A stretch of DNA of 48,209 nucleotides, taken from the NCBI GenBank assembly GCA_964524195.1, contig CAZGCC010000001.1, forward strand, positions 1 to 48,209, read 5' to 3'. The notes under the pieces are model-generated. The model did no database searches, was not told the DNA's origin, and saw only the letters and a list, made by a program, of their open reading frames with translations. Shown here piece after piece: positions 1 to 48,209 of this stretch. Numbering within the stretch: the first letter of the stretch is position 1; the number at the start of each line of letters is the position of its first letter. The position numbers and the translations under genes are program-made. Source of the DNA: an uncultured bacterium. Its GTDB lineage: Bacteria > Omnitrophota > Omnitrophia > Omnitrophales > Aquincolibacteriaceae.

Positions 1-68
1 TTCGCGTTGAAGGCAAGGAATACGAGACCCAGGATGGCGATGTCATGCTTTTCCGGTTTAGCGTCTAA
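1..68 (+). CDS. ychF: 3' end of ribosome-binding ATPase YchF (partial, runs off the window start)
   Basis: Frame 3 reads RVEGKEYETQDGDVMLFRFSV then TAA. This matches the conserved YchF C-terminal tail (..EGKDY.V.DGDVM.F.FNV). Confidence 0.6.
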   Translation, partial: RVEGKEYETQDGDVMLFRFSV

Positions 69-153
69 CATCGGTGTCTGTCTGATTACAAAACCTGCCT
101 AGCCAGTCTCATTGTTCGGGTTTACGCTATCCATCTGCCAAGGGAGGCTCACC

Positions 154-705
154 ATGAAGAAGACCACATTACTTTTTTCGATACTAGTTCTTTTAGCAAG
201 CCCCTGCCAAGCCGCCAATTCGCTTACGGTTGTGAGGGTCATTGATGGCGATACCCTCCAGCTTTCGGACGGTCAGACGGTTTCTCTGATTGGCATCCAG
301 CCGTCCCAAGATCCTGAGCAGGGCAAGGAAGCAGTCGAATTTACCCGAAAGCTGGTCGAAGGTAAGCAGGTTAGGTTGGAGTATGATGTTAAGAAGCAGG
401 ATAACCCCATCGTCAAGAGAACATTAGCGTATGTGTTTATTGATACCAAGATACCAGAGGATGCTATGTTGAAGGGATGGCCGTGGGGATACCATGTGAA
501 GCATAAAGACCATCTTAGCGAATTTATAAATGCGGAAATTATTCTTGCCGGCTATGCCCAAGTCATGACCGTTCCGCCGAATGTGAAGTATCAGGAGTTG
601 TTCGTGAAGCTGGAGAAGGAAGCGAGAGAAAACAAAAATGGGTTTTGGAGCGGTTCGCAGACTGGAGGTGGTTACAAGTGGGTTGCTGCCGAGAAGGGAA
701 GCTGA
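154..705 (+). CDS. Secreted staphylococcal-nuclease (SNase/thermonuclease)-like nuclease
   Basis: GGGAGG Shine-Dalgarno before ATG 154. Signal peptide MKKTTLLFSILVLLASPCQA. Motifs VIDGDTL, LIGI, AYVF, NAEIILAGYAQV and EAREnKnGFW are typical of SNase-like nucleases. Confidence 0.8.
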   Translation: MKKTTLLFSILVLLASPCQAANSLTVVRVIDGDTLQLSDGQTVSLIGIQPSQDPEQGKEAVEFTRKLVEGKQVRLEYDVKKQDNPIVKRTLAYVFIDTKIPEDAMLKGWPWGYHVKHKDHLSEFINAEIILAGYAQVMTVPPNVKYQELFVKLEKEARENKNGFWSGSQTGGGYKWVAAEKGS

Positions 706-822
706 CAGGCAAAGGGAGAGAGATGAGGAACTGTTGGATGACGCTGAGCTTCCCGGACGGCGTGGTCTTTGGAGCGAGCTTCATTGACCAACCTTCCATA
801 ATCTGAAATAATACCGCCCGTT

Positions 823-1512
823 ATGAGAAATCCTTTCTACGCCATCTATCGCGATTTTAAAGCCTGCTTTGAGCGGGATCCGGCTGCCCGGACACCGTTC
901 GGCGCGCTTGAGGTTCTTTTTCTTTATTCCGGACTCCATGCCGTGCTTTTTTACAGGTTTGCGCATATTCTTTACACCCTGCGCATTCCTTTTACCCCAC
1001 GGCTCATTTCCCAGATCGCCAGGTTCCTGACCGGAGTCGAAATTCATCCCGGCGCAAAGATCGCTCCCGGATTTTTCATCGATCATGGCATGGGCGTTGT
1101 GATCGGAGAGACGACCGAGATCGGAGAAAATGTGACGATCTATCAGGGCGTGACGCTCGGCGGGACGGGGAAAGAACGCGGCAAACGGCATCCGACACTG
1201 GGGCATAATGTCGTGGTGGGGGTGGGAGCCAAAGTTCTCGGGAATATAAAAATAGGCGATCATGTAAAGATCGGCGGCGGCTCGGTCGTGATCCATTCCG
1301 TGCCGGACCATTGTACGGTGGTGGGGGTGCCGGCCGAGATCGTAAGGATCGACGGGAAAAAAGTTGAGGAAGTCGACCTTGAACACGGCGATCTTCCCGA
1401 TCCCGTGCGGGAGCTCAAGAACCGCGTTCGCGAACTTCAAAAAGAAGTCGAATCGCTCGAGGCCCATCATAAGGGCCAGGCGCTTAAGAACAAGCCCTCA
1501 AGCGGCGACTAG
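823..1512 (+). CDS. cysE: Serine O-acetyltransferase
   Basis: ERDPAAR, LHAV..YR.AH, GVEIHPGAKI, FIDHGMGVVIGETTEIGENVTIYQGVTLGG and the hexapeptide repeats are classic CysE. Confidence 0.9.
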   Translation: MRNPFYAIYRDFKACFERDPAARTPFGALEVLFLYSGLHAVLFYRFAHILYTLRIPFTPRLISQIARFLTGVEIHPGAKIAPGFFIDHGMGVVIGETTEIGENVTIYQGVTLGGTGKERGKRHPTLGHNVVVGVGAKVLGNIKIGDHVKIGGGSVVIHSVPDHCTVVGVPAEIVRIDGKKVEEVDLEHGDLPDPVRELKNRVRELQKEVESLEAHHKGQALKNKPSSGD

Positions 1513-1513
1513 T

Positions 1514-1936
1514 ATGAGCGCTTCTAAAAAAGGGAAAATCTATTCCGATGGCGGCGCGCGGGGGAATCCGGGGCCCGCGGCGGTCGGCGTGCTCGTTTGT
1601 GACGAAAAAGACAACAAGTTGACGGACCATGGCGAAACCATCGGCGAGACGACCAACAATGTCGCCGAATACACGGCGGTGGTTCGCGGTTTGACCTTGG
1701 CCGCGGAATTCGGGATCTCCGAAGCGGATTATTTCCTGGATAGCGAACTCGTGGCGCGGCAACTCTCCGGCATTTACAGGCTCAAGGCCGAGCATCTCAA
1801 GCCGTTCTTTATCCAGGTCAAGGGCCTTGAAAAAAAATTCAAACGAGTCACTTATTTTCATTTACCGCGCGAGCACCCCAAGATCAAGCATGTGGACCGG
1901 CTTGTGAATTTTGCGCTGGACCGGGCGGGTCACTAA
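1514..1936 (+). CDS. rnhA: RNase HI family protein (short type-1 RNase H)
   Basis: ATG one nt after the cysE stop. SDGGARGNPGPAAVGV, NNVAEYTAVVRGL and DSELVARQL match the RNase H DEDD core. Confidence 0.7.
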   Translation: MSASKKGKIYSDGGARGNPGPAAVGVLVCDEKDNKLTDHGETIGETTNNVAEYTAVVRGLTLAAEFGISEADYFLDSELVARQLSGIYRLKAEHLKPFFIQVKGLEKKFKRVTYFHLPREHPKIKHVDRLVNFALDRAGH

Positions 1937-1949
1937 GAAGAGGCGAAAA

Positions 1950-2303
1950 ATGGCAACAGCGTTTATCGGGATTTTAGGTGGTTTTCTCGGAGGTCTTTTC
2001 GGGGTCGGCGGCGGGACGATCTTTGTGCCGCTCCTAATGCTTCTCAAAGGGTTCGATATCCATCGCGCGATCGGTACTTCACTCTTGATCATCATCTTTA
2101 CAGCTCTTTCCGGGGCTGTTTTTCACGGAAAATCCGGGATGGTCGACTGGAAAGCCGCTGTTATTTTGGGGGCTTTCAGCATTCTCGGCGTTTGGCTCGG
2201 CACCAAGCTATCTCTCAAGCTCGAAGCGGTCGTGCTTCAGCGGGCTTTCGCCATTTTTCTGGTTTTGATCGCGGTCAAAATCTTTTTTTTCAAGCAATCC
2301 TAA
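1950..2303 (+). CDS. Half-size (4-helix) TSUP/TauE-SafE family membrane protein
   Basis: GGFLGGLFGVGGGTIFVPLL is the TauE/DUF81 signature. Four hydrophobic helices in 117 aa. Confidence 0.6.
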   Translation: MATAFIGILGGFLGGLFGVGGGTIFVPLLMLLKGFDIHRAIGTSLLIIIFTALSGAVFHGKSGMVDWKAAVILGAFSILGVWLGTKLSLKLEAVVLQRAFAIFLVLIAVKIFFFKQS

Positions 2304-2322
2304 AATATTCAAGGAGGGGACG

Positions 2323-3846
2323 ATGAAAGTTTCACTGGCAGGCTTGACGAAGTCGGCGCCGAAAGCCGATCTTTTTGTGGCGGGTTATTTTAAGGGAGAA
2401 AAGAATCTGAAAGCTCTCAAGAGGATCGATCCCGCATTCGCGAAAGCGGCAGAAGAAGCCATTTCCAAGAAGCGTTTTGAAGGAAAAGCCGGAGAAGTTT
2501 TTAGCTCGTATCAAACGGGTTATCGCCAAGCTCCGGAGATGCTTCTTTTGGGGCTGGGCGAGAAAAAAGATCTTAAAGCCGCCTCGCTTAGAAAGGCAGT
2601 CGGGACTTTGATAGGGGTGGCTAAAGCCAGAAAAGCCTCGAAGGTCCGCGTGCTTCTGAATTCCTTTCTGACAGAAGGCGTTTCTTCAAAAGAAGCTGCG
2701 GCGATCTTTGCGGAGACCTCCTTCTTAGCAGCCTATCGCTTCACGCAATATAAGACACAAAAAAAAGATGAATCACCAAAAGCTCCGGAAGCTGTGGAGC
2801 TTGCCTCTGAAGCCAAAGAAGATTTCTCATCCATGCGCGCGGCGATGGCGCGCTCCGAGAAGATCGCCAAAGCGGTTCTTTTAGCGCGGGACCTGAATAA
2901 TGAGCCGGGGAATGTCATGAATCCGCCGCGCCTTGTGGTCGAAGCCAAGAAACTCGCGGCCGAGAAAAAACTGACGCTCAAAGTGCTCGGGCTTGCGGAG
3001 CTTCAAAAACTTGGGATGAACGGGATTCTGGCCGTGAATCAGGGAAGCGTAACGCCTCCTGCCCTGATCATTATGGAGCACGGAAAAGAGCACAAAGAAA
3101 AAGGCACGATCTGTCTTGTTGGAAAAGGCGTGACTTTCGACACAGGTGGCATTTCCATCAAGCCGTCCAAAGGGATGGAAGAAATGAAATACGACAAGTC
3201 CGGCGCGATAGCAGTAGTCGCGACCATGGGGCTTGTGTCCGACCTGAAGCTGCCCCTCCACATTGTGGGGCTTGCGCCTACCGTGGAAAATAATGTCGCC
3301 AACGATCCTCAGAGACCCGGCGATATCATCCGGATGTATAACGGAAAAACCGTGGAGGTTATGAACACCGATGCCGAAGGCCGCCTCATCCTTGCGGACG
3401 CGTTATCGTATTGCGCCGAGTATAAGCCGGTGGCGATCATCGATGCCGCGACGCTGACGGGAATGTGTCACCATACCTTCGGGGACAAGACCTGCGGGAT
3501 CCTGGGAACGGACCAGAAGCTTGTCGACGCGATCCAGAAAGCCGGCGAAAAGGTCGGCGAGCGCTGCTGGCAGCTTCCTTTGTGGGAGGAATACGGCGAA
3601 TGCATCAAGTCACATCACTCCGACCTTCAAAACACAGGGGACGGCTATGCGGGGACGATCACGGCTACCATGTTCCTCAAGGAATTTGTGCCCGCCAAGA
3701 CGCCCTGGGTTCATCTGGACATTGCCGGAACGGCGTACTGCAGCAAGGATCGCTTCGATTGTCCCAAAGGAGCGAACGGGTTCGGAGTGCGGCTTTTTGC
3801 CGAGGTTCTTTCGAATTGGAGCCCGGAGAGTTTTTCCGGAAAATAG
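2323..3846 (+). CDS. pepA: Leucyl aminopeptidase (M17)
   Basis: GGAGGGG Shine-Dalgarno. VGKGVTFDTGGISIKP and NTDAEGRLILADAL are M17 signatures. Confidence 0.9.
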   Translation: MKVSLAGLTKSAPKADLFVAGYFKGEKNLKALKRIDPAFAKAAEEAISKKRFEGKAGEVFSSYQTGYRQAPEMLLLGLGEKKDLKAASLRKAVGTLIGVAKARKASKVRVLLNSFLTEGVSSKEAAAIFAETSFLAAYRFTQYKTQKKDESPKAPEAVELASEAKEDFSSMRAAMARSEKIAKAVLLARDLNNEPGNVMNPPRLVVEAKKLAAEKKLTLKVLGLAELQKLGMNGILAVNQGSVTPPALIIMEHGKEHKEKGTICLVGKGVTFDTGGISIKPSKGMEEMKYDKSGAIAVVATMGLVSDLKLPLHIVGLAPTVENNVANDPQRPGDIIRMYNGKTVEVMNTDAEGRLILADALSYCAEYKPVAIIDAATLTGMCHHTFGDKTCGILGTDQKLVDAIQKAGEKVGERCWQLPLWEEYGECIKSHHSDLQNTGDGYAGTITATMFLKEFVPAKTPWVHLDIAGTAYCSKDRFDCPKGANGFGVRLFAEVLSNWSPESFSGK

Positions 3847-3921
3847 CAGGGAAGTAAAGATTTCTCGTGGAAAGCCGTTAGATAGAGGGCAGGGAAACGG
3901 CCAATTTTAAGGAGAGAAACC

Positions 3922-4359
3922 ATGAGAAAAACCCTTTCTTGTTTAATTGCTTTTTTAATGATCTTCGCCTCAGCGTCTTCGTCCGCTTTCGCGGCGGGAG
4001 GCAAAGAATTCGGCGCCTCGCTGCTCTTGCCGACGACCGGTCAAGCGATGAACGGCGAGATCGGAGCCACCAAGACCAAGATCATGGCAGGCATTGAAGT
4101 CGCCGCCGTGACCACAACGATCCTTCTCGCGACCTTAACGAGCGGGGGTTTGTTCTGGGTCGGCCTCGGTCCCTTGATCGCGAATCACGCATGGAGCGCC
4201 ACCGATGCCTTCAAGACGGCGCGGAGCGGCAACAACAATGACCCTTATGTTCAACAACAACTTTCTTCAGCCCAGCGGACCCTGGACATGTCCCGTCAGA
4301 ACCGCTTTGACAGGGAATCCGATATTCGCCAGAGGATCCTCAACGCTAGCGCGCAATAA
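3922..4359 (+). CDS. Hypothetical secreted/membrane protein
   Basis: AAGGAGAG Shine-Dalgarno, signal peptide ending SSAFA|AG, one central hydrophobic stretch, followed by a terminator. No family recognised. Confidence 0.5.
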   Translation: MRKTLSCLIAFLMIFASASSSAFAAGGKEFGASLLLPTTGQAMNGEIGATKTKIMAGIEVAAVTTTILLATLTSGGLFWVGLGPLIANHAWSATDAFKTARSGNNNDPYVQQQLSSAQRTLDMSRQNRFDRESDIRQRILNASAQ

Positions 4360-4398
4360 AAACAAGATCCCGCTCTTTGATTTTTTGATATTGCAAAA

Positions 4399-4427
4399 GG
4401 CCTGGTCCTTGGGATCAGGCCTTTTTT
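4399..4427 (+). terminator. Rho-independent terminator
   Basis: GGCCTGGTCC / GGATCAGGCC stem (one G-U pair) followed by TTTTTT. Confidence 0.7.
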
Positions 4428-4471
4428 CTACACCGCTCTCCGCTTAAGAGAGTGCAGCGCCAAAGGAATTC

Positions 4472-5764
4472 ATGAAAGATCATCAAAGACGGCTTATTCT
4501 CTCCCAACTTCGCATGACGGCTGAGGTTTGGCAAGGGGTCGAGAAAGATCTGCTGCCCGCTGACCGCTGGCTTGCCCGTTATTTTTACCAGAACCGAAAA
4601 AAAGTCGGCTCACGCGACCGGAAATTTATTTCCGAAACGATCTTTGCGGCCTTTCGTAATAAAAGTTTTCTGGAGGCATGGGTTGAAAAAGCAAAGCCCC
4701 GGCCTCTTTTGAGCGAGGCTGAAAAAGGTGAGCTGCTGTGCCTTTTTGCCGCCGCGAAGGAGGGGCTTGTTCCCAAAGAAGATTTTCGCGAATTCTTCAA
4801 TCAAAGCGAAAAGACTTATGCGGCTTTGCGTGAGCATTTGCTTCCTGAAGGAGAGGGGCCGAAATCCAAAGAAGAAATGATGGCCCTTCTTTATTCTTTC
4901 CCTCTGTGGCTTGTCCGGCACTGGGTGGAGGCCTTCGGCGTGAAAGAGACCGAGAACCTGCTCGGATTTTTCCAGCAGAGGCCGCTTCTTGTGCTTCGAG
5001 CTAACACGCTCAAGATCAGCCGTAAAAAGCTTGTCGATATGTTCCGCCGGATGGGCGTGGAGGCTAATTCCACGACCCGTTCTTACTACGGTCTTATTCT
5101 TCAGGAACGCCGCAATGTGTTCGATACGCCAGCTTTCCGGGACGGATGGTTTGAAGTCCAGGATGAGGGAAGTCAAATGGTCTGTCAAAAGATGGATCCT
5201 CAGCCCGGAGAGAGCGTTTGGGATGTTTGCGCCGGCGGCGGCGGGAAGAGCCTTCTCTTAGCGGCGATCATGGAGAACAAGGGGCGGGTTGTGGCGACGG
5301 ATCTTCGTAACTATAAACTTGAGGAATTGAAAAAAAGGGCCAAGCGCGCTGGAGTTTTTAATGTTTTTCCAGCCGAACTGGATCGCATGGCTGAGCTCCG
5401 GATCGCGCAAAAGGGATTTGACCGGATCCTGGTGGACGCGCCGTGCTCCGGGACCGGGACTTTGGGCCGGAACCCGGACGCAAAATGGAAGCTGAACCCC
5501 TCTTGGTTCGAAGCTCTTCCCAAAGAACAGCTTTCGATCCTCGAAAAAGCTTTGCCATATCTCGCGAAAAACGGCAGACTGTATTACGCGACTTGTTCGG
5601 TGGAGGCTGCGGAGAACGAGCGGGTGGCGGAGGCTTTTCTTGCGGCGCATCCGGAGCTTGAGGCTGTTCCATGCGGGGAAGAGGGCGAAAAATTTTTCAA
5701 ACTTTGGCCTCCCGAGAGCGGGACGGATGGTTTTTTCCTTGCGACTTTCCAAAAAAAGCGATAA
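4472..5764 (+). CDS. RsmB/NOL1-NOP2-Sun family RNA m5C methyltransferase
   Basis: VQDEGSQ, DVCAGGGGKS, LVDAPCSGTGTLGRNPD and YATCS motifs. Confidence 0.8.
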   Translation: MKDHQRRLILSQLRMTAEVWQGVEKDLLPADRWLARYFYQNRKKVGSRDRKFISETIFAAFRNKSFLEAWVEKAKPRPLLSEAEKGELLCLFAAAKEGLVPKEDFREFFNQSEKTYAALREHLLPEGEGPKSKEEMMALLYSFPLWLVRHWVEAFGVKETENLLGFFQQRPLLVLRANTLKISRKKLVDMFRRMGVEANSTTRSYYGLILQERRNVFDTPAFRDGWFEVQDEGSQMVCQKMDPQPGESVWDVCAGGGGKSLLLAAIMENKGRVVATDLRNYKLEELKKRAKRAGVFNVFPAELDRMAELRIAQKGFDRILVDAPCSGTGTLGRNPDAKWKLNPSWFEALPKEQLSILEKALPYLAKNGRLYYATCSVEAAENERVAEAFLAAHPELEAVPCGEEGEKFFKLWPPESGTDGFFLATFQKKR

Positions 5765-5787
5765 AGCCTAACGGTGGAGAATAAGCT

Positions 5788-6153
5788 ATGAATAAAATGA
5801 CGGCATGGATCCTTCTAGGGTTTTTATTTCTTGGGACACCCCCTCTTTTTGCGGAGGAGACGGCGGAAAAGAAAAGCGGCCTAGCGCAGGTCGGGGCCAT
5901 TGAAAAACGCGGGTTCGTGAATTTTGCCACAACCCTTGGCGAATTCGGGACGACCTTGCAAAGAGAAAAAAGGGACCACCCTAAGGCTTGGCCTTTAACC
6001 TATGTTCCTCGGACATTCATGAACATGGCGATCAGAGTCTCCTCAAGCGTGAACGATATCGCCGTGCTTCCCTGGTATGCGGCTGCGGCGGATGATGATA
6101 CGCCTCTTACCCGGCACTTCGAGCTTCCGGACTATGTCTGGGAAAAAGAATAA
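5788..6153 (+). CDS. Small secreted protein, TIGR04073-like paralog 1
   Basis: Signal peptide. KRGFVNFATTLGEF and a C-terminal RVSSSVNDIAVLPWY block, shared with the ORFs at 7660-8181 and 10015-10347. Confidence 0.5.
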   Translation: MNKMTAWILLGFLFLGTPPLFAEETAEKKSGLAQVGAIEKRGFVNFATTLGEFGTTLQREKRDHPKAWPLTYVPRTFMNMAIRVSSSVNDIAVLPWYAAAADDDTPLTRHFELPDYVWEKE

Positions 6154-6188
6154 TCACGATTCGCGCCTCTTAGAATAGCCTTTTCCCG

Positions 6189-6926
6189 ATGCAAAAAAAC
6201 AACATCGCGATCATTCTCGTTGCTCCCGAAAACCCCGACAACATTGGCGCTGTAGCCCGGGCCGTTAAAAATATGGGGTTTTCGGATCTTCGCCTGGTAA
6301 TGCCCCCTCATGGGTGGCGGACAAAAAGCAAAAAGATGGCCGTGTCTGCGGCGAATATTCTAGCAGAAGCGCGGACATTCCCATCGATTCAAAAGGCCGT
6401 CGAGGATCTGGGGTTTGTGATCGGGACCACACGGCGCTCAGGAAGTCACCGCGGAGCTTTCCTTTCTTTCGATGCTGGCATCTCTAAGGTTCGCCGGAGT
6501 TCGTTACGGCAAAAAACGGGGATCGTTTTTGGCCGTGAGTCCAAAGGTTTAGCTAACGAAGAAAGCTCTCTTTGCGATCATTTGGTGACGATCCCCACGG
6601 GATCCGCCTATCCCTCTTTGAACCTTGCGCAAGCCGTGATGGTTCTGCTTTTTGCTCTTTCGTGGGATCGCCATGAGGGTTCCGTGGCTGTTCCCGAAAG
6701 GGCTTTGAATAAAAAAGAGATCGAGATCACGATCGGTCATTTTGAAGAAGCCCTGAAGGTTCTGGGCTACAAAAGCGGAGGAGCGGATCTTTTGCCGCGC
6801 ATTCTTAAGACTTTCCGCGGGTTGATCAAGCGTAGCGGCCTTTTGGAGGCCGAGGCTCAGATGGTCAAGGGATTATCGCGAAAGATCCGAGAGAAAATGA
6901 ACGCATCCCGCCAGGAGAACCGTTGA
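6189..6926 (+). CDS. trmJ: SpoU/TrmH class RNA 2'-O-methyltransferase, TrmJ-like
   Basis: ILV.PENPDNIGAVARAVKNMGF..L.LV, FG.ES.GL and IP....YPSLNLAQAV match TrmJ/LasT. Confidence 0.75.
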   Translation: MQKNNIAIILVAPENPDNIGAVARAVKNMGFSDLRLVMPPHGWRTKSKKMAVSAANILAEARTFPSIQKAVEDLGFVIGTTRRSGSHRGAFLSFDAGISKVRRSSLRQKTGIVFGRESKGLANEESSLCDHLVTIPTGSAYPSLNLAQAVMVLLFALSWDRHEGSVAVPERALNKKEIEITIGHFEEALKVLGYKSGGADLLPRILKTFRGLIKRSGLLEAEAQMVKGLSRKIREKMNASRQENR

Positions 6927-7034
6927 TGATGCTGGTTTCTCCGGAGACCTGAAGGGGGTATAATCACGGCAGAGGCTTTCCCCAGGAGCTCTTTTTAATT
7001 CTTTATTGAACAACCGAAAAGGAGTTATAAGAAC

Positions 7035-7580
7035 ATGGACGAGCAAACTCTGAAACAAGAATTACTCAAGCTGATCCAGGAAAAAGCTGTGGTGCGAGGA
7101 GAACGCAAGCTTGCTTCCGGAAAGATCTCGCAGTACTACATCGACGGCAAACAAGTCTCGTTGGACGCTCAAGGCCTGTTCCTCGCGGCGAAACTGATCC
7201 TTCACATGGCTCAGGCGGTTGGAGCGGACGCGGTGGGCGGTCCAACGCTTGGCGCGGATCCTCTTGCGGCAGCTGTATCCGTGCTAAGCTCCCAAAGCGG
7301 AAAACCCCTCAAGGCGTTCATCGTCCGTAAGGAAGCTAAAGATCACGGAATGCAGAAGATGATAGAAGGTCCTGCTTTAGCGCCCGGCGACAAGGTGGTT
7401 ATGCTGGAAGATGTGATCACGACCGGAGGATCGGTCCTGAAAGCCATTAAAGAAGTGGAGGCTTTGGGAGCGAAGGTGGTCAAGACGATCTGTCTTGTGG
7501 ATCGCAACGAAGGCGCCCTGGAGACACTTGCCAGCTATCATTACTCTCCGATCTTTACGCTTCGCGATCTCGGACTATAA
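7035..7580 (+). CDS. pyrE: Orotate phosphoribosyltransferase
   Basis: LASGKISQYYIDGK and the PRPP-binding loop VVMLEDVITTGGS. AAGGAG Shine-Dalgarno. Confidence 0.9.
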   Translation: MDEQTLKQELLKLIQEKAVVRGERKLASGKISQYYIDGKQVSLDAQGLFLAAKLILHMAQAVGADAVGGPTLGADPLAAAVSVLSSQSGKPLKAFIVRKEAKDHGMQKMIEGPALAPGDKVVMLEDVITTGGSVLKAIKEVEALGAKVVKTICLVDRNEGALETLASYHYSPIFTLRDLGL

Positions 7581-7613
7581 CGATCCATATCAGCACCTTT
7601 TTAGACAAAAAAA

Positions 7614-7645
7614 AGCGCCCCGTCACTGACGGAGCGCTTTTTTTA
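7614..7645. terminator. Bidirectional rho-independent terminator between convergent genes
   Basis: A-tract, AGCGCCCCGTC / GACGGAGCGCT stem (one mismatch), then TTTTTTT. Confidence 0.7.
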
Positions 7646-7659
7646 TTCCAAAAACGATC

Positions 7660-8181
7660 TTATTTCTTCACATAGTCGTATGCGTTATGTTTCTTGGCGA
7701 CATGTTTTTTAGCGGGAGCCGCCTGTGTTTCGGTGACTGTCACAAGAGGTTCTTGCGAAACGACCGGCATTACAGGCTGCTGATAAACCACAGTATCCTG
7801 TTCGATCACGACAACTTCAGAGGATTCTTCTAAACAATTGTCATAGGATTTTGCAACAGGGAAACCGTTGAATCCCGGGACCCAGAAAAGGGCGACATCC
7901 ACGATACCGGAACTTGCGCGAAGCGCTGTGCACCCAAGACCGCCCGCCATGCCAGTAAGCGTTCCGATAAAGGGAGTTTCAGTTTTTGTTCGGTTGACGG
8001 TCTGGACCACGATATCCACGGGGCTTGTAGCAACATTGAGAAGCCCGCGACCCAACATTCCGCCAACCTTCTCTTTATAGACATCCGATTGCGCCATTTC
8101 CCAAGTATCCTTCGCGAAACTGACCGGGATCAACAAAAAAGCGCAGACCAGAAGAGCCAATAAAATCTTCATTCCCTTCAT
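7660..8181 (-). CDS. Small secreted protein, TIGR04073-like paralog 2 (longer C-terminal tail)
   Basis: GGGAGG Shine-Dalgarno before ATG 8181. Signal peptide. MLGRGLLNVATSPVDI and RASSGIVDVALFWVP blocks. Confidence 0.5.
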   Translation of the reverse strand: MKGMKILLALLVCAFLLIPVSFAKDTWEMAQSDVYKEKVGGMLGRGLLNVATSPVDIVVQTVNRTKTETPFIGTLTGMAGGLGCTALRASSGIVDVALFWVPGFNGFPVAKSYDNCLEESSEVVVIEQDTVVYQQPVMPVVSQEPLVTVTETQAAPAKKHVAKKHNAYDYVKK

Positions 8182-8469
8182 GAGCAACCTCCCTTTTTTC
8201 TGAAATTTTTAAAATAGCCAAAAGGCCTCAAAACACCAGACCCAAACTGAACAGGCATAGATACTACAATGAATAAAAATAACAAGCAATAATATTTTAT
8301 TTAGGGGAGCTCATTTTTATAAGCGTATTCAGGGCAAAGGGTTACAAAAAATCATAAAAAGCGTAAAAACTAGCAACTATTGACAATTTATAGTATGTAG
8401 TGTAGGTTGTGTTGTAGTATATAGCTATAGATAGCTCAAAAATAGCAATACTAAACAAGGAGATTTGAT

Positions 8470-8691
8470 ATGGAGCAACCGAAAGAACAGAGTCAGGAAT
8501 ACCAGTACCCAAGACGCGAACGCAGCCAGATCATGACGCCCAAAGAAGCGGCGAAATATCTTGGTTTCCATCTCGTGACGGTCTATCGCTTGCTGAAGAA
8601 GGGCGAAGTTCCGGCAACGAAGATCGGCGGGCAGTGGCGCTTTAAGAAGGATGTCTTGGATGCTTGGCTGAATGACCGGATGAGCCAGTAA
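8470..8691 (+). CDS. Excisionase-family (MerR-like HTH_17) DNA-binding protein
   Basis: AAGGAG Shine-Dalgarno. MTPKEAAKYLGFHLVTVYRLLKKGEVPATKIGGQWRFKKDVLDAWL is the canonical helix-turn-helix excisionase-type domain. Confidence 0.7.
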   Translation: MEQPKEQSQEYQYPRRERSQIMTPKEAAKYLGFHLVTVYRLLKKGEVPATKIGGQWRFKKDVLDAWLNDRMSQ

Positions 8692-8715
8692 CGGCTGGAC
8701 GGCCGGGACCCAGGT

Positions 8716-9819
8716 TTAAAAAAATTTTTCATTTTTCGCTCGAGAGTTCTTTTCGCAAGGAAAAGTTCTCGAGCGATTTTTTTCAAGCGCCAAGGCGATC
8801 TTCCGGTGAGGGGAGGGGAAAGCGATCTCTCTCAGCCTGGAGACCGGAAGCCATCTTCCATGCGGGCGGTTCAACAAACTCGTTTTTTCTAGCCTCGAGC
8901 CATAAACCTCAAGCGTGACCCGATATTTTGTAAAGCCATGCTGAATTTTCAAAAAAAGAACAGGCTTCAGCTCTAACGGACGGATTTCCTCGAGCATGTC
9001 AGTTCTTCGAGGCCAGAAGGGGAACATCCACAATCCTCCCCAGCGGCTTTGCTCGGGCTGTTTCTCAAGCCAAACCTCATCCTCTCCATTGCGTAATACC
9101 AGCGCCGCCATTCGAATTTTTTCATAGGTCTCTTTTCGAAAGCGGACCGGATAAAAGAGCTCCTTTCCTTTCTGATGTGCCCGGCACTCTCTTCTTACTG
9201 GGCAGCGGGCGCATTGAGGGATCAGGGGAAAGCAAACCGTGGCGCCCAACTCCATCAGGGCTTGGTTGAAATCCCCCGGGTTTTTTCCCGGCAGAAGGGC
9301 CCCGGCCATCGACCAAAGTTTTTCCAGGGTCTTTTGCTTGTCCACGCTTTGAGGGATGGCAAAGATCCTTGTGAGGATGCGGATCACATTTCCGTCAAGG
9401 ACCGGAGTTTTTTCGTTAAACGCGATACTGGCGACCGCTCCCGCCGTATAGCGGCCGATTCCGGGAAGCCTTCTTAAGGCTTCAGCGGTTTGAGGGATTT
9501 TTCCATGGAATTCTCTCTGAACCCGCTGAGCCGCCTTGTGGAATAGACGGACTCTGCGGTAATAACCGAGCCCTGCCCAGGATTTTATGGCTTTAGAGAG
9601 GGGGGCATGCGCCAATGCGGCTAACGACGGGAAAGCTTTGAGCCACCGTTTATAGTAAGGAATAACTGTAGCTACCTGGGTTTGCTGGAGCATGATCTCG
9701 GAAACCCAGATCTTGTAGGGATCGCGAACGCGTCGCCACGGGAGGTCCCTTTTTTCCCGGGAATACCACTTCCGGAGGGAGGCGCGGATTTTTTTGAAGG
9801 AGGAAAAAGAATCTTTCAT
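8716..9819 (-). CDS. mutY: A/G-specific adenine DNA glycosylase
   Basis: LPWR, DPYKIWVSEIMLQQTQV, GLGYY.R, the PGIG.YTA HhH motif, the C.P.C..CP....C Fe-S loop and a Nudix-like C-terminal domain. Confidence 0.9.
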   Translation of the reverse strand: MKDSFSSFKKIRASLRKWYSREKRDLPWRRVRDPYKIWVSEIMLQQTQVATVIPYYKRWLKAFPSLAALAHAPLSKAIKSWAGLGYYRRVRLFHKAAQRVQREFHGKIPQTAEALRRLPGIGRYTAGAVASIAFNEKTPVLDGNVIRILTRIFAIPQSVDKQKTLEKLWSMAGALLPGKNPGDFNQALMELGATVCFPLIPQCARCPVRRECRAHQKGKELFYPVRFRKETYEKIRMAALVLRNGEDEVWLEKQPEQSRWGGLWMFPFWPRRTDMLEEIRPLELKPVLFLKIQHGFTKYRVTLEVYGSRLEKTSLLNRPHGRWLPVSRLREIAFPSPHRKIALALEKNRSRTFPCEKNSRAKNEKFF

Positions 9820-10014
9820 GGGCGTATCATAGCGGGTCAGAGAAAGAGCGACAAGAGCTCTGATAAAAAGTGATAAAAAAAGGTTAAGGAAACGGACGGG
9901 GGGACGATAATTTCTAGGAAAATAAAGGGTTGCCCATGACGAGGAGTTATGGCAAAATGCGACCCAGTAGATGCTGCCGTATCTAGGCTTTTAAAAACCA
10001 AGGAGGAGAAACAA

Positions 10015-10347
10015 ATGAAGAAGATCATGAGTCTCGTAGTAATTCTTTCCATGATTCTCGCGCCGATGGCGTTTGCCGCGAGCCCGTGGACGGAAGAGAA
10101 AACCTATGGCGAAAAAGCCGTGGGCAAATTGGGATATGGCTTGACCAACACGATTCTCGGTTGGACCAAGCTTTTTTCCACCCCCAATGAATATTCTAAC
10201 GAAGGCAAGAATGTTTGGTCAGGCGTTGGACAGGGCATGATCGATGCGGGCGTTACCACGGTTCTCGGTGCCGTTCAGTTGGTCACCTTCGCGATTCCTG
10301 CTGACATTCCGATCCCGAGCGATGTGAATCTCGGCGGCGGCAAGTAA
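10015..10347 (+). CDS. Small secreted protein, TIGR04073-like paralog 3
   Basis: AAGGAGGAG Shine-Dalgarno before ATG 10015. Signal peptide ending AFA|AS. KLGYGLTNTILGWTKLF and GAVQLVTFAIP blocks. Confidence 0.5.
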   Translation: MKKIMSLVVILSMILAPMAFAASPWTEEKTYGEKAVGKLGYGLTNTILGWTKLFSTPNEYSNEGKNVWSGVGQGMIDAGVTTVLGAVQLVTFAIPADIPIPSDVNLGGGK

Positions 10348-10376
10348 GAACAGCGTTAGAAACAGATGTGAAAAAT

Positions 10377-10404
10377 GCCGGGTCTTCGGACCCGGCATTT
10401 TTTG
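10377..10404. terminator. Bidirectional rho-independent terminator
   Basis: AAAAAT-GCCGGGTC-TTCG-GACCCGGC-ATTTTTTG. Perfect 8-bp GC stem with a tetraloop, flanked by A- and T-tracts. Confidence 0.8.
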
Positions 10405-10439
10405 TTTCTAGGCCAACTTCAGGGCCAAGGTTCTCCCCT

Positions 10440-10589
10440 TTAATCAAAGAGTTCGTCCACCCAGCCCTTCTTGTTTTTCTCTATGCTTTCGCGAAGGCGA
10501 CTCTTTTTGGAGGGAGTGACGCGGGTCTTGGGGTTGATGGTCCAGCCGTGGCGGAGCTTGGGAACTTTTAAAGGTTTTTTCTTTGGCAT
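10440..10589 (-). CDS. 49-aa highly basic small protein (below the ORF-track cutoff)
   Basis: My reverse-complement translation: MPKKKPLKVPKLRHGWTINPKTRVTPSKKSRLRESIEKNKKGWVDELFD*. The ATG lies 11 nt after the suhB stop and is preceded by AGGAA. The stop lies 36 nt before the bidirectional terminator. Confidence 0.35.
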   Translation of the reverse strand: MPKKKPLKVPKLRHGWTINPKTRVTPSKKSRLRESIEKNKKGWVDELFD

Positions 10590-10600
10590 CGGAGTTCCTT

Positions 10601-11401
10601 CTAGGAAGGGGAGCCGCCTAAACTTTTGAAGGGCGTAAGAGCCCGGAGCATTTCCTCATGAACCCAGCCATTCGTAGCGAGATTTTGCCGTCCAGTCAGA
10701 GTTAAAGGTCTACCGGAAAAATCCGTAAGTTGTCCGCCAGCCTCCTTGGCGATCATCATACCGGCCGCCTTGTCCCAGGGCGAAAGATGCATCTCATAAT
10801 AGCCATCGAAACGGCCGCAGGCGACATAGCAAAGGTCGATCGCGGCCGAACCGGTGCGTCGGATGCATTGGACCTTGGTCAGGAAGGAGCGAAGCATGCT
10901 CAGGTAATCTTCCGGATTCTTTTTTCGGTCATAGGGGAAACCGGTCACAACAAGAGCTTCCGAGAGGCTTTTTGCTTTAGAGACATGGATGCGTTCCCCG
11001 TTCAAAAAAGCGCCCTTGTCGCGCTCGGCGAAAAAGAGTTCATTGCGGGTAGGGTCCAACACGCCGCCCATCTCCAGCCGTCCATTCTGCTCGAAGCCGA
11101 TCGAAACAGAAAAAACCGGAAAACCATGGGTAAAGTTTGTGGTCCCGTCGATGGGGTCGATGATCCAGCGGCATTCAGAGCCCTGAAGCGCGGGGGATTC
11201 TTCGGCCAGGATCGAATGGCCCGGAAAACGCTTTAAGATCAGCTCTACGATGGCTTTTTCCGAAGCTTTATCGATCTCCGTGACAAGGTTGAACTCGCCT
11301 TTCTTGGTGATCTTGAGCTTCTTCCCGAAGCTCGCGCGGATGATCTTTCCGGCTTTGGCCAGCGCTTCCAAGAGCGTACTTTTAATTTTAGCGTTCTTCA
11401 T
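10601..11401 (-). CDS. suhB: Inositol monophosphatase family protein
   Basis: ILAEES, WIIDPIDGTTNF, the GSAA.DL..VA.G..D.Y pattern and WD.AAG. Start chosen at MKNAKIK, with an alternative upstream ATG at 11443. Confidence 0.85.
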   Translation of the reverse strand: MKNAKIKSTLLEALAKAGKIIRASFGKKLKITKKGEFNLVTEIDKASEKAIVELILKRFPGHSILAEESPALQGSECRWIIDPIDGTTNFTHGFPVFSVSIGFEQNGRLEMGGVLDPTRNELFFAERDKGAFLNGERIHVSKAKSLSEALVVTGFPYDRKKNPEDYLSMLRSFLTKVQCIRRTGSAAIDLCYVACGRFDGYYEMHLSPWDKAAGMMIAKEAGGQLTDFSGRPLTLTGRQNLATNGWVHEEMLRALTPFKSLGGSPS

Positions 11402-11452
11402 ATAAAATGTGGTTCCTTTTGATGAGTCCGGTTGCGGTATCAAGGCATTCTA

Positions 11453-11493
11453 GTCCCAATACTTTTCAATTTCAATGAAGTTGAAATTGGGGC
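11453..11493. repeat. Family-1 conserved 41-nt hairpin element, copy A
   Basis: GTCCCAATACTTTTCAATTTCAATGAAGTTGAAATTGGGGC. It matches 47872-47912 at 33 of 41 positions. The flanks are near-identical (one change) and the top of the stem covaries. Confidence 0.7.
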
Positions 11494-11602
11494 AACCCTT
11501 GTCAGCCATTTTTAAAATAAATTTTTAGACAAGGGTAGCGAAGGCGCCTTGTGTCGCAATGTTCTCATAGGTCTGATAACCCTTAACGCTAGAGGAACCC
11601 TC

Positions 11603-12688
11603 ATGAAATCCTATCGTGTTACTTTGATCCCCGGTGATGGTGTTGGCCCCGAACTTGCGGAAGCCGCCCAGCTCTGTCTTGATGCTACAGGAGTGAGATT
11701 CGATTGGGACATTCAAGCCGCGGGCTTGGATGTAATGGATGCCGAAGGGACGCCGCTTCCGGATCGAGTGATCGAATCCATTCGGAAGAATAAGATCGCC
11801 ATCAAAGCGCCGATCACCACGCCCGTTGGAACGGGCTTCCGTTCCGTTAATGTAGCGCTCCGAAAGGAGCTCGACCTTTATGCCTGCGTGCGGCCCTGCA
11901 AATCCTACGAAGGAGTCCGTTCCCGCTATAAAAAGATCGATCTTGTGATCGTCCGCGAAAACACAGAAGATCTTTACGCCGGCATCGAGTTCCAAAAAGG
12001 AACCCCGGAAGCCAAAGACCTGATCGGTCAGATCGAGAAACTCTCTCAAAAGAAGATCCGGCCGGATTCCGGCATCAGCATTAAACCGATCTCCGTGACC
12101 GGGACCGAGCGGATCGTGAAATATGCTTTTGAATACGCGAAGCAATACAAGCGCAAAAAGGTCACAGCGGTCCATAAAGCGAACATTATGAAATTCACCG
12201 ACGGGTTGTTCCTGGAAGTGGCGAGGGAAGTGGCCAAGAAGTATCCGGAGGTCGAATTCGAGGATCGGATCGTGGACAATATGTGCATGCAGCTGGTCCA
12301 GAAGCCTGAGCTTTACGATGTCCTTGTCCTTCCCAATCTTTACGGAGATATCGTTTCCGATCTTTGTGCCGGGCTGATCGGCGGGCTCGGAGTTGCGCCG
12401 GGCGCCAATATAGGAACGGACAGCGCTCTTTTTGAGGCGACGCATGGCTCCGCTCCGAAATACAAAGGACAGAACAAATTAAATCCAACCGCTGTGATCC
12501 TCTCGGGTGTTTTAATGCTCCGCTATTTGGGCGAAATCCAGGCGGCGGACCGGCTTGAGAAAGCCGTCGCCGAGGTGATCCGCGAAGGCAAGGATGTCAC
12601 TTATGATATGAAAGCCGATCGAAACGATCCCAGCGCGGTGGGCACAAGAGAGATGGGGCAAGCCATTATCAGAAAGATGAAAGGATAG
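11603..12688 (+). CDS. icd: Isocitrate dehydrogenase of the isocitrate/isopropylmalate dehydrogenase family (NAD-IDH-like)
   Basis: [61 protein letters not shown] and GSAP..KG.NK.NPTA. TCA gene context. Confidence 0.75.
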
Positions 12689-12689
12689 T

Positions 12690-13619
12690 ATGAAAAGGGC
12701 CAAAGTGACCGTAGTCGGAGCGGGTTTCGTCGGCGCGACCGCCGCGCAAAGGATCGTCGAAAAAGATCTCGCCGATGTTGTTTTAATTGATATCGTGGAA
12801 GGCCTACCGCAAGGCAAGGCGCTTGATATGATGGAGTCGGCGCCTGTGGAAGGATTTTCCTCGAAGATCCTTGGAACGAACCAGTATGCGGACACCGCCG
12901 GGTCTGCCGTGATCGTGATCACAGCGGGTCTTGCGCGAAAGCCTGGCATGAGCCGCGATGACCTTCTTTTCAAGAACGCGGAGATCGTGGGAGGGATCGT
13001 GACTGGATGTGCAAAATATTCTCCAGAGGCCATTCTCGTGATAGTGACCAATCCGCTGGATGTCATGACCTGGCTTGCGCAAAAAAAATCAGGATTTCCA
13101 GCAGAACGAGTGATCGGCATGGCCGGGGAGCTGGATTCTGCGCGGTACAGCTACTTCATTGCTGAAAAATTGGGCTGTAAACCCTCCGAAGTGAAAGCAG
13201 TCGTGCTTGGCGGGCACGGAGACCAGATGGTCCCGGTGCCGCAACTGACCAAAGTCAAAGGAAAGCCCATTACAAAACTCTTGGAGCCTGCGACGATCGA
13301 GGCGATCAATCAGCGAACACGGGATGGCGGAGCCGAGATCGTGAAGCTTCTCAAGTCGGGGAGCGCCTACTACGCGCCTTCTTCTTCGGCTGTCAAAATG
13401 GTCCGGGCCATTCTCAAAAATACCGGCGAAGTCATTCCTTCATGTGTTTATCTGACAGGGCAATACGGCTTAAAGGATGTTTATTGCGGCGTTCCCGCGA
13501 AGCTCGGACGGGAAGGAGTCAAAAAAATAATTGAACTTCCCGTCACCCCGGCTCAGGCGCAAGCCCTTCAGGTGTCTGCCGCGGATGTCCGGCTGAATTT
13601 TGAAAAAACAAAGGTCTGA
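12690..13619 (+). CDS. mdh: Malate dehydrogenase (LDH-like family)
   Basis: KVTVVGAGFVGATAA, ITAGLARKPGMSRDDL, VTNPLD and GGHGD.MVP. Confidence 0.9.
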   Translation: MKRAKVTVVGAGFVGATAAQRIVEKDLADVVLIDIVEGLPQGKALDMMESAPVEGFSSKILGTNQYADTAGSAVIVITAGLARKPGMSRDDLLFKNAEIVGGIVTGCAKYSPEAILVIVTNPLDVMTWLAQKKSGFPAERVIGMAGELDSARYSYFIAEKLGCKPSEVKAVVLGGHGDQMVPVPQLTKVKGKPITKLLEPATIEAINQRTRDGGAEIVKLLKSGSAYYAPSSSAVKMVRAILKNTGEVIPSCVYLTGQYGLKDVYCGVPAKLGREGVKKIIELPVTPAQAQALQVSAADVRLNFEKTKV

Positions 13620-13620
13620 A

Positions 13621-14028
13621 ATGTCTCATATTGCTTGGGATCCAAAATACAGCGTTAACATCGAAGCGATCGACGAGCAACATAAGCACCTCTTCGAGGT
13701 TTTAGGGAATCTTTTCGACGAAATGGGCCAAAAGAGGGCCCAAGAGACCCTGGGAGGCATTATCGCAGAGCTCATTCAGTATGCGAGCGAGCACTTTGCG
13801 ACAGAAGAAATCTTCATGACGCAATACGGCTTTCCGGGTTATGCCCAACACAAGAAAGAACACGAGGCTTTTAAAGCCAAAGTTGCCGCTTTTCAAAAAG
13901 GCTTTGATGCGGGGAAAGCGACGCTTTCGATAGAAGTAATCGATTTTTTGACGGGTTGGCTGGATCATCATATTTTGAAGGTCGATCAGGAATACAGCCC
14001 GTTTCTGAATGAAAAAGGGGTTTGTTGA
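13621..14028 (+). CDS. Bacteriohemerythrin
   Basis: I.WD..YSV....ID.QHK.LF, H.FATEE..M, the Y.GY..HK.EH pattern and WL..HI...D give the hemerythrin His/Glu/Asp iron ligand pattern. Confidence 0.85.
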
Positions 14029-16718
14029 TGAGTCTTTTGAACAGTTTCGGGAGCAAGGTAACCTTAAAGATCGCGGGGAAGGACTACACGATCTACCGGC
14101 TTCGCGCGCTTCAGGAATGCGGCATTGCGAAAGTCCAACGACTTCCGTTTTCCATCCGCGTGCTTCTTGAGAATCTGCTCCGGAACGAAGACGGCAAAAG
14201 CGTGACCGCCAAGGACATCGAACGGCTCGCGACCTGGGACCCGGCCCGGAAAAGCGAACACGAGATCGCATTCACGCCAGCCCGCGTCCTGCTTCAGGAT
14301 TTTACGGGAGTTCCGGCCGTCGTGGATCTTGCGGCGATGCGTGAAGCGATGATGAAGATGGGGGGTGACCCCAAAAAGATCAACCCGCTTCAGCCCGTGG
14401 ACCTTGTTATAGATCATTCGGTCCAGACAGATTTTTCAGGGAGCGGGGAAGCCTTCTCAAAAAATATCACCCGTGAATTTGAACGAAATCAAGAGCGCTA
14501 CCAGTTCCTCAAGTGGGGCCAGCAGGCCTTTCGCAACTTTCGCGTAGTCCCTCCCGCGACCGGGATCATTCATCAGGTGAATCTCGAATATCTTTCCCCC
14601 GTGATCTTCAGCCGGAAAGACGGCGCAAAAACTTTCCTTTATCCGGACACGCTTGTGGGGACGGACTCTCACACCACGATGATCAACGGCCTTGGCGTTC
14701 TCGGTTGGGGTGTGGGAGGGATCGAAGCTGAAGCCGCGATGTTGGGGCAGCCCATCTCCATGCTGATCCCCGAAGTGATGGGAGTTAAATTCTCAGGGAA
14801 ATTATCTGACGGAGTGACCGCCACGGATCTTGTGCTAACTGTGACCGAGAAACTCCGGGAAAAAGGCGTGGTCGGGAAATTTGTGGAATTCTTCGGCCCC
14901 GGCGTAAGCGAACTTTCGCTTGCGGAGCGCGCGGTGGTCGCGAACATGGCTCCCGAATACGGTGCCACAGCCGGATTTTTCCCGGCCGATCAGGAAACGC
15001 TGAATTTTTTAAAACTCACCGGCAGGAATCCCGAGCAGGTCGCGCTCGCGGAGGTTTATCTAAAGGAGCAAGGGCTCTTCAGGTACGGGGCCGATGAAAG
15101 GATCGTTTATTCGGATACTCTGGAACTTGATCTTTCTGCCGTTGTTCCGAGCATGGCGGGGCCCAAACGCCCCCAGGATCGCGTGACGCTTAAAGAAGTA
15201 AAACCTTCTTTTAAGAAGGTTTTAGACGAAACGGCGAAAATTAAAACAGACGCGAAGAAAAAAGCCTCGATCGAGATCGGTGGCGAAAAATGCGAACTCG
15301 CTCAAGGCGCGGTGGTCATTGCTTCCATCACGAGCTGCACAAACACCTCAAGCCCCTCCGTGATGCTTGCGGCGGGAATTCTCGCCAAAAAGGCGCTTCA
15401 AAAAGGGCTGACCGTGAAGCCCTGGGTGAAGACAAGTCTTGCCCCGGGATCCCAGGTCGTGACGGATTATCTTGCCGCAAGCGGTCTTTTGTCGTGTCTG
15501 GAGGTGCTGAAGTTCAATCTCGTGGGATACGGTTGCATGACTTGCATCGGGAATTCCGGACCGCTTGCCGAGCCTGTCTCGAAAGCCATCAAAGAAAAAG
15601 ATCTGGTCGTGGCTTCGGTGCTTTCAGGGAACCGCAATTTCGAAGGCCGCGTGCATGCCCAGGTTCGCGCCAATTATCTTGCCTCGCCGCCGCTTGTGGT
15701 GGCTTACGCGATCGCGGGCACCGTCATGATCGATCTTGAAAAAGAGCCGCTGGGGCTTGGAAAGAACGGCAAGCCGGTCTACTTGCGGGATATCTGGCCG
15801 AGCTCGGCGGAAGTCCGGGAAGCCATGAAAAGCGTTGATGCTTCAATGTTCCGGAACCGTTACAAGAATGTTTTTGAAGGCAATGACGCGTGGCGTGCTT
15901 TAGAAGCTCCCGCGGGGGACACCTTCGCTTGGGATAAGAAATCCCTTTATGTGAAGCACCCGCCCTACTTTAAAAAAATGCCCGACGGGCCGCTGGAGCT
16001 CAAAGACATTAAAGAAGCCAGGGTCTTGGCGATCTTGGGCGACTCCATCACGACCGATCACATTTCCCCCGCAGGTTCGATCAAACCAGACAGCCCGGCT
16101 GGGAAATACCTGATCGAAAATGGAGTTGAACCCAAGGAGTTTAATTCTTACGGCGCTCGGCGCGGCAATCATGAAGTGATGGTGCGGGGGACTTTCGCGA
16201 ATATCCGCCTGAAAAATCAGATGGTTCCGGGCGTCGAAGGGGGCATGACCCGGTATTTTCCGGAAAAAGGGAAGCCCGTTGTGACCACGATCTTTGATGC
16301 CTCCATGAAATATCAGGAAGAGAAACGGCCGCTTTTGATCCTTGCGGGCAAGGAATATGGCTCTGGCTCATCGCGCGATTGGGCGGCCAAAGGCCCCGCG
16401 CTTTTAGGTGTCAAAACCGTGATCGCCGAAAGTTATGAGAGGATCCATCGCAGCAACCTGATCGGGATGGGCATTTTGCCGCTCCAGTTTTTCCAGGGCC
16501 AGAACGCCTCTTTTTTTGGACTCAAGGGCGGAGAGCTTTATTCGATCGAAGGGATTTCCAAGGGGCTCAAGCCCGGCAAGATCCTTACGGTCAAGGTTTC
16601 CGGAACAGGAAAGACGAAGGTCTTTGAAGCGGTCTGCCGGATCGATACTCCGGTTGAACTCGAGTATTACCGGCATGGCGGCATCCTCCAGTTCGTTCTT
16701 CGCCAGCTTTTAAAATAA
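14028..16718 (+). CDS. acnA: Aconitate hydratase A
   Basis: [66 protein letters not shown] and [16 protein letters not shown]. The ATG shares one nt with the hemerythrin TGA. Confidence 0.95.
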
Positions 16719-16819
16719 ATCAGCGGTTCCCGTTTTTGACGCTTCGAGTATAATACCGTCGTTGTCAGGCTGGAGGACGGCCCTTTTTTACATACATCAA
16801 ACAGGAGCAAAAAAATCAA

Positions 16820-17977
16820 ATGCCTCACTCAAAATCGAAAGAACCTTCAAGTGCGTCAAAACTGATCAAAGGTCTCGAAGGGGTCGTTGCGGCCCAGACT
16901 TCGTTAAGCGATGTGGACGGCGAGAACGGCCGGCTTCTTTATCGCGGGATGATGATCGGAGAGCTTGTTGAGAAATCCCATTTTGAGGAAGTGACCTACC
17001 TGCTTTGGTACAAGAAACTCCCGACCCAGGAGGAGCTGGTTCAGTTCAAGGATACCCTGAAGGCCCAGAGGCCTCTCTCCGAACTGGCGCTTCGCATTTT
17101 GAAGCTTGTCCCGACCTCAACGCATCCGATGAGCGCTCTAAGGACCATGTGCTCGCTTATGGGGAGTCTGGATCCCCGGGCACATATCGTGAATCCCGAA
17201 GAATCCCTCCGCAAGGCTTATCACTTGACGGGCGTTTTCCCGACCATTATTGCGGCTTTTTACCGGCTGCGCGAAGGAAAAGAACCTATTGCGCCCGACA
17301 TGGAGCTTTCCCATGCGGCTAATTTTTTATACATGATGTCCGGAAAAAAACCGACGCCGGAAATGGAGAAGGCGCTCGACGCCTATCTGATCCTGCTCGC
17401 CGATCACGGTCTGAACGCGTCGACTTTTGCGGCGCGTGTGACGACCGGAACGCTTTCCAACCTTTATTCGGCGGCGACTTCGGCGGTGGGGACGCTTGCC
17501 GGAGAATTGCACGGCGCGGCGAACCAGTACGCGATGGAAATGATCCTCGAGATCGCCTCGCCCGGGAACGCGGAGGCATTCGTCAATAAACTTCTGGATG
17601 AAAAAAAGAAAGTCATGGGATTCGGGCACCGTATTTACAAGACCCGGGATCCCCGCGCGGAAGCGTTCCGCGCCATTGCCCGGGACCTTTGCGTGAAAGC
17701 CGGGAAGACCTCGTGGCTTGAGATCGCCGATCATGTCGAAAAAGTCATGTGGGGCCGCAAAAAGATCCCCTGCAATGTGGATTTTTTCTCGGCACCGGTG
17801 CTTTATGTGCTTGGATTTCCTCCGGATTTTTTTACGACCGTCTTTGCGGCGAGCCGCATCGCGGGTTGGAGCGGGCATATTATCGAGCAGCAGCTCGATA
17901 ACCGGTTGATCCGTCCGATGGCGGAATATATCGGCCCGCAGGAGAACTACTACATTCCCTTTGAGGAGCGAAAATAG
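16820..17977 (+). CDS. gltA: Citrate synthase (short, about 380 aa type)
   Basis: LLADHGLNASTF, GPLHG-like GELHGAAN, GFGHRIYKTRDPRA, NVDFFS and AGW.GH. AGGAG Shine-Dalgarno. Confidence 0.9.
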   Translation: MPHSKSKEPSSASKLIKGLEGVVAAQTSLSDVDGENGRLLYRGMMIGELVEKSHFEEVTYLLWYKKLPTQEELVQFKDTLKAQRPLSELALRILKLVPTSTHPMSALRTMCSLMGSLDPRAHIVNPEESLRKAYHLTGVFPTIIAAFYRLREGKEPIAPDMELSHAANFLYMMSGKKPTPEMEKALDAYLILLADHGLNASTFAARVTTGTLSNLYSAATSAVGTLAGELHGAANQYAMEMILEIASPGNAEAFVNKLLDEKKKVMGFGHRIYKTRDPRAEAFRAIARDLCVKAGKTSWLEIADHVEKVMWGRKKIPCNVDFFSAPVLYVLGFPPDFFTTVFAASRIAGWSGHIIEQQLDNRLIRPMAEYIGPQENYYIPFEERK

Positions 17978-18051
17978 GGGCGTGACCTCATTCCCGCCAG
18001 CTTGACGGGGATCCGTTACGCCGTGTTAATGTTGAAAGGCTTCCGGGCCCC

Positions 18052-19413
18052 ATGAGCGCGAACCTTGATTACGCGTATGATCAGTATCTGAAAGCTCATG
18101 AAGCCCAGGCAGTTCCCGCCATGCTTCGTTTCAGTGAGAAACTGAAGAACGCGGCATTCGCCTATGGCCGGTTCACGGTCCCGGCCTTTTACAAAGCCTA
18201 TTTTGTAACTCCCAAACAACAGCATCTCCTGAAACGCGCTGCCTCTGCCTTCTCGCAGATCCTCAATAAAACAACCCGGCTCTATTTTGAGGAGGCGCAA
18301 ATGAGATCTCATTTCCATCTTTCTCCCGAGGCCGAAGAGCTCGTGAAGATCGATCCCGGATACTCCCAGCCCGTGGTGTTCAGCCGTTTTGACGCCCTTC
18401 TGGAAGGGGAGAGCCTGAAACTTCTGGAGTTCAACTGTGATGCTCCGGCCGGCGCCGCCTACGCGGACCAGCTGGAATCCGCGTTCCTTTCCGAGGAATT
18501 GATCTGGCCCTTCGCCGGAGAACATCACCTGGCTGCAAGCGAACGCGTCCAGGCGATCCTTTCGTCCCTGCTGTCGGTCTATGAGGAATTCGGCGGATAT
18601 GAAACGCCGCAGATCGCCATCGTCGACTGGCGCCATGCGCGAACCGCCTCCGAAGCTGGTTTTATGAAAAGCCATTTTGAATCCAAAGGGTATAAAACCA
18701 CGATCGCGGACCCGCGCGAGCTTCAGTACAAGGGCGGCAAACTTTATCATAAGGGGTTTCGTGTGCATTTGATTTACCGGGGGGTTTCGTTTGACGAGCT
18801 TCTGGAAAGGATCGATGAAGTTCAGGACCTTTTGCGCGCCTACAAGGATAAAGCGGTGTGCGTGGTCAACCCTTTGCGGTCGAGACTTGCCTCAAGCAAA
18901 TCGATCTTTTCTCTTTTGACGACCCCGGAATGCGACCGCTTTTTTACGGAGAACGAAAACGCGATGAAGCGCCAGCATCTTCCCTGGACCCGGTGTCTTT
19001 CAGATGCCGAGGATTTTTATGGGCATCGGAAAGTCTTTCTGATCGATTTTCTTAAAGACGAAAAGGAAACCGTGGTTTTGAAGCCCTCCGGATCAAGTCA
19101 TGGAGCGCGGCGCGTTCATATCGGCCGCGAAACGCCGGATGGCGACTGGAATGCGGCCGTAGACCGCGCCTTGAAAGAAGAAGATTGGGTGATCCAGGAG
19201 CAGGTCGCGGTTCCGGCCATAACGGTGCCGGTGGTGGTGAATCAGAAGCTGGAGTTTGCTTATAAAAAACACAATTTTAACATGCTCGTTTCTGGTGGAA
19301 AATACGCCGGCGGATTCGTTCGTTTAAGCGATGAAAGTGTGATCAATGTGGCGACCGGAGGGGGGCTGATGACCGCGCTCTGGTCGGATGTCGCGCCTGA
19401 GAACCACGCCTAA
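18052..19413 (+). CDS. Glutathionylspermidine-synthase-like / pre-ATP-grasp amide ligase family protein
   Basis: LKLLEFNCDAPAGAAY resembles the LLEYNADTP motif of GspS/YgiC-type ligases. VLKPSGSSHG is ATP-grasp-like. The assignment is from motif memory only. Confidence 0.45.
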   Translation: MSANLDYAYDQYLKAHEAQAVPAMLRFSEKLKNAAFAYGRFTVPAFYKAYFVTPKQQHLLKRAASAFSQILNKTTRLYFEEAQMRSHFHLSPEAEELVKIDPGYSQPVVFSRFDALLEGESLKLLEFNCDAPAGAAYADQLESAFLSEELIWPFAGEHHLAASERVQAILSSLLSVYEEFGGYETPQIAIVDWRHARTASEAGFMKSHFESKGYKTTIADPRELQYKGGKLYHKGFRVHLIYRGVSFDELLERIDEVQDLLRAYKDKAVCVVNPLRSRLASSKSIFSLLTTPECDRFFTENENAMKRQHLPWTRCLSDAEDFYGHRKVFLIDFLKDEKETVVLKPSGSSHGARRVHIGRETPDGDWNAAVDRALKEEDWVIQEQVAVPAITVPVVVNQKLEFAYKKHNFNMLVSGGKYAGGFVRLSDESVINVATGGGLMTALWSDVAPENHA

Positions 19414-19484
19414 GAAAAACCGAATTTGAGATTTGATTTTTAAAGGTTGGGGGCGTATCCTTAAACTCTGAGAGGATCGTACGG

Positions 19485-19934
19485 ATGTCCAAGAAAAAAC
19501 AAAAAATTTTCAGCCTCGAAGAAGCCGACGCCCTTTTGCCCGAACTTGAAAGAAGGCTCACCCACCTTCGGTCCCAAAAAGAAGCATACAGCCGCACGCA
19601 CGACCTTCTTTTTATGCACGAACTGGTTTGTGCCGCCGAACGGTCCAACGGCTTTTCCGAGGAAAAAGATGGCTTGGAAGAAGGGATTCACGCCCTTGAG
19701 GAGGCAATCGAGGCTTTGGCCAAGGATGTTGACGCGATCATCGAAAAAGGTTGTCTTCTCCGGAACATCGAAAAAGGGCGCGTGGATTTTCCGGGTCTTT
19801 ATGAAGGAGAAAAGGTTGTTTTTGTGTGGGAGCTCGGCGAACCGCAGGTCGTGAGATATCGTTTGCCTGGCCGCTCCTCCGCGGAAAAGACCATCCCTTC
19901 CCGACCGGTTTCCCGGAAGGGAAAAGTCGGATAA
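19485..19934 (+). CDS. DUF2203-like protein
   Basis: N-terminal F.LEEA.ALLPELE, then coiled coil, then G.LL....KG.VDFP....GE.V...W..GE. This is the pattern I recall for DUF2203. Confidence 0.55.
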   Translation: MSKKKQKIFSLEEADALLPELERRLTHLRSQKEAYSRTHDLLFMHELVCAAERSNGFSEEKDGLEEGIHALEEAIEALAKDVDAIIEKGCLLRNIEKGRVDFPGLYEGEKVVFVWELGEPQVVRYRLPGRSSAEKTIPSRPVSRKGKVG

Positions 19935-19990
19935 AAAGCGCCCCGCGGTTTCCGTTCATTTTCTGTTTTCAACCGTAAAAAGGAGTCTTT

Positions 19991-21421
19991 ATGAAAAAAC
20001 GCGCGCTGTTCATGGTTTTATTTCTAATGGTCTTCACGCAAGTCTGCCACGCCGTCGTGACGGCGCCGGTCCAGCAAAGCACGAGCGAAGACCAGAAAGC
20101 GATCGAGGTCACGATCTACAACAGCAGCATCGGGCTCGTTAAGGATACGCGTCAGGTGACGCTTCCGACCGGACAAGGGGAGCTCCGCTTCATGGATGTG
20201 GCCTCCAGCATCAATCCGGTGACGGTTAGCGCGAGGTCGCTTAATTTTCCGAACGATTTTTCAGTGCTCGACCAGAATTACGAGTACGATCTGATGAGCG
20301 AGTCGCGGCTTCTCGATAAATTTGTCGGCCAGAAACTCAAGCTTCTCCGGTGGAATGAGGATCTTAGCAAGAAGGAAGAGGTGGAAGCGACGCTTCTCAG
20401 CAACAACGACGGGCAGATCTACCAGATCGGCGGCGAGATCTACCTCGGGTACCCCGGCATCAAAGTGGTCCCTTCGATCCCCGAAAACCTCATCGCCAAG
20501 CCAACGCTCACCTGGCTTTTTTCCAACAAGAACGCGAAAACGCACGAACTCGAGGTTTCCTATCTCACCGGGAATATCAGCTGGAAAGCGGATTATGTGG
20601 CCGTGTTGGCCGGGGACGACCGCTCTATGGATCTTTCCGGATGGGTCACGATCGACAATCAAAGTGGGGCCATGTACAAAGACGCTCGCCTGAAACTTGT
20701 CGCCGGAGATGTCAACCGCGTGGAAGCTCCCATGCTGATGCGAAAAGCCGTGCTTAGCGAGATGATGATGGATACGGCCGGCGCTCCCCAGTTCCAGGAA
20801 AAGGCGTTTTTTGAGTATCACATCTATGACCTGCAGCGCAAGACCACGATCAAGGATAAGCAGACCAAACAGATCAGCCTGTTGGAAGCCTCAGGCGTTC
20901 AAGCCAAAAAGGAGTTTCTGGTCTATGGGTCGTCGAATTATTATTTTTATGCCATGCCGGGGCAGAAACAAAAGCAGGATGTGAATGTGTTCGTGGAATT
21001 CAAGAATTCCCAGGCCAACCATGCCGGGATGCCGCTTCCTCAGGGAACGGTCCGGATGTATAAAAAGGATACGGACGACAGCCTTCAATTCATCGGAGAA
21101 GATAATATCCAGCACACACCCAAGGATGAAACGGTACGACTCAAGATCGGCAAAGCCTTCGATGTGGTGGCCGAGCGCGTTCAGACGGACTACAAGCAGA
21201 TCTCCAACCGCATGCATGAAAGTGAATGGGAAGTCACGATCCGGAACCACAAGACCGAAGCGGTCGTGGTCGGCATCCTCGAGCCGCTTTATTCGGACTG
21301 GAAAGTCCTGACGAGCACGCATGAATACAAAAAAGTGGATGCAGCCACCCTGCGCTTTGATGTTCCCGTGGGAAAAGATCAGGAAGTAGTCGTCCGCTAT
21401 CGCGTTCAGGTGAAGTCCTGA
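19991..21421 (+). CDS. Secreted DUF4139/DUF4140 (MuiA-like) protein
   Basis: Signal peptide. VTIYNSSIGLVKDTR.V.L..G...L.F.DV.S.I.P.TV at the N-terminus and WEVTIRNHK.EAV.V at the C-terminus. Confidence 0.6.
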   Translation: MKKRALFMVLFLMVFTQVCHAVVTAPVQQSTSEDQKAIEVTIYNSSIGLVKDTRQVTLPTGQGELRFMDVASSINPVTVSARSLNFPNDFSVLDQNYEYDLMSESRLLDKFVGQKLKLLRWNEDLSKKEEVEATLLSNNDGQIYQIGGEIYLGYPGIKVVPSIPENLIAKPTLTWLFSNKNAKTHELEVSYLTGNISWKADYVAVLAGDDRSMDLSGWVTIDNQSGAMYKDARLKLVAGDVNRVEAPMLMRKAVLSEMMMDTAGAPQFQEKAFFEYHIYDLQRKTTIKDKQTKQISLLEASGVQAKKEFLVYGSSNYYFYAMPGQKQKQDVNVFVEFKNSQANHAGMPLPQGTVRMYKKDTDDSLQFIGEDNIQHTPKDETVRLKIGKAFDVVAERVQTDYKQISNRMHESEWEVTIRNHKTEAVVVGILEPLYSDWKVLTSTHEYKKVDAATLRFDVPVGKDQEVVVRYRVQVKS

Positions 21422-21459
21422 CCGTTTTTTGTCGAAAGAGCCTGAAAGGAAATCCCAAA

Positions 21460-22914
21460 ATGTTCCACTGCATGTTTAGCGAAGGACATAAATACAAGAA
21501 TCTCTTGAATGGCGAGTGGGTCGATCCCCAGGCCAAGCAGTGGGACAAGGTCTTTTCACCTTTGGACGGCTCTCTTGTCGGAGAAGTGCCCGCCATGAGC
21601 CTGGAAGAGGCCGATGGATTCCTGAAGTCTGCGGCGGCAGCTCAAAAAGCCTGGTTGGCGGTCCCGGTGAGCGAACGGGCCGCGATCCTTCATAAGGCGG
21701 CGGAGATCCTTCTGCGCGAAAAGAACGCGATTGCGGATGTTTTGGTGCGTGAGATCGCAAAGAACCGAAAATCCTCGCTTTCCGAAGTGACCCGTACGGC
21801 GGACCTGATCCAGTTCACGGCGGAAGAAGGAAAGCGCGTCACGGGCGAAAGCCTTTCATCCGGAGCTTTTCCCGGCTTTAGCGAAACAAAACTTTCGATC
21901 ATGAATCGCGTCCCGCTCGGGGTCGTGCTCGCGATCGCGCCTTTTAATTATCCGATCAATCTCGCGGCTTCCAAGATCGCGCCGGCGCTTGTGGCGGGGA
22001 ATGCCGTGGTCTTCAAGCCGCCGACGCAGGGAGCGATCAGCGCGCTTCATTTGGCCCGCGTTTTTTGCGAAGCCGGTCTTCCGGCCGGAGTCCTCAATGT
22101 TATCACGGGGCAGGGCCGCGCGATCGGGGACCATCTCGTCAGTCATCCTCTCGTGAACATGGTCGCTTTCACCGGAAGTAGTAAGGTGGGAAAGCACATC
22201 GCCTCGCTTGTAGGGATGAAACCGCTCCTTTTGGAACTCGGCGGCAAGGATGCGGCGATCGTTCTCGAAGATGCCGATCTTTCGTTGACCGCGCAGCATA
22301 TTGTGGCCGGGGCTTTTTCGTTTTCCGGACAGCGGTGTACGGCCGTGAAAAGGATCTTGGTTTTAGAGTCTGTCGCAGACAAGTTGATCGAAAAATTATT
22401 GCCGCTCGTACGGAAAATGACCGTAGGCCGTCCGGAAGAAGACGCGGATATCACAACGCTGATCTCGACGGAGGCCGCGGATTTCGTCCAGGAATTGATC
22501 CGTGACGCGATCCAAAAAGGCGCGAAGCTGCTTGTGGGCGACAAACGGGAGAAGAATCTGATCTATCCCACCTTACTTGATCGCGTGACTGTGGACATGC
22601 GGGTCGCCTGGGAAGAACCTTTTGGCCCCGTGCTTCCCATTTTGCGGGTCAAGACAGTCGAAGAAGCCATTCGCATCACCAATGAATCGGAGTATGGGCT
22701 TCAGGCCTCCGTTTTCACGGAAAATGTCGACTCCGCCTTCAGGATCGGAGCGCAACTCGAGGTCGGGACGGTTCAGGTGAACGGAAAAACGGAACGGGGA
22801 CCCGATCATTTTCCGTTCATTGGGGTTAAAAGCTCCGGAATGGGAACGCAGGGGATCCGGTATTCGATTGAGGCCATGACCCGGGCGAAAACGATCGTCC
22901 TCAATTTCCACTAA
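21460..22914 (+). CDS. gapN: Non-phosphorylating NADP-dependent glyceraldehyde-3-phosphate dehydrogenase
   Basis: Near-collinear with the streptococcal GapN sequence I remember: YKN..NGEW, VPAMS.EE.D, PFNYP.NLA.SKIAPAL.AGN...FKPPTQG, ELGGKD.AIVLEDADL, FSGQRCTAVKR and EYGLQAS.FT. Confidence 0.85.
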   Translation: MFHCMFSEGHKYKNLLNGEWVDPQAKQWDKVFSPLDGSLVGEVPAMSLEEADGFLKSAAAAQKAWLAVPVSERAAILHKAAEILLREKNAIADVLVREIAKNRKSSLSEVTRTADLIQFTAEEGKRVTGESLSSGAFPGFSETKLSIMNRVPLGVVLAIAPFNYPINLAASKIAPALVAGNAVVFKPPTQGAISALHLARVFCEAGLPAGVLNVITGQGRAIGDHLVSHPLVNMVAFTGSSKVGKHIASLVGMKPLLLELGGKDAAIVLEDADLSLTAQHIVAGAFSFSGQRCTAVKRILVLESVADKLIEKLLPLVRKMTVGRPEEDADITTLISTEAADFVQELIRDAIQKGAKLLVGDKREKNLIYPTLLDRVTVDMRVAWEEPFGPVLPILRVKTVEEAIRITNESEYGLQASVFTENVDSAFRIGAQLEVGTVQVNGKTERGPDHFPFIGVKSSGMGTQGIRYSIEAMTRAKTIVLNFH

Positions 22915-22920
22915 AAACTA

Positions 22921-22955
22921 CCAGGGACGGTTCTCTTACGAAGAACCGTCCTTGG
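22921..22955. terminator. Long hairpin between convergent gapN and phoR; probable terminator for the minus-strand operon
   Basis: CCAGGGACGGTTCT / AGAACCGTCCTTGG forms a 14-bp stem with one G-U pair. A U-rich tract is present only on the minus-strand side (TAGTTTTTAG). Confidence 0.5.
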
Positions 22956-23013
22956 CTAAGATCCAAATAAACCGTCACCACTTCACCCTTTACACGCCTC
23001 AGGCGTGTAAAGG

Positions 23014-24786
23014 TCAGGCCGGGAAAAAAACGGAGAATCGCGAGCCTTGACCGGGGGTGCTTTGGCAGGAAGCATGGCCGCCGTGAGCTTCCATGATGTG
23101 CTTGACGATCGCAAGTCCCAATCCCGTGCCTCCGAGTTCCTTCGACCGCGCTTTATCCACACGGAAGAACCGTTCAAAGATCCGCTCCCGGACCTCTTCC
23201 GGGATGCCGGCGCCCGCATCCTCGATCGTGACCGTGACTCCCGAGGGGCTTTGACTCGCCGAAAGAACGATCCTTCCTTCCGGTTTATTGAATTTGATCG
23301 CGTTGTCGATGAGATTCATCAAAACCTGATGGACTTTATCCCTGTCTCCGGAGAGGAGAATAGGTTTTCCGGAGAGGAGATTCTCGACCGTGATCTTTTT
23401 TTCACGGATCTGCGTCTTGAGCTTTTCCAGGATGGTCAATAATTCCGGAGAAAGATCGATCGCTTCCTTCCTTAAGGGCGCAACGCCTTGTTCGATCTCA
23501 CCGAGCGTCAGGATGTCTTCGACCAGGCGGCCCAGACGGTCTGTTTCCTCCGAAATGATCTTGAGGAACCTTTCGCTTGTCGGGGCGTCCTTGAGCGCGC
23601 CGCCCAGGAGGGTTTCGATAAAGCCCTTGATCGAGGTGAGGGGAGTACGAAGTTCGTGGGAGACATTCGCCACGAATTCCTTCCGCATATTCTCGAGCCG
23701 GCGGAGTTCCGTCATGTCATGAAACACCAGGATGCCGCCGATCGACCGGACATGGGCATCGAGAACGATGACATTTGCATGAAGTGTTTTTTTTATGTTT
23801 CCCGAAAGCTGGATCTCGACGGCGGTGGTTTTCTGCTCTTTGAAGGCGCGGTCCACGATCCCCTCAAGCTGGGGATGGCGCGTGATCTCGATCAGGCCTT
23901 TTCCCTGCGCCTCAGGAACCGCGAAGCCAAAGATATTTTCCGCGGCCGGATTTGCCGTCACCAGCTGTTTCCGCCGGTCTATCGCGATCACGCCTTCCTT
24001 CATATGACCTAAAATGACCGAGATCTTGCCTTTTTCGGTCTCGAGATCCTCGATCCTGGAGGCCAGGGAGGAAGCCATTTGGTTCATGGTCTCAGCGAGC
24101 ATCTTGAGCTCATCCTGCCCGTCCATCAGGATCTTTTCAGACCAGTCTTCACGGGCATACCGTTCGGCGATCGAAGTGATGCGGCGAATGCGCTTTGTGA
24201 GACGATCGCTGAAGAAAATCCCGGCACCAAGAACGATCAGGATGCCCAGGAAGGCCGTGAGCATCACGGTCCGTCGGACCGAGTCCAGGATCTCATTGAC
24301 ATGCGTCACCGGCATCGCCGCGCGAACAACTCCGAGAACTTTTCCGCTCTCTGTTATGGGGACCGCGAGATAAAGCATTTTGGCTTTAATGGTCATGCTG
24401 TAACGGAGGCTCATGCCCGTTTCTTTCCTGAGAGCTGCCGCAATTTCGGGGCGGGTCGCGTGATTATCCATTTTTGCGAGAGCTTCGTCAGTTTCACTGG
24501 AGTCGGCAAGGATCATGCCCTCGGGATCGACGACCGTAATGCGCAGGCCGGTTTCTTCCGCGATCTTCCGGATCTCGGACCGGAGCCGGGGGGTATCCCT
24601 CAAGAGAGGGTTTGCGATCTCACGGATCAGGACCGACTGCCGTACAAGAGAGCTCTGAAGCTGCTGAAGGTCCCTTTTCTGGAGGACCGTAGAAAGCGTC
24701 CAGTCCGTCACCAGCAGGACGAGGATAAAGATGACGCCGTAGAGCACGAGGAGCCGCTTGGCAAAACCGATCTTGGAGAAGCTCAT
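23014..24786 (-). CDS. phoR: Sensor histidine kinase, PhoR-like (TM, about 150 aa extracytoplasmic domain, TM, HAMP, PAS, HisKA, HATPase)
   Basis: FVANVSHELRTPLTSIKGF, the DRDKV.QVL.NL..NA pattern, GTGLGLAIVKHI and GQGSRFSVFFP. ATG 24786 lies 1 nt after the regulator's stop, with an alternative ATG at 24798. Confidence 0.75.
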   Translation of the reverse strand: MSFSKIGFAKRLLVLYGVIFILVLLVTDWTLSTVLQKRDLQQLQSSLVRQSVLIREIANPLLRDTPRLRSEIRKIAEETGLRITVVDPEGMILADSSETDEALAKMDNHATRPEIAAALRKETGMSLRYSMTIKAKMLYLAVPITESGKVLGVVRAAMPVTHVNEILDSVRRTVMLTAFLGILIVLGAGIFFSDRLTKRIRRITSIAERYAREDWSEKILMDGQDELKMLAETMNQMASSLASRIEDLETEKGKISVILGHMKEGVIAIDRRKQLVTANPAAENIFGFAVPEAQGKGLIEITRHPQLEGIVDRAFKEQKTTAVEIQLSGNIKKTLHANVIVLDAHVRSIGGILVFHDMTELRRLENMRKEFVANVSHELRTPLTSIKGFIETLLGGALKDAPTSERFLKIISEETDRLGRLVEDILTLGEIEQGVAPLRKEAIDLSPELLTILEKLKTQIREKKITVENLLSGKPILLSGDRDKVHQVLMNLIDNAIKFNKPEGRIVLSASQSPSGVTVTIEDAGAGIPEEVRERIFERFFRVDKARSKELGGTGLGLAIVKHIMEAHGGHASCQSTPGQGSRFSVFFPA

Positions 24787-24787
24787 T

Positions 24788-25477
24788 TCAGGCTCCATCG
24801 AAGCGGTAGCCGACACTTTTAATCGTGACGATCCGCTCCGCTTCTTTTCCGAGTTTTTTCCGCAACTGCCCGACATGCATGTCGACTGTCCGCGTTTCGA
24901 TATTCACGGAATTCTCATAACCCCAAACTTTTGATAAAAGGACTTCGCGGGTCAAGACCCGCTCTTTGGAGCCCATAAGGACGCGCAAAAGCTCGAATTC
25001 TTTCGCCGTGATCTCGACGGATCTTCCTTTAAGGCGCAACTCATGTTTGGTCACATCCAGCTCGATCGTTCCGGACCGCAAAACCTGCTCCGGGGATCTT
25101 TCCTGCGACCGGCGGAGCACGGCTTTGACGCGCGCCACAAGTTCCCGGGGGCTGAAGGGTTTGGTGATGTAATCGTCGGCGCCAAGCTCAAGGCCGACGA
25201 CCCTGTCGGACTCCGTGCCTTTCGCAGTAAGCATGATGATGGGGGTAAGCCGTGTTTTCTCGTTTTGGCGAAGGGTTTTGCAGATCTCAAGGCCATTCAT
25301 TTCCGGGAGCATGAGGTCCAGGACCACCAAAGCGGGTCTTTCCCGCAGGGCGGTTTCAAGCCCGGAGCTGCCTTTTGTGGCCGTAAGGACGCGAAAACCT
25401 TCCTGCTCGAGATTGTATTTTACAAGCTCGAGGATATTTTTTTCATCTTCTACAACAAGGACGGTTTCGCTCGCCAT
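24788..25477 (-). CDS. phoB: OmpR/PhoB-family response regulator
   Basis: VLVVEDEKNI, the DLMLP..NG pattern, P.IMLTAKG.E.DRV.GLELGADDYITKPFS.RELVARVKAVLRR and a winged-helix C-terminus ...TVKSVGYRF. Confidence 0.8.
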   Translation of the reverse strand: MASETVLVVEDEKNILELVKYNLEQEGFRVLTATKGSSGLETALRERPALVVLDLMLPEMNGLEICKTLRQNEKTRLTPIIMLTAKGTESDRVVGLELGADDYITKPFSPRELVARVKAVLRRSQERSPEQVLRSGTIELDVTKHELRLKGRSVEITAKEFELLRVLMGSKERVLTREVLLSKVWGYENSVNIETRTVDMHVGQLRKKLGKEAERIVTIKSVGYRFDGA

Positions 25478-25540
25478 GGCGGAGGCATTCTATCACACAG
25501 GATCTTCTCAAAAAAGTTTTAACCCTTTTCCGAAAGAGTT

Positions 25541-25558
25541 TTTACACGCTCTTTACAC
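25541..25558 (+). promoter_or_regulatory. Pho-box-like direct repeat pair (TTTACA-n5-TTTACA) in the phoB / giant-ORF divergent region
   Basis: TTTACAcgctcTTTACA with hexamer starts 11 bp apart. It lies 64-81 bp from the phoB start codon. Confidence 0.5.
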
Positions 25559-25679
25559 AACAAAGTAAAAACGAGTTGCTTCTGGGATGGTTTTTTCTCT
25601 TTTCTCTCTTCAAAAAAGCAAATTGTAACGCAGACCCTCCGCGATCGCCTATTCCGAGGCCAGCGTTGCCTCTAAAAAC

Positions 25680-25733
25680 TTTACATTTCTTTTACTTGTC
25701 CGTCACCGGGATTTCGCCCGGGGAAAGTAATAT
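25680..25733 (+). promoter_or_regulatory. Pho-box-like phased repeats plus a -10-like hexamer upstream of the giant ORF
   Basis: TTTACA (25680), TTTACT (25691) and a degenerate GTCACC (25702), all 11-bp phased. TAATAT at 25728 is 26 nt from the last hexamer start, the same offset as at 37486/37512 and 45190/45216. Confidence 0.5.
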
Positions 25734-25795
25734 CTAAGCGTGATCAAAATATATTTCGCTCTGTTTTCTGTGAACGCTTTTTTAGGGTGAGGGCT

Positions 25796-28700
25796 ATGCG
25801 GATAAAGCCGGGACTTTGCCTTGCGAGGTCTTTTCAAAAGATTTTTTTAAGAGGCGTTGCTCTTGCGACGCTGAAGTGTTTCGTTGTCACCAGCCTTGCT
25901 CTGGGGATTTCTCCTGAAGCGATCGCCGCAAGCTGGAGTAGTCCGCTTGCTCTCGTAAGCTCCTTGCCCTTTTCCGGGATCCCAAAAGAAATGGGAAAAC
26001 TTGACGGTGTTTTTGCGCCCCCGGTTGCAAACCGGTCCGTTTTCTTTTTGCACATCAAAGACGCCCATGCCTCGATGGAGGCCCAGAGGAATATCAACCG
26101 GATCCTTACAAGGTTGCAGCAAAGAAAGCAACTAGACCTTGTTTTAATAGAAGGCGCCGCGGGACCTCTCACCCCAGGTCGTTTGGATGTGTTTGATGAC
26201 GCGAAAAGGAATGACGCGTACAAGAAAGATCTCTTAAGTGCGGGCTTGTTAAACGGCGCAGCCTATTTTGCCGCTGGCCAAAAAAATGGCCTGGCTCATG
26301 GGTTGGAAGATTCCGCAGCGTATTTTGAGAATCTCAAAATCTTTCGCCAGATCGCCGCCTCGCGCGTTCTTAACGAGAAATTTTTTAACGCGATCGAAGT
26401 CGCGCTTTTCAACAGATCAAAGAACATTCTTAAGATGGAAGTGTTCGCGTTTCTTAAGGAGTGGAAGAGGCATCATCAAAATACATTATCCTGGGATCGG
26501 TACCTTTCGTTCCTGATCCGGAGTGCCGCGAAGTTCCTGGCTCTCGACCTTCGGGATTACCGCACGCAGGTCTTGTGGCCTCACTTGGTTCGTTATCACC
26601 GACTGGAGATCTTTTCTGAGCAGATCCGTTCCGATGCCGTTCAAAAAGAATACCGGAAGCTTGTCCAACGACTCGAAAAGGTCCGTGAGCCGGCCCTGGA
26701 AGAGACTTTGGCGCTGTTGTCTGCTACGGTGGAAAGCCCGGCAGCCCTTATCCGGGAAACGCCCGATTTTCGAAAATATGTGGAAGTGCTTGTAGAGGCT
26801 TGCTCTCGCGAAAGGATCCTGCTGCAACAGTTTCCGAACCTCGTTCGTTATCTGGCTTTCCGGATCTTTCGCTCCGAGATCGAACCCGAAGAATTGCTTC
26901 TCGAGGTGGGGCGGCTGGAAGATGCCCTTTTCGAAAAACTGTTCAAGGAAGAAAAGTCCCGGAATTTTATAGCGGCCTACCGCGACTTTTTTCTTCTCAA
27001 GCGGGCTTTTGCGCTGGAGCTTGACCGGGCCGAATCCAAACGCTTTGAAATCATGGATGTTTCAAAGAGGGTTCGGCTGCTTTCAAAGATCGCCCCAGGG
27101 CATGATCTGCAAATAGAAAATTTGATCCGCGGGGCGGATCTCGTGAAGCGGTTCTACAAGGCGGCCCAAAAACGCGACGGCGCCTTTGCGGAGCAGCTAA
27201 GAAAAGCCCTGGAAGGAGCGCAGGTTTTCCCGGATAGGCCCTTTTTCATTGTGCTTGTCACCGGGGGATATCATGCCGAGAGTCTCGAAAACTGGCTTCG
27301 TACCGAAAAACTTCCGTTCGCCAGCATTCAGCCGTTGTTTAAAGACGAGCCTAATAAAGAACGGTATGAAAACCTTCTTAGGGGCGATTACAGCGACTTT
27401 GATGCTCTTGCGACTCCGCAGGGCTCTATTCTCCCGGATGCGATCGCCGAAAAACTCATGGGAAAAGAGGCCCTCACAGCGTTTCGTGGAGCCGAGGCGC
27501 GTTTAGCGGCCAGGCAAACCCTTGGATCCGGAACATCCGGGGACCGACCCTTTCGGAGACCAGATGAAAATGTTTCGATCTTGCAGGATTCCGTTCGTTC
27601 TGAATCTGGAAAATCGACCTCCGGGAGAGATTTAACGATCGACAAATTCAAGGAGATCGCTGAAAAATGGCTTCGCCTTTTCAAAATCGAACAGATGTCC
27701 CCGGAGGAAATTCTCTTAGGCGAAAAAGAGCTTTCTGTAAAACTTTCTTTTGCCTCTGGGGCTGAGGGCTCCAATGAGCTCGATGCGTCACACCAGGCGT
27801 TAGAAATGATCCAGGAAGAAGCGGAAGCTTTTTTCTCTGGCTACTACGGACAGATCCACAGCAGTTCTTTGGAGCCCAACAAGGGGACGAAGGACCTCTC
27901 CTGGGTTCAACTCACGCTTCACCGGCGATCCGAGACTAGGGCTCTAGTGAAAGGCCTTGCCCGTTTGCTCATAGCTTTTGCGTTGGCGGGGACGATAAGC
28001 GGCTGTTCAACTTTGAGCCATGAAGCATTAAAAGAACAAATTCGCCAGGCGGAGCAGTATACGCTCCCTCAGAGGACGGTGGCGGTTCCAGCCTCGGTCC
28101 GGGTGAATGAGAAAAATCTTCTCGAAGCAATCCTTCTTAATGACCCCCAAGTCCGCCAGGCCGGGCTGAGGATTGCGATCCGCGAGACCGAAAAAGGGCG
28201 TCTCAAAGGAAGTTTTTCTTTGGAAACGCATTTTTCCTTGGTGGATGGGAAGCCTGTTTTTAGCGGAGGCGTCAGGGGGAGGGCCCCTTATCTTGGAGAA
28301 GTGGGGCTTCTGGGTCTTGGCGCGGGAAGCGTGGCAAGTCTGGCGTTGGAGTTGACGGGAGCGCTCGGTAGTTTTATTTCCGGGGAGCCTCTCTTGGCGA
28401 ACGACCTTGCCCAAAAACTTATCGAAGCGGCCCAGTTGCATCACCAAGATGTTATTGGAGAGCGTTACCTGGAATATGCTCGAATTGCCTTGGAGGTCAA
28501 GACGCTCCAGGATCAGCAGGCTCTGGCTGAGGCGACGGTCGCAGCCCTGAAGCATTCCTTGCAAATATCGCTTCAAAAAAGAGAAAGTTCCGAGCAGGAT
28601 CGCGCTCGGATCGAAACGCTATTGGATGAATGGAAAATGCGCTCCAATGATCTCGGGGCGGCTTTCCGTGAGAAGAGCTCCCGGTTGCTCGATCTTTATA

Positions 28701-31700
28701 TTCCGGAAGCTGCGGGAGAGAGCCGCTGGGGAGTCGATTTCTCCTACGCTGCCATGCCTCGGAACTGGAAAGTGACCCCCGCCATGACTCAAGATCTTGT
28801 AAATCGTGCAACTCAAAGGACAGGATCTCAATTGCCTTTGAATCGCGAATTGGCCGCGGCCTACAAAGCGCGCGAAGCGTCCATTGTAACCATGCTCCTT
28901 TCAAAAGCCCGTGACCGTTTCAGCCTGAGCATCGGAGGCCTTTTCCATGCGGACGATCTGGGAACGCCGCCATCCATGGATGATGACGCGAAAGGGGATT
29001 TCGATACGAATGCGGACAAAATAGTGGACCGGAGGACCGAAGACAAAAATTCGGTAAGAACCGGCTTTCGAAAAACTTTTGGCGGCGAAAGCGCCGCGGA
29101 TGTTCAGATGGCTTCTCATGAAGTTGAGATGAACGACAGTCTTCTTCAGGAGGTGGATCGCCGTGTGAGGCTGGAGATCGCCGAGCTGCTTTCCCGGATC
29201 GAACAAAAAAACAAAGAGATCGGGATCCTGGAACAAGCGGTCAGCAGAGATCGCGCGCTTTTGGAGAAAGCCCGAAAGATCTCTTTTGGCGGACAAACTT
29301 TATATCTTGAGGATCGTTTGTTCCCTCAGATCGACGCGATCGGGAAAAACGGAATCGCGCTTTTAAAGGCGCAGCAGGAACTGACCGTGGCCATTAAGCG
29401 CTTGGAAGTTCTTTCGGGGACCTTAGGCGGATTTTCATGGGGTCAGGCGAAGCGCTCAGAGGTTCGAAGCGCGGCATTTTCTTCTGCCGCGCAGCTGTTA
29501 CTGTTTAAAGGTTTTGAGAGCGCCGCGCTTGCTGTCCGGTCAGCTTCCGATTCTCGCCGGAGCGAATTTAGTCTTGAGCGGGATCTGGATAAAGCCTGGT
29601 CCCATTTGATTAAATTGCGGGCGGGTTTCGAATCAGAATTCTCGGGAGAGAAAGGTGCTCTCCATAGCCAGCATGTTTTCGGAAAGGCGAATGACCGGTT
29701 GCGTTGGGATATCGACAATGGGGTCTGTTTGACGGAAGAAGAACATAGGCGTCTTGCCCACGGAGGCCAGACAGACAGAGCCAAATTCTGGGACTGGGCG
29801 ATCCGGCGCATGTCTCCCGAAACGCTCGAACATTTACGGGACGCAATGTACGAACCGGAAAAGCCGGTTGACAGGAGAATTCTGCTCGCTCAATTCCGAA
29901 AAGAAATAGAAGCTCAAAAAAGACGTCTGAAAGAATCCGGGACTGTTGAGCTGTTGACAAAGGGGGGGCGTTCGGAAATACGAGGAAGTTTTTCGGCCAA
30001 ACAAAACGGTCCAAAGGGATCTTTTCCCTGGCGCTCGATGTTTGTTAAGGCGGTGATCGCGCTTTTCCTGGTGATCGGTTCTTTGCTTCCGTCATCAGCA
30101 TTGGCTGGTCAGGCGGAACCAGCAATGCATGCGACCCGCATGGTTCGGTCGGGGGCGTCAGGTTTTGGCGCGGCAGCGTCGTCGCTGGTTGTCGCCGGAT
30201 CCCAGGAAGCAGGCAAAAATTCCTTTGATGTGTTTGTTGAGGAAACGCTCAGAAAGATCCCGAACGATTCGGACCGGCCGTATTTGAAAGGCTATGCGCA
30301 AGGGCTTCGGGATATTTTGGATATCACCACTCCCGAAGGCCTTGAGCAAGCAAAAAGCAGTTTCGCGGAAAGAGCGGATATCTTTATGCCGGTTCCCCGA
30401 TGGTCTGATCCCGAATTGCTTCAGCAAGTTTCAAGAAGGCTGGAAGGGTTGTTGAGAAAAATCCCAAAAGAAAAAAGACCCGAGGTAATCCGGGAAATAG
30501 AAAATGCGAACATCGGTGATGAAATTCCGGTAACCGTCATAAAAAGCATCCGTCGCCATCACCATAAATCGTCATTTCCTGTTTTTAAAAAAACCGAAGC
30601 GCAAGAATCCATTCGCGTTACCCGAGAGCTTAAGGAAACCGTAGAAACAAGACAAATGATCGAAGACAGGATCAGTTCCCAAAGAGCTCAAATCGTTTCT
30701 GGACGGGCGCCTGCACTATCGGGAAGCGGAGTGGACACCGTTCCCCAGTGGAAGCCCGGCGAAGTTGTCATGCCGCCCACGGAATGGCCTGATTCTCCGG
30801 AAGTCACTGAATTGGACGGAGCGCTGGCTGAGTTTGACGGTTTTGTCATGCAGCTTCTTTACAAGATCCCCGATGCCGCCCGAAGAACGCAGCTTGTTCA
30901 GTATGCGGAAGGCCTGAAAGCCATGATCGTAAATCCGTCTTCTCTGGAACACGCCAAAATGCAGTTTTCCAAAAAAGTCGCACTCGACGGTATTTCAGAA
31001 GGCCTGGGGGCGATCGCCGCGGGCGGTCCTCTGGCGGCAGGAGCGGCGCTCGTGGAGGCTCCGGTTGTGGCTGCCCCTGAACAAATAATAATACAGCCAA
31101 CCATCTCCGGAGCGGAAACGGTTCCTCCAGCAAATATTTCTCCCGTGATGGCCATTCTTTTGCCGGAAGGTCGTTCCGGAGCTCAAGCGGAAAGTTCCAG
31201 TACCGCCCTTGAGATCTTAAGAGATTTTGCGGATGCTGCGCCTCCAGCGGCGGCGAAGTCCCAAGAAACCTTGGCGGACGATGAGGCCATGCTTCCGGAG
31301 GCATCCGAAGAAATATCAGTTTCTCTGGAGCCCCCAAGCATTCCAGGGCCTGCGCCCGTGATAGATAGCGCAGTTTCCAGGACTCAAAAAATTTCCGAGC
31401 CTGAACGGACCTCGACTCAAACAGGGCCCGTTCTTCCCGCCGTTTCCCATGGGCCGCAAGGTGTGATTTATGAATCAGAACGACCAGCCAAGTCCACGCC
31501 GGTTTTTTGGGATATGCAAGCGCCTTTCCCCGGAAAAACTCAGCATCTGGTGCGGGAAGGCGATGTGGTGAGACCAGGAGATGTTCAGGCGGAAATACAA
31601 GATCCTGAGCAGCGGCATGAAATACAAGGCTTAAAGGCGGCGATCGCAGGTATTGACCGGCAAATCCAAGGAAAAGGCAGTGTTCTGGGGCTGGATGAAA

Positions 31701-34700
31701 ATATTCGCTTGCGGTTTGAACGGGAAGAATTGGCCCGCAGACTTCGGCAGCTTGAGTATCAAGAAAGCCTGAGCGTCATTAAAGCTGGCCGGCCCGGAAG
31801 GATCGTGGAAATTCGCCGCGGCGATATTAATGCGGGAGGGATGGTGGTTCGTGCCGTTGCTTTGGATGCCGGCGAAGTGAGCTATTGGGTGCCGCGGGAG
31901 TATAGCGATTTTGATTATCCCGAATTAGGCTTAACAAACGGAACACCGCTTCGGGTTGTCGGCTATCGCATCGATGATATTGACCTCAATAGCAGCCAGA
32001 TACTTTTGACAGTCGCGTTTGTCGGCAAGGACGAAATACCAGCGGATGCTCGATACAAACTGACGCTGGTTAAAAACCCCTCTCAAGTTACTGCCCAATC
32101 CGAAGAGGCATCAGGCCATTTCTTTCATGCCCGAGTTCCTTCGAGGGAAACGGCAGCCATTTCCGTTGAAAAAGCCGACAATATCCCAGGAGCTCGTGCT
32201 CGGCCATCGGTTCCTGAAGGCAGTTTTGTTTCGGCGGGCCAGGGGGTAGGTATGGCGGATGCTCTGGATTACCTGCAATCTCAAAGGGATCCGGCGAAGA
32301 AGTTGGTAGGCCATGCTGACGAATTGGCACGGGTAAACCAACAGGAAATCCAGCTGCTTCCTGACGATGAAGTGCGTCAAATCCAGAAGGATGCGAGACT
32401 TCAATTAGCGGATCTTGAAGGTACCAGCCCCCAGCTTATTTTAAAAGCGCCTATTTCAGGCATCGCAACAGGTCTTTCGGACCTTGAGGGCGAGGTCGTC
32501 ATTCCAGGTAAAGTTACACGGGCTAAAGTCACCAGTACCAGGGTTTTTCTGGGAAGCGAGAGAGCTTATGAAGGAAATCTTGAGCTTAATGACGACTATT
32601 TGATCTCAGTGCCTCAGGAAAGCGTTCGAGAGGGAGATCCGGTTCTTGTTTCAACGCCCGCAAGGCGTCCGCTCGTGGGGAAAGTAATTAAAATCGTCCC
32701 GCTTGCAAACCGCAGCGTATGGCTTAAGGGACAAGAAGCGCTGATAATCGAGGTCAATGACCCAGAAATGTATTTGGGAGACAGAATGCCGGTGCGGCTG
32801 GATTTTGATCCACAAGTCATCGCGGCGGCCAAGGATGCAGCAGCAAATCCTGACGGGAATGCCCCCGTTTTAGCCGACTTTAAGGATGATTTGCCGGCGC
32901 CTGCGGCTTATGCGGTCCTTCAGAGCCCCGAAGACGAATTAAGTCTCGGGAAAATATGGCGTTTGACCCGCCACGAGGGGAACAGCCTTCAGAAGGTCGG
33001 CATGTGGAGATATTTCTTGGGGACAGCGGTCGGTTGGGCATTCCTTGGTAAGCTTGTCTGGGCGGGTTCGGGGAAGATCCTGATCTCGCTGGCGGCGGGC
33101 CTGGCGGCCTTGACGCTTTGGAACACCTTTTCGAATCTGTGGAGGCGGTTTTTCCCCAAAGAGATCGAAGATGAATCCAAGGATCTCGGCTCTGATATCC
33201 GGCGTCTTGCGCGAAGCCTGGAGATGGACAGTGCCAGCCTTTTCGGGAAAGAGGAAGAGGCCGAAGAGATCCTCCACGATATCATAGCGGCTTTGCATAG
33301 CTGGAATCAGCTCCTGCAGGAAGAGAGCCTTACTTCTGCCGACCTTTCAACGATGATGACGAAAGCCCAAGAGCTGGCCGGTAACAAGCGGCTCATGTAT
33401 TCCAAGAAACATTCCCAGAACATGGGCTATTTTAAGGAGGATGCCGCCGATGATTTCGTCCGGATCCATGAGATCATCGCCCGTTTAGCCATTTTGAGCG
33501 CCGCCAAAGCCTCGTTCGAGCTTAAGGTCAGGCCTTCCCGCGGTGCCGGGCTTGTCGAGGAAGAGAAGCTCCTGGATTTTCAGGAAAAAATGGAATATTT
33601 TGCCGAAGGACTCAATAATGCGTCCCAGGTCGGTTATAAGCTGTCGGCGATCGCGAATCCCACAGATCATTATCCTCCCAAAGTGATGCGGAACGGAAGG
33701 GCTCTGACCCTTTCCCATTTGTTCCAATGGATCCATAACCGATGGATTTTTTATACCTTCCCGGCGCTTCGGTTCCTGAATTTCTACGCCGTGGCGGTAT
33801 TCTTTCACAAAGGCGGGCGGCATGTACCGTTCCTCTGGGGAGCGGCGGATTACTATCATCACTATTACAATGCCATGAAAAAAGCGGGTGTCGATCTCGC
33901 CTCCACACCTTCGGATTTTGAGAAAGGATTCAAGGATGCTTTTTATAAAGAGGTGGATATTGAACACTGGCTACCCAGCAAAAAGCTGCATTATTATGGG
34001 CGCTATTACGCCTTGGTAGGATGGGTCATTTTTGCGATCCTGCCATGGTTTTTATCCCCGCTTCTCCTGTATCTTTCCGGGGTCGGGCTCATCGTGGGAA
34101 CGAGCATTCTCATGATCTGGAAAACGGTGCCGCTGTTTTACACATTTTTCCGTTACATGCTGCCTGTTGTAATGGGAAGCGAAAGCAAACACTACCGATC
34201 TAACCTGAAAGATATTGTCCGTCTTCGGCGCGAACGCTTGCGAAAACAGGCGGGTCTGTTGAGCGGGAAAAAGGAATCGCCCTTGCCGCCCCGGGGTTTA
34301 CCGTCTTCGGCTTCTGCATCTCAGGTTACAGAACCCGGCACCATTGCTTTGAAGGCCATGCAGCAAGCTTTGCTTCAGGCCGCAGAAAATGCCGAAGTGG
34401 AGATCATTGCGGTCCTGCCTCCCCGGAATGGAAACAATGACCGGGATATAGATCTTTTTGAGAAAAGGGTCCGTCACGATGAGGCATTAGCGCGCTTGGG
34501 GATTCGCACGGTCGAAAGCGATGGGAAGATTGCCGGGGAGGCGGGGCTCTTCTTCGCGGCCCGGTCCATCTCGGATGAGAATAAACCTTATAAGATCTAC
34601 TGGTATCCCAAGGGTTTTCCGAGCGAAGGGGTTCGTCTTGCTTCTGCGTTAGCGGTATTCAAATTTAATTTAGCAGAAGCTTTGCGTATGATCGATGCTT

Positions 34701-36976
34701 ACCGGAAACTCGGAGATTCCTTTGCGACGGTTGTTTTTCCGGGAGGGGAAATGGATACCAGCGTTACGGAAGCCACTGAAAATGGCAGCAATTTTGTGGT
34801 TCGAAGTCGTTACGAAAGTTTAAAAGAGATCCGCTCCAGGAACCTTCCCGTTCTTTTGGGGCATAACGGGACCACTCGCTTGAGAGTGGATCAGGTGATC
34901 TATAGCCCCGACGAACTGAAGGGGGCGATTAGCAAGGCAGATATTTCCATGGGAGCCCGGCGGTTTGATCTTTCAAATGATGAATTGAAGCAGATCCCGG
35001 TGCGGTCTGGTCCTCTCGCGATCGTGGCCAAAGACAGGGAAACTCAGGAAAAGATCGAGCAAGTCCTGGAGGTCTTTCAGCGGGGTACCGAAGAGCTTTC
35101 GGCGCGGTATGCCCCTTTTATGACCGATCTTTTGCAGGATGTTTTCAGTCCGGTGGCTGAATTTTTCCGTCAGTTCAATCCTGCGTCTCCCGAAACCCCA
35201 AGTATGAACCACCTGACCCAGCGGACGCTAGGGATGCCGGACGGCCGGATCGTCAATCCCTGGAACAAGTTGCACGGTAAGATCGCAACGCGGCTCCTGA
35301 CACTTTCGGCATCCGGCCGCAAAGCGCCTCTTCATGTCGAGGCGTTTATTCCGCCGTTCGTCGATTCCTTCCATCTTGAAAGTTCGAATTATGAAGGTAT
35401 TCTCAGCCAGCTTGTAAATCTTCACAAAGACTTTCCGGAACTGGTCGACCCGGTGATTTTAGAACGCCTTAAAGAAAGCCGTAAACGCGCCGCTTCGAAA
35501 ATTCCAGAAATCCTGATCTTTGAGGACGATTCAGGAAAAAAGGTTTACGCCACCAAAGAGGAAGGATACCGTCGGAAATTACGGGCTCTCGAGGTGGCGG
35601 GACTTGTTACCAAGGACGGCAAATTGGTTTTGCAGCGGCGGAGCAATCAGTCGGCAACAAATCCCGGGCGCTTGGATGTTTCATTTGCGGGACATCGTCA
35701 GCAGCAGGATGTTTCTTCGGAAGCGGCCGCCAAGCGGGAATTTTTAGAAGAGCTTTTGGCTGGCAGTCCGCTTTCCGTTCCTCTGAAGTTCGAAAAACTG
35801 AAAGATCATCGCTACGAGATCCCTCATGAGACACCGGGGAAAGGGCTGTTTCGCCGCAAGCATTCCGAGATCTTTCAGGTCCGTCTGGACGGTGAGTTCC
35901 AGTGGGGCGATTTCAAGCCGGCAGATAATGCCGTCGAAGTGGTTCCCATCGATCCTGGCGAGATCCCGCAGCTTTTAGCCGAGAAATCCGGCCAGTTCAC
36001 CCCACGCGCTTTTTCGCTACTTAAGGAAGTTTATCAGCAGCCGGATCTTGGTTTGGCGGGAATCCCTGCTAATCCTTCTTCTGTTCCTCCGCGCTCCGAA
36101 GTGAGAAACCCCAAAGAGGAAATCGGCCCGACAGAGGAGCTCTCTGATCTTGAAGAAATGAAAATCTTCCTACCCGAGACATCCGAAGCGATCCGTGTTC
36201 TGACGGCTATCCTTGTTGCTGAAAGGATCCTTGCCATTCGCGATGTTGGCTTTCTTTCCAGGCTGGAAGCTTCGCTCGAAGATACCGGCGCGATCTCTGA
36301 ACGCGTTGCGCCTGCTCTTGCGGCGCTATCCGGCGCCCATGATGTTTCATCAGAAACATTAAAAACGCGATTGGAGTTGCTGCTTCGCCAGAAACAAAGC
36401 CAAACCGCTACGGATGAGCGCATTGTTTTTCTGGATGCCGGGACAGTCCCTGCGGAATATTTCAAGAAGCTTTTGAGGTCTCAAGTTCCCGTAGTGGTCT
36501 TGTTCGATCGTCACCACCAAGCGCTTTATGAGCAGGCCGCCAAAGAACAATTGCGTGCCCAGGCGGGGAGCCATGTCATTTTAGTTTATACGCCGGATGG
36601 GGTGAGCTCTTTTGTCAAACGGGCGCTCCAGTCAGGCGATGCGCTTCTTACCGCTTCTCCGCGTCTGAACGCTGTTTTGACCCGCTTTCGAAGTCACGGG
36701 AAGGCGGATGACATTGCCCTTATCACGAGAGGGCGCGCTGAAAGCCAGAAGGTCGAATCCGATTATGTTGGCCACCGCTATTATTACGATGACGAAACAC
36801 TTCGGCTTGACCCGGAATTGATCTTTTACTCCTTGCAGCTTCTCCTGCGCAGCCCGGAGCTTTTCCGTTACGGGAAGGGACGGAATGCTCAGGATGCGGT
36901 CTCCCTGATAGGGCTGGTGCTCCAGCAGCTTGCAGCTTCCTTGAGAGGGGAGCAGGCAGCCAAAGTCGCAGCGTAA
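25796..36976 (+). CDS. Giant multi-module envelope protein (about 3,726 aa), function unknown
   Basis: One uninterrupted frame. ATG 25796 is preceded by AGGGTGAGGG, and GTG 25787 is an alternative start. It contains recognisable OMF-like, MFP-like, polytopic-membrane and Nudix-like segments (see the sub-features and findings). Confidence 0.85.
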   Translation: MRIKPGLCLARSFQKIFLRGVALATLKCFVVTSLALGISPEAIAASWSSPLALVSSLPFSGIPKEMGKLDGVFAPPVANRSVFFLHIKDAHASMEAQRNINRILTRLQQRKQLDLVLIEGAAGPLTPGRLDVFDDAKRNDAYKKDLLSAGLLNGAAYFAAGQKNGLAHGLEDSAAYFENLKIFRQIAASRVLNEKFFNAIEVALFNRSKNILKMEVFAFLKEWKRHHQNTLSWDRYLSFLIRSAAKFLALDLRDYRTQVLWPHLVRYHRLEIFSEQIRSDAVQKEYRKLVQRLEKVREPALEETLALLSATVESPAALIRETPDFRKYVEVLVEACSRERILLQQFPNLVRYLAFRIFRSEIEPEELLLEVGRLEDALFEKLFKEEKSRNFIAAYRDFFLLKRAFALELDRAESKRFEIMDVSKRVRLLSKIAPGHDLQIENLIRGADLVKRFYKAAQKRDGAFAEQLRKALEGAQVFPDRPFFIVLVTGGYHAESLENWLRTEKLPFASIQPLFKDEPNKERYENLLRGDYSDFDALATPQGSILPDAIAEKLMGKEALTAFRGAEARLAARQTLGSGTSGDRPFRRPDENVSILQDSVRSESGKSTSGRDLTIDKFKEIAEKWLRLFKIEQMSPEEILLGEKELSVKLSFASGAEGSNELDASHQALEMIQEEAEAFFSGYYGQIHSSSLEPNKGTKDLSWVQLTLHRRSETRALVKGLARLLIAFALAGTISGCSTLSHEALKEQIRQAEQYTLPQRTVAVPASVRVNEKNLLEAILLNDPQVRQAGLRIAIRETEKGRLKGSFSLETHFSLVDGKPVFSGGVRGRAPYLGEVGLLGLGAGSVASLALELTGALGSFISGEPLLANDLAQKLIEAAQLHHQDVIGERYLEYARIALEVKTLQDQQALAEATVAALKHSLQISLQKRESSEQDRARIETLLDEWKMRSNDLGAAFREKSSRLLDLYIPEAAGESRWGVDFSYAAMPRNWKVTPAMTQDLVNRATQRTGSQLPLNRELAAAYKAREASIVTMLLSKARDRFSLSIGGLFHADDLGTPPSMDDDAKGDFDTNADKIVDRRTEDKNSVRTGFRKTFGGESAADVQMASHEVEMNDSLLQEVDRRVRLEIAELLSRIEQKNKEIGILEQAVSRDRALLEKARKISFGGQTLYLEDRLFPQIDAIGKNGIALLKAQQELTVAIKRLEVLSGTLGGFSWGQAKRSEVRSAAFSSAAQLLLFKGFESAALAVRSASDSRRSEFSLERDLDKAWSHLIKLRAGFESEFSGEKGALHSQHVFGKANDRLRWDIDNGVCLTEEEHRRLAHGGQTDRAKFWDWAIRRMSPETLEHLRDAMYEPEKPVDRRILLAQFRKEIEAQKRRLKESGTVELLTKGGRSEIRGSFSAKQNGPKGSFPWRSMFVKAVIALFLVIGSLLPSSALAGQAEPAMHATRMVRSGASGFGAAASSLVVAGSQEAGKNSFDVFVEETLRKIPNDSDRPYLKGYAQGLRDILDITTPEGLEQAKSSFAERADIFMPVPRWSDPELLQQVSRRLEGLLRKIPKEKRPEVIREIENANIGDEIPVTVIKSIRRHHHKSSFPVFKKTEAQESIRVTRELKETVETRQMIEDRISSQRAQIVSGRAPALSGSGVDTVPQWKPGEVVMPPTEWPDSPEVTELDGALAEFDGFVMQLLYKIPDAARRTQLVQYAEGLKAMIVNPSSLEHAKMQFSKKVALDGISEGLGAIAAGGPLAAGAALVEAPVVAAPEQIIIQPTISGAETVPPANISPVMAILLPEGRSGAQAESSSTALEILRDFADAAPPAAAKSQETLADDEAMLPEASEEISVSLEPPSIPGPAPVIDSAVSRTQKISEPERTSTQTGPVLPAVSHGPQGVIYESERPAKSTPVFWDMQAPFPGKTQHLVREGDVVRPGDVQAEIQDPEQRHEIQGLKAAIAGIDRQIQGKGSVLGLDENIRLRFEREELARRLRQLEYQESLSVIKAGRPGRIVEIRRGDINAGGMVVRAVALDAGEVSYWVPREYSDFDYPELGLTNGTPLRVVGYRIDDIDLNSSQILLTVAFVGKDEIPADARYKLTLVKNPSQVTAQSEEASGHFFHARVPSRETAAISVEKADNIPGARARPSVPEGSFVSAGQGVGMADALDYLQSQRDPAKKLVGHADELARVNQQEIQLLPDDEVRQIQKDARLQLADLEGTSPQLILKAPISGIATGLSDLEGEVVIPGKVTRAKVTSTRVFLGSERAYEGNLELNDDYLISVPQESVREGDPVLVSTPARRPLVGKVIKIVPLANRSVWLKGQEALIIEVNDPEMYLGDRMPVRLDFDPQVIAAAKDAAANPDGNAPVLADFKDDLPAPAAYAVLQSPEDELSLGKIWRLTRHEGNSLQKVGMWRYFLGTAVGWAFLGKLVWAGSGKILISLAAGLAALTLWNTFSNLWRRFFPKEIEDESKDLGSDIRRLARSLEMDSASLFGKEEEAEEILHDIIAALHSWNQLLQEESLTSADLSTMMTKAQELAGNKRLMYSKKHSQNMGYFKEDAADDFVRIHEIIARLAILSAAKASFELKVRPSRGAGLVEEEKLLDFQEKMEYFAEGLNNASQVGYKLSAIANPTDHYPPKVMRNGRALTLSHLFQWIHNRWIFYTFPALRFLNFYAVAVFFHKGGRHVPFLWGAADYYHHYYNAMKKAGVDLASTPSDFEKGFKDAFYKEVDIEHWLPSKKLHYYGRYYALVGWVIFAILPWFLSPLLLYLSGVGLIVGTSILMIWKTVPLFYTFFRYMLPVVMGSESKHYRSNLKDIVRLRRERLRKQAGLLSGKKESPLPPRGLPSSASASQVTEPGTIALKAMQQALLQAAENAEVEIIAVLPPRNGNNDRDIDLFEKRVRHDEALARLGIRTVESDGKIAGEAGLFFAARSISDENKPYKIYWYPKGFPSEGVRLASALAVFKFNLAEALRMIDAYRKLGDSFATVVFPGGEMDTSVTEATENGSNFVVRSRYESLKEIRSRNLPVLLGHNGTTRLRVDQVIYSPDELKGAISKADISMGARRFDLSNDELKQIPVRSGPLAIVAKDRETQEKIEQVLEVFQRGTEELSARYAPFMTDLLQDVFSPVAEFFRQFNPASPETPSMNHLTQRTLGMPDGRIVNPWNKLHGKIATRLLTLSASGRKAPLHVEAFIPPFVDSFHLESSNYEGILSQLVNLHKDFPELVDPVILERLKESRKRAASKIPEILIFEDDSGKKVYATKEEGYRRKLRALEVAGLVTKDGKLVLQRRSNQSATNPGRLDVSFAGHRQQQDVSSEAAAKREFLEELLAGSPLSVPLKFEKLKDHRYEIPHETPGKGLFRRKHSEIFQVRLDGEFQWGDFKPADNAVEVVPIDPGEIPQLLAEKSGQFTPRAFSLLKEVYQQPDLGLAGIPANPSSVPPRSEVRNPKEEIGPTEELSDLEEMKIFLPETSEAIRVLTAILVAERILAIRDVGFLSRLEASLEDTGAISERVAPALAALSGAHDVSSETLKTRLELLLRQKQSQTATDERIVFLDAGTVPAEYFKKLLRSQVPVVVLFDRHHQALYEQAAKEQLRAQAGSHVILVYTPDGVSSFVKRALQSGDALLTASPRLNAVLTRFRSHGKADDIALITRGRAESQKVESDYVGHRYYYDDETLRLDPELIFYSLQLLLRSPELFRYGKGRNAQDAVSLIGLVLQQLAASLRGEQAAKVAA
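27941..29430 (+). other. Internal module: lipoprotein-type signal (lipobox LAGTISG-C, Cys codon 28004-28006) plus a TolC/NodT-like outer-membrane-factor region
   Basis: ALVKGLARLLIAFALAGTISGCS. About 475 aa follow, with two OMF-like half repeats (LLEAILLNDPQVRQAGLRIA...GSFSLETHFSL and NRELAAAYKAREAS...RFSLSIGGLF) and long helical stretches ending in ...AIKRLEVLSG. Confidence 0.55.
31500..32815 (+). other. Internal module: two tandem HlyD/membrane-fusion-protein-like units
   Basis: Unit 1: HLVREGDVVRPGDVQAEIQD, then coiled coil, then VIKAGRPGRIVEI..GD...GG.VV. Unit 2: VPEGSFVSAGQGVG, then coiled coil, then ILKAPISGIATG, VREGDPVLVS and GDRMPVRLDF. Confidence 0.55.
33002..34180 (+). other. Internal module: polytopic membrane block (about 6 hydrophobic helices) with Tyr/His-rich loops
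   Basis: WRYFLGTAVGWAFLGKLVWAGSGKILISLAAGLAALTLW, IFYTFPALRFLNFYAVAVFF and YYALVGWVIFAILPWFLSPLLLYLSGVGLIVGTSILMIWKTVPLFYTFFRYMLPVVMG. The loops carry ADYYHHYYN and LHYYGRYY. Confidence 0.6.
35590..35985 (+). other. Internal module: degenerate Nudix-fold domain
   Basis: VAGLVTKDGKLVLQRRSNQSATNPGRLDVSFAGHRQQQDVSSEAAAKREFLEELL follows the pattern KDGK.LLQ.RS..K...PG..D.S.GGH...GE....AA.RE..EE.G. The REFLEE core is kept, while the Gx5E spacing and the final Gly are altered. Confidence 0.5.
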
Positions 36977-36988
36977 AGGAAAGATGCT

Positions 36989-37165
36989 ATGAAGAACACG
37001 AAGCCGGACTTCACTGAAACCCCTTATGTTTTTCGCGAAGGGAGAGAAAACAAAGATCAGCTGCCTGAATTGTTCGATGATTTTTCCGGCGGCCATCTCG
37101 CTCGATATTTTAACTCAAAGGCCCTGTTCTTGAAGCCCGTGAACCAAAAAAAAGAGAGGGATTAA
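36989..37165 (+). CDS. 58-aa hypothetical protein, coupled to the giant ORF (below the ORF-track cutoff)
   Basis: AAGGAAAG lies 5 nt before ATG 36989, which is 12 nt after the giant ORF's stop. Translation: MKNTKPDFTETPYVFREGRENKDQLPELFDDFSGGHLARYFNSKALFLKPVNQKKERD*. The TAA abuts the next ATG. Confidence 0.4.
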   Translation: MKNTKPDFTETPYVFREGRENKDQLPELFDDFSGGHLARYFNSKALFLKPVNQKKERD

Positions 37166-37396
37166 ATGACTGCTCAGGAGACAAACGAAATATTGATCAC
37201 CAGATTAAGACATCAGCGCGACCTTTTGCGTGAGCTTGTCGACGAGCTGGAAGCGAAGAGTATTCTCGCGGTCGAGCACTATGCCTATTGTGAAAGCTGC
37301 ACAGACGAAGTTAGCAAAGAGCTGAAAGAAATCAGGCGCTTCGTCCTAGACAAAATGATCCAGGGAGCCCCTTGGTTTCAAACGGTATCGATTTAG
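37166..37396 (+). CDS. 76-aa hypothetical helical protein
   Basis: The ATG directly follows the previous TAA (TAAATG), with GAGAGGG upstream. Coiled-coil-like sequence with a CESC pair. No family recognised. Confidence 0.5.
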   Translation: MTAQETNEILITRLRHQRDLLRELVDELEAKSILAVEHYAYCESCTDEVSKELKEIRRFVLDKMIQGAPWFQTVSI

Positions 37397-37474
37397 AAAT
37401 CCGGCTCTGATCCGAGGGATTGTTCCTTAGCATCTTATTGCTCAAGCCTGCAAAGATTCGCAGACAGGACAGAC

Positions 37475-37517
37475 TTTACAAATGCTTTACATGAGACCCC
37501 TCCGCAGGCGTTATAAT
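37475..37517 (+). promoter_or_regulatory. Pho-box-like repeat pair plus a consensus -10 upstream of the ROK-ppx-ppk1 operon
   Basis: TTTACAaatgcTTTACA with hexamer starts at 37475 and 37486. TATAAT at 37512 is 26 nt from the second hexamer start. No -35 match. Confidence 0.6.
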
Positions 37518-37547
37518 AAAAGCGTTATCTTGGAGAGCGGAGGGTTT

Positions 37548-38534
37548 ATGGCGAATAAAAAGAAGAAGTATATTTTGGGGATCGATCTAGGCGGGACCAA
37601 GGTTCTGATCGGGTTGCTCGATAAGAAGTTCAGGATCAGGAAAAGGGTCAAGCTGGAAATGGATGGCAACCGCGGGGAAAGGTTTTTCTTCAACAATCTT
37701 CTTGAGGGGATCGAGGAAGTGCTGGAGGAGACAGGGACCGGACTTAATAATATCTCCATGGCCGGCATCGGTTGTCCCGGCATTATCGATATCTACCGGG
37801 GGGTGGTTAAGGTTTCTTCCAATGTCTCTTTTTTCAAGAATTATCCTCTGGTTAAAAAGCTGAAAGCAAAATTAGGCATCCCTGTCTTTCTTGAAAACGA
37901 CGCGAATGCGGCGCTTTATGGCGAGCAGCAGTTCGGAGCCGCGCGAGGTTTCCGGCAGGTTGTGGGGGTTTTTCTTGGGACCGGGGTCGGAGGATCTCTC
38001 ATCCTGAACGGGCATCTTTACAGGGGCATCTCCGGAGGCGCTGGAGAGATCGGGCAAATGCTGGTGTCGATGCCGTCTTTTTCAAATTTCGAAGTTTCGC
38101 GCCAAAAAGTAGGCGCGCTTATAGGACGCAATGCCATCGCCTCCGAAGCCGGTTTTCTTTTGCTCAGGCAGAAATGCCCGCATCTCCTCGAAGAGATTGG
38201 ATACAATGTCAAAAAGATCCGCAGCGGAGCTCTCTCTCGCGCGATCAAGGCCGGCGATACTGCTCTCGAAAATCTGATTCGGAGCCGCGCCCGGTGGCTG
38301 GGGATCGCGCTGGCGAATGTAGTGAATGTCCTGAATCCGGAGCTGGTCGTTCTGGGGGGCGGGATGATGGAAGCCATGGGGAAGATCATTCTTCCTGAGG
38401 TTCGAAACACCATGGAGCTTTACACTCTGAAGCCGCTCATGCGCGATGTCCGGGTTGCAGCGTCCGCTCTTAAAGACGATGCGGTGATCATGGGCGCGGC
38501 AAAGCTGGTTTATGACCTTGCAAAGAGGTCTTGA
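37548..38534 (+). CDS. ROK-family sugar kinase (glucokinase-like) lacking the ROK zinc motif
   Basis: ILGIDLGGTKV, GIGCPG, ENDANAAL.GE and GGAGEIGQ. GGAGAGCGGAGGG Shine-Dalgarno before ATG 37548. Confidence 0.8.
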   Translation: MANKKKKYILGIDLGGTKVLIGLLDKKFRIRKRVKLEMDGNRGERFFFNNLLEGIEEVLEETGTGLNNISMAGIGCPGIIDIYRGVVKVSSNVSFFKNYPLVKKLKAKLGIPVFLENDANAALYGEQQFGAARGFRQVVGVFLGTGVGGSLILNGHLYRGISGGAGEIGQMLVSMPSFSNFEVSRQKVGALIGRNAIASEAGFLLLRQKCPHLLEEIGYNVKKIRSGALSRAIKAGDTALENLIRSRARWLGIALANVVNVLNPELVVLGGGMMEAMGKIILPEVRNTMELYTLKPLMRDVRVAASALKDDAVIMGAAKLVYDLAKRS

Positions 38535-38536
38535 AA

Positions 38537-40111
38537 ATGGAAAGAACGACGGCTGAAAAAGAAGCGCAAAAGCAGGTTGTTGCGGTGATCGATATCGGGA
38601 CGATCGCGATCCGGATGGTGATCGCGGAGGTCGGCACGAAGAACGAGATCCGGTATCTGGAGCAATTGCAAAAACCGGTCCGCTTCGGCAAAGATGTTTT
38701 TAAAACAGGGAGGCTAAGCAGCGCCTCGATGCGGCAGGGCGTCAATATCCTCCGGGATTTTAAGGTCGTCATTGATGCGTACGGGATCAAAAAGATCCAG
38801 GCGATCGCCACGAGCGCTGTTCGCGAAGCCCAGAACCGGGACAATTTCATCGATCAAATCTATGTGCGCGCGGGGATTGATGTGGAGATCCTCGACGGCC
38901 CCGAAGAGAACCGGCTGGAACTGATCGCCGTGGAACATGCTCTGGAAGGGAAAGTGGACCTTGAAAAAAGAAACTGTCTGATCGTGGAGGTCGGGTCGGG
39001 CAGCACGGAAATGATCCTTATGGACCAGGGACAGGTCAGCGTGACGCGGACCCTGCCGATAGGGTCTGTCCGGCTTCCCGAACAAGGAGCGGGCGGAAAA
39101 GAGGGGCCTGGGTTCATCCAGCGCGTTCTGAAGAAAAGCATTCGCGATATCGCCCAGAATATAGCCCGCGAAGTTCGAATGGAGCAGATCAGCACTTTCG
39201 TAGCCCTGGGGGGGGATATGAGGTTCGTCTCGCAGCAGCTTCTTCCGGAGACCCAGGACCGGTTCACCATTCTGGGAAAGAAGGAATTCTTGAATTTTGT
39301 GGGGCGCGTCGGGAAAATGACCCCTGAAGAGATCGCGGCGGAGTATTCTCTGGATTACGGCCACGCGGAATCTCTTTATCCGGCGCTTCTCTTTTACTCG
39401 AATTTCCTCAATGAGACCAAGGCTGAAGAGATCATTATCCCGAAACTGAGCATCCGGGATGGTCTCTTGCTTGAGATCGCGCAGCTTGTGTCCGGCTACA
39501 AGCGGACGGATGTTTCCAGGCAGGTCCTCAATTCCGCCCATCATCTCGGGGCGAAATATATGTATGACAAGGGACACGCGGCATGCGTTGCTTCTCTGTC
39601 GCTCAAGCTTTATGATCTGCTCGCCAAGGACCATGGCATGGGATCCCGCGAGCGCCTTTTGCTCGAAGTTTCCGGGATCGTGCACGATATCGGGACCTAT
39701 ATCTCGACCTCCGGACATCACAAGCATTCTTATTACCTGGTGGACGCTGCCGAGATCTTCGGATTGCGGCGCGCTTCCAAAAATATTGTCGCGAATGTGG
39801 TTCGCTATCACCGCCGCGTACCGCCCCGCGAGACACATGTTCCCTACATGTCGCTTGCGAAATCGGACCGCGCGATCGTCTCAAAACTCGCTTCCATTTT
39901 GCGGGTTGCGGACGCCCTTGACACGGCTCATCAGCAGAAGATCCGGTCCTTTACTTTAGAGCGCTCAGAAGACGCCTACGCGCTTTGGGTGCCCAAAGAG
40001 ATCGGGGATATTTCGCTTGAGCGGGAAAGTCTGCGCCGGAAGGGGGATATGTTCGCGGATGTCTTTGGCGCGCCGATCGAACTCAAGCAGGGCGTGGCGC
40101 CCTCGCTTTAA
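38537..40111 (+). CDS. ppx: Exopolyphosphatase / GppA family with a C-terminal HD domain
   Basis: AVIDIGT.AIRMVIAE, ATSAVREA.N, VEVGSGSTE and the HD region SGIVHDIGTYIS..GHHKHSYYL. The start is coupled to the ROK stop. Confidence 0.9.
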   Translation: MERTTAEKEAQKQVVAVIDIGTIAIRMVIAEVGTKNEIRYLEQLQKPVRFGKDVFKTGRLSSASMRQGVNILRDFKVVIDAYGIKKIQAIATSAVREAQNRDNFIDQIYVRAGIDVEILDGPEENRLELIAVEHALEGKVDLEKRNCLIVEVGSGSTEMILMDQGQVSVTRTLPIGSVRLPEQGAGGKEGPGFIQRVLKKSIRDIAQNIAREVRMEQISTFVALGGDMRFVSQQLLPETQDRFTILGKKEFLNFVGRVGKMTPEEIAAEYSLDYGHAESLYPALLFYSNFLNETKAEEIIIPKLSIRDGLLLEIAQLVSGYKRTDVSRQVLNSAHHLGAKYMYDKGHAACVASLSLKLYDLLAKDHGMGSRERLLLEVSGIVHDIGTYISTSGHHKHSYYLVDAAEIFGLRRASKNIVANVVRYHRRVPPRETHVPYMSLAKSDRAIVSKLASILRVADALDTAHQQKIRSFTLERSEDAYALWVPKEIGDISLERESLRRKGDMFADVFGAPIELKQGVAPSL

Positions 40112-40117
40112 GCGACC

Positions 40118-42181
40118 ATGAACGACCCTTCGCAGAAGAGATATTTTGACCGGGAGCTTTCGTGGATCCAATTCAACTCTCGCGTTTTGGCGGAAGCGAT
40201 GGATTCCTCGAACCCTGTTTTGGAGCGACTCAAGTTCGTCGGGATCGTAAGCTCGAATTTCGACGAATTTTTCATGGTCCGGGTCGCCGGCATTCTCCCG
40301 GAGGATCCGCTACTTTGGGAGATCTATCAGCAGGCGTTCTCGTTGATCCACCGGCAGCAGCTTTATTTTAAAGAAATTCTGATCCCCGAACTGGAAGCGG
40401 CCGGCATTGCCAAGACCCTCCCCCAAGCTCTCAATGAGAAGCAGTTCGCCTATGTTAAAAATCTTTTTTTGACCGAGCTTTTTCCTCTTCTTACCCCGCT
40501 CGCGGTCCACGGGGATCAGCCTTTTCCCAATCTTGCGAATCTGAGCCTTTATCGCATTTTTGAAATAACGGGATCCGAAGACCCTGCTGCCGCGCGTTAT
40601 GCTTTGGTTGAGATCCCCAAAAATTTTCCGCGCTTGATCACGCTTCCGTCCGAATCTGTGCACACCTTTATTTTAACCGAAGAGGTGATAGGCCTTTTTC
40701 CCAAGGAACTCTTCCCGGGCTTTGGGGTCGGAAGGCAGGGGTCTCTAAGGGTGACGCGATGCGCGGAATTTACGATCGATGAAGAAAAGGACGAAGACCT
40801 TGCCAAGCTCATGAGCGAAGCGCTGCGGTCACGAAGGGGAAGTCCCGTGGTCCGTCTTGAGATCGACGCTCCCGAGGATATGACGGATCATTTGAAGCGG
40901 AAAATGGGACTTCAAGAATATCAGGTCTTTAAAAATTCGGGATGGCTCGATCTCAAGGGGATCTCCCAGATAGCCTTTCAGCCCGGGTTCGAGAAACTGA
41001 AGCGTCCCGAGTGGATCCCCCGTCCTGTTCCGGAAATGACAGAGTCCCGCGATCTTTGGGCCCTGCTCAGGGAAAAAGATGTGCTCGCGCACTATCCTTA
41101 CGATTCCTTCAGCGTTTTTCGCCGCTTCATATCGGCCGCGGCGGAAGATCCGGATGTTCTGGCGATCAAACAGACGCTCTACAGAACGGGGCACCACTCT
41201 CCGGTCATTAAAGCGCTTGAGAAGGCGGTTGAGAACGGAAAGCAGGTCACGGTCCTTGTGGAATTGAAAGCCCGTTTTGATGAAGAGCAGAATATCGAAG
41301 AAGCCCGGCGGCTTGAAAGAGCAGGGGCTACGGTCCTCTACGGGGTCGTCGGTCTCAAGACCCATTCCAAGATTTGTTTGATCGTTCGCCGCGAGGCCGC
41401 AGGGATCAAGCGCTACTTGCACCTTGGGACGGGGAACTATAACGAAAAAACGGCACAGATTTATTCCGACCTGAACCTTTTTACCAGCCAAGAGGAACTG
41501 GGGGCGGAAGCGAGTTCTTTTTTCAACCTGATAACGGGTTTTTCAAGCCCCGGGCATTTTTCCCATCTGGAAATAGCCCCTTACGGATTGCGGCGCAGGC
41601 TCTTGCGGCTGATCTTCCGCGAGTCCGCCCAAACCACGCCCGATCGCCCGGGGCTCATCATTGCCAAAATGAATTCCTTGGTGGAGAAGGAGATCATCGA
41701 TGCCCTTTACCGGGCGTCCCAAAAGGGGGTCCGGATCAGACTCAATGTCCGGGGCATTTGCTGTCTCCGTCCGGGGGTCGCGGGGCTCAGCGAAAATATC
41801 GAAGTGGTCAGCGTTGTCGATATGTTCCTGGAACACAGCCGGATCTTTTATTTTTTGAACGCAGGGGACGAAGAGGTCTATCTTTCCAGCGCCGATTGGA
41901 TGCCGAGGAATTTTGACAAACGGCTTGAACTCATGTTCCCTATTCTTGATAAAAAGCACAGAAAAGCCATTATTCAACTGCTGAACGCGTATCTGAAGGA
42001 CAACCAAAAATCCTGGGAGCTTCTTCCGGAAGGGGATTACCGGAAAAAAGACCCCGGGGCCGAAAAGAAGTTCCGGGTCCAGGAATTCCTGTGTCAGCAG
42101 GCCCTTGAGGCCGAGAGCCTGCATGAAAAACAACTTACTTTGGAGCTTAAGCCGCAAAGACCCAAACGGGAGACTTTATGA
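40118..42181 (+). CDS. ppk1: Polyphosphate kinase 1
   Basis: YFDRELSWIQFN.RVL.EA, SNFDEFFMVRV, ELKARFDEE.NI, LKTHSKICLIVR, GTGNYN and EHSRIFYF. Confidence 0.95.
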   Translation: MNDPSQKRYFDRELSWIQFNSRVLAEAMDSSNPVLERLKFVGIVSSNFDEFFMVRVAGILPEDPLLWEIYQQAFSLIHRQQLYFKEILIPELEAAGIAKTLPQALNEKQFAYVKNLFLTELFPLLTPLAVHGDQPFPNLANLSLYRIFEITGSEDPAAARYALVEIPKNFPRLITLPSESVHTFILTEEVIGLFPKELFPGFGVGRQGSLRVTRCAEFTIDEEKDEDLAKLMSEALRSRRGSPVVRLEIDAPEDMTDHLKRKMGLQEYQVFKNSGWLDLKGISQIAFQPGFEKLKRPEWIPRPVPEMTESRDLWALLREKDVLAHYPYDSFSVFRRFISAAAEDPDVLAIKQTLYRTGHHSPVIKALEKAVENGKQVTVLVELKARFDEEQNIEEARRLERAGATVLYGVVGLKTHSKICLIVRREAAGIKRYLHLGTGNYNEKTAQIYSDLNLFTSQEELGAEASSFFNLITGFSSPGHFSHLEIAPYGLRRRLLRLIFRESAQTTPDRPGLIIAKMNSLVEKEIIDALYRASQKGVRIRLNVRGICCLRPGVAGLSENIEVVSVVDMFLEHSRIFYFLNAGDEEVYLSSADWMPRNFDKRLELMFPILDKKHRKAIIQLLNAYLKDNQKSWELLPEGDYRKKDPGAEKKFRVQEFLCQQALEAESLHEKQLTLELKPQRPKRETL

Positions 42182-42717
42182 AAAGGATCATCGCCTCCGG
42201 ACTGACCGTGTTCTTTTTTTGTTCTCTGGCGTTCGCGGGCCCGGCATTGGACCAAGATGCAAAGCTGAAGAGCGCGGAAAAACCGCTAAAGGCCGATTTG
42301 ACGCTTGTCGCTTCTCCGATCTGGGCCAGAAGCATTAAAGCGGGCGGCACGGTCAACGCGCTTGAAAAGCCCGCGGACGAAATGCCGCCCGTGTGGACTT
42401 CCGTTCTTTTCCGTGTCGAAAAAGTCCTGTCGGGAGAGTTCAAGATTCCCAAGAGCCAGGAGATCTCTTTATGGAGCCAGATGAAAGACGCCGCGGAGGA
42501 CAAGAACCTCCTCAAGCTTCTGACCATGGATTTTGAAAAACCCGCAGAGGACGGCGACGACAAAGAATGGCTTTCGATCGCGGTGATCGATCCCTACGCT
42601 TCATTCGGCGTCCGTGAAGGGGAGCCCCCCGCCTCTCGCCAACGCTACAAACTTTCTCTCGCCCAAGTCCATAAAGATCCCGACAGTTTTATTCTCGTGA
42701 AAAGCGAAAAGCTTTAA
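42178..42717 (+). CDS. Hypothetical secreted protein, translationally coupled to ppk1
   Basis: ATGA overlap with the ppk1 stop. GGGAG Shine-Dalgarno. Signal peptide ...SLAFA|GP. No family recognised. Confidence 0.6.
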   Translation: MKRIIASGLTVFFFCSLAFAGPALDQDAKLKSAEKPLKADLTLVASPIWARSIKAGGTVNALEKPADEMPPVWTSVLFRVEKVLSGEFKIPKSQEISLWSQMKDAAEDKNLLKLLTMDFEKPAEDGDDKEWLSIAVIDPYASFGVREGEPPASRQRYKLSLAQVHKDPDSFILVKSEKL

Positions 42718-42823
42718 AAGAACCATCAACAAAAACTTTGGCTCATCCCGGAAGATTTGATTTCTCGAGGCGCAAAGATTACAATCAACCGTCAAAGAGT
42801 CGTGGCATAACACCAACCCAAGG

Positions 42824-43384
42824 ATGATCACGATGAAACCTTCTGCTTTCTCCATTTTCTTCTATTTGGCGGTCGCTAGCTTTTGTTTCTCCGGGGCCGG
42901 AGTTCTTTGGGCCGAGGATTCTGCTTCCGCCAAAGAGAAGCTCCGCTCGCTGAGCGACCAGATTATCGAGGCGGATGAAAAAGAGGACCTTCCGGCCGCG
43001 CTTCTGGCCGCGGAGGAGGCTGTCAGGGTGGCAAAGGAAGAAATTGGCCCCACAAGTTTGAAAGCCGCGGACGCCATGAACAATCTGGCCAATCTCTATA
43101 TGATCGCAAACCGGGCCCCGGAGGCCGCGAAGCTCTACCAACAGGCGATCCTGATCAATGTTGAAAAGATGGATCCCAATAGCACTGACATGGCGGAGAT
43201 CTACTCTAACCTCGGCGCCGCTTACGCAATGCAGAAAAAATACAAGGTCGCCATCGATATCCTCAGAAAAGCCCGGGCCATTTATCTGGAAAAACAGGGC
43301 CTCGCCGGTGAGGAGTCAAAAAGAACAGAAGAAATGATCACGGAGCTGACGAGGATCGTTTATCCGGAAGAAGAGAGGCTCTGA
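42824..43384 (+). CDS. Secreted TPR-repeat protein (paralog 1)
   Basis: Signal peptide, then NNLANLY....A..LY..A and the SNLGAAYAMQKKY..A TPR pattern. Alternative ATG at 42833. Confidence 0.7.
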   Translation: MITMKPSAFSIFFYLAVASFCFSGAGVLWAEDSASAKEKLRSLSDQIIEADEKEDLPAALLAAEEAVRVAKEEIGPTSLKAADAMNNLANLYMIANRAPEAAKLYQQAILINVEKMDPNSTDMAEIYSNLGAAYAMQKKYKVAIDILRKARAIYLEKQGLAGEESKRTEEMITELTRIVYPEEERL

Positions 43385-43519
43385 AGCCCGGCCGCATTTT
43401 TTCGCGCGCCATTAATTTAGCCTTGTCGCGTGTTCTCTGCGCAATTGCCTCCTGCCCTGCAATCGATTACAATCCTGCCATGTTCTCTAAACAGATCCTT
43501 CTGCCGATCCGGAGGTTTA

Positions 43520-44074
43520 ATGTTTAAAAAAAACACGATCTTATCGCGGCTCTTATTGGGAGTTATTTGCTGCCTTGTGATCCCACCGGGAGCCTTGTTC
43601 GCCAAAGACGCGCGCGCTGCGGAGGCGAAGATCTTGGCCTTAAATAGCGAGATCATTGCGGCCAACGAACGAAGGGACTTGCCGGCCGCGCTCCGGGCGG
43701 CTGAGGAAGCCGTGCGGGTCGCGAAAGAAGAGTTTGGTCCAGAGAGCCTGGAAGCCGCAGGGACCATGAGCAATCTGGGGAGTCTCTACCTCCACATCAA
43801 GCGGGCGGCCGAGGCCGAAGCGATCTATCTGAAGATCATTCAGATCGAGATTGAAAGATCGGACCCCGAAGGCGCCGGCATTGCGGCGGCCTATTTCAAT
43901 CTTGGCGCGGCGTACGCAATGCAGCAAAAATATAGCGAAGCGGTCGAAGTCCTCAAAAGATCACAAGCGATAAGACGGAAGGCGCTCGGCCCGGATGATG
44001 TCGCGACAAAGAACGCGGAGCAAATGATCGCAAGTCTGACGAAGCTGGCTTCTTCGAAGAAGGGAGAAAATTGA
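43520..44074 (+). CDS. Secreted TPR-repeat protein (paralog 2, tandem duplicate)
   Basis: GGAGG Shine-Dalgarno before ATG 43520. Collinear with paralog 1 (DLPAAL.AAEEAVRVAKEE.GP.SL.AA..M.NL..LY ... NLGAAYAMQ.KY). Confidence 0.7.
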   Translation: MFKKNTILSRLLLGVICCLVIPPGALFAKDARAAEAKILALNSEIIAANERRDLPAALRAAEEAVRVAKEEFGPESLEAAGTMSNLGSLYLHIKRAAEAEAIYLKIIQIEIERSDPEGAGIAAAYFNLGAAYAMQQKYSEAVEVLKRSQAIRRKALGPDDVATKNAEQMIASLTKLASSKKGEN

Positions 44075-44167
44075 AGCCCCAAGCTATCCCTGGCATCTCG
44101 CAAAGCGAGCTCAGGTCTGGGTTCTTTTTTTGGGGAAACGCAAGCATGATGCGGTGGGAGGGTTATT

Positions 44168-45025
44168 ATGAGCAAGAAGGATGAGCATATAAAGAAAGCT
44201 ATGAAGGAGATCCTGAAGAAAAAGAGCGGAAGGCTCGCGGGCCTGCCCAAGAAGATCAAGAACAAGATCTATAATAAAGAGATCGAACGGCTTCAAACCG
44301 AGATGGTAAAGCTGGAAGAGTGGATCAAGCATAAAGGCCTGAAGGTGGTAGTGATCTTTGAGGGGCGCGACGCGGCCGGAAAAGGGGGAGTGATCAAGCG
44401 GATCACGGCGCGTACGAACCCGCGCATTGTCCGGATTGCGGCTTTGGGGACCCCCACGGAGAGGGAAAAAACGCAATGGTATTTTCAACGGTATGCCGCG
44501 TACCTTCCGGCCGCCGGGGAGGTAGTGCTTTTTGACCGCAGCTGGTACAACCGCGCGGGGGTGGAACGCGTTATGGGTTTTTGTACGGATGCAGAATACC
44601 GGGATTTTTTGAACTTCTGTCCGCAATTCGAAAAAGAGCTGATCCGCTCCGGAACCATCCTCATTAAATACTGGTTTTCGGTCAGTGACAGTGTCCAGGA
44701 AGAACGGTTCCAGGAAAGGCTCAAGGATCCCGCGCGGCGTTGGAAACTCAGCCCGATGGACCTTGAAGCCCGGGCCCGCTGGGTAGACTACTCCAGGGCC
44801 AAAGATGTGATGTTCGAGTACACGGACACCCAGGATTCTCCCTGGCATGTGGTGGATTCGAACGATAAAAAACGCGCGCGGCTCAACTGCATGGCGCATC
44901 TTTTGGCCCAGATCCCTTACAAAGATGTGACCCAAAAAAAGCTCGTCATCCCGAAGCGCCAGAAAGATTGTGGCTACAAGCGCCCGCCTTTGCATAAGCA
45001 AAAGTTTGTCCCCGAAGTCTATTAA
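44168..45025 (+). CDS. ppk2: Polyphosphate kinase 2 (single-domain PPK2)
   Basis: VVIFEGRDAAGKGG.IKRIT, NPR, ERE...WYFQRY...LPAAGE.V.FDRSWYNRAGVE.VMGF and the lid region. Confidence 0.9.
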   Translation: MSKKDEHIKKAMKEILKKKSGRLAGLPKKIKNKIYNKEIERLQTEMVKLEEWIKHKGLKVVVIFEGRDAAGKGGVIKRITARTNPRIVRIAALGTPTEREKTQWYFQRYAAYLPAAGEVVLFDRSWYNRAGVERVMGFCTDAEYRDFLNFCPQFEKELIRSGTILIKYWFSVSDSVQEERFQERLKDPARRWKLSPMDLEARARWVDYSRAKDVMFEYTDTQDSPWHVVDSNDKKRARLNCMAHLLAQIPYKDVTQKKLVIPKRQKDCGYKRPPLHKQKFVPEVY

Positions 45026-45094
45026 GAGCCTGTTCTGATGTCAGCCAGGAACGGTTCTCCTTCAGGAAAACCATTCCTGAAAGCTTGATCGCCT

Positions 45095-45139
45095 GACAGA
45101 TCACTAAGGACAGGCTCTCTTTCGTCCTCAGGATCTGTC
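45095..45139. repeat. Long imperfect hairpin downstream of ppk2; possibly a diverged relative of the family-2 element
   Basis: GACAGATCACTAAGGAC pairs with GTCCTCAGGATCTGTC (about 16 bp, one mismatch, one bulge). It shares GACAGA..TCACT.AA and TCTGTCCC strings with 46813-46853. Confidence 0.35.
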
Positions 45140-45167
45140 CCTGCATGTCAACCGAACACCCCTTTTC

Positions 45168-45221
45168 ATTACAATCTCTTTACATTCCCATCACAAAGAC
45201 CTGACAGCTGCTTTCTATACT
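45168..45221 (+). promoter_or_regulatory. Triple phased Pho-box-like hexamers plus a -10-like hexamer upstream of the porin gene
   Basis: ATTACA (45168), TTTACA (45179) and ATCACA (45190), all 11-bp phased. TATACT at 45216 is 26 nt from the last hexamer start. Confidence 0.55.
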
Positions 45222-45293
45222 CCCGCCATCAAAATCAAAAGAGCGGAAGATGATTCTGCTCCACGAACCCCGATCAAGGGAGGAGAAACAAAA

Positions 45294-46703
45294 ATGAAGA
45301 AATCAATTTTGAGGATGATCAGTCTTGCCATGATCTCCCTCTTCGCCATAAGCCAGACGGCTTTTGCGGATGAGGCGCAGCTCATGAAAATGGTAAGCGA
45401 AATGCAAAAACAGATGACCGACCTGCAAAGCACGGTCGCGATGCAAAAGGCCGAGATCTCTGCTTTGAAAACGCAGGGGCCTAAGATCCAGATGGCTGCG
45501 GGCGGCGTCGAAGCACCGGCGATCGACGAAGAAGCGTTCAAAGCGCAGTTCGACAAGAACCTCAAAGGCAAGATCGGCGAATCTGACAAGTGGCTCAAAG
45601 ACCTTAAGTTCAAAGGCGATCTTCGCATGCGTTTTGAGCCCGCTCATAATACCCGGGCGACTACAGCCGATGTGAATCGTTTCCGATTTCGTCTTCGCTA
45701 TGGATTCGAAAAGAAGTTCAGCGACGAGTTCCGGGCCGGCTTTATGATGGCTTCTGGAAGCACTACCGATCCCACTTCCACGAACCAAAGCTTTGATTCA
45801 GCTTTTGCGAACAAAACCATAACCATTGATAAGGCTTACGCGATCTATAATCCTAAATGGGCTCTGATCGGTCCTATTTCGGATGTTGAGATCGGTGTAG
45901 GCAAGGTTGAAAATCCTCTTACCCAGGTGCATTCCTGGCTAACCTGGGATGGCGATGTAACGCCTGAAGGTATTTACGAGAAAACAAGCGCACGCCTCTT
46001 TAAGACCGAAAACCTGACGACAGATATTGAAGGTTTGGCGGGTCAGTGGATAATCAATGAAAACGCCACGCGGGGGGCAAATCTCGGGGATGCCGAACTA
46101 TTTACCTTTTCAGGAGGTCTTGTTAACAAGTTTACGCACGAGAATCTGAAAAATCCGATCACCCTCAAGAACTATGTGAACTATGAATTCTCGAGAGGTA
46201 TTGGGAAAGTAGGCACGCCCACAGCCACTTCGTATTCCATAGATGGCGTAAACATGAGAACCAATGATTTGTATACCGTGATCAATACAGGCGATCTCGG
46301 TGTTTTGAGCTTTTATAACGAACTGTCCTGGAAGATCGATCCTCTGCCGAAGTTCAAGTTGTTCTACGAATACGGGCAGAACACAAAGGCTCATATGCAG
46401 AACGATCGGGAGCGTCATCTTTATGTTGTTGGCGCAAAGCTCGGCTCCGCAAAGAAAAAGGGTGAGTGGGAGCTCGGGTACACCTACGGGCACCTTGAGA
46501 AGAACTCTACCTTCAGCGTTTGGGCGGACTCAGACTTTGGTTTTACCAATCGCAAGGGGAGCGTCGTCAAGGCTGGTTATGCATTGACGGATTACCTGAC
46601 GCTTAATGGGGCTGGATTTTTTACCCAGAACATTATTGATTCGACGAATAATAGCCCAAGCGCCCAGCAGCTTTTTCAGCTGGATTTGGTGTGGAAGTTT
46701 TAA
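45294..46703 (+). CDS. Outer-membrane beta-barrel porin with an N-terminal coiled coil (possibly anion/phosphate-selective)
   Basis: GGGAGGAG Shine-Dalgarno. Signal peptide ending AFA|DE, then about 40 aa of coiled coil. Alternating beta-strand pattern with C-terminal ...LDLVWKF (terminal Phe). It sits between ppk2 and pstS. Confidence 0.6.
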   Translation: MKKSILRMISLAMISLFAISQTAFADEAQLMKMVSEMQKQMTDLQSTVAMQKAEISALKTQGPKIQMAAGGVEAPAIDEEAFKAQFDKNLKGKIGESDKWLKDLKFKGDLRMRFEPAHNTRATTADVNRFRFRLRYGFEKKFSDEFRAGFMMASGSTTDPTSTNQSFDSAFANKTITIDKAYAIYNPKWALIGPISDVEIGVGKVENPLTQVHSWLTWDGDVTPEGIYEKTSARLFKTENLTTDIEGLAGQWIINENATRGANLGDAELFTFSGGLVNKFTHENLKNPITLKNYVNYEFSRGIGKVGTPTATSYSIDGVNMRTNDLYTVINTGDLGVLSFYNELSWKIDPLPKFKLFYEYGQNTKAHMQNDRERHLYVVGAKLGSAKKKGEWELGYTYGHLEKNSTFSVWADSDFGFTNRKGSVVKAGYALTDYLTLNGAGFFTQNIIDSTNNSPSAQQLFQLDLVWKF

Positions 46704-46812
46704 GGAGCAAAAGGATATGGAGCCAGTTCTCATGATCTTCAGAGCGGGTGGTTCCTCCCTTGGTTCCCAATGCCCAGTGGGGGCTGGCTCCGCAGTTTTT
46801 GTAAAGTAGCGG

Positions 46813-46853
46813 TCTCAGGGGACAGACAATCACTGAATGTCTGTCCCCTGAGA
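46813..46853. repeat. Family-2 conserved hairpin, copy 1 (porin-pstS intergenic)
   Basis: TCTCAGGGGACAGACA-ATCACTGAA-TGTCTGTCCCCTGAGA forms a perfect 16-bp stem. Confidence 0.7.
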
Positions 46854-46892
46854 AAGTAATCGAAATAACAAACAACAAAAAAAGAGGTTCCT

Positions 46893-47843
46893 ATGAAAAA
46901 GTGGCTAAGCAGTTTAATGATCATGGCAATGCTTGCGCCGTCGGTTCCGGCGTTGGCGGCAGAAGTGGACCCGGCGATCGCGGATTACGCGCAAACAAGC
47001 GGTGTTTCCGGGAATCTGAACAGCATTGGATCCGATACGCTCAACAACCTCAATACCTACTGGGCGGAAGGTTTTAAGGCGATTTATCCCAATGTGAACA
47101 TTCAGATCGAAGGCAAAGGTTCCACGACCGCTCCTCCGGCATTGACTGAAGGAACGGCTCAGCTCGGTCCTATGAGCCGACCCATGAAGTCTGAAGAGAT
47201 CGAATCGTTCGAAAAGAAGTACGGTTATAAGCCGACGCAGATCCGCGTTGCGATCGACAACTTGGCCGTGTTCGTCAACAAGGACAACCCGGTCAATAGC
47301 CTGACTATGGAAGAAGTAGACGGTATTTTCTCCAAGACCTTCAAGCAGGGCGGGGATGATATCCGCAAGTGGGGTGCGGTGCTTGGAGCGAGAGGAGAGT
47401 GGACCAATAAGCCGATCTCGCTTTACGGTCGCAACAGCGCTTCCGGGACTTACGGCTATTTCAAGGAGAAGGCTCTCAAAAAAGGCGATTACAAGGACAC
47501 GGTTAAGGAACAGCCGGGATCTTCAGCAGTGATCCAGGCCATCGCGAGCGATCTTGGCGGGATCGGCTACTCCGGGATCGGGTATCTGACCTCGGGTGTC
47601 AAGGCGGTCAAGATCAACGGCGTTGCGCCGTCGATGGAAAATGCCGTGGCGGGGAAATATCCTCTTGCGCGGTTCCTCAATATCTATGTGAATAAAAAAC
47701 CAGGTGAACCGGTGGATACTCTGACGCTCGAGTTCCTGAAGTTTGTGCTCTCGAAGAAGGGTCAGGAGATCGTTGTGAAAGACGGGTTCTATCCGCTCAA
47801 TCCGGATCTGGTCAATGAGGAATTAGCGAAGTTGACCAAGTAG
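46893..47843 (+). CDS. pstS: Phosphate ABC transporter substrate-binding protein
   Basis: Signal peptide. GSDTL.NL...WAEGF...YP.V.I...GKGS.T and SASGTY.YF are PstS-family (PBP-like 2) motifs. Confidence 0.85.
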   Translation: MKKWLSSLMIMAMLAPSVPALAAEVDPAIADYAQTSGVSGNLNSIGSDTLNNLNTYWAEGFKAIYPNVNIQIEGKGSTTAPPALTEGTAQLGPMSRPMKSEEIESFEKKYGYKPTQIRVAIDNLAVFVNKDNPVNSLTMEEVDGIFSKTFKQGGDDIRKWGAVLGARGEWTNKPISLYGRNSASGTYGYFKEKALKKGDYKDTVKEQPGSSAVIQAIASDLGGIGYSGIGYLTSGVKAVKINGVAPSMENAVAGKYPLARFLNIYVNKKPGEPVDTLTLEFLKFVLSKKGQEIVVKDGFYPLNPDLVNEELAKLTK

Positions 47844-47871
47844 TAGTTAAGATAGTGTTGCGAGTAAAACC

Positions 47872-47912
47872 GTCCCAATACTTATCAATTTCTGCAGAGC
47901 AGAAATTGGGGC
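47872..47912. repeat. Family-1 conserved 41-nt hairpin element, copy B
   Basis: GTCCCAATACTTATCAATTTCTGCAGAGCAGAAATTGGGGC. The lower stem and GGGGC tail are identical to copy A, and the 5' box differs at one position. The upper stem changes from CAA/TTG to CTGC/GCAG. Confidence 0.7.
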
Positions 47913-48014
47913 GGTTCTGGTTGCCGTTGAGTAAAAGAAAAAGATAACCAGGACCGGTCCTAATGCGGCCGGTAGAGCCCGGGCAGATAGCTTGGGGCGT
48001 CTCGCGATACGGCG

Positions 48015-48056
48015 AAAAGACAGGCGCTTCGCGGAAGTTGAAGCGCCTGTCTTTTT
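48015..48056 (+). terminator. Rho-independent terminator
   Basis: AAAAGACAGGCGCTTC-GCGGAAGTT-GAAGCGCCTGTCTTTT forms a 16-bp perfect stem running into a T-tract. Confidence 0.7.
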
Positions 48057-48096
48057 CGACTATCATGCCCCGGGACAGAGATGCTTTCATTTTTTA

Positions 48097-48127
48097 GGGG
48101 GCAGGCAGTCATTTAATGCCTGTCCCC
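48097..48127. repeat. Family-2 conserved hairpin, copy 2
   Basis: GGGGGCAGGCA-GTCATTTAA-TGCCTGTCCCC. Relative to copy 1 there is one compensatory pair change (A-T to G-C) and one change to a G-U pair. Loop length is the same. Confidence 0.65.
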
Positions 48128-48209
48128 TCCGCGCCTCTATTCGGCGTTCCCATCTCTATTAAAGACAATATTTGTATCGATGGCAGGGAAGTGACCTGCG
48201 CGTCGAAGA
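48116..48209 (+). CDS. Amidase-signature protein fragment (GatA-like), N-terminally short, runs off the window end
   Basis: MPVPSAPLFGVPISIKDNICIDGREVTCASK matches the GatA/amidase block L.G.P...KDNI...G..TTC.SK. An in-frame TAG at 48095-48097 leaves only about 8 codons upstream of the block. Confidence 0.45.
   Translation, partial: MPVPSAPLFGVPISIKDNICIDGREVTCASK

What the first reader, a model, noticed from the sequence alone, without database searches (positions are those of the whole stretch)
25541..25733. Phased TTTACA direct repeats (Pho-box-like) in the phoBR / giant-ORF divergent region
There are two sets of hexamers with starts exactly 11 bp apart:
- TTTACA-cgctc-TTTACA at 25541-25557.
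- TTTACA-tttct-TTTACT-tgtcc-GTCACC at 25680-25707.

Hexamers of the type TT(A/T/C)ACA repeated on one helical face are the known binding architecture of PhoP/PhoB-type regulators. A PhoR/PhoB-like pair is encoded immediately to the left. The downstream set is followed by TAATAT at 25728 with no -35 match, as expected for activator-dependent promoters. This would place the giant ORF, and probably phoBR itself, in a phosphate-starvation regulon.
Basis: partly seen in the sequence, partly recalled or inferred. Interest (0 to 1): 0.65.

Follow-up and report, generated by a model that had tools for sequence, protein, structure and literature searches.

The report
Pho boxes controlling a giant gene
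The phased TTTACA repeats are real, conserved phosphate-regulator binding sites (Pho boxes) of an uncultured Omnitrophota bacterium; they most likely switch on a 3,700-residue envelope protein, the polyphosphate genes, the phosphate porin/pstS genes and the regulator's own gene when phosphate runs low.

Summary

- **Enrichment.** TTTACA-N5-TTTACA with at most 1 mismatch occurs 4 times in the window against 0.04-0.10 expected. All four are intergenic and on the + strand.
- **Independent check.** The same window-derived pattern gives 8 hits against about 0.14 expected in five other Omnitrophota loci. Every hit lies upstream of giant-ORF, porin or pstS genes.
- **Giant-ORF promoter.** Eight orthologous promoters share H1-N5-H2-N5-H3-N5-H4-N9-(-10 TAnnnT) with no -35. 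The hexamers and the -10 are islands of conservation, 1.0-1.8 bits against 0.3-0.8 elsewhere.
- **Closest known type.** This is the Bacillus-type PhoP box, four TT(A/T/C)ACA-like repeats in 11-bp phase, placed like the E. coli Pho box.
- **The regulator.** Orthologues of the adjacent regulator/kinase pair sit beside porin-pstSCAB-phoU in other genomes. It is the Pho two-component system.
- **The 25541 pair.** It has no -10 of its own. It lies at a quantised distance (37-38 or 48-49 bp) from a conserved extended -10 of phoB, which suggests autoregulation.

This is a new member of a known kind. The novelty is the invariable coupling of a giant fused exporter-like protein to PhoB.

The parts
25541..25557 (+). 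Set A: the phoB-proximal Pho-box pair, TTTACA-cgctc-TTTACA. It has no + strand -10 behind it. It lies 48 bp from the phoB -10, with its centre at about -69 of the phoB promoter, in inverted orientation. It is the likely autoregulatory site.
   Evidence: top-scoring position, 24.8 bits. Present at this place in all 9 giant-ORF loci. Gap to the phoB -10 is 48/49/48/48, 38/38/38/37, or 77.
25680..25718 (+). Set B: four phased hexamers of the giant-ORF promoter. H1 TTTACA 25680-85, H2 TTTACT 25691-96, H3 GTCACC 25702-07, H4 TTCGCC 25713-18 (weak).
   Evidence: The architecture is conserved in 8 orthologous promoters: information content H1 1.78, H2 1.62, H3 0.99, H4 1.20 bits, against 0.34 in the flank.
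25728..25733 (+). -10 hexamer TAATAT of the giant-ORF promoter. It lies 9 bp after H4 and there is no -35. The inferred transcription start is near 25740.
   Evidence: Orthologues carry TAAGCT, TAGCAT or TAAACT at the identical offset. No sigma-70 consensus promoter on the + strand.
25487..25495 (-). Extended -10 (TGATAGAAT) of the phoB promoter, 9 nt before the phoB ATG. This implies a leaderless or near-leaderless mRNA.
   Evidence: TGnTAnnAT sits 9-20 nt before the phoB ATG in 10 loci.
24788..25477 (-). phoB/phoP-type response regulator, 229 aa.
   Evidence: RegX3 1e-52; B. subtilis PhoP receiver 2e-43. Orthologues lie next to the pst operon.
23014..24786 (-). phoR-type histidine kinase with Cache-like, HAMP, PAS, HisKA and HATPase domains. 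The true start is probably just after the phoB stop.
   Evidence: PnpS 404.6 against a cut-off of 400. Gene calls in the loci give 590-620 aa.
25796..36976 (+). Giant ORF, 3,726 aa from ATG 25796. In order it has: a signal peptide; an N-terminal domain of unknown fold; an internal lipobox followed by a TolC/OMF-like module; membrane-fusion-protein-like modules; a polytopic membrane region; and a C-terminal NUDIX domain.
   Evidence: Orthologues of 3,361-4,492 aa are always divergent from a phoB-type regulator gene.
37475..37517 (+). Pho-box pair TTTACA-aatgc-TTTACA (37475-91), then 20 bp, then TATAAT (37512-17). This is the promoter of the ROK kinase-ppx-ppk1 operon. The real ROK start is ATG 37549, behind a GGAGGG ribosome-binding site.
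45168..45221 (+). Four phased hexamers, ATTACA / TTTACA / ATCACA / CTGACA, then 9 bp, then TATACT. This is the promoter of the Porin_5 gene (45294-46703) and probably of pstS (46893-47843), which has no box of its own.
   Evidence: The same arrangement precedes the L087 and L089 porin genes.

Best explanation
The repeats are Pho boxes: operator sites for the phosphorylated PhoB/PhoP-type regulator encoded at 24788-25477.

**Organism.** Candidatus Omnitrophota.

**Inferred mechanism.** When phosphate is scarce, the PhoR-type kinase phosphorylates the regulator. Regulator dimers then bind head-to-tail on hexamers spaced 11 bp apart, on one face of the helix.

**At the giant-ORF promoter.**
- Four phased hexamers, H1-H4 (25680-25718), end 9 bp before the -10 TAATAT.
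- They occupy the place of the missing -35.
- The bound regulator therefore recruits RNA polymerase and starts transcription near 25740.

**At two other promoters in the window.** The same device drives ROK-ppx-ppk1 (37475) and porin-pstS (45168).

**The upstream pair (25541).** It does not serve a + strand promoter. It sits at a fixed, helical-phase-quantised distance upstream of phoB's own extended -10 promoter, and most likely mediates autoregulation of phoBR.

**What is shown and what is inferred.** Shown: the motif, its enrichment, its conservation, its fixed geometry relative to the -10 elements, and its association with Pho genes. Inferred: binding by this regulator, the phosphate dependence, and the direction of the effect (activation).
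For: **Enrichment.**
- 4 hits against 0.04-0.10 expected in the window.
- 8 hits against about 0.14 expected in five independent Omnitrophota loci. All are intergenic and all point towards giant-ORF, porin or pstS genes.

**An independently trained matrix recovers the window sites.** They are its top five positions.

**Phylogenetic footprint over 8 giant-ORF promoters.** The proteins are only 27-64% identical, yet the hexamers and the -10 carry 1.0-1.8 bits, against 0.3-0.8 bits in flanks and spacers.

**Same architecture upstream of canonical Pho genes.**
- L087 and L089 pstS: TTTACAaggatTTTACA-N21-(-10).
- L087 and L089 porin: four hexamers-N9-TATACT or TATGCT.

**The regulator/kinase pair is the Pho system.** Orthologues are divergent from porin-pstSCAB-phoU while keeping the same downstream synteny. 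Family hits are PhoB and PnpS.

**These are not ordinary -35 elements.**
- There is no canonical -35.
- No TTTAC[AC] hexamer in the window has a TAnnnT 15-19 bp downstream.

**Set A is placed relative to phoB.** The gap from Set A to the phoB -10 is quantised at 48/49/48/48 and 38/38/38/37 bp. The distance from Set A to Set B varies from 75 to 223 bp.

**The motif matches the published Firmicute PHO box.** That box is four TT(A/T/C)ACA-like repeats at 11-bp periodicity. The L. paracasei pstS site reads tttacacaatctttacattcaatgacatgaacatttaca (PMC11870197).
Against: - There is no experimental evidence of binding or of phosphate-dependent expression.
- The regulator scores below NCBIfam's PhoB equivalog cut-off, 258.8 against 296.2.
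- Its recognition helix (RTVDMHVGQLRKK) differs from both the Firmicute and the proteobacterial PhoP/PhoB helices compared.
- In this window H3 (GTCACC) and H4 (TTCGCC) are weak.
- One Set A spacing is an outlier, 77 bp in L084.
- The most distant lineage sampled (L093, regulator 75% identical) shows no box near phoB or pstS at up to 2 mismatches.
- The PhoU_div-PHO4 operons carry only single hexamers.
- Set A is inverted relative to phoB, which is unusual for activation by this regulator family.
Confidence: 0.8

Rival explanations
1. The conserved phased hexamers are operators of a different DNA-binding protein, for example another OmpR-family regulator, rather than of the adjacent PhoB-type regulator. 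They might respond to a signal other than phosphate.
For: The regulator is below the PhoB equivalog cut-off and has an atypical recognition helix. In L094-L097 the regulator next to the giant ORF has no adjacent kinase, so the signalling input there is unknown.
Against: The motif follows the regulator gene in every locus and sits in front of pstS, porin and ppk genes. Tandem 11-bp direct repeats are the binding mode of this regulator family (PMC4415409). No other regulator gene is consistently linked.
Confidence: 0.1
2. This rival concerns Set A (25541-25557) only. It is not a phoB autoregulatory site. It is instead a distal auxiliary Pho box of the giant-ORF promoter, or an evolutionary remnant of the porin promoter that occupies this position in other genomes.
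For: Set A always points towards the giant ORF, not towards phoB. In L089/L090 the equivalent pair forms H1-H2 of the porin promoter. Promoters with several Pho boxes are known in E. coli (PMC4415409).
Against: The Set A to Set B distance is not conserved (75-223 bp). The Set A to phoB -10 gap is quantised at 37-38 or 48-49 bp in 8 of 9 lineages, although the sequence in between is unrelated. A remnant would not stay an exact consensus: it is TTTACA-N5-TTTACA with 0 mismatches in 7 loci.
Confidence: 0.2
3. The hexamers are ordinary promoter elements (TTGACA-like -35 boxes, duplicated) or a chance cluster in AT-richer intergenic DNA.
For: TTTACA alone is over-represented, 27 against 10.8 expected. 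In L088 and L089 a single TTTACG lies about 17 bp before a -10-like hexamer upstream of PhoU_div.
Against: The spacing to the -10 is 20-21 bp or 31 bp, never 16-18. The pair statistic is 40-100 times above expectation. The four-hexamer register is conserved across lineages.
Confidence: 0.03

Closest known systems
Bacillus subtilis PhoP-PhoR PHO boxes (and those of other Firmicutes, e.g. Lacticaseibacillus paracasei pstS)
   Same: - Hexamer consensus TT(A/T/C)ACA, or (T/A)T(T/G)ACA.
- Direct repeats at 11-bp periodicity, typically four of them, on the coding strand upstream of activated genes such as pstS (PMC11870197).
- The kinase here has a Cache-like extracytoplasmic domain plus a PAS domain and passes the PnpS model, which is the Firmicute type.
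- The B. subtilis PhoP receiver domain is among the best PDB matches.
   Different: - The organism is a Gram-negative-type Omnitrophota bacterium with an outer-membrane porin in the regulon.
- The regulator's recognition helix (RTVDMHVGQ) and a loop before it that is 2 residues longer differ from the clostridial PhoP-like sequences compared.
- The third repeat is a degenerate nTCAnn.
- A giant envelope protein is a regulon member.
Escherichia coli PhoB Pho box
   Same: - Two or more 11-bp direct-repeat units bound head-to-tail (PMC4415409).
- The box ends about 10 bp upstream of the -10 and replaces the -35. Here H4 ends 9 bp before the -10 and there is no -35. The E. coli position is stated from my own knowledge of Makino et al.
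- phoBR is autoregulated, and pstS is a core target.
   Different: The conserved E. coli unit is CTGTCAT, not TTTACA. Only the promoter-proximal H4 of the porin promoters (CTGACA, TTGACA) resembles it. Here the phoB gene has an extended -10 with a box far upstream in inverted orientation, instead of a box at -35.
Mycobacterial SenX3-RegX3 (closest solved structure of the regulator)
   Same: A phosphate-responsive OmpR-family regulator. It is the best PDB sequence match (2oqr, E 1e-52).
   Different: Only protein similarity was tested. The DNA motifs were not compared here.

Membership tests
Pho box (PhoB/PhoP-type operator), generic | Direct repeats with 11-bp periodicity, on one face of the helix | tested here: met
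   Hexamer starts are exactly 11 bp apart at 25541/25552, at 25680/25691/25702/25713, at 37475/37486, and at 45168/79/90/201. The register is conserved in 11 promoters.
Pho box (PhoB/PhoP-type operator), generic | Overlaps or replaces the -35 and ends about 10 bp upstream of a -10, at a promoter lacking a -35 | tested here: met
   H4 ends 9 bp before TAATAT, TATACT or the orthologous -10 in 11 of 11 aligned promoters. No sigma-70 consensus promoter on the + strand.
Pho box (PhoB/PhoP-type operator), generic | Found upstream of core Pho-regulon genes (pstS etc.) in the same lineage | tested here: met
   Found at L087 and L089 pstS, at L087, L089 and window porin genes, and at window ROK-ppx-ppk1. 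A whole-genome scan was not possible, because only about 20-kb loci were available.
Pho box (PhoB/PhoP-type operator), generic | Bound by the phosphorylated Pho regulator; transcription responds to phosphate limitation | not testable with these tools
   Needs EMSA, DAP-seq, footprinting and expression data.
Bacillus-type PHO box | Hexamer consensus TT(A/T/C)ACA; four repeats typical | tested here: met
   H1 and H2 consensus is TTTAC(A/C) and (T/A)TTACA. H4 is (T/A/G)T(T/G)(A/T)C(A/G). H3 is degenerate, nTCAnn. Consensus as quoted in PMC11870197.
E. coli-type Pho box | Conserved 7-mer CTGTCAT in each 11-bp unit | tested here: not met
   None of the hexamers or their flanks reads CTGTCAT. The nearest is CTGACA, as H4 of the porin promoter.
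PhoB/PhoP response regulator (orthologue) | OmpR-family architecture (receiver domain plus winged-helix Trans_reg_C domain) | tested here: met
   Pfam 110 bits and 83 bits.
PhoB/PhoP response regulator (orthologue) | Passes a curated PhoB equivalog model | tested here: not met
   TIGR02154 scores 258.8 against a cut-off of 296.2. It is still the best-scoring family. The model is proteobacteria-centred.
PhoB/PhoP response regulator (orthologue) | Genetic linkage to a PhoR-type kinase and to pstSCAB-phoU | tested here: met
   The kinase passes PnpS, 404.6 against 400. Orthologous pairs are divergent from porin-pstSCAB-phoU in L087, L089, L090 and the P0040 contig.

The most novel reading that the evidence does not exclude
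The giant ORF is a single-polypeptide, envelope-spanning exporter-like machine. It fuses an N-terminal domain of unknown fold, an internal lipobox, an OMF/TolC-like module, MFP-like modules, a membrane domain and a NUDIX domain, and it may be processed at internal signal-peptide and lipobox sites.

On this reading, these ultra-small and possibly host-dependent Omnitrophota deploy it specifically under phosphate starvation, as a device for getting phosphorus from outside or from a host. In about half of the lineages sampled it has taken the chromosomal place next to phoB that the pst operon holds in the others.
Probability: 0.15. Interest if true: 0.75.

Novelty: new member of a known kind. Interest (0 to 1): 0.45.

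Why it matters
Pho boxes themselves are textbook biology. Three things make this case useful.

1. **First operator and promoter model for Omnitrophota, as far as the held literature shows.** A full-text search found no paper combining Omnitrophota with "Pho regulon". The model shows that a Firmicute-type PhoP box is used in a diderm PVC-related lineage.

2. **A testable regulatory handle on a very large, fast-evolving Omnitrophota protein.** The functions of such proteins are described as poorly understood in the literature (PMC10066038; 10.1101/2023.11.21.568195). The prediction is that expression rises when phosphate is limiting. This can be checked in existing metatranscriptomes.

3. **A phosphate island with three co-regulated promoters plus an autoregulated, apparently leaderless phoB.** The island reads phoR-phoB, the giant ORF, ROK-ppx-ppk1, ppk2, then porin-pstS.

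Tried and rejected
**Searches that failed or found nothing**
- The genome-contig scan with the regulator was swamped by OmpR-family paralogues. The best hit was 58% identical and no orthologous locus came back. I switched to exact-protein look-ups of close homologues.
- Two of those look-ups listed genes but returned no DNA for the best contig.
- The search for homologous proteins with the whole giant ORF timed out. With the C-terminal 777 aa it found nothing. With the N-terminal 640 aa it found only 5 proteins.
- The first metagenome scan with the single N-terminal domain found no relative, and alignment A1 was too divergent to search with. The narrower alignment A2 worked.

**Giant-ORF function**
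- An AlphaFold model of the N-terminal domain was usable (pLDDT 71.8), but it has no significant PDB fold match. The best E-value is 0.075, and erythromycin esterase comes in at E 0.5.
- A PDB profile search of the TolC-like module found nothing.

**Other negatives**
- Rfam has no family anywhere in the window.
- The idea that TTTACA is simply the local -35 was rejected on spacing.
- I could not test whether giant-ORF copies away from phoB keep the boxes, because every copy found is next to a phoB-type gene.

Full report
**1. What is in the sequence**

- TTTACA 25541-46 and 25552-57.
- TTTACA 25680-85, TTTACT 25691-96, GTCACC 25702-07.
- TAATAT 25728-33.

They lie in the 318-bp divergent region between two genes. 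One is an OmpR-family response regulator, 24788-25477 on the minus strand. The other is an 11.2-kb ORF whose likely start is ATG 25796, behind the ribosome-binding stretch AGGGTGAGGG.

The regulator gene is followed by a histidine kinase with Cache-like, HAMP, PAS, HisKA and HATPase domains.

The rest of the window is rich in phosphate genes.
- A ROK sugar kinase, exopolyphosphatase and polyphosphate kinase 1, at 37549-42181.
- PPK2, at 44168-45025.
- A Porin_5 outer-membrane protein, at 45294-46703.
- PstS, at 46893-47843.

**2. Is it more than chance?**

TTTACA-N5-TTTACA with at most one mismatch occurs four times in the window: at 25541, 25680, 37475 and 45168.
- The expectation is 0.10 or 0.04.
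- All four are on the + strand.
- All four are intergenic, in a window that is 92% coding.

A weight matrix built only from sites in other genomes puts these positions, plus the overlapping 45179, at ranks 1-5 of about 96,000 positions.

**3. Organism and orthologous loci**

Close homologues of the regulator (75-96% identity) are abundant in metagenomes. Where they are named, they come from Candidatus Omnitrophota.

Exact-protein look-ups and one metagenome scan gave ten independent loci. Two arrangements recur.
- **Arrangement (i): phoBR divergent from a giant ORF of 3,361-4,492 aa.** Seen in the window, L084/85, L088, L091, L092, the P0018 contig and L094-L097.
- **Arrangement (ii): phoBR divergent from porin-pstS-pstC-pstA-pstB-pstB-phoU.** Seen in L087 and L089/90. 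In the P0040 contig, small genes lie between phoBR and the operon.

Both arrangements share the same downstream synteny as the window: kinase, aldehyde dehydrogenase, DUF2203, GSP-synthetase-like gene, citrate synthase. These are therefore orthologous phoBR loci, and the pair is the Pho two-component system.

Family models agree.
- PhoB is the best hit for the regulator, although it scores below the curated cut-off.
- The kinase passes the PnpS model.
- The nearest solved structures are RegX3 and the B. subtilis PhoP receiver domain.

**4. Conserved promoter anatomy**

I anchored 8 giant-ORF promoters and 3 porin promoters on the first hexamer. All share this layout:

H1-N5-H2-N5-H3-N5-H4-N9-(-10: TAnnnT)

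| Promoter | H1 | H2 | H3 | H4 | -10 |
|---|---|---|---|---|---|
| Window giant ORF | TTTACA | TTTACT | GTCACC | TTCGCC | TAATAT |
| L084 | TTTACA | TTTACC | GTGATG | TTTTCA | TAAGCT |
| L088 | TTTACG | TTTACA | ATCAAG | TTTTCA | TAGCAT |
| L091 | TTTACC | ATTACA | CTCATG | ATTACA | TAAGCT |
| Window porin | ATTACA | TTTACA | ATCACA | CTGACA | TATACT |
| L087 porin | TTTACC | CTTACA | ATCACG | TTGACA | TATACT |

Information content over the giant-ORF promoters shows a clear footprint.

| Segment | Bits |
|---|---|
| H1 | 1.78 |
| H2 | 1.62 |
| H3 | 0.99 |
| H4 | 1.20 |
| -10 | 1.47 |
| 5' flank | 0.34 |
| Spacers | 0.31-0.77 |

The proteins these promoters drive are only 27-64% identical, so this conservation is not simple relatedness.

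A second promoter class carries the strong pair one unit closer to the -10, with 20-21 bp between the pair and the -10. It comprises the window ROK-ppx-ppk1 promoter and the pstS promoters of L087 and L089.

None of these promoters has a -35. No TTTAC[AC] hexamer in the window lies 15-19 bp from a TAnnnT. The hexamers are therefore not ordinary -35 boxes.

The window-derived pattern, applied to five independent loci, gives 8 hits against about 0.14 expected. All 8 lie in these promoters.

**5. The upstream pair (Set A, 25541)**

The pair is present, mostly as an exact consensus, in every giant-ORF locus. It is never followed by a + strand -10.

On the other strand, phoB has a conserved extended -10, TGnTAnnAT. 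In the window this is TGATAGAAT at 25487-95. It lies only 9-20 nt before the ATG in ten loci, which implies a leaderless or very short-leader mRNA.

The distances point to phoB as the target.
- The gap from Set A to the phoB -10 is 48, 49, 48, 48 bp in four loci and 38, 38, 38, 37 bp in four others. It is 77 bp in L084.
- The two classes are one helical turn apart, and the sequence in between is unrelated.
- The distance from Set A to Set B ranges from 75 to 223 bp.

Set A is therefore positioned relative to the phoB promoter, centred near -69 or -59. It most likely mediates autoregulation.

In L089/90 the same pair doubles as H1-H2 of the divergent porin promoter. That arrangement is probably ancestral.

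**6. Mechanism**

The following is inferred from the known behaviour of this regulator family.
- Low phosphate leads PhoR to phosphorylate the regulator.
- Regulator dimers bind head-to-tail on the 11-bp-phased units (PMC4415409).
- The promoter-proximal protomers occupy the -35 position and recruit RNA polymerase.
- H1 and H2 are the high-affinity nucleation site, and H3 and H4 fill cooperatively.

The targets in this window are the giant ORF, ROK-ppx-ppk1, porin-pstS and phoBR itself. pstS has no box of its own, and hairpins lie between it and the porin gene.

**7. Comparison with known systems**

[quoted passage not shown] The L. paracasei pstS site reads tttacacaatctttacattcaatgacatgaacatttaca (PMC11870197).

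The placement equals that of the E. coli Pho box, but the E. coli unit CTGTCAT is not present.

The regulator's recognition helix (RTVDMHVGQLRKK) differs from both groups, and the loop before it is 2 residues longer. The match in DNA motif is therefore not explained by an identical helix.

**8. The giant ORF**

Its function remains unknown. The anatomy is as follows.
- A signal peptide.
- A domain of about 550 aa. The AlphaFold model has pLDDT 71.8 and no significant PDB match.
- An internal lipobox, LSGC, invariant in four orthologues. It sits at the head of a module with weak but recurrent OEP/TolC Pfam hits.
- Two membrane-fusion-protein-like segments. The profile matches MexA at 7e-4 and MacA at 8e-3.
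- A polytopic membrane region.
- A C-terminal NUDIX domain.

It looks like a tripartite exporter fused into one polypeptide.

The papers on giant Omnitrophota genes do not mention Pho or two-component control. No paper in the held library combines Omnitrophota with "Pho regulon".

**9. Verdict**

This is a new member of a known kind: a Pho regulon operator in a phylum where none had been described. It has one unexpected and consistently linked target. My confidence that these are functional Pho-type operators is about 0.8.

The main caveats are:
- there are no experiments;
- the motif is absent in the most distant lineage sampled, L093;
- H3 and H4 are weak in this particular genome.

Noticed in passing
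window 46718-46792 and 46813-46853; L093 19311-19385: Two strong hairpins lie between the porin stop codon and pstS. The first is a long imperfect stem, GGAGCCAG...CTGGCTCC. The second is a perfect 16-bp stem. The fold z-score is -5.65. The first element recurs at the same porin-pstS junction in L093, whose regulator is only 75% identical. There is no Rfam match. It may be an intra-operon processing, attenuation or stabiliser element that sets the porin:PstS ratio.
   Followed up: partly
window 25478-25495 (- strand); same place in L084, L087-L089, L091, L092, L094-L096: phoB has a conserved extended -10 (TGnTAnnAT) only 9-20 nt before its ATG, and no Shine-Dalgarno sequence in the window. The phoBR mRNA therefore appears to be leaderless or nearly so. 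Other genes in the window have strong GGAGG sites.
   Followed up: partly
window 27990-28004 (ORF residues about 733-737), aligned in L084, L091 and L092: An internal lipoprotein-type signal, ...LAGTISGC..., sits inside the giant ORF at the start of its TolC-like module. The G-C of the lipobox is invariant in four orthologues. A further signal-peptide-like segment lies near residue 1400. This suggests multiple membrane passes, or processing of a polyprotein by signal peptidases.
   Followed up: partly
L094-L097 (metagenome loci): In these lineages the PhoB-like regulator (71-74% identical) beside the giant ORF has no adjacent histidine kinase; frr and pyrH lie downstream instead. Similarity of the giant protein's N-terminal domain to the window (57-64%) is higher than in loci whose regulator is much closer (L084: regulator 89%, giant domain 31%). 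The regulator and giant-ORF histories therefore look incongruent.
   Followed up: no
L091, L092, L094, L095 and L096, about 15-40 nt downstream of the giant-ORF -10: The giant-ORF mRNA has a conserved 5'-UTR stretch, ...ctGAAacacTTcaAAagTTtttagaaag.... It is not obviously present in the window. It could be a leader element or could simply reflect relatedness.
   Followed up: no
window 36989-37165 and 37166-37396: Two small ORFs of 58 and 76 aa, with ribosome-binding sites, lie between the giant-ORF stop codon and the ROK promoter. The second has a CxxC motif. They have no annotation and may be co-transcribed with the giant ORF.
   Followed up: no
window-wide, e.g. 25641 and 25919: The palindrome GCGATCGC (HIP1-like) occurs 10 times against 2.2 expected. 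Two copies flank the giant-ORF promoter region.
   Followed up: partly
L089 9909-9914 and L090: The annotated start of the Porin_5 gene (525 aa, against 469-494 aa elsewhere) lies inside its own Pho-box promoter. The four hexamers and the TATGCT -10 fall within the called N-terminus, so the gene call is too long at the 5' end. In the window, ORF-finder starts at 37482 (ROK) and 25787 (giant ORF) are likewise upstream of the probable true starts.
   Followed up: yes

What the first reader, a model, noticed from the sequence alone, without database searches (positions are those of the whole stretch)
25796..36976. An 11.2 kb single ORF that reads as an in-frame concatenation of a complete envelope-spanning apparatus
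One uninterrupted frame of about 3,726 codons, while every other gene in the window is 50-900 codons. Successive segments of the translation each resemble a protein that is normally free-standing:
1. An N-terminal signal/anchor plus about 400 aa with ChaN/erythromycin-esterase/Tiki-like motifs.
2. A complete lipoprotein signal with a lipobox Cys, followed by about 475 aa with the two-repeat TolC/NodT outer-membrane-factor pattern.
3. A soluble segment of about 170 aa.
4. A second signal-peptide-like segment, two KIP repeats of about 50 aa, an Ala/Pro/Ser linker and two tandem HlyD/MFP-like units.
5. About six hydrophobic helices.
6. About 470 aa of unknown sequence plus a degenerate Nudix fold.
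7. An unknown C-terminal module of about 290 aa.

OMF, MFP and inner-membrane components of tripartite systems are normally separate polypeptides in different compartments. One chain therefore implies either processing into parts (a bacterial polyprotein) or a new tethered trans-envelope architecture. The gene sits between phoBR and a polyphosphate/Pst cluster, behind Pho-box-like repeats.
Basis: partly seen in the sequence, partly recalled or inferred. Interest (0 to 1): 0.9.

Follow-up and report, generated by a model that had tools for sequence, protein, structure and literature searches.

The report
Omnitrophota giant gene with conserved separators
A single 3,726-codon gene in an uncultured Omnitrophota bacterium strings together an outer-membrane channel, two periplasmic adaptor units, a membrane domain and cytoplasmic enzymes, and a short conserved peptide (Arg-Ser-Glu-x-Arg) at each junction looks like a cutting mark, the first candidate cleavage signal for this phylum's giant proteins.

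Summary
**The ORF is real.** It spans 25796-36976 (+), 3,726 aa, and at least ten independent Candidatus Omnitrophota assemblies carry orthologues with a continuous frame, so it is not an artefact.

**The main module calls hold.**
- Module 2 has the TolC/OMF fold: the top 43 Foldseek hits are all OMFs (E to 5e-10), and Pfam OEP sits at threshold.
- Residues 1900-2337 are two tandem membrane-fusion-protein units: the top 50 hits are all MexA/AcrA/MacA-type.
- NUDIX passes Pfam's cut-off.
- The ChaN/Tiki call for module 1 is weak.
- The membrane domain matches no known pump, so "complete apparatus" is overstated.

**New finding: a separator motif.** R-S-E-[VILMTAF]-R marks every junction.
- It occurs 4 times here (0.02-0.06 expected) and 7 times in a 5,080-aa orthologue.
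- Frames of 1,000 aa or more carry 29 copies per 29,063 aa. All shorter frames carry 3 per about 99,000 aa.
- It is conserved as a peptide with drifting codons, and it sits in indel-rich linkers.
- Sec, Tat or lipoprotein signals follow it exactly where the next module must be exported.
- An unrelated second giant gene uses the same motif.

**Best reading (0.55):** a PhoB-controlled polyprotein cut at these marks. No cleavage has been shown and no protease has been identified. The literature I could search proposes cleavage of Omnitrophota giants but reports no cleavage sites.

The parts
23014..25477 (-). phoR-like sensor kinase (23014-24876) and phoB-like response regulator (24788-25477), on the opposite strand to the giant gene
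   Evidence: Pfam HisKA, HATPase_c, HAMP and PAS for the kinase; Response_reg and Trans_reg_C for the regulator. L001 and L002 have the same arrangement.
25541..25695 (+). Two Pho-box-like direct-repeat pairs with 11-bp periodicity in the phoB-giant intergenic region: TTTACACGCTCTTTAC at 25541-25556 and TTTACATTTCTTTTAC at 25680-25695
   Evidence: TTTAC-N6-TTTAC occurs 3 times in the window against 0.05 expected, and 0 of 100 shuffles reached 3. L001 and L002 have it in the same intergenic position.
25796..36976 (+). The giant ORF, 3,726 aa plus the stop codon
25796..27595 (+). Module 1 (aa 1-600). It has an N-terminal signal-like segment (aa 20-38, then A-I-A-A|S) and a periplasm-directed domain. 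Invariant residues are H86, D89, H91, E95, E119, R460 and T-G-G-x-H493. It is possibly a Tiki/TraB/ChaN-superfamily hydrolase.
   Evidence: Homologues P0001-P0006, and the alignment with its invariant residues. Pfam ChaN hits 3 of 6 family members (best E = 0.0019) and TraB hits 2 of 6. The window copy itself has no hit.
27596..27925 (+). Decayed separator RSESG (aa 601-605), followed by a small acidic segment of about 105 aa of unknown function
   Evidence: P0007 has an intact RSEMR at about the equivalent position, aa 593.
27926..27940 (+). Separator 1: R-S-E-T-R (aa 711-715)
27941..28006 (+). Lipoprotein signal peptide ALVKGLARLLIAFALAGTISG-C737
   Evidence: Read directly from the translation, with the hydrophobicity profile. 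Orthologues carry Tat-plus-lipobox signals at this position.
28004..29452 (+). Module 2 (aa 737-1219): outer-membrane factor with the TolC/NodT fold
   Evidence: Pfam OEP 23.0 bits against a cut-off of 22, found in 4 of 5 members with best E = 4e-6. The top 43 Foldseek hits are all OMFs, E to 5e-10, TM about 0.55, and the next hit is at E >= 0.16. Against this, the model's pLDDT is 53.6 and hhalign against E. coli OMFs was negative.
29453..29467 (+). Separator 2: R-S-E-V-R (aa 1220-1224)
29468..29968 (+). Module 3, a variable cassette: a 30-aa peptide, a decayed separator RSEFS (aa 1255-1259), then about 130 aa of soluble sequence of unknown function
   Evidence: There is no homologue outside the family. 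Other members have different content here: a multi-pass membrane protein in P0008/P0018 and a GHKL ATPase in P0007.
29969..29983 (+). Separator 3: R-S-E-I-R (aa 1392-1396)
29984..30106 (+). Sec-type signal peptide of module 4: GSFSAKQNGPKGSFPWRSMFVKAVIALFLVIGSLLPSSALA|GQ
   Evidence: Peak hydrophobicity of 2.2-2.5. The A-x-A site is read directly from the translation.
30224..30985 (+). Two 'KIP' repeats of about 53 aa (aa 1477-1529 and 1680-1730). The Ala/Pro/Ser-rich linker follows them, up to about aa 1880.
   Evidence: BLASTP 40% identity, E = 2e-10
31493..32806 (+). Two tandem membrane-fusion-protein (periplasmic adaptor) units, aa 1900-2092 and aa 2109-2337. Each has a lipoyl-like beta domain split by a helical hairpin, followed by a beta-rich domain.
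   Evidence: The family profile finds HlyD (2e-4), MexA (8e-4) and MacA among solved structures. Biotin_lipoyl_2 hits 4 of 5 members. The AF2 model has pLDDT 76. The top 50 Foldseek hits are all MFPs, E to 5e-10.
33014..34162 (+). Membrane domain (aa 2407-2789) with about 5-6 hydrophobic helices and a large soluble loop. It belongs to no known transporter family.
   Evidence: Hydrophobicity profile. The family profile has no Pfam or PDB match.
34259..35593 (+). Conserved cytoplasmic region of unknown fold (aa 2822-3266)
   Evidence: 35-40% identity to orthologues, with many invariant residues. Only the NUDIX part of this alignment gets hits. In P0007 an intact separator (RSEMR, aa 4064) lies shortly before this region.
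35594..35953 (+). NUDIX-fold domain (aa 3267-3386). It keeps the R-E-F-L-E-E core, but the Nudix box has non-canonical spacing.
   Evidence: Pfam NUDIX 27.1-30.2 bits against a cut-off of 21.1, found in 4 of 4 members. PDB Nudix hydrolases match at E = 0.002. The box was read from the translation.
36092..36106 (+). Separator 4: R-S-E-V-R (aa 3433-3437)
36107..36973 (+). Module 5 (aa 3438-3726): a terminal module of unknown fold with no signal peptide, ending in -AA. It is the only module shared with an unrelated second giant gene, and in one relative it is called as a separate gene.
   Evidence: Homologues P0012-P0016. P0015 is a separate 321-aa gene. The C-terminal module of L002's upstream giant gene aligns from the motif onward, E = 0.001. 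No Pfam or credible PDB hit.
37475..37490 (+). Third Pho-box-like repeat pair (TTTACAAATGCTTTAC), at the start of the ROK-Ppx-PPK1 genes
   Evidence: L008, L009 and L010 have one at the equivalent position just downstream of the giant gene.

Best explanation
The gene is an operon written as one protein: a bacterial polyprotein, probably switched on by PhoB under phosphate limitation.

**Proposed mechanism**
1. Translation makes a single chain.
2. An endoprotease that is not yet identified cuts it in the cytoplasm, at or just after each R-S-E-(aliphatic)-R mark. The likely site is after the second Arg, before a small residue.
3. Each released piece then has its own N-terminus and follows its own route:
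   - Module 1 leaves by its N-terminal signal.
   - Module 2 exposes a lipoprotein signal (Tat-type in several relatives), is lipidated, and becomes a TolC-like outer-membrane channel.
   - Module 4 exposes a Sec signal. It places two adaptor units in the periplasm and anchors them through its own membrane domain, leaving an unknown domain plus a Nudix domain in the cytoplasm.
   - Module 5 stays in the cytoplasm.
4. One chain yields modules 2 and 4 at 1:1. Three copies therefore give 3 channel subunits, 6 adaptor units and 3 membrane domains, which is the ratio of classical tripartite pumps.

**What is shown**
- The continuous ORF.
- The OMF, MFP and Nudix folds.
- The motif, its specificity, and its conservation at the peptide level.
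- The signals that follow the motif.
- The Pho-type context.

**What is inferred**
- That cleavage happens, and where.
- The compartment in which it happens.
- The stoichiometry argument.
- PhoB control.
- The transported substrate, which is unknown.
For: **1. The motif marks the junctions**
- Shuffling gives 0.02 expected for RSE[VIT]R, with 0 of 20,000 shuffles reaching 4, and 0.063 for the broader RSE[VILMTAF]R.
- P0007 has 7 copies, P0018 has 4 and P0019 has 3. Each is expected to have about 0.04-0.06.

**2. It is specific to giant frames**
- Across about 200 kb of Omnitrophota DNA, frames of 1,000 aa or more carry 29 motifs in 29,063 aa.
- All frames of 100-999 aa carry 3 in about 99,000 aa, and 2 of those are fragments of this family.

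**3. Selection acts on the peptide**
- Arg1 uses 5 codons, Ser uses 4, Glu uses 2 and Arg5 uses 6. The junctions are therefore translated.

**4. It is a conserved island**
- The linkers around it vary in sequence and in length by 0 to about 70 residues, always in frame.

**5. The flanks look like a protease site**
- Position +1 is G, N, A or S in 24 of 34 instances.
- Position -1 is Gly in 12 of 34.

**6. What follows the motif matches the destination**
- A lipobox or a Tat-plus-lipobox signal precedes the OMF.
- A Sec signal precedes the MFP module.
- There is no signal before the cytoplasmic Nudix, GHKL and M5 modules.
- Tat signals (RRRFL, GRRVFLL, GRRRFIVL) need a free N-terminus and a cytoplasmic start.

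**7. An uncut chain would not work**
- It would leave the OMF on the cytoplasmic side, between aa 716-734 and aa 1419-1437 (inference).

**8. Modules behave as cassettes bounded by separators**
- P0007 has a complete HATPase_c module between two motifs.
- P0019 has a Nudix module duplicated together with its separator.
- Module 5 is called as a separate gene in one relative.

**9. A second giant gene uses the same grammar**
- L002's upstream giant gene is unrelated in its other modules. It has RSEMR followed by a Tat signal, and RSEAR followed by an M5-like module.

**10. Internal initiation finds no support**
- 0 of 4 junctions has an in-frame start codon with a Shine-Dalgarno-like sequence.

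**11. The folds are confirmed**
-.

**12. The Pho context is confirmed**
-.
Against: - No cleavage product has been observed. All the evidence is comparative.
- No protease domain was found in the chain. Module 1 (weakly Tiki-like) is directed to the periplasm, and module 5 has no recognisable fold or catalytic triad.
- No candidate protease was found in the window beyond a housekeeping M17 aminopeptidase.
- Some module boundaries lack an intact motif. There is none between the membrane domain and the cytoplasmic region in the window, and there are decayed copies at aa 601 and 1255. Processing may therefore be partial or variable.
- The N-terminal signal of module 1 could start export of the chain before the downstream sites are cut.
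- The inner-membrane domain is not a known transporter, so 'pump' is an analogy.
- The OMF model has low confidence, and hhalign against E. coli OMFs failed.
Confidence: 0.55

Rival explanations
1. The protein stays as one uncleaved, multi-pass giant protein: a tethered trans-envelope machine. In this reading R-S-E-x-R is a linker motif with another role. It could be a docking site for a chaperone or targeting factor, a phosphorylation site, or a pause signal that helps the next signal peptide engage the translocon.
For: No protease was found. The literature treats Omnitrophota giants as single membrane-anchored polypeptides. The chain alternates hydrophobic segments with soluble domains.
Against: - An uncut topology leaves the lipobox and the OMF on the wrong side of the inner membrane (inference).
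- Tat-type signals after the motif in relatives need a free N-terminus.
- The motif also precedes cytoplasmic modules that need no targeting.
- Module 5 can be a separate gene.
Confidence: 0.17
2. The chain is processed by ordinary signal peptidases I and II only. This is how the cytochrome b/c1 precursor FbcH of Bradyrhizobium is processed (own knowledge). In this reading the R-S-E-x-R motif is merely a conserved part of the signal n-region or of the linker.
For: The signals at aa 716-737 and aa 1397-1437 carry canonical lipobox and A-x-A sites.
Against: - Module 1 is itself exported. The signal that follows it would therefore enter the membrane in the wrong orientation for signal peptidase II.
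- Separators also precede modules with no signal: M5, the GHKL module and the Nudix region.
- The distance from the motif to the signal core varies from 3 to about 45 residues.
Confidence: 0.1
3. The ORF is a cryptic operon. Each module is translated mainly from an internal start codon, and the full-length product is a by-product.
For: A start codon often lies just before the signal core: GTG for V718 in the window, and Met in P0007, P0008 and L001.
Against: - In the window, 0 of 4 junctions has a Shine-Dalgarno-like sequence upstream of an in-frame start, and junction 2 has no start at all within 30 codons.
- Without stop codons, upstream ribosomes read through anyway.
- This reading does not explain a peptide-level conserved motif.
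Confidence: 0.06
4. The long frame is an artefact: a mis-assembly, a lost stop codon, or a pseudogene fusion.
For: Some relatives show frame breaks: L001 at about nt 5093, P0001 at aa 840, and L003.
Against: - Ten or more independent assemblies, from different studies and 30-60% identical, keep the frame across every junction. Linker indels are always in frame.
- The breaks fall inside domains or in a contig with 1.4x coverage.
Confidence: 0.02

Closest known systems
Tripartite efflux and type I secretion assemblies: OMF (TolC/OprM/NodT), MFP (AcrA/MexA/MacA/HlyD) and an inner-membrane transporter
   Same: It has an OMF-fold lipoprotein and MFP-fold units. The implied ratio of 3 channel subunits to 6 adaptor units to 3 membrane domains matches the classical stoichiometry (inference).
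   Different: - All parts sit in one ORF.
- Two MFP units are fused in tandem, and fused to the membrane domain.
- The membrane domain is not ABC, RND or MFS.
- No energising module was recognised.
- Extra cytoplasmic Nudix and unknown domains are present.
- The substrate is unknown.
Giant proteins of Omnitrophota ('Archaeovorins' and others): West-Roberts et al. 2023, bioRxiv 10.1101/2023.11.21.568195, and the 2026 preprint 10.64898/2026.06.07.730766
   Same: It comes from the same phylum. It is a multi-domain chain that mixes membrane segments with cytoplasmic-type enzymes, including NUDIX and HATPase_c. Cleavage into several products was already hypothesised for these proteins.
   Different: - This gene is ten to forty times shorter.
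- It has no C39 or S8 peptidase domains.
- Neither paper's text mentions efflux, TolC or HlyD, so OMF and MFP modules appear not to have been reported.
- The 2023 paper states that cleavage points are unknown. The 2026 paper discards internal signal-peptide calls as artefacts.
- The R-S-E-x-R separator is not mentioned in either.
MARTX toxins, which are autoprocessing multi-effector proteins (own knowledge)
   Same: They are bacterial chains of several thousand residues, made of independent modules that are released by cleavage at short inter-module sites.
   Different: - MARTX toxins carry their own cysteine protease domain and cut after Leu.
- Their modules are effectors delivered into host cells, not parts of one machine bound for different bacterial compartments.
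- Neither a CPD nor RTX repeats are present here.
FbcH, the cytochrome b/c1 polyprotein of Bradyrhizobium japonicum (own knowledge)
   Same: One precursor gives two membrane-complex subunits, and it has an internal signal peptide.
   Different: FbcH has only one junction, cut by ordinary signal peptidase. It has no dedicated separator motif. Both of its products stay in the same membrane.
Viral polyproteins, for example in picornaviruses and flaviviruses (own knowledge)
   Same: One ORF gives many proteins. Short, specific sites with a small residue after the cut separate the modules, internal signal sequences are present, and the products are made in equal amounts.
   Different: This is a cellular chromosomal gene, and no protease encoded in the chain has been recognised.

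Membership tests
Outer membrane factor (TolC/OprM/NodT; Pfam OEP PF02321) | Match to the OEP profile at or above Pfam's gathering score | tested here: met
   The excised module scores 23.0 bits against a cut-off of 22, and 4 of 5 family members hit OEP with best E = 4e-6. Only one of the two expected repeats is detected. The whole protein scores 19.3 bits, below the cut-off.
Outer membrane factor (TolC/OprM/NodT; Pfam OEP PF02321) | TolC protomer fold: two repeats, each with beta-strands and long helical hairpins | tested here: met
   The top 43 Foldseek hits are all OMFs, with about 480 aligned columns, E to 5e-10 and TM 0.5-0.6. The next hit is at E >= 0.16. Caveat: mean pLDDT is 53.6, and the second beta region is not modelled.
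Outer membrane factor (TolC/OprM/NodT; Pfam OEP PF02321) | Profile-level sequence homology to bona fide OMFs | tested here: not met
   hhalign of the family alignment against E. coli CusC, MdtP and TolC gave probability 0.2%. A profile search of PDB sequences found no OMF.
Outer membrane factor (TolC/OprM/NodT; Pfam OEP PF02321) | N-terminal lipoprotein signal (NodT subclass) | tested here: met
   ALVKGLARLLIAFALAGTISG-C737, read from the translation. Orthologues have L-V-S-G-C or L-L-S-G-C. No SignalP or LipoP was available.
Membrane fusion protein / periplasmic adaptor (HlyD/AcrA/MacA) | Lipoyl-like domain split by an alpha-helical hairpin, followed by a beta-barrel domain | tested here: met
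   The AF2 model (pLDDT 76) shows this pattern twice. The top 50 Foldseek hits are all MFPs. The family profile finds HlyD, MexA and MacA. Biotin_lipoyl_2 hits 4 of 5 members and HlyD_3 hits 2 of 5.
Membrane fusion protein / periplasmic adaptor (HlyD/AcrA/MacA) | Pfam HlyD-family match above the cut-off in the window protein | tested here: not met
   HlyD_3 scores 15 bits against a cut-off of 22.2. The HMMER scan of 1.84 billion representatives found no ordinary MFP at E <= 0.001.
Tripartite efflux pump or type I secretion system | An energised inner-membrane transporter of the ABC, RND or MFS class | tested here: not met
   The membrane domain's family profile has no Pfam or PDB match. There is no nucleotide-binding domain anywhere in the chain.
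Tripartite efflux pump or type I secretion system | Components made as separate polypeptides | tested here: not met
   They lie in a single ORF here and in at least ten orthologues. Whether they become separate after translation cannot be tested with these tools.
NUDIX hydrolase (PF00293) | Profile match above the cut-off | tested here: met
   27.1 and 30.2 bits against a cut-off of 21.1, found in 4 of 4 members.
NUDIX hydrolase (PF00293) | Canonical Nudix box GX5EX7REUXEEXGU | tested here: inconclusive
   The window reads G-HRQQQ-D-VSSEAAAK-REFLEE-LL. The R-E-U-x-E-E core is kept, but the spacing is off by one and the final Gly is missing. Activity cannot be judged from this.
Tiki/TraB/ChaN/erythromycin-esterase superfamily (module 1) | Profile match to PF04187 or PF01963 | tested here: inconclusive
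   The window copy and P0007 have no hit. The distant stand-alone homologues hit ChaN in 3 of 6 members (best E = 0.0019) and TraB in 2 of 6 (E = 0.15). The PDB profile search was negative.
Tiki/TraB/ChaN/erythromycin-esterase superfamily (module 1) | Paired His motifs with conserved Glu and Arg | tested here: inconclusive
   H86, D89, H91, E95, E119, R460 and GGxH493 are invariant in the family. Their match to the superfamily motifs rests on my memory only.
Autoprocessing polyproteins (MARTX-type or viral-type) | A protease domain within the chain | tested here: not met
   No peptidase family appears in the Pfam or NCBIfam scans. Module 5 and the region aa 2822-3266 remain of unknown fold.
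Autoprocessing polyproteins (MARTX-type or viral-type) | Short conserved inter-module sites | tested here: met
   R-S-E-x-R at module boundaries.
Autoprocessing polyproteins (MARTX-type or viral-type) | Demonstrated cleavage into products | not testable with these tools
   This needs proteomics or expression experiments.
Pho regulon member | Direct-repeat boxes with 11-bp periodicity upstream, next to phoBR and phosphate genes | tested here: met
   PhoB binding and induction were not tested.

The most novel reading that the evidence does not exclude
R-S-E-(aliphatic)-R may be the general cleavage grammar of Omnitrophota long genes. In that case the phylum's giant ORFs, reported at up to about 147,000 aa, would be operon-like polyproteins that a dedicated protease cuts into ordinary-sized proteins, each with its own targeting signal. 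The shared terminal module 5 would then be the processing or quality-control factor. That would explain why cytoplasmic enzymes appear 'extracellular' in topology predictions of the giants. It would also let the giants be split computationally into functional units.
Probability: 0.3. Interest if true: 0.95.

Novelty: new variant of a known kind. Interest (0 to 1): 0.8.

Why it matters
**An open question becomes testable.** Work on Omnitrophota giant genes leaves open whether the products act as one chain or are cut up, and says explicitly that no cleavage points are known. This locus gives a small, tractable case with a sharply defined candidate cut mark. That makes the question testable by site mutation, reporter constructs and N-terminomics. 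It also gives a rule for splitting much larger giants into units for structure prediction.

**It would be a new way for a bacterium to build an envelope machine.** The outer-membrane channel, adaptor and membrane parts would be made from one translation product in fixed proportions, then sent to three compartments. I know of nothing like this in bacteria.

**There is a physiological lead.** The link to phoBR, polyphosphate genes and a porin suggests an unrecognised phosphate-starvation function in a widespread uncultured phylum.

Tried and rejected
**Searches that returned nothing or failed**
- The whole-protein search of the 5.8-billion-protein set timed out.
- aa 711-1391 had no word-index relatives.
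- Single-protein scans of genome and metagenome contigs found nothing. The patterns used were too specific.
- Exact look-ups of the giant protein, PPK1 and the aldehyde dehydrogenase failed, so this genome is not in the index.
- The first M5 alignment was too diverse for a locus scan.
- A metagenome scan with the terminal module of the second giant gene found no relatives, so conservation in that second family could not be tested.
- The window has no tRNA genes.
- Literature searches for the motif strings, for 'bacterial polyprotein', for Omnitrophota plus polyprotein, and for internal signal peptides found no precedent.

**Profile tests that were negative**
- Profile against PDB for module 1, module 2, module 5 and the membrane domain: no meaningful hit. 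The cytochrome c555 hit for module 5 is judged spurious.
- hhalign of module 2 against E. coli OMFs: negative.

**Functional clue that led nowhere**
- The stand-alone module 1 homologue P0003 has no efflux genes nearby.

**Ideas rejected**
- A DNA-level or Shine-Dalgarno explanation of the motif: the codons differ between copies.
- Internal initiation.
- An assembly artefact.
- A stop-codon reassignment. This would shorten ORFs called under table 11, not lengthen them.

Full report
**1. The observation**

The window holds one open + strand frame from 25787 (GTG) or 25796 (ATG) to 36976, giving 3,726 aa from the ATG. The next longest ORF is an 898-aa aconitase. Base composition is even across the gene.

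The surrounding DNA is ordinary chromosome:
- Upstream: M17 aminopeptidase, RsmB, SpoU, MutY, a TCA block (isocitrate and malate dehydrogenases, aconitase, citrate synthase), DUF4139 and aldehyde dehydrogenase. A phoR/phoB-like pair then lies on the opposite strand to the giant gene.
- Downstream: ROK, Ppx/GppA, PPK1, a TPR protein, PPK2 and a porin.

**2. Organism and family**

The protein is very isolated.
- Word-indexed searches of 5.8 billion proteins found nothing for aa 711-1391.
- A full HMMER pass over 1.84 billion cluster representatives with aa 1392-2590 found only four proteins. All are fragments of giant proteins.

Module 1 and module 5 led to relatives. Cluster look-ups exposed three full-length orthologues: P0007 (5,080 aa), P0018 (3,753 aa) and P0019 (3,526 aa).

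A scan of species-representative genomes with the module 5 core returned seven loci. Six of the seven records are titled Candidatus Omnitrophota or Omnitrophica MAGs, and the seventh is labelled only 'uncultured bacterium'.

Synteny is conserved. phoR-phoB lies upstream in L001 and L002, and ROK-Ppx or TPR-porin-pstSCA lies downstream.

The frame is continuous across all junctions in these independent assemblies, and linker indels are always in frame. The long ORF is therefore biological. The frame breaks in L001, P0001 and L003 fall inside domains or in a contig with 1.4x coverage.

**3. The module calls**

| Region | Result |
|---|---|
| Module 2, OMF (aa 737-1219) | Pfam OEP at threshold (23.0 bits against 22). 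4 of 5 members hit, best E = 4e-6. |
| | hhalign against E. coli CusC/MdtP/TolC failed (probability 0.2%). |
| | AF2 model has low confidence (pLDDT 53.6) but shows the expected order of elements. |
| | Top 43 Foldseek hits are all TolC-family channels over about 480 columns (E to 5e-10, TM about 0.55). The next hit is at E >= 0.16. |
| MFP (aa 1900-2337) | Family profile finds HlyD, MexA and MacA. |
| | pLDDT-76 model shows the adaptor pattern twice. |
| | Top 50 Foldseek hits are all adaptors. |
| NUDIX (aa 3267-3386) | Passes Pfam's cut-off, in 4 of 4 members. |
| Module 1 (aa 1-600) | Clear family with invariant His, Asp, Glu and Arg residues. |
| | Only its distant members touch Pfam ChaN or TraB, and weakly. 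|
| 'KIP' repeats | Real: 40% identity over 53 aa, E = 2e-10. |
| Membrane domain, aa 2822-3266, module 5 | No known family. |

I accept the OMF fold for module 2, with the stated caveats.

The chain therefore contains an outer-membrane channel, two adaptor units and a membrane domain. It does not contain a recognisable energised transporter.

**4. The new feature: a separator motif**

R-S-E-[T/V/I]-R occurs exactly four times in the translation, at aa 711, 1220, 1392 and 3433. Shuffling expects 0.02, and 0 of 20,000 shuffles reached 4.

*Peptide-level conservation.* The four copies use different codons. Over 27 instances with DNA, Arg1 uses 5 codons, Ser uses 4, Glu uses 2 and Arg5 uses 6. 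The constraint is on the peptide, so the junctions are translated.

*Conservation across orthologues.* The motif is found at equivalent boundaries in every orthologue, with V, I, L, M, T, A or F at position 4. It is an island of identity in linkers that otherwise vary in sequence and length.

*Specificity.* Across all the Omnitrophota DNA held, open frames of 1,000 aa or more carry 29 copies in 29,063 aa. Shorter frames carry 3 in about 99,000 aa, and two of those three are fragments of this family.

*Flanking residues.* Position -1 is often Gly. Position +1 is G, N, A or S in 24 of 34 non-redundant instances. This resembles a specific endoprotease site with Arg at P1.

**5. What follows the motif tracks the destination**

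- Before the OMF: a lipoprotein signal in the window. In P0008/P0018, L001 and L010 it is a twin-arginine signal plus lipobox, and in P0007 it is a twin-arginine signal ending A-S-A.
- Before the adaptor module: a Sec signal ending A-x-A.
- Before the cytoplasmic modules (the GHKL ATPase in P0007, the Nudix region in P0007 and module 5 everywhere): no signal.

If the cut falls after the motif, the new N-termini are signal peptides of normal length, about 21 to 41 residues.

An uncut chain would trap the OMF between two inner-membrane segments on the cytoplasmic side. Tat signals need a free N-terminus on a protein folded in the cytoplasm. Both points argue for cutting in the cytoplasm before export. 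This step is inference.

**6. Modules behave as cassettes**

- Content between separators differs among orthologues. P0007 has a complete HATPase_c module bounded by two motifs. P0008/P0018 have a multi-pass membrane module where the window has a 170-aa soluble segment.
- P0019 has a second Nudix copy, duplicated together with its separator.
- The window has two decayed separators (RSESG at aa 601, RSEFS at aa 1255) at about the positions where P0007 has intact ones.
- In one relative, module 5 is called as a separate gene 135 nt after the giant gene. I had no DNA to exclude a frameshift there.

**7. A second giant gene uses the same grammar**

L002 holds another giant gene of at least 2,368 aa, upstream of phoR. 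Its modules are otherwise unrelated. It has RSEMR followed at once by a Tat signal (NIGRRGFLAG), and RSEAR followed by a C-terminal module that aligns weakly with module 5 from the motif onward (E = 0.001).

Module 5 is thus the only module shared by the two genes. Every copy ends in -AA or -AV.

**8. Regulation**

TTTAC-N6-TTTAC is a pair of direct repeats with 11-bp periodicity. It occurs three times in the window against 0.05 expected. Two copies lie between phoB and the giant gene, and one lies at the start of ROK-Ppx-PPK1.

Relatives have it in the same intergenic positions, and L002 also has one upstream of the porin. This fits PhoB-type control. Binding was not tested.

**9. Rivals**

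- An uncut tethered protein conflicts with the topology and with the Tat signals.
- Processing by signal peptidases alone does not explain the separators in front of modules that have no signal.
- Internal initiation lacks Shine-Dalgarno-like sequences at 0 of 4 junctions, and it does not explain a conserved peptide.
- An artefact is excluded by the orthologues.

The main weakness of the polyprotein model is that no protease has been identified and no product has been seen.

**10. Comparison with what is known**

Giant genes are a known trait of Omnitrophota. West-Roberts et al. [quoted passage not shown] A 2026 preprint (10.64898/2026.06.07.730766) downgrades internal signal-peptide calls as artefacts. 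Term searches in both papers found no mention of efflux, TolC or HlyD, and neither describes a separator motif. Searches for the motif strings and for Omnitrophota plus polyprotein found nothing relevant.

From my own knowledge, the nearest mechanistic analogues are MARTX toxins, the FbcH cytochrome b/c1 precursor and viral polyproteins. None of them combines a dedicated separator with parts of one machine that are bound for three compartments.

**11. Verdict**

- The best explanation is a Pho-regulated polyprotein cut at R-S-E-x-R (confidence 0.55).
- I class it as a new variant of known kinds (tripartite envelope systems and Omnitrophota long genes).
- There is a realistic chance, about 0.3, that the separator is a phylum-wide grammar for giant genes.

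Noticed in passing
L002:1-7107 (+), the second giant gene on the orthologous contig: This gene of at least 2,368 aa has unrelated, repeat-rich modules, yet it carries the same separators. RSEMR is followed by a Tat signal (NIGRRGFLAG) at aa 1295. RSEAR at aa 2048 is followed by a module-5-like C-terminal module.
   Followed up: partly
window 25541-25556, 25680-25695 and 37475-37490; L001 3920; L002 9806, 25861 and 30207; L008 10989; L009 11100; L010 11084: The direct repeat TTTAC-N6-TTTAC is about 60-fold over-represented. It is confined to intergenic regions next to phoB, the giant gene, ROK-Ppx and the porin, so it is a candidate Pho box for this lineage. The third window copy overlaps the ATG of the ROK gene.
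   Followed up: partly
All separators with DNA (window, L002, L004-L010): The Ser of the motif is always a TCN codon (27 of 27) and never AGY, while both Arg positions switch freely between CGN and AGR. I have no explanation. It may reflect shared ancestry plus strong purifying selection.
   Followed up: no
window 36956-36973 and the C-termini of P0007, P0009, P0011-P0016, P0018, P0019 and the L002 upstream gene: Every terminal module ends in -AA or -AV (for example ...AAKVAA). This resembles an ssrA-type C-terminal degradation tag.
   Followed up: no
P0019 aa 3028-3218: The order here is RSEVR, a second copy of the Nudix module, a decayed separator HSEAR, then module 5. The module was duplicated together with its separator.
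   Followed up: partly
window 27596-27610 (RSESG) and 29558-29572 (RSEFS): Two decayed separators that lack the final Arg lie at about the positions where P0007 has intact motifs (aa 593 and 1140). They bound a 105-aa acidic segment and a 30-aa peptide.
   Followed up: partly
P0009 (GenBank MFA5026920.1): This family member is labelled Candidatus Methylomirabilota. Six of the seven genome loci are labelled Omnitrophota and the seventh only 'uncultured bacterium', so this is probably a binning error in that MAG.
   Followed up: no
window 37482-45025: A dense polyphosphate cluster follows the giant gene: a ROK-family kinase (possibly a polyphosphate glucokinase), Ppx/GppA, PPK1 and PPK2. A porin (45294-46703) and a further ORF (46893-47843) come next. 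I did not scan that last ORF; it may be a phosphate-binding protein.
   Followed up: partly
window 11549-17977: A contiguous TCA-cycle block: isocitrate dehydrogenase, malate dehydrogenase, aconitase and citrate synthase.
   Followed up: no
P0003 (1,140 aa; L014 8001-11423): A stand-alone module 1 homologue carries a C-terminal extension with an H-E-I-F-H (HExxH-type) motif. Another homologue, P0005, is fused to cytoplasmic helix-turn-helix domains. The module 1 fold therefore seems to be reused as a periplasmic domain in several architectures.
   Followed up: no

Follow-up and report, generated by a model that had tools for sequence, protein, structure and literature searches.

The giant open reading frame (ORF) of the window, by which is meant the whole 48,209-nucleotide stretch of DNA analysed here, encodes a chain of several modules in which the pentapeptide motif RSExR recurs at the module junctions, and the motif is conserved at these junctions in distant relatives of the protein. 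The reading preferred here, to which we give a probability of roughly 55%, is that RSExR is the processing site of a polyprotein and is recognised by a dedicated endopeptidase. We infer cleavage of the chain from membrane topology, from the cassette behaviour of the segments lying between motifs and from the depletion of SExR elsewhere in the chain.

The giant ORF and its relatives

The ORF (Table 1) belongs to a conserved multi-module protein family of Candidatus Omnitrophota with members of 3.5–5 kaa, the phylum of the relatives matching that of the window. Nine full-length relatives were identified, with identities of 23–62%. Their gene neighbourhood is syntenic, with a two-component system among the conserved neighbours, and the orthologues, which come from independent assemblies, are likewise open from end to end. 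A possible split allele, with a 107-nt indel after J3, is seen in JGI sample 3300020048. The family was found by exhaustive HMMER search; word-index searches gave almost no matches, whether the query was the junction region, module A or a profile of module A, and a genome scan with the single giant protein gave none. For the scan of loci the alignment of module E was usable, while that of module A was too divergent. One locus (L024) that had been considered as a relative was rejected as unrelated. No Rfam or tRNA matches were found in the window, and promoter and terminator scans within the giant ORF gave background levels only.

Table 1. Junction motifs, targeting signals and modules of the giant ORF, with positions in the window
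Feature	Position	Strand	Basis or remark
Giant ORF, 3,729 aa	25787..36976	+	likely start is the ATG at 25796
Module A signal peptide or anchor, Sec-type	25796..25933	+	read from sequence
Module A, alpha/beta core with large helical insert	25796..27925	+	alignment, AF2 model
J1, RSETR (A/B junction), aa 714	27926..27940	+	in ORF frame
Module B lipoprotein signal peptide, ALVKGLARLLIAFALAGTISGC	27941..28006	+	sequence
Module B, outer-membrane-factor-like lipoprotein	27941..29452	+	borderline OEP match
J2, RSEVR (end of module B), aa 1223	29453..29467	+	in ORF frame
Module C, lineage-specific HNH-like cassette	29468..29968	+	homology to stand-alone proteins
J3, RSEIR (C/D junction), aa 1395	29969..29983	+	in ORF frame
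Module D	29984..36091	+	signal peptide, presumably periplasmic stretch, membrane segments, cytoplasmic part
Module D signal peptide, Sec-type, MFVKAVIALFLVIGSLLPSSALA	30038..30106	+	strongest hydrophobic segment after a motif
J4, RSEVR (D/E junction), aa 3436	36092..36106	+	in ORF frame
Module E, conserved C-terminal module	36107..36976	+	alignment

The RSExR motif in the protein of the window

The four RSExR motifs listed in the initial annotation (J1 to J4) were all correctly placed and lie in the frame of the ORF. The protein contains 7.5% R, 7.6% S and 8.2% E, in agreement with the 7–9% estimated earlier for each, and on this composition only 0.13 copies of RSE.R are expected against the four observed, with none of 20,000 shuffles reaching at least four copies. 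The relaxed patterns RS..R, R.E.R and.SE.R each match the same four sites and no more. The three additional RSE tripeptides that had been reported (RSEIE, RSESG and RSEFS) are also present. Neither flank similarity nor internal repeats were found around the RSE.R sites. This enrichment test on a single protein is post hoc, and other patterns with three copies in the protein have comparable ratios of observed to expected, a point which speaks for the motif being a chance or compositional artefact of linkers rich in Arg, Ser and Glu. The earlier judgement that chance is an unlikely source of the motif was nevertheless upheld, with the comparative evidence being decisive.

Conservation of the motif at orthologous junctions

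Across about ten family members there are 37 copies of RSE.R against 1.08 expected, and it is the sole 4-of-5 pattern with at least three copies in every full-length member (9/9). It had been proposed in the initial annotation that the motif be sought at the same junctions of orthologous giant ORFs, and it was found there. All nine relatives have J2 at its aligned position, where the outer-membrane-factor (OMF)-like module ends, while J4 precedes the C-terminal module in 9/9 full-length relatives and in 14 of the 16 loci fetched, at a distance of approximately 40 aa from the core of module E. The J1 position has RSE.R in seven of nine relatives, with RYEAR or RAEVR in the two others. An equivalent of J3 occurs upstream of the module D signal peptide in relatives, which also carry the motif at extra, lineage-specific junctions. 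The modules flanking J2 and J4 are only 23–40% identical among the nine proteins, and RSE.R is the sole invariant block within linkers that are variable and rich in gaps, its position x being mostly L, V, I, A, M or T. One-off variants of the motif occur at chance rates, as estimated from shuffles within 100-aa blocks. With the motif at orthologous positions in such numbers, the chance reading is already refuted by the comparative sequence data.

Nor is the motif common in the proteome, a situation in which the initial annotation would have seen its refutation: the sample of neighbouring proteins available (43–53 kaa) contains two copies of RSE.R, which is the chance rate. The earlier suggestion of a processing site or an inter-module linker is thus supported by conservation at orthologous junctions.

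Modules and exchangeable cassettes

The N-terminal signal of module A has a positively charged n-region, a hydrophobic core and an AxA-like end, and is conserved in homologues. The AF2 model of this module has a pLDDT of 72. Alignment identified as invariant the motifs D..H (QDAH), E-G (LEGA), R and GG-H (GGYH), corresponding to positions D38, H40, E68, G69, R409, G439, G440 and H442. These resemble the signature of the TraB/PrgY/Tiki/ChaN/erythromycin-esterase proteins, which we take to be paired His motifs together with a conserved Glu and Arg, but the first motif here is DAH and not GxxH. Pfam similarity is weak, with PF04187 detected in two of 11 members (best E-value 1e-3) and PF01963 in one of 11 (E-value 0.035). 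Comparison by hhalign with Escherichia coli YbaP was not significant (E-value 0.35), though the R...GGxH motif was aligned. A Foldseek search with the model returned nothing significant, EreC and BcR135 being at E-values of 0.9–3, and a PDB sequence search gave no matches. Module A may be regarded, weakly, as a candidate TraB/Tiki/ChaN-like hydrolase.

Module B begins directly after RSETR with the lipoprotein signal noted in the initial annotation, in which a lipobox with its Cys (LAGTISGC in the window) is apparent. The lipobox Cys after J1 is kept in 7/8 aligned relatives, and the module itself is conserved in all relatives. Its similarity to PF02321 (OEP) is confined to one stretch (28985–29308; E-value 1.9e-4) and at 21.8 bits lies just under the cut-off of 22 bits.

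Over its whole length module C is matched by a large family of small stand-alone proteins (about 130 aa each, with more than 300 found), whose matches in the giant protein are confined to aa ~1255–1390. The alignment of this family has invariant W, K, HH, N-G and H, while the copy of the window has Ser in place of the Cys pairs. Weak matches to HNH_2 (6/22, best E-value 2.8e-4) and HNH (3/22) were obtained for the relatives of module C, with no Pfam match for the copy in the window. In place of module C, the J2–J3 interval of different relatives holds different cassettes or none, the types found between motifs being HNH-like, histidine-kinase-like or multi-transmembrane. In P0008 a HATPase_c domain (1683–1795) is enclosed by two motifs, RSEAR (1390) and RSEQR (1801); HATPase_c cassettes are absent from most family members, the window included. 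Comparison of the relatives shows that, at the level of sequence, the segments between motifs behave as exchangeable cassettes which are swapped exactly at the motifs.

The Sec-type signal peptide of module D starts 18 residues downstream of RSEIR, as had been noted before. Hydrophobicity points to membrane segments at about 33005–33121, 33746–33805 and 34013–34150, and a NUDIX domain (PF00293) is found in the last, presumably cytoplasmic part of this large membrane-anchored module, at 35594–35953, with 29.3 bits against a cut-off of 21.1 bits (E-value 1e-6). The module D region of the relative P0007 shows a weak Biotin_lipoyl-type barrel, and there were no matches to module D in a PDB sequence search. 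Module E has the conserved blocks YVGHRYY, LRLDPEL and LLLRSPELF as well as a conserved tail ending in AA; no Pfam or PDB sequence match was obtained for it, and a Foldseek search with its AF2 model, which is of low confidence (pLDDT 55), gave no significant match.

Membrane topology and predicted processing

Within the 50 aa following a motif, a strongly hydrophobic segment is present in 11 of 37 cases, compared with 6.2% at random positions (p ~1e-5), and modules A, B and D each have a signal peptide of their own. By the standard Sec/Lsp topology rules, an exported module A, in-to-out signals on modules B and D and a module C without a signal could not all hold in an uncut chain. J4 lies between two parts which are presumably both cytoplasmic, so topology alone demands no cut there.

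In the mechanism proposed, one translated chain would comprise several complete proteins (modules A, B, C, D and E) separated by flexible linkers, each with an R-S-E-x-R. Cleavage by a predicted endopeptidase would take place in the cytoplasm while the chain is being translated or shortly thereafter. Each downstream module so freed would then present the lipoprotein or Sec signal at its N-terminus for independent export, with modules devoid of a signal remaining in the cytoplasm. As a guess only, the scissile bond may lie between the second Arg and a small residue. Searches of the polyprotein, its relatives and the neighbouring genes recognised no peptidase domain (Pfam for the ORF, P0007 and P0008). 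Module A is a weak candidate for the cutting enzyme and only a lead, since its own export signal argues against a role as a cytoplasmic protease.

The motif could instead serve for docking or assembly, with the chain left intact and RSExR in the linkers binding a partner that organises the modules, candidates for this partner being modules A and E, chaperones and targeting factors (SecA or the SRP, for instance). We consider this unlikely. A short motif that is conserved as a peptide within flexible linkers would suit such a role, as would the lack of a recognised protease and the position of J4, where topology does not require a cut. However, an uncut chain in which modules A and B are exported would be incompatible with the in-to-out signals that follow J1 and J3, together with the conserved lipobox, and the existence of the cassettes elsewhere as complete stand-alone proteins fits release better than tethering. 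A harmless binding motif also gives no reason for the depletion of SExR within modules that is described below.

Codon usage and avoidance of SExR

The synonymous codons of the motif vary, which indicates that selection acts on the peptide. The first Arg is encoded by CGN or AGR and the Glu by GAA or GAG, while for the last Arg all six codons are in use. The motif Ser is encoded by TCN in 25 of 25 cases, as is expected of a serine which must never be lost. A strictly invariant Ser that is encoded by TCN only could also be a site of post-translational modification, with the linkers of a multi-domain protein being regulated through a phosphorylated Ser, say, or a modified Arg; kinase-like HATPase_c cassettes in some relatives and the conserved neighbouring two-component system would be in keeping with this. 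We nevertheless hold modification to be improbable: the conflict in topology persists in a modified chain, the HATPase_c cassettes are missing from most members as well as from the window, and no Ser/Thr kinase or phosphatase was found among the neighbours.

A further alternative is separate translation of the modules, either from internal starts, the motif being a translated remnant of intergenic or ribosome-binding sequence, or through bond skipping of the 2A type. The motif DNA is indeed purine-rich, and the stretch from the motif to the next signal peptide often includes a Met; yet several junctions (J2 of the window and that at aa 2332 of L004, for example) lack any in-frame start codon (ATG, GTG or TTG) within 40 codons, and at no junction was a consistent Shine-Dalgarno sequence found at the proper spacing. 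An invariant peptide with free synonymous codons is moreover the opposite of what a signal at the RNA level would give, and to our knowledge RSExR is unlike 2A (NPGP) or the known arrest peptides. A translated ribosome-binding site with internally initiated modules was accordingly rejected for want of consistent starts or Shine-Dalgarno sequences, and separate translation in general appears very improbable. Two other nucleotide-level candidates were likewise rejected. A translational pause at a rare codon for the last Arg is at odds with the codons of relatives, which freely use CGG, CGC and CGT, those of the window being AGG, CGA, CGA and AGA. A TCG-specific signal was also set aside: TCG is common in some lineages only and occurs in one of eight motifs in the window together with L025.

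Outside the junction motifs, SE.R occurs three times in 33 kaa of family sequence where 13.8 copies are expected (P 6e-4), a depletion of about five-fold within the family, although this test was post hoc and was one among about 24 patterns. No depletion was seen in the family for SE.K, TE.R, AE.R, SD.R or SE.L. Such avoidance fits a recognition event that is destructive, as processing of the polyprotein at RSExR would be.

Comparison with known polyproteins and giant proteins

The processing of polyproteins is textbook knowledge in the case of viruses and of a small number of toxins and adhesins from bacteria, but we know of no case involving chromosomal genes for ordinary proteins of the envelope and cytoplasm that have targeting signals of their own. 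In viral polyproteins such as those of the flaviviruses, NS2B-NS3 cuts at dibasic sites and the host signal peptidase cuts internal signal sequences. The giant ORF resembles a flavivirus polyprotein in that a single ORF encodes autonomous proteins joined at a recurrent short motif containing Arg. Some of these junctions are situated just upstream of internal signals, where cytoplasmic and signal-peptidase cuts would cooperate, and, as in viral polyproteins, the site is seemingly avoided elsewhere in the chain. The giant ORF differs from viral polyproteins in being chromosomal, syntenic and vertically inherited in a cellular bacterium and in having no recognised protease domain, while unlike in flaviviruses its exported modules are not followed by pairs of stop-transfer and signal helices. 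RSExR matches no viral protease site known to us.

The MARTX toxins of Vibrio and relatives have variable effector cassettes between conserved ends and are processed by an internal cysteine protease which cuts after Leu in the linkers. The family described here similarly has conserved terminal modules around exchangeable cassettes that are bounded by short linker motifs, with a repertoire of cassettes that varies between close relatives. However, its modules are of an envelope or cytoplasmic housekeeping type with their own signal peptides and not effectors delivered to a host, and the motif is another one; neither RTX repeats nor Peptidase_C80 were found in Pfam scans of the ORF, P0007 and P0008 at an E-value of ≤0.01. 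The gingipain/HagA polyproteins of Porphyromonas gingivalis are cut after Arg or Lys, and adhesins of Mycoplasma hyopneumoniae are processed at an S/T-X-F|X-D/E site. These share with the giant ORF recurrent short motifs and division into several functional pieces, the cuts in the present case being predicted ones. For the gingipains and adhesins, which are surface or secreted proteins, processing is extracytoplasmic and yields pieces that share one function, whereas the pieces of the giant ORF have separate targeting signals and unrelated predicted functions.

Giant proteins of 10–150 kaa linked to C39 and S8 peptidase domains have been described in Omnitrophota; their cleavage into smaller products was proposed, with the cut points stated as unknown (10.1101/2023.11.21.568195; 10.64898/2026.06.07.730766). 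The 2026 preprint dropped internal signal-peptide calls as artefacts (10.64898/2026.06.07.730766). Like the Archaeovorin- and Dockerin-type giants described by West-Roberts et al., for which lengths above about 10–30 kaa are characteristic, the present family belongs to this phylum and has very long multi-domain ORFs with membrane segments, but it is shorter, at the 3.5–5 kaa given above, and has no C39 or S8 domains. No description of the junction motif was found in the literature, including that on giant Omnitrophota proteins.

If RSExR is a cleavage site, it would provide the first concrete and testable cut-site rule for very long Omnitrophota proteins. It would also suggest how very small cells could produce the components of a machine together at one site and at constant stoichiometry, and how new genes could be added to an operon-like unit without regulatory sequence. 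In annotation, it would be best to divide ORFs of this kind at the motif before domains, topology and structure are predicted.

A wider reading may be put forward tentatively, and we would rather doubt than assert it as a whole. An envelope-spanning apparatus and its cytoplasmic partners would be made as one RSExR-cut chromosomal polyprotein, in a bacterium that may be free-living or episymbiotic. The junctions would act as landing sites for in-frame foreign genes (the HNH-like, kinase-like and membrane cassettes), the products of which would be released separately, and this rule, or the looser R-x-E-x-R, may mark other multi-module proteins of Omnitrophota. P0135 is a different multi-domain protein that is headed by module A; module E was considered as its second constant end and was rejected (hhalign probability 0.6%). 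P0135, which we also count among the evidence for the processing-site reading, has three copies of R.ENR against 0.03 expected, plus RHETR, and by our reading of its sequence and its Pfam domains these motifs appear to lie at domain borders.

The giant ORF and its neighbourhood

The giant ORF has 3,729 codons (see table) and little of it was recognised in Pfam and NCBIfam scans, these giving a borderline OEP match within module B and, close to the C-terminus, a NUDIX domain. Word-index searches returned a JGI contig of 99.9% identity as their sole match, while an exhaustive HMMER search yielded eight long relatives with 24-45% identity and also more than 300 small proteins, whose matches are confined to residues ~1255-1390. 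The long relatives were assigned to Candidatus Omnitrophota MAGs by cluster look-up and genome scan, and full-length members of the family range from 3,526 to 5,080 residues.

The ORF is open throughout in several independent assemblies. Synteny around the gene (window 14022-25477 and 37482-45025) is kept even with an orthologue of 28% identity, and the gene is therefore chromosomal and vertically inherited rather than an assembly artefact. Its constant linkage with polyphosphate genes and a two-component system may hint at its regulation or function.

Features of the giant ORF and its surroundings (positions in the window)
Feature	Position	Strand	Remark
Upstream genes, in order			aconitase, citrate synthase, ATP-grasp/GSP_synth-type gene, DUF2203, DUF4139, aldehyde dehydrogenase
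Histidine kinase and response regulator			divergent; between upstream block and giant gene
Giant ORF	25787..36976	+	3,729 codons
J1, RSETR	27926	+	between module A (N-terminal) and module B (OMF-like lipoprotein)
J2, RSEVR	29453	+	end of module B
Module C	29468-29968	+	HNH-like cassette
RSEFS	29558-29572	+	aa 1258
J3, RSEIR	29969	+	between module C and module D (membrane-anchored, with NUDIX)
J4, RSEVR	36092	+	between module D and module E (C-terminal)
C-terminal tail	36962-36973	+	…AAKVAA
Downstream genes, in order			ROK kinase, Ppx, PPK1, TPR proteins, PPK2

A conserved motif at the module junctions

The initial annotation described four copies of RSE.R in the giant ORF, and all four lie where it placed them. 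The lipoprotein-type signal ALVKGLARLLIAFALAGTISGC does come directly after RSETR (J1) and the Sec-type signal MFVKAVIALFLVIGSLLPSSALA begins 18 residues past RSEIR (J3). The claim that four copies are unlikely by chance also holds, with 0.13 expected from composition and none of 20,000 shuffles giving four, but on the single protein the test is post hoc, as comparable ratios are reached by other patterns with three copies. The looser patterns RS..R, R.E.R and.SE.R each yield these four sites alone in the giant ORF. As the codons differ among the four copies and their flanks are without similarity, this is a peptide motif and not a DNA repeat.

Across ten family proteins (34 kaa) there are 37 copies of RSE.R against 1.08 expected, and among patterns fixing four of five residues it alone reaches at least three copies in each of the nine full-length members. 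Conservation at the same junctions, proposed earlier as a check, was borne out when the copies were mapped on the window protein, the junctions being orthologous. The motif is present in 9/9 relatives at both J2 and J4, the latter also in 14 of 16 further loci, and in 7/9 at J1, where the other two have the variants RYEAR and RAEVR; at J3, family copies map upstream of the module D signal peptide. In local alignments it is the sole invariant block among variable, gap-rich linkers, with mere preferences at its flanks (G/P/S at -1 and A/S/G/N at +1), and its fourth residue is L, V, I, A, M or T in 34/37 copies. Within the family, the first Arg is encoded by CGN or AGR, Glu by both its codons and the last Arg by all six, a variety that places selection at the peptide level; the Ser codon is TCN in 25/25.

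Nor is the motif common in the part of the proteome sampled, a possibility that had been considered: proteins encoded nearby in these genomes, 43-53 kaa in all, hold 2 copies, which is the chance rate. One of these is an in-frame RSEIR (24568-24582, minus strand; …TPRLRSEIRKIAEE…) at residue 99 of the adjacent histidine kinase (23014..24876). It is probably unrelated to the junction motif, since one such background copy matches chance expectation. Almost certainly, RSE.R is a real and selected junction element.

Modules as exchangeable units

Module C matches over its full length stand-alone HNH-like proteins of a large family (>300 matches, ~130 aa each); in the window's copy the zinc-binding Cys pairs are replaced by Ser (SEFSG vs CEYCG). 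The cassette is found in the window's lineage alone, which suggests a mobile or phage-type gene captured in frame between two junction motifs. In its poorly conserved N-terminal extension, 30 residues past J2, sits RSEFS, a degenerate RSE lacking the final Arg which may be a decayed junction motif.

What lies between J2 and J3 differs among relatives: P0155 lacks the interval, P0154 has a 90-aa spacer there, P0152 a multi-TM module, and P0158 and P0008 each a HATPase_c (histidine-kinase-like) module. The HATPase_c domain of P0008 (1683-1795) is flanked by RSEAR at 1390 and RSEQR at 1801.

A distinct protein of 2,282 aa, P0135 (locus L010, 7628-14476), begins with module A, after which come sigma-70 region 4 and a metallo-beta-lactamase/beta-CASP domain. 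Three copies of R.ENR (0.03 expected) and RHETR lie, by our reading of the sequence and its Pfam domain list, at domain borders. Although a single example, it points to a broader R-x-E-x-R rule and may represent another family of polyproteins in which the motif takes a variant form.

In the near-identical JGI contig (Ga0207193_1003705), 'aag' (14196-14198) replaces the 107 nt at 29991-30097 of the window, which directly follow J3 and encode the module D signal peptide. The change brings a stop two codons past RSEIR (…RSEIRGS*) and shifts the frame, module D being called as a separate signal-less gene. Mismatches are clustered just downstream, and the replacement may represent either a genuinely split allele at the junction or an artefact of assembly.

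Proposed cleavage at the motif

Cleavage at the motif is the best reading, with a probability a little better than even (about 0.55). A strongly hydrophobic segment occurs within 50 residues after 11/37 copies, whereas the rate for random positions is 6.2% (p about 1e-5), and a lipobox Cys follows J1 in 7/8 relatives. Module A has a signal peptide of its own, by which it would be exported; in an uncut chain the next hydrophobic segment would then have to pass through the membrane in the out-to-in direction, at odds with its positive n-region as well as with its lipobox. After module B come module C, without a signal, and then a further in-to-out signal. By standard Sec and Lsp rules, a single uncut chain would be unable to meet all these topology demands. 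Internal initiation does not account for the pattern: several junctions lack any in-frame start within 40 codons, and at none was there a consistent Shine-Dalgarno sequence.

Apart from the junction motifs, the family has 3 copies of SE.R where 13.8 are expected (P 6e-4, in a post hoc test), one of the three being the junction variant HSEAR. The controls SE.K, TE.R, AE.R, SD.R and SE.L show no depletion in the family, and in neighbouring proteins that of SE.R (7 vs 10.9) is not significant. Such avoidance of off-target copies fits a destructive event, e.g., cleavage.

As analogues, viral polyproteins (above all those of flaviviruses, where protease sites precede internal signal sequences) and MARTX toxins (with cassettes between conserved ends) come closest; Pfam scans did not detect the defining features of the latter in the giant ORF or its relatives P0007 and P0008. 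Papers on Omnitrophota giant proteins have proposed their cleavage, with the cut points stated as unknown (West-Roberts et al., 2023, 10.1101/2023.11.21.568195; preprint 10.64898/2026.06.07.730766), and the pipeline of the latter drops internal signal peptides as artefacts. Neither the motif nor such an Omnitrophota polyprotein was mentioned in the literature searched.

Candidate protease and terminal modules

No peptidase domain was identified in the giant ORF, its relatives or the gene neighbourhood. Module A has invariant residues (D..H, E-G, R, GG-H), and it resembles the ChaN/Tiki and TraB families weakly and inconsistently. Foldseek matches of its AF2 model (pLDDT 72), erythromycin esterases among them, were all non-significant, and hhalign aligned the R...GGxH motif with that of E. 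coli YbaP at an E-value of 0.35. Given these weak or non-significant similarities module A is no more than a lead, and the signal peptide it carries speaks against its acting in the cytoplasm. An HExxH-type motif (HEIFH) is present in the C-terminal extension of P0164 (locus L011, 8001-11423; 1,140 aa), a stand-alone homologue of module A, and possibly links module A with a metalloprotease-like sequence; the P0164 gene adjoins those of a histidine kinase and of a 1,008-aa protein of unknown function.

No match was found for module E, and confidence in its structure model is low. The last residues of all full-length family members form a tail that is small and nonpolar (VAA, SAV, SAA, TAA, RAA, ASA, TMA, TAA and QAA). 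These tails resemble recognition tails of the ssrA type or of tail-specific proteases, and may constitute a further conserved signal.

Follow-up and report, generated by a model that had tools for sequence, protein, structure and literature searches.

An internal lipoprotein signal precedes a predicted TolC-like module in a conserved giant open reading frame of Omnitrophota

The window, a 48,209-nucleotide stretch of DNA from an uncultured Omnitrophota bacterium, contains a giant open reading frame (ORF), whose start we took from the call in a near-identical public contig. The features of this ORF, which include recognizable modules, three signal-type segments, and four copies of a short motif, R-[SA]-E-x-R, are listed in Table 1. 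GC content by codon position follows the order GC1 > GC3 > GC2 uniformly over the entire ORF, indicating that it is coding and read in a single frame throughout. A preliminary description of this DNA placed an outer-membrane factor (OMF) lipoprotein at 27941 to 29430, about 720 residues inside a larger ORF, and both the frame and the distance from the start are confirmed. The encoded protein has only 5 Cys residues.

Table 1. Features of the giant ORF and its divergent neighbor (nucleotide positions are those of the window)
Feature	Residues	Position	Strand	Remarks
PhoB-like response regulator		24788..25477	-	Adjoins giant gene, divergent
Giant ORF, putative multi-module precursor	3729 aa	25787..36976	+	Likely start ATG 25796
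N-terminal Sec-type signal	19-47	25841..25927	+	...PEAIA/AS; hydrophobic peak, +3 N-flank
Head domain, family unassigned	50-713	25934..27925	+	Alignment A6, 27 sequences
Delimiter motif 1, RSETR	714-718	27926..27940	+	Same place in homologs
Internal lipoprotein signal peptide	V721-C740	27947..28006	+	K722/R726 n-region, LLIAFALAG core, lipobox TISG-C
OMF (TolC-like) module, predicted	740-1222	28004..29452	+	AlphaFold model and Foldseek vs PDB
Delimiter motif 2, RSEVR	1223-1227	29453..29467	+	C-terminal edge of OMF module; R, E, R nearly invariant
Small module, possibly HNH-like	1228-1394	29468..29968	+	Homology to ~130-aa stand-alone proteins
Delimiter motif 3, RSEIR	1395-1399	29969..29983	+
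Third signal peptide	M1418-A1440	30038..30106	+	MFVKAVIALFLVIGSLLPSSALA/GQ
Module 3	1442-2400	30110..32986	+	C-terminal half (from nt 31484) HlyD/membrane-fusion-protein-like
Membrane-spanning region	2410-2449, 2657-2797 (hydrophobic segments)	33014..34177	+
NUDIX domain	3270-3389	35594..35953	+	27.1 bits, cut-off 21.1
Delimiter motif 4, RSEVR	3436-3440	36092..36106	+	Equivalent motifs in L008, L010, L014, L002
C-terminal module	289 aa		+	After delimiter motif 4

The N-terminal Sec-type signal is likewise present in three relatives (P0004, P0006, and P0012) and is followed by a head domain found at the front of the giant ORF in all related loci examined, most of which are Omnitrophota MAGs. 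Its 27 aligned sequences share the invariant elements I-x-D-A-H (residues 89 to 96), Q, E-G, and G-G-Y-H (residues 491 to 498). Pfam, NCBIfam, and PDB gave no match to the head domain, and no similarity to known proteases was detectable.

Residues 719 to 740 of the giant protein read ALVKGLARLLIAFALAGTISG-C, with the codon for Cys740 at nucleotides 28004 to 28006. A lipoprotein signal with n-region, h-region, and lipobox in the middle of a polypeptide, as originally proposed, is borne out here, in frame at residues 721 to 740. I-S-G-C740 satisfies the lipobox pattern of NodT-type lipoproteins, [LVI][ASTVI][GAS]C, though at an internal rather than an N-terminal position. Lipobox-type patterns arise anywhere in just 0.2 to 1.7% of shuffled versions of the giant protein, indicating that the signal is more than chance. 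The original proposal also depended on the Cys and the hydrophobic stretch being conserved, and all ten aligned homologs retain the hydrophobic core and nine of them the Cys, with a near-invariant [LV][LV]SG-C motif; in one homolog lineage, an SPase I-type signal replaces the lipoprotein signal. The claim that the module lacks its own start codon does not hold strictly, since V721 is encoded by GTG (27947 to 27949), a potential start at the head of the signal, and the equivalent position is Met in seven of nine homologs and a start codon in 8 of 10 sequences altogether. Tat-like RRRF signals occur in some relatives in place of Sec.

An AlphaFold model of the ~480 residues following the signal, built on a shallow alignment of seven sequences, reached medium confidence (pLDDT 65.5, pTM 0.66). 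The model contains helices at model residues 156 to 218, 224 to 259, 389 to 452, and 466 to 497 and strands at 94 to 121; a second beta hairpin is not predicted. Of the two beta segments noted in the preliminary description, GSFSLETHFSL is a predicted strand (model residues 94 to 107), whereas RFSLSIGGLF falls in a low-confidence loop. In a Foldseek search against PDB, the best 44 matches were all OMFs (OprM, TolC, OprJ, CusC, and similar), with E values from 4.8e-8 to 1e-2 over ~500 aligned columns and target-normalised TM-scores mostly of ~0.5 to 0.6. Unrelated coiled coils appear below the OMFs, only at E > 0.1. These predictions support an OMF (TolC-like) fold for the segment after the internal signal.

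Sequence profiles give a fainter picture. A search with Pfam OEP (PF02321), proposed as a check in the preliminary description, aligned a single stretch rather than two repeats and scored 21.9 bits, short of the gathering score of 22; OEP matches below threshold (best E = 5.8e-5) were found in four of the seven aligned members, two of them fragments. NCBIfam gave no NodT (TIGR01845) match and only TIGR01844 (TolC) at 13.4 bits versus a cut-off of 225. No OMF was found when phmmer and a family profile were searched against PDB, and hhalign against genuine NodT OMFs (CusC, SilC, 6u94, and an Omnitrophota NodT OMF) gave E = 0.24. We therefore reject NodT or OEP membership by sequence, given an OEP score below 22 bits and a silent NodT model. 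Of the earlier "full NodT-type" assignment, the TolC-like fold stands and the terms "NodT-type" and "full" find no support in sequence HMMs.

The embedding of this module is conserved. One continuous ORF spans the head/OMF junction in all nine related loci analysed (L002, L005 to L011, and L014), eight of them from named Omnitrophota MAGs, as well as in three further metagenome contigs. All begin with the N-terminal domain and then have the R-[SA]-E-x-R motif, the lipoprotein signal, and the OMF-like module, in that order, and the OMF-like modules of homologs are 22 to 41% identical to that of the window. Complete single-ORF homologs of 3249 to 4004 aa are present in L008, L010, L014, and L002. 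Wherever the contig reaches that far, the OMF-like module lies ~580 to 720 residues into a giant ORF. A search for orthologs encoded as a separate ATG-started gene, also suggested earlier, found embedded homologs only, and no stand-alone copy was present in 1.84 billion representative proteins or in scans of GTDB and JGI contigs. What separates the OMF-like module from the third signal varies, from the 167-aa module of the window to a ~250-aa multi-TM module (L006, L007, and L009), about 90 aa (L008 and L010), or 31 aa (L014); in L002 and L006, a further ~400-aa module accompanies the multi-TM module (a HATPase in L002).

The small module in this interval is homologous to numerous stand-alone proteins of ~130 aa that make up a large family. 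Among the 150 matches listed, most align to query positions 556 to 690, with protein lengths mostly of 89 to 263 aa, and one stand-alone relative (P0081) matches HNH_2 at 22.5 bits. For module 3, HlyD_3 scores 14.6 bits in the window versus a cut-off of 22.2, which the homologs in L008 and L010 exceed (27.8 and 24.6 bits); P0002 gives a faint BSH_RND match. Membrane helices do follow this adaptor-like module, but no RND, ABC, or MFS pump domain was recognised in the giant ORF.

The R-[SA]-E-x-R motif delimits these modules. The window protein has four copies versus 0.15 expected, a number reached in none of 2000 shuffles, and 35 giant ORFs together have 69 versus 5.4 expected (~13-fold). The codons differ among the four window copies, indicating selection on the peptide. 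Module swaps between relatives fall exactly at the motifs, and the linkers around them have AlphaFold pLDDT values below 50. A signal-like hydrophobic stretch begins within 45 aa after 19 of 88 motifs, compared with 3.6 +/- 1.9 for random positions, although these cases are not independent because most come from one subfamily; no signal follows window motifs 2 and 4 or 69 of the 88 motifs overall. In head-domain giant ORFs of Elusimicrobiota and Planctomycetia MAGs, the motif is absent or matched only loosely. Giant multi-module proteins with this delimiter are a conserved family, a larger pattern that the preliminary description missed.

What becomes of such a chain is suggested by its signals. 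Each of the three signal-type segments has the charge polarity of an N-in/C-out segment, and no helix of opposite orientation separates them. An intact chain that obeys the positive-inside rule could not accommodate all of them, which makes a polyprotein cut at the motifs the best reading. Relatives keep the layout, with the motif at every module border, and it is therefore probable that cleavage turns the giant protein into several separate ones. Consistent with this, the modules have their own signals, are exchangeable, and in one case form a stand-alone family, and the motif provides a conserved site at each border. No protease domain was recognised; the head domain has an invariant H, E, and H and no family match. 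We consider it moderately probable that the OMF segment is module 2 of a conserved Omnitrophota giant precursor, a polyprotein or "fused operon" cut at the motifs. The parts of this precursor would be, in order, a head with a Sec signal, a divergent OMF with a lipoprotein signal, the small module, an HlyD-like periplasmic adaptor that likewise has a signal, then membrane helices and a NUDIX region in the cytoplasm, and the C-terminal module. A protease on the cytoplasmic side would cut at or next to the motif in the disordered linkers. The signal of the freed OMF precursor would then lie near its N terminus and could direct export (by Sec here, possibly by Tat in the relatives with RRRF), followed by acylation at Cys740 by Lgt, cleavage by LspA, and delivery to the outer membrane, where the module may form a trimer and dock with the HlyD-like module from the same ORF. 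Such cleavage agrees with the earlier suggestion that the part upstream of the internal signal must be removed.

Several other readings of the locus deserve attention. In one, the polypeptide is never cut and spans the membrane several times. The three "signals" would then be TM helices, the motif a structural or binding linker, and the OMF-like region and small module would lie in the cytoplasm, flanked by helices 2 and 3. The usual view of giant Omnitrophota proteins is that of single chains anchored in the membrane, and the alternating topology rightly places the NUDIX region in the cytoplasm and the HlyD-like module on the outer side; we nevertheless regard this as unlikely, as it puts the TolC-like fold and the conserved lipobox Cys across the membrane from where they belong, sets helix 2 against the positive-inside rule, and leaves both the near-invariant [LV][LV]SG-C and the module exchange exactly at motifs unexplained. 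It also seems improbable that the lipoprotein is a nested gene translated from an internal start, with long and short forms coexisting. The GTG at V721 and the Met residues of homologs at that point, together with M1418 at the third signal, fit such a start, but the window's ordinary genes have clear Shine-Dalgarno-like sequences and none is conserved before the internal signal, L006 and L014 lack a start codon at the equivalent point (L014 has TTG 9 nt upstream), and the motif is not accounted for. Further, with no stop codon after the OMF module, translation from such a start would run on through the rest of the ORF, the next signal included.

Processing by LepB and LspA only, during co-translational insertion, is quite doubtful. 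A cleavable-looking signal does precede each exported module (AIA/AS, ISG/C, and ALA/GQ), and the motif might serve, for example, as a translocation pause or charge clamp; being positive, it would help keep the N-side of adjacent signals cytoplasmic. These enzymes could not, however, free the C terminus of the OMF-like module or resolve two successive N-in/C-out signals without a return helix, and most motifs, including window sites 2 and 4, have no signal after them. An artefact, be it a pseudogene in decay or neighboring genes wrongly joined through an error of sequencing or assembly, is hardly credible. In L004, a public contig of 99.9% identity, a 107-nt deletion splits the ORF, and the P0004 contig carries it as two overlapping pieces, but these breaks lie elsewhere than the head/OMF junction, the codon statistics contain no frame change, and independent assemblies with the module identities given above show single ORFs across the same junctions.

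With the known OMFs of tripartite efflux and type I secretion systems (TolC, OprM, and CusC; PF02321; TIGR01845), the module shares a predicted layout of 60-residue helices and a beta hairpin in two repeats, a mature length of about 480 aa, a lipobox Cys right ahead of the mature part (a trait of NodT-type OMFs), and an HlyD-like adaptor encoded together with it. It differs in falling under every family threshold in sequence similarity, in its internal signal, in the lack of any gene of its own among those found, and in the lack of a recognised pump component. A parallel to the proposed processing is offered by flavivirus-type polyproteins, in which one ORF yields several proteins in the order capsid, basic cleavage site, internal signal, and prM; the cytoplasmic basic cleavage motif lies directly upstream of the internal signal, and signal peptidase cuts on the far side. 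Unlike these, the giant ORF is a cellular, chromosomal bacterial gene, its motif is not dibasic, and one of its internal signals is of the lipoprotein (SPase II) type. In Porphyromonas gingivalis, the gingipain and HagA precursors are split after Arg (or Lys) to yield multiple functional domains. This happens outside the cell, following export through the type IX system with one N-terminal signal; these precursors have no internal signal peptides and would not be expected to be related in sequence to the giant protein. Giant genes of Omnitrophota, including "Archaeovorins" and dockerin-type genes, encode proteins of > 30,000 aa with C39 or S8 peptidase domains, for which post-translational cleavage into several products was proposed and the cleavage points were stated to be unknown (West-Roberts et al. 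2023, bioRxiv 10.1101/2023.11.21.568195). Our ORF shares with them the phylum, a very long, membrane-associated product, and mixed domains; it differs in its length of 3.7 kaa, its unannotated head domain, and its OMF and HlyD modules, internal lipoprotein signals, and delimiter motif, which were not described there.

Lipoprotein and Sec signals of bacteria are normally treated as strictly N-terminal, and a 2026 survey of long Omnitrophota proteins deleted, as artefacts, signal peptides called at internal positions. In the present case, a lipoprotein signal inside the chain, ahead of a TolC-like module, is conserved across lineages with as little similarity as noted above. With the border motif, it offers a testable answer to whether giant genes encode one protein or many and where they are cut. 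If the polyprotein reading is true, the motif would allow giant Omnitrophota ORFs to be divided in silico into real protein units that can be annotated and have their structures predicted, a cellular organism would use a virus-like gene-expression strategy, and sequence-based annotation would be missing a highly divergent OMF/adaptor pair. More tentatively, R-[S/A]-E-x-R may be a general cleavage code of Omnitrophota giant genes, a possibility we would not yet call probable, with whole envelope machines, in this ORF an OMF, an adaptor, and membrane parts, made as a single chain and cut in the cytoplasm, perhaps by the head domain, which is conserved, or by a protease encoded elsewhere, and the pieces sorted by internal Sec, Tat, and lipoprotein signals. 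Such a code would supply the cleavage points missing from the earlier work and would make this the first polyprotein of a bacterial cell to carry lipoprotein signals internally.

The PhoB-like response regulator encoded next to the giant gene is probably its regulator; an equivalent 229-aa protein adjoins the giant gene in eight of the eight loci checked.

The segment bearing the lipoprotein signal lies within a single ORF of 3,729 residues. The coding pattern of GC content per codon position does not change from one 250-codon bin to the next, indicating that the ORF is coding in one frame over its full length; its start is likely ATG 25796, as called on a public contig 99.9% identical to the window. 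In the internal signal, two basic residues are combined with a hydrophobic core of 11 residues, and the lipobox (I-S-G-C) is canonical. The whole protein contains only five cysteines, and a lipobox-type pattern occurs anywhere in just 0.2 to 1.7% of its shuffled versions. The preliminary description had placed a segment with such a signal inside a larger ORF, and this embedding is real and conserved in relatives; its statement that a start codon is missing from the signal is not strictly correct, as V721 is encoded by GTG. No Shine-Dalgarno-like sequence lies upstream of this GTG, in contrast to the clear ones of ordinary genes in the window. An exact database look-up found none of the window's own proteins on record.

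Features of the giant ORF and its surroundings in the window
Feature	Residues	Nucleotides (strand)	Remark
Phosphate-related gene region		23014-24876 (-) and 37482-47843	
PhoB-like response regulator gene		24788-25477 (-)	
Giant ORF	1-3729	25787-36976 (+)	
First signal-type segment	18-49		
Head domain	50-713	25934-27925	N-terminal domain
Motif copy	714		before lipoprotein signal
Second signal-type segment	717-744		
Internal lipoprotein signal	719-740		ALVKGLARLLIAFALAGTISG-C
GTG codon of V721	721	27947	
Lipobox Cys740	740	28004-28006	
OMF-like module	740-1222		
Motif copy	1223		right after OMF-like module
167-aa module	1228-1394	29468-29968	
Motif copy	1395		before third signal peptide
Third signal-type segment	1412-1443		signal peptide M1418-A1440
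Module 3	1442-2400		after third signal peptide
Similar stretch 1 in module 3	~1480-1530	~30230-30380	ETLRKIPNDSDRPYLKGYAQGLRDIL...LEQAKSSF
Similar stretch 2 in module 3	~1690-1740	~30860-31010	QLLYKIPDAARRTQLVQYAEGLKAMI...LEHAKMQF
Motif copy	3436		before last 289 residues

Sequence comparison points only faintly to the module behind this signal as an outer membrane factor (OMF). The Pfam OEP model matches a single stretch at 21.9 bits, below its gathering score of 22, the NCBIfam TolC model scores 13.4 bits against a required 225, and the NCBIfam NodT model does not match the module. Neither phmmer nor the family profile recovered an OMF from PDB sequences, and hhalign against four genuine NodT-type OMFs gave a nonsignificant E of 0.24 with the aligned region in register. 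From the single sequence, AlphaFold gave a poor model (pLDDT 47), and Foldseek with this model returned OMFs mixed with coiled coils at E > 0.01, an ambiguous result. With a seven-member family alignment, AlphaFold reached a pLDDT of 65.5 and a pTM of 0.66 and predicted helices of about 60 residues together with a beta hairpin containing GSFSLETHFSL. The first 44 places of a Foldseek search of the PDB with this second model are all OMFs (OprM, ST50, TolC, OprJ, VceC, MtrE, OprN, CmeC, CusC, SilC, and a NodT protein), with E values from 4.8e-8 upward and alignments of about 500 columns; unrelated coiled-coil proteins appear only after them, at E > 0.1. We conclude from the predicted structure that the module adopts an OMF fold, yet is too divergent to be assigned to OEP or NodT by their own thresholds. 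Of the earlier label "NodT-type OMF lipoprotein," the signal and the predicted fold stand and membership in the NodT family does not; likewise, GSFSLETHFSL was correctly singled out as a beta segment, as the model shows; the second hairpin is not resolved in that model.

Word-indexed protein searches with the segment and with a 10-sequence alignment returned no homologs and were blind to this family, which was found when 1.84 billion representative proteins were searched exhaustively with HMMER. A genome scan with exact 8-mers from the whole protein gave no match. Among the HMMER matches listed, the OMF-like module occurs only inside long proteins and at similar depth, as in P0002 (residues 583 to 1092 of 2,663), P0004 (594 to 1097 of 2,561), and P0012 (631 to 1124 of 4,000); the matches also include several contig-truncated fragments, and a 100% identical fragment is among the matches. 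Scanning GTDB (one genome per species) with an alignment of the head domain and module yielded 48 loci, most in named Candidatus Omnitrophota MAGs. Nine loci analyzed for layout (L002, L005 to L011, and L014; eight from named Omnitrophota MAGs) each carry the head domain, motif, signal, and OMF-like module in one unbroken ORF, which is complete in four cases (3,249 to 4,004 aa), and three further metagenome contigs have the same layout. A comparison with orthologs had been proposed to see whether the module ever occurs as a separate gene; in the homologs found it is embedded wherever the contig extends far enough, with no stand-alone copy among the protein matches listed or in the scanned genomes and metagenome contigs. 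The preliminary reading also depended on conservation of the cysteine and the hydrophobic stretch, and both are retained in an alignment of ten modules: the hydrophobic core in 10 of 10 and the lipobox cysteine in 9 of 10, the remaining lineage having an SPase I-type signal in its place.

In L007, L008, L009, L010, and L014 the module carries a twin-arginine-like lipoprotein signal, MNRRRF[LI]... (MNRRRFLAL...LVSGC). A Tat-type signal on an OMF-like protein would itself be unusual. An unrelated giant ORF at L017 has RAEVR ahead of a textbook Tat signal, SRREMLKLAVGSALAGF, some 1,540 residues in (residue 1536). L002 also holds a conventional efflux operon (262-5680, -), adjoining the P0012 gene (4,000 aa) beyond a two-component system and encoding an MFP, a fused ABC transporter, an ABC-2 permease, and a stand-alone NodT-type OEP lipoprotein (MLAMLISGC...). 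These organisms therefore also possess ordinary OMFs.

Directly upstream of the internal lipoprotein signal lies the peptide RSETR. The window protein contains four copies of RSE[TVI]R against 0.15 expected, and none of 2,000 shuffled sequences reaches four. Because the codons differ between copies, the motif is a peptide-level feature, and a DNA-level cause (repeats, Shine-Dalgarno-like coding, or RNA families) was rejected; searches found no DNA repeats and no Rfam or tRNA matches. Homologs have R-[SA]-E-x-R at the same module borders, and 35 giant ORFs with the same head domain contain 69 copies, compared with 5.4 expected from composition. Other giant ORFs at these loci have up to seven copies. 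At the fourth position of the motif V, L, or I predominates, and the flanks are small residues. The copies within one protein tend to one variant (L012 has RAEVR five to seven times, L013 and L016 have RSELR, and L025 has RSE[TS]R), which suggests co-evolution with a lineage-specific recognition factor. A signal-like hydrophobic stretch follows the motif within 45 residues in 19 of 88 cases, compared with 3.6 ± 1.9 for random positions, although these cases are not independent because most come from one subfamily. It is conceivable, if somewhat doubtful, that Omnitrophota giant genes in general use the motif as a cleavage code.

Modules are swapped between relatives precisely from motif to motif. 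The position that separates the OMF-like module from the third signal is occupied by a 167-aa module in the window, a multi-TM module of about 250 aa in L006, L007, and L009, about 90 aa in L008 and L010, and 31 aa in L014; in L002 and L006 a multi-TM module is accompanied by another module of about 400 aa (HATPase in L002). The 167-aa module has homologs in a very large family whose members are stand-alone proteins of about 130 aa. Such relatives, mostly of 89 to 263 aa, make up most of the 150 matches listed of 355 (E ≤ 0.001), and one scores as HNH_2 at 22.5 bits. The window module has an H...N...H-like pattern (HSQHVFGKANDRLRWDIDNGVCLTEEEHRRLAHGG) and may be a nuclease module. The third signal peptide is followed by a module of about 960 aa with an HlyD/membrane-fusion-protein-like C-terminal half (HlyD_3 scores above gathering in two homologs and more weakly in the window), then by membrane helices and a NUDIX domain. 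Two stretches of this module look similar by eye, suggesting an internal duplication; self-BLAST for internal repeats gave the identity match only and did not report it.

All three signal-type segments have a positive N-flank and a neutral or acidic C-flank, that is, N-in/C-out polarity, with no oppositely oriented helix between them. By the positive-inside rule of membrane topology, an intact chain cannot satisfy all three. An alternating topology would leave the TolC-like module on the cytoplasmic side together with its lipobox, whose conservation makes no sense there. Further, an OMF must have a free C terminus to depart from the inner membrane. Given the conflicting polarity and this requirement, we therefore infer a polyprotein, with its cleavage, protease, and lipidation, as the simplest model. 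The chain would be cut on the cytoplasmic side at or beside the R-[SA]-E-x-R linkers, which are disordered in the AlphaFold model (pLDDT below 50); each product would then be exported independently, and the OMF-like module would be acylated at Cys740 and cleaved by LspA. The flavivirus capsid-prM junction, where a basic cleavage motif precedes an internal signal, may serve as an analogy for this motif-then-signal logic, with no relationship implied.

Internal initiation, at the GTG of V721 or at the corresponding Met of relatives, is a weaker alternative to the polyprotein: the GTG is available, but no conserved ribosome-binding site was found across homologs, the start codon is not universal among them, and the C terminus of the module would still not be freed. 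Two public contigs have local breaks in the ORF, as might be expected if the giant ORF originated as an assembly artefact, but these lie elsewhere than the module junction, and such an origin is excluded because independent assemblies conserve the layout. The more important result extends beyond the segment first described: Omnitrophota have a family of giant precursors in which R-[SA]-E-x-R delimits the modules and these bear their own export signals.

Omnitrophota giant proteins have been proposed to be cleaved, citing C39 and S8 domains (West-Roberts et al., bioRxiv 10.1101/2023.11.21.568195); neither OMF or HlyD modules nor a border motif are mentioned in that work. In a 2026 preprint (10.64898/2026.06.07.730766), signal-peptide calls at internal positions were explicitly discarded as artefacts. 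Full-text searches on the motif and on Omnitrophota polyproteins returned nothing relevant, and within the searchable literature both the internal lipoprotein signal and the delimiter motif are so far undescribed.

A public JGI 3300020048 contig, Ga0207193_1003705 (L004), is 99.9% identical to the window across 14 kb and lacks 107 nt (window 29991-30097, L004 14196-14198) that encode exactly the third signal peptide (FSAKQ...LLPSS). The deletion creates a stop directly after RSEIRGS, so that the giant ORF is split into 1,398 aa and a second ORF; SNP density is higher immediately downstream. Either strain variation or an assembly artefact could account for the deletion. On the P0004 contig (ENA ERZ1426631), gene calling divides the giant ORF into two genes (10001-17686 and 17676-20582; 2,561 and 968 aa) overlapping by 11 nt, and the break, which lies within a module and away from motifs, may reflect either a frameshift error or a split that is genuine.

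The head domain has invariant I-x-D-A-H, Q, E-G, and G-G-x-H in 27 diverse sequences and matches nothing in Pfam, NCBIfam, or the PDB. A Tiki/TraB/ChaN-like hydrolase, suspected from the H...E...H pattern, is no more than a hunch, as only 1 of 27 sequences matched ChaN (E = 0.18). This unannotated family heads giant ORFs, often of >3,000 aa, in many Omnitrophota MAGs (L012 to L052), with several paralogs per genome (e.g., L021, L022, and L025 in STB_104). It also occurs in Elusimicrobiota and "Planctomycetia" MAGs; copies outside Omnitrophota have no R[SA]ExR or just loose matches.

Immediately upstream of the giant gene and divergent from it lies a gene for a PhoB-like response regulator, both in the window and in 8 of 8 related loci checked. 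The window also encodes phoR, a ROK kinase, ppx, ppk1, ppk2, a porin, and, downstream, pstS. The giant gene looks like a member of a phosphate-starvation regulon. One relative has pstSCAB-phoU upstream.
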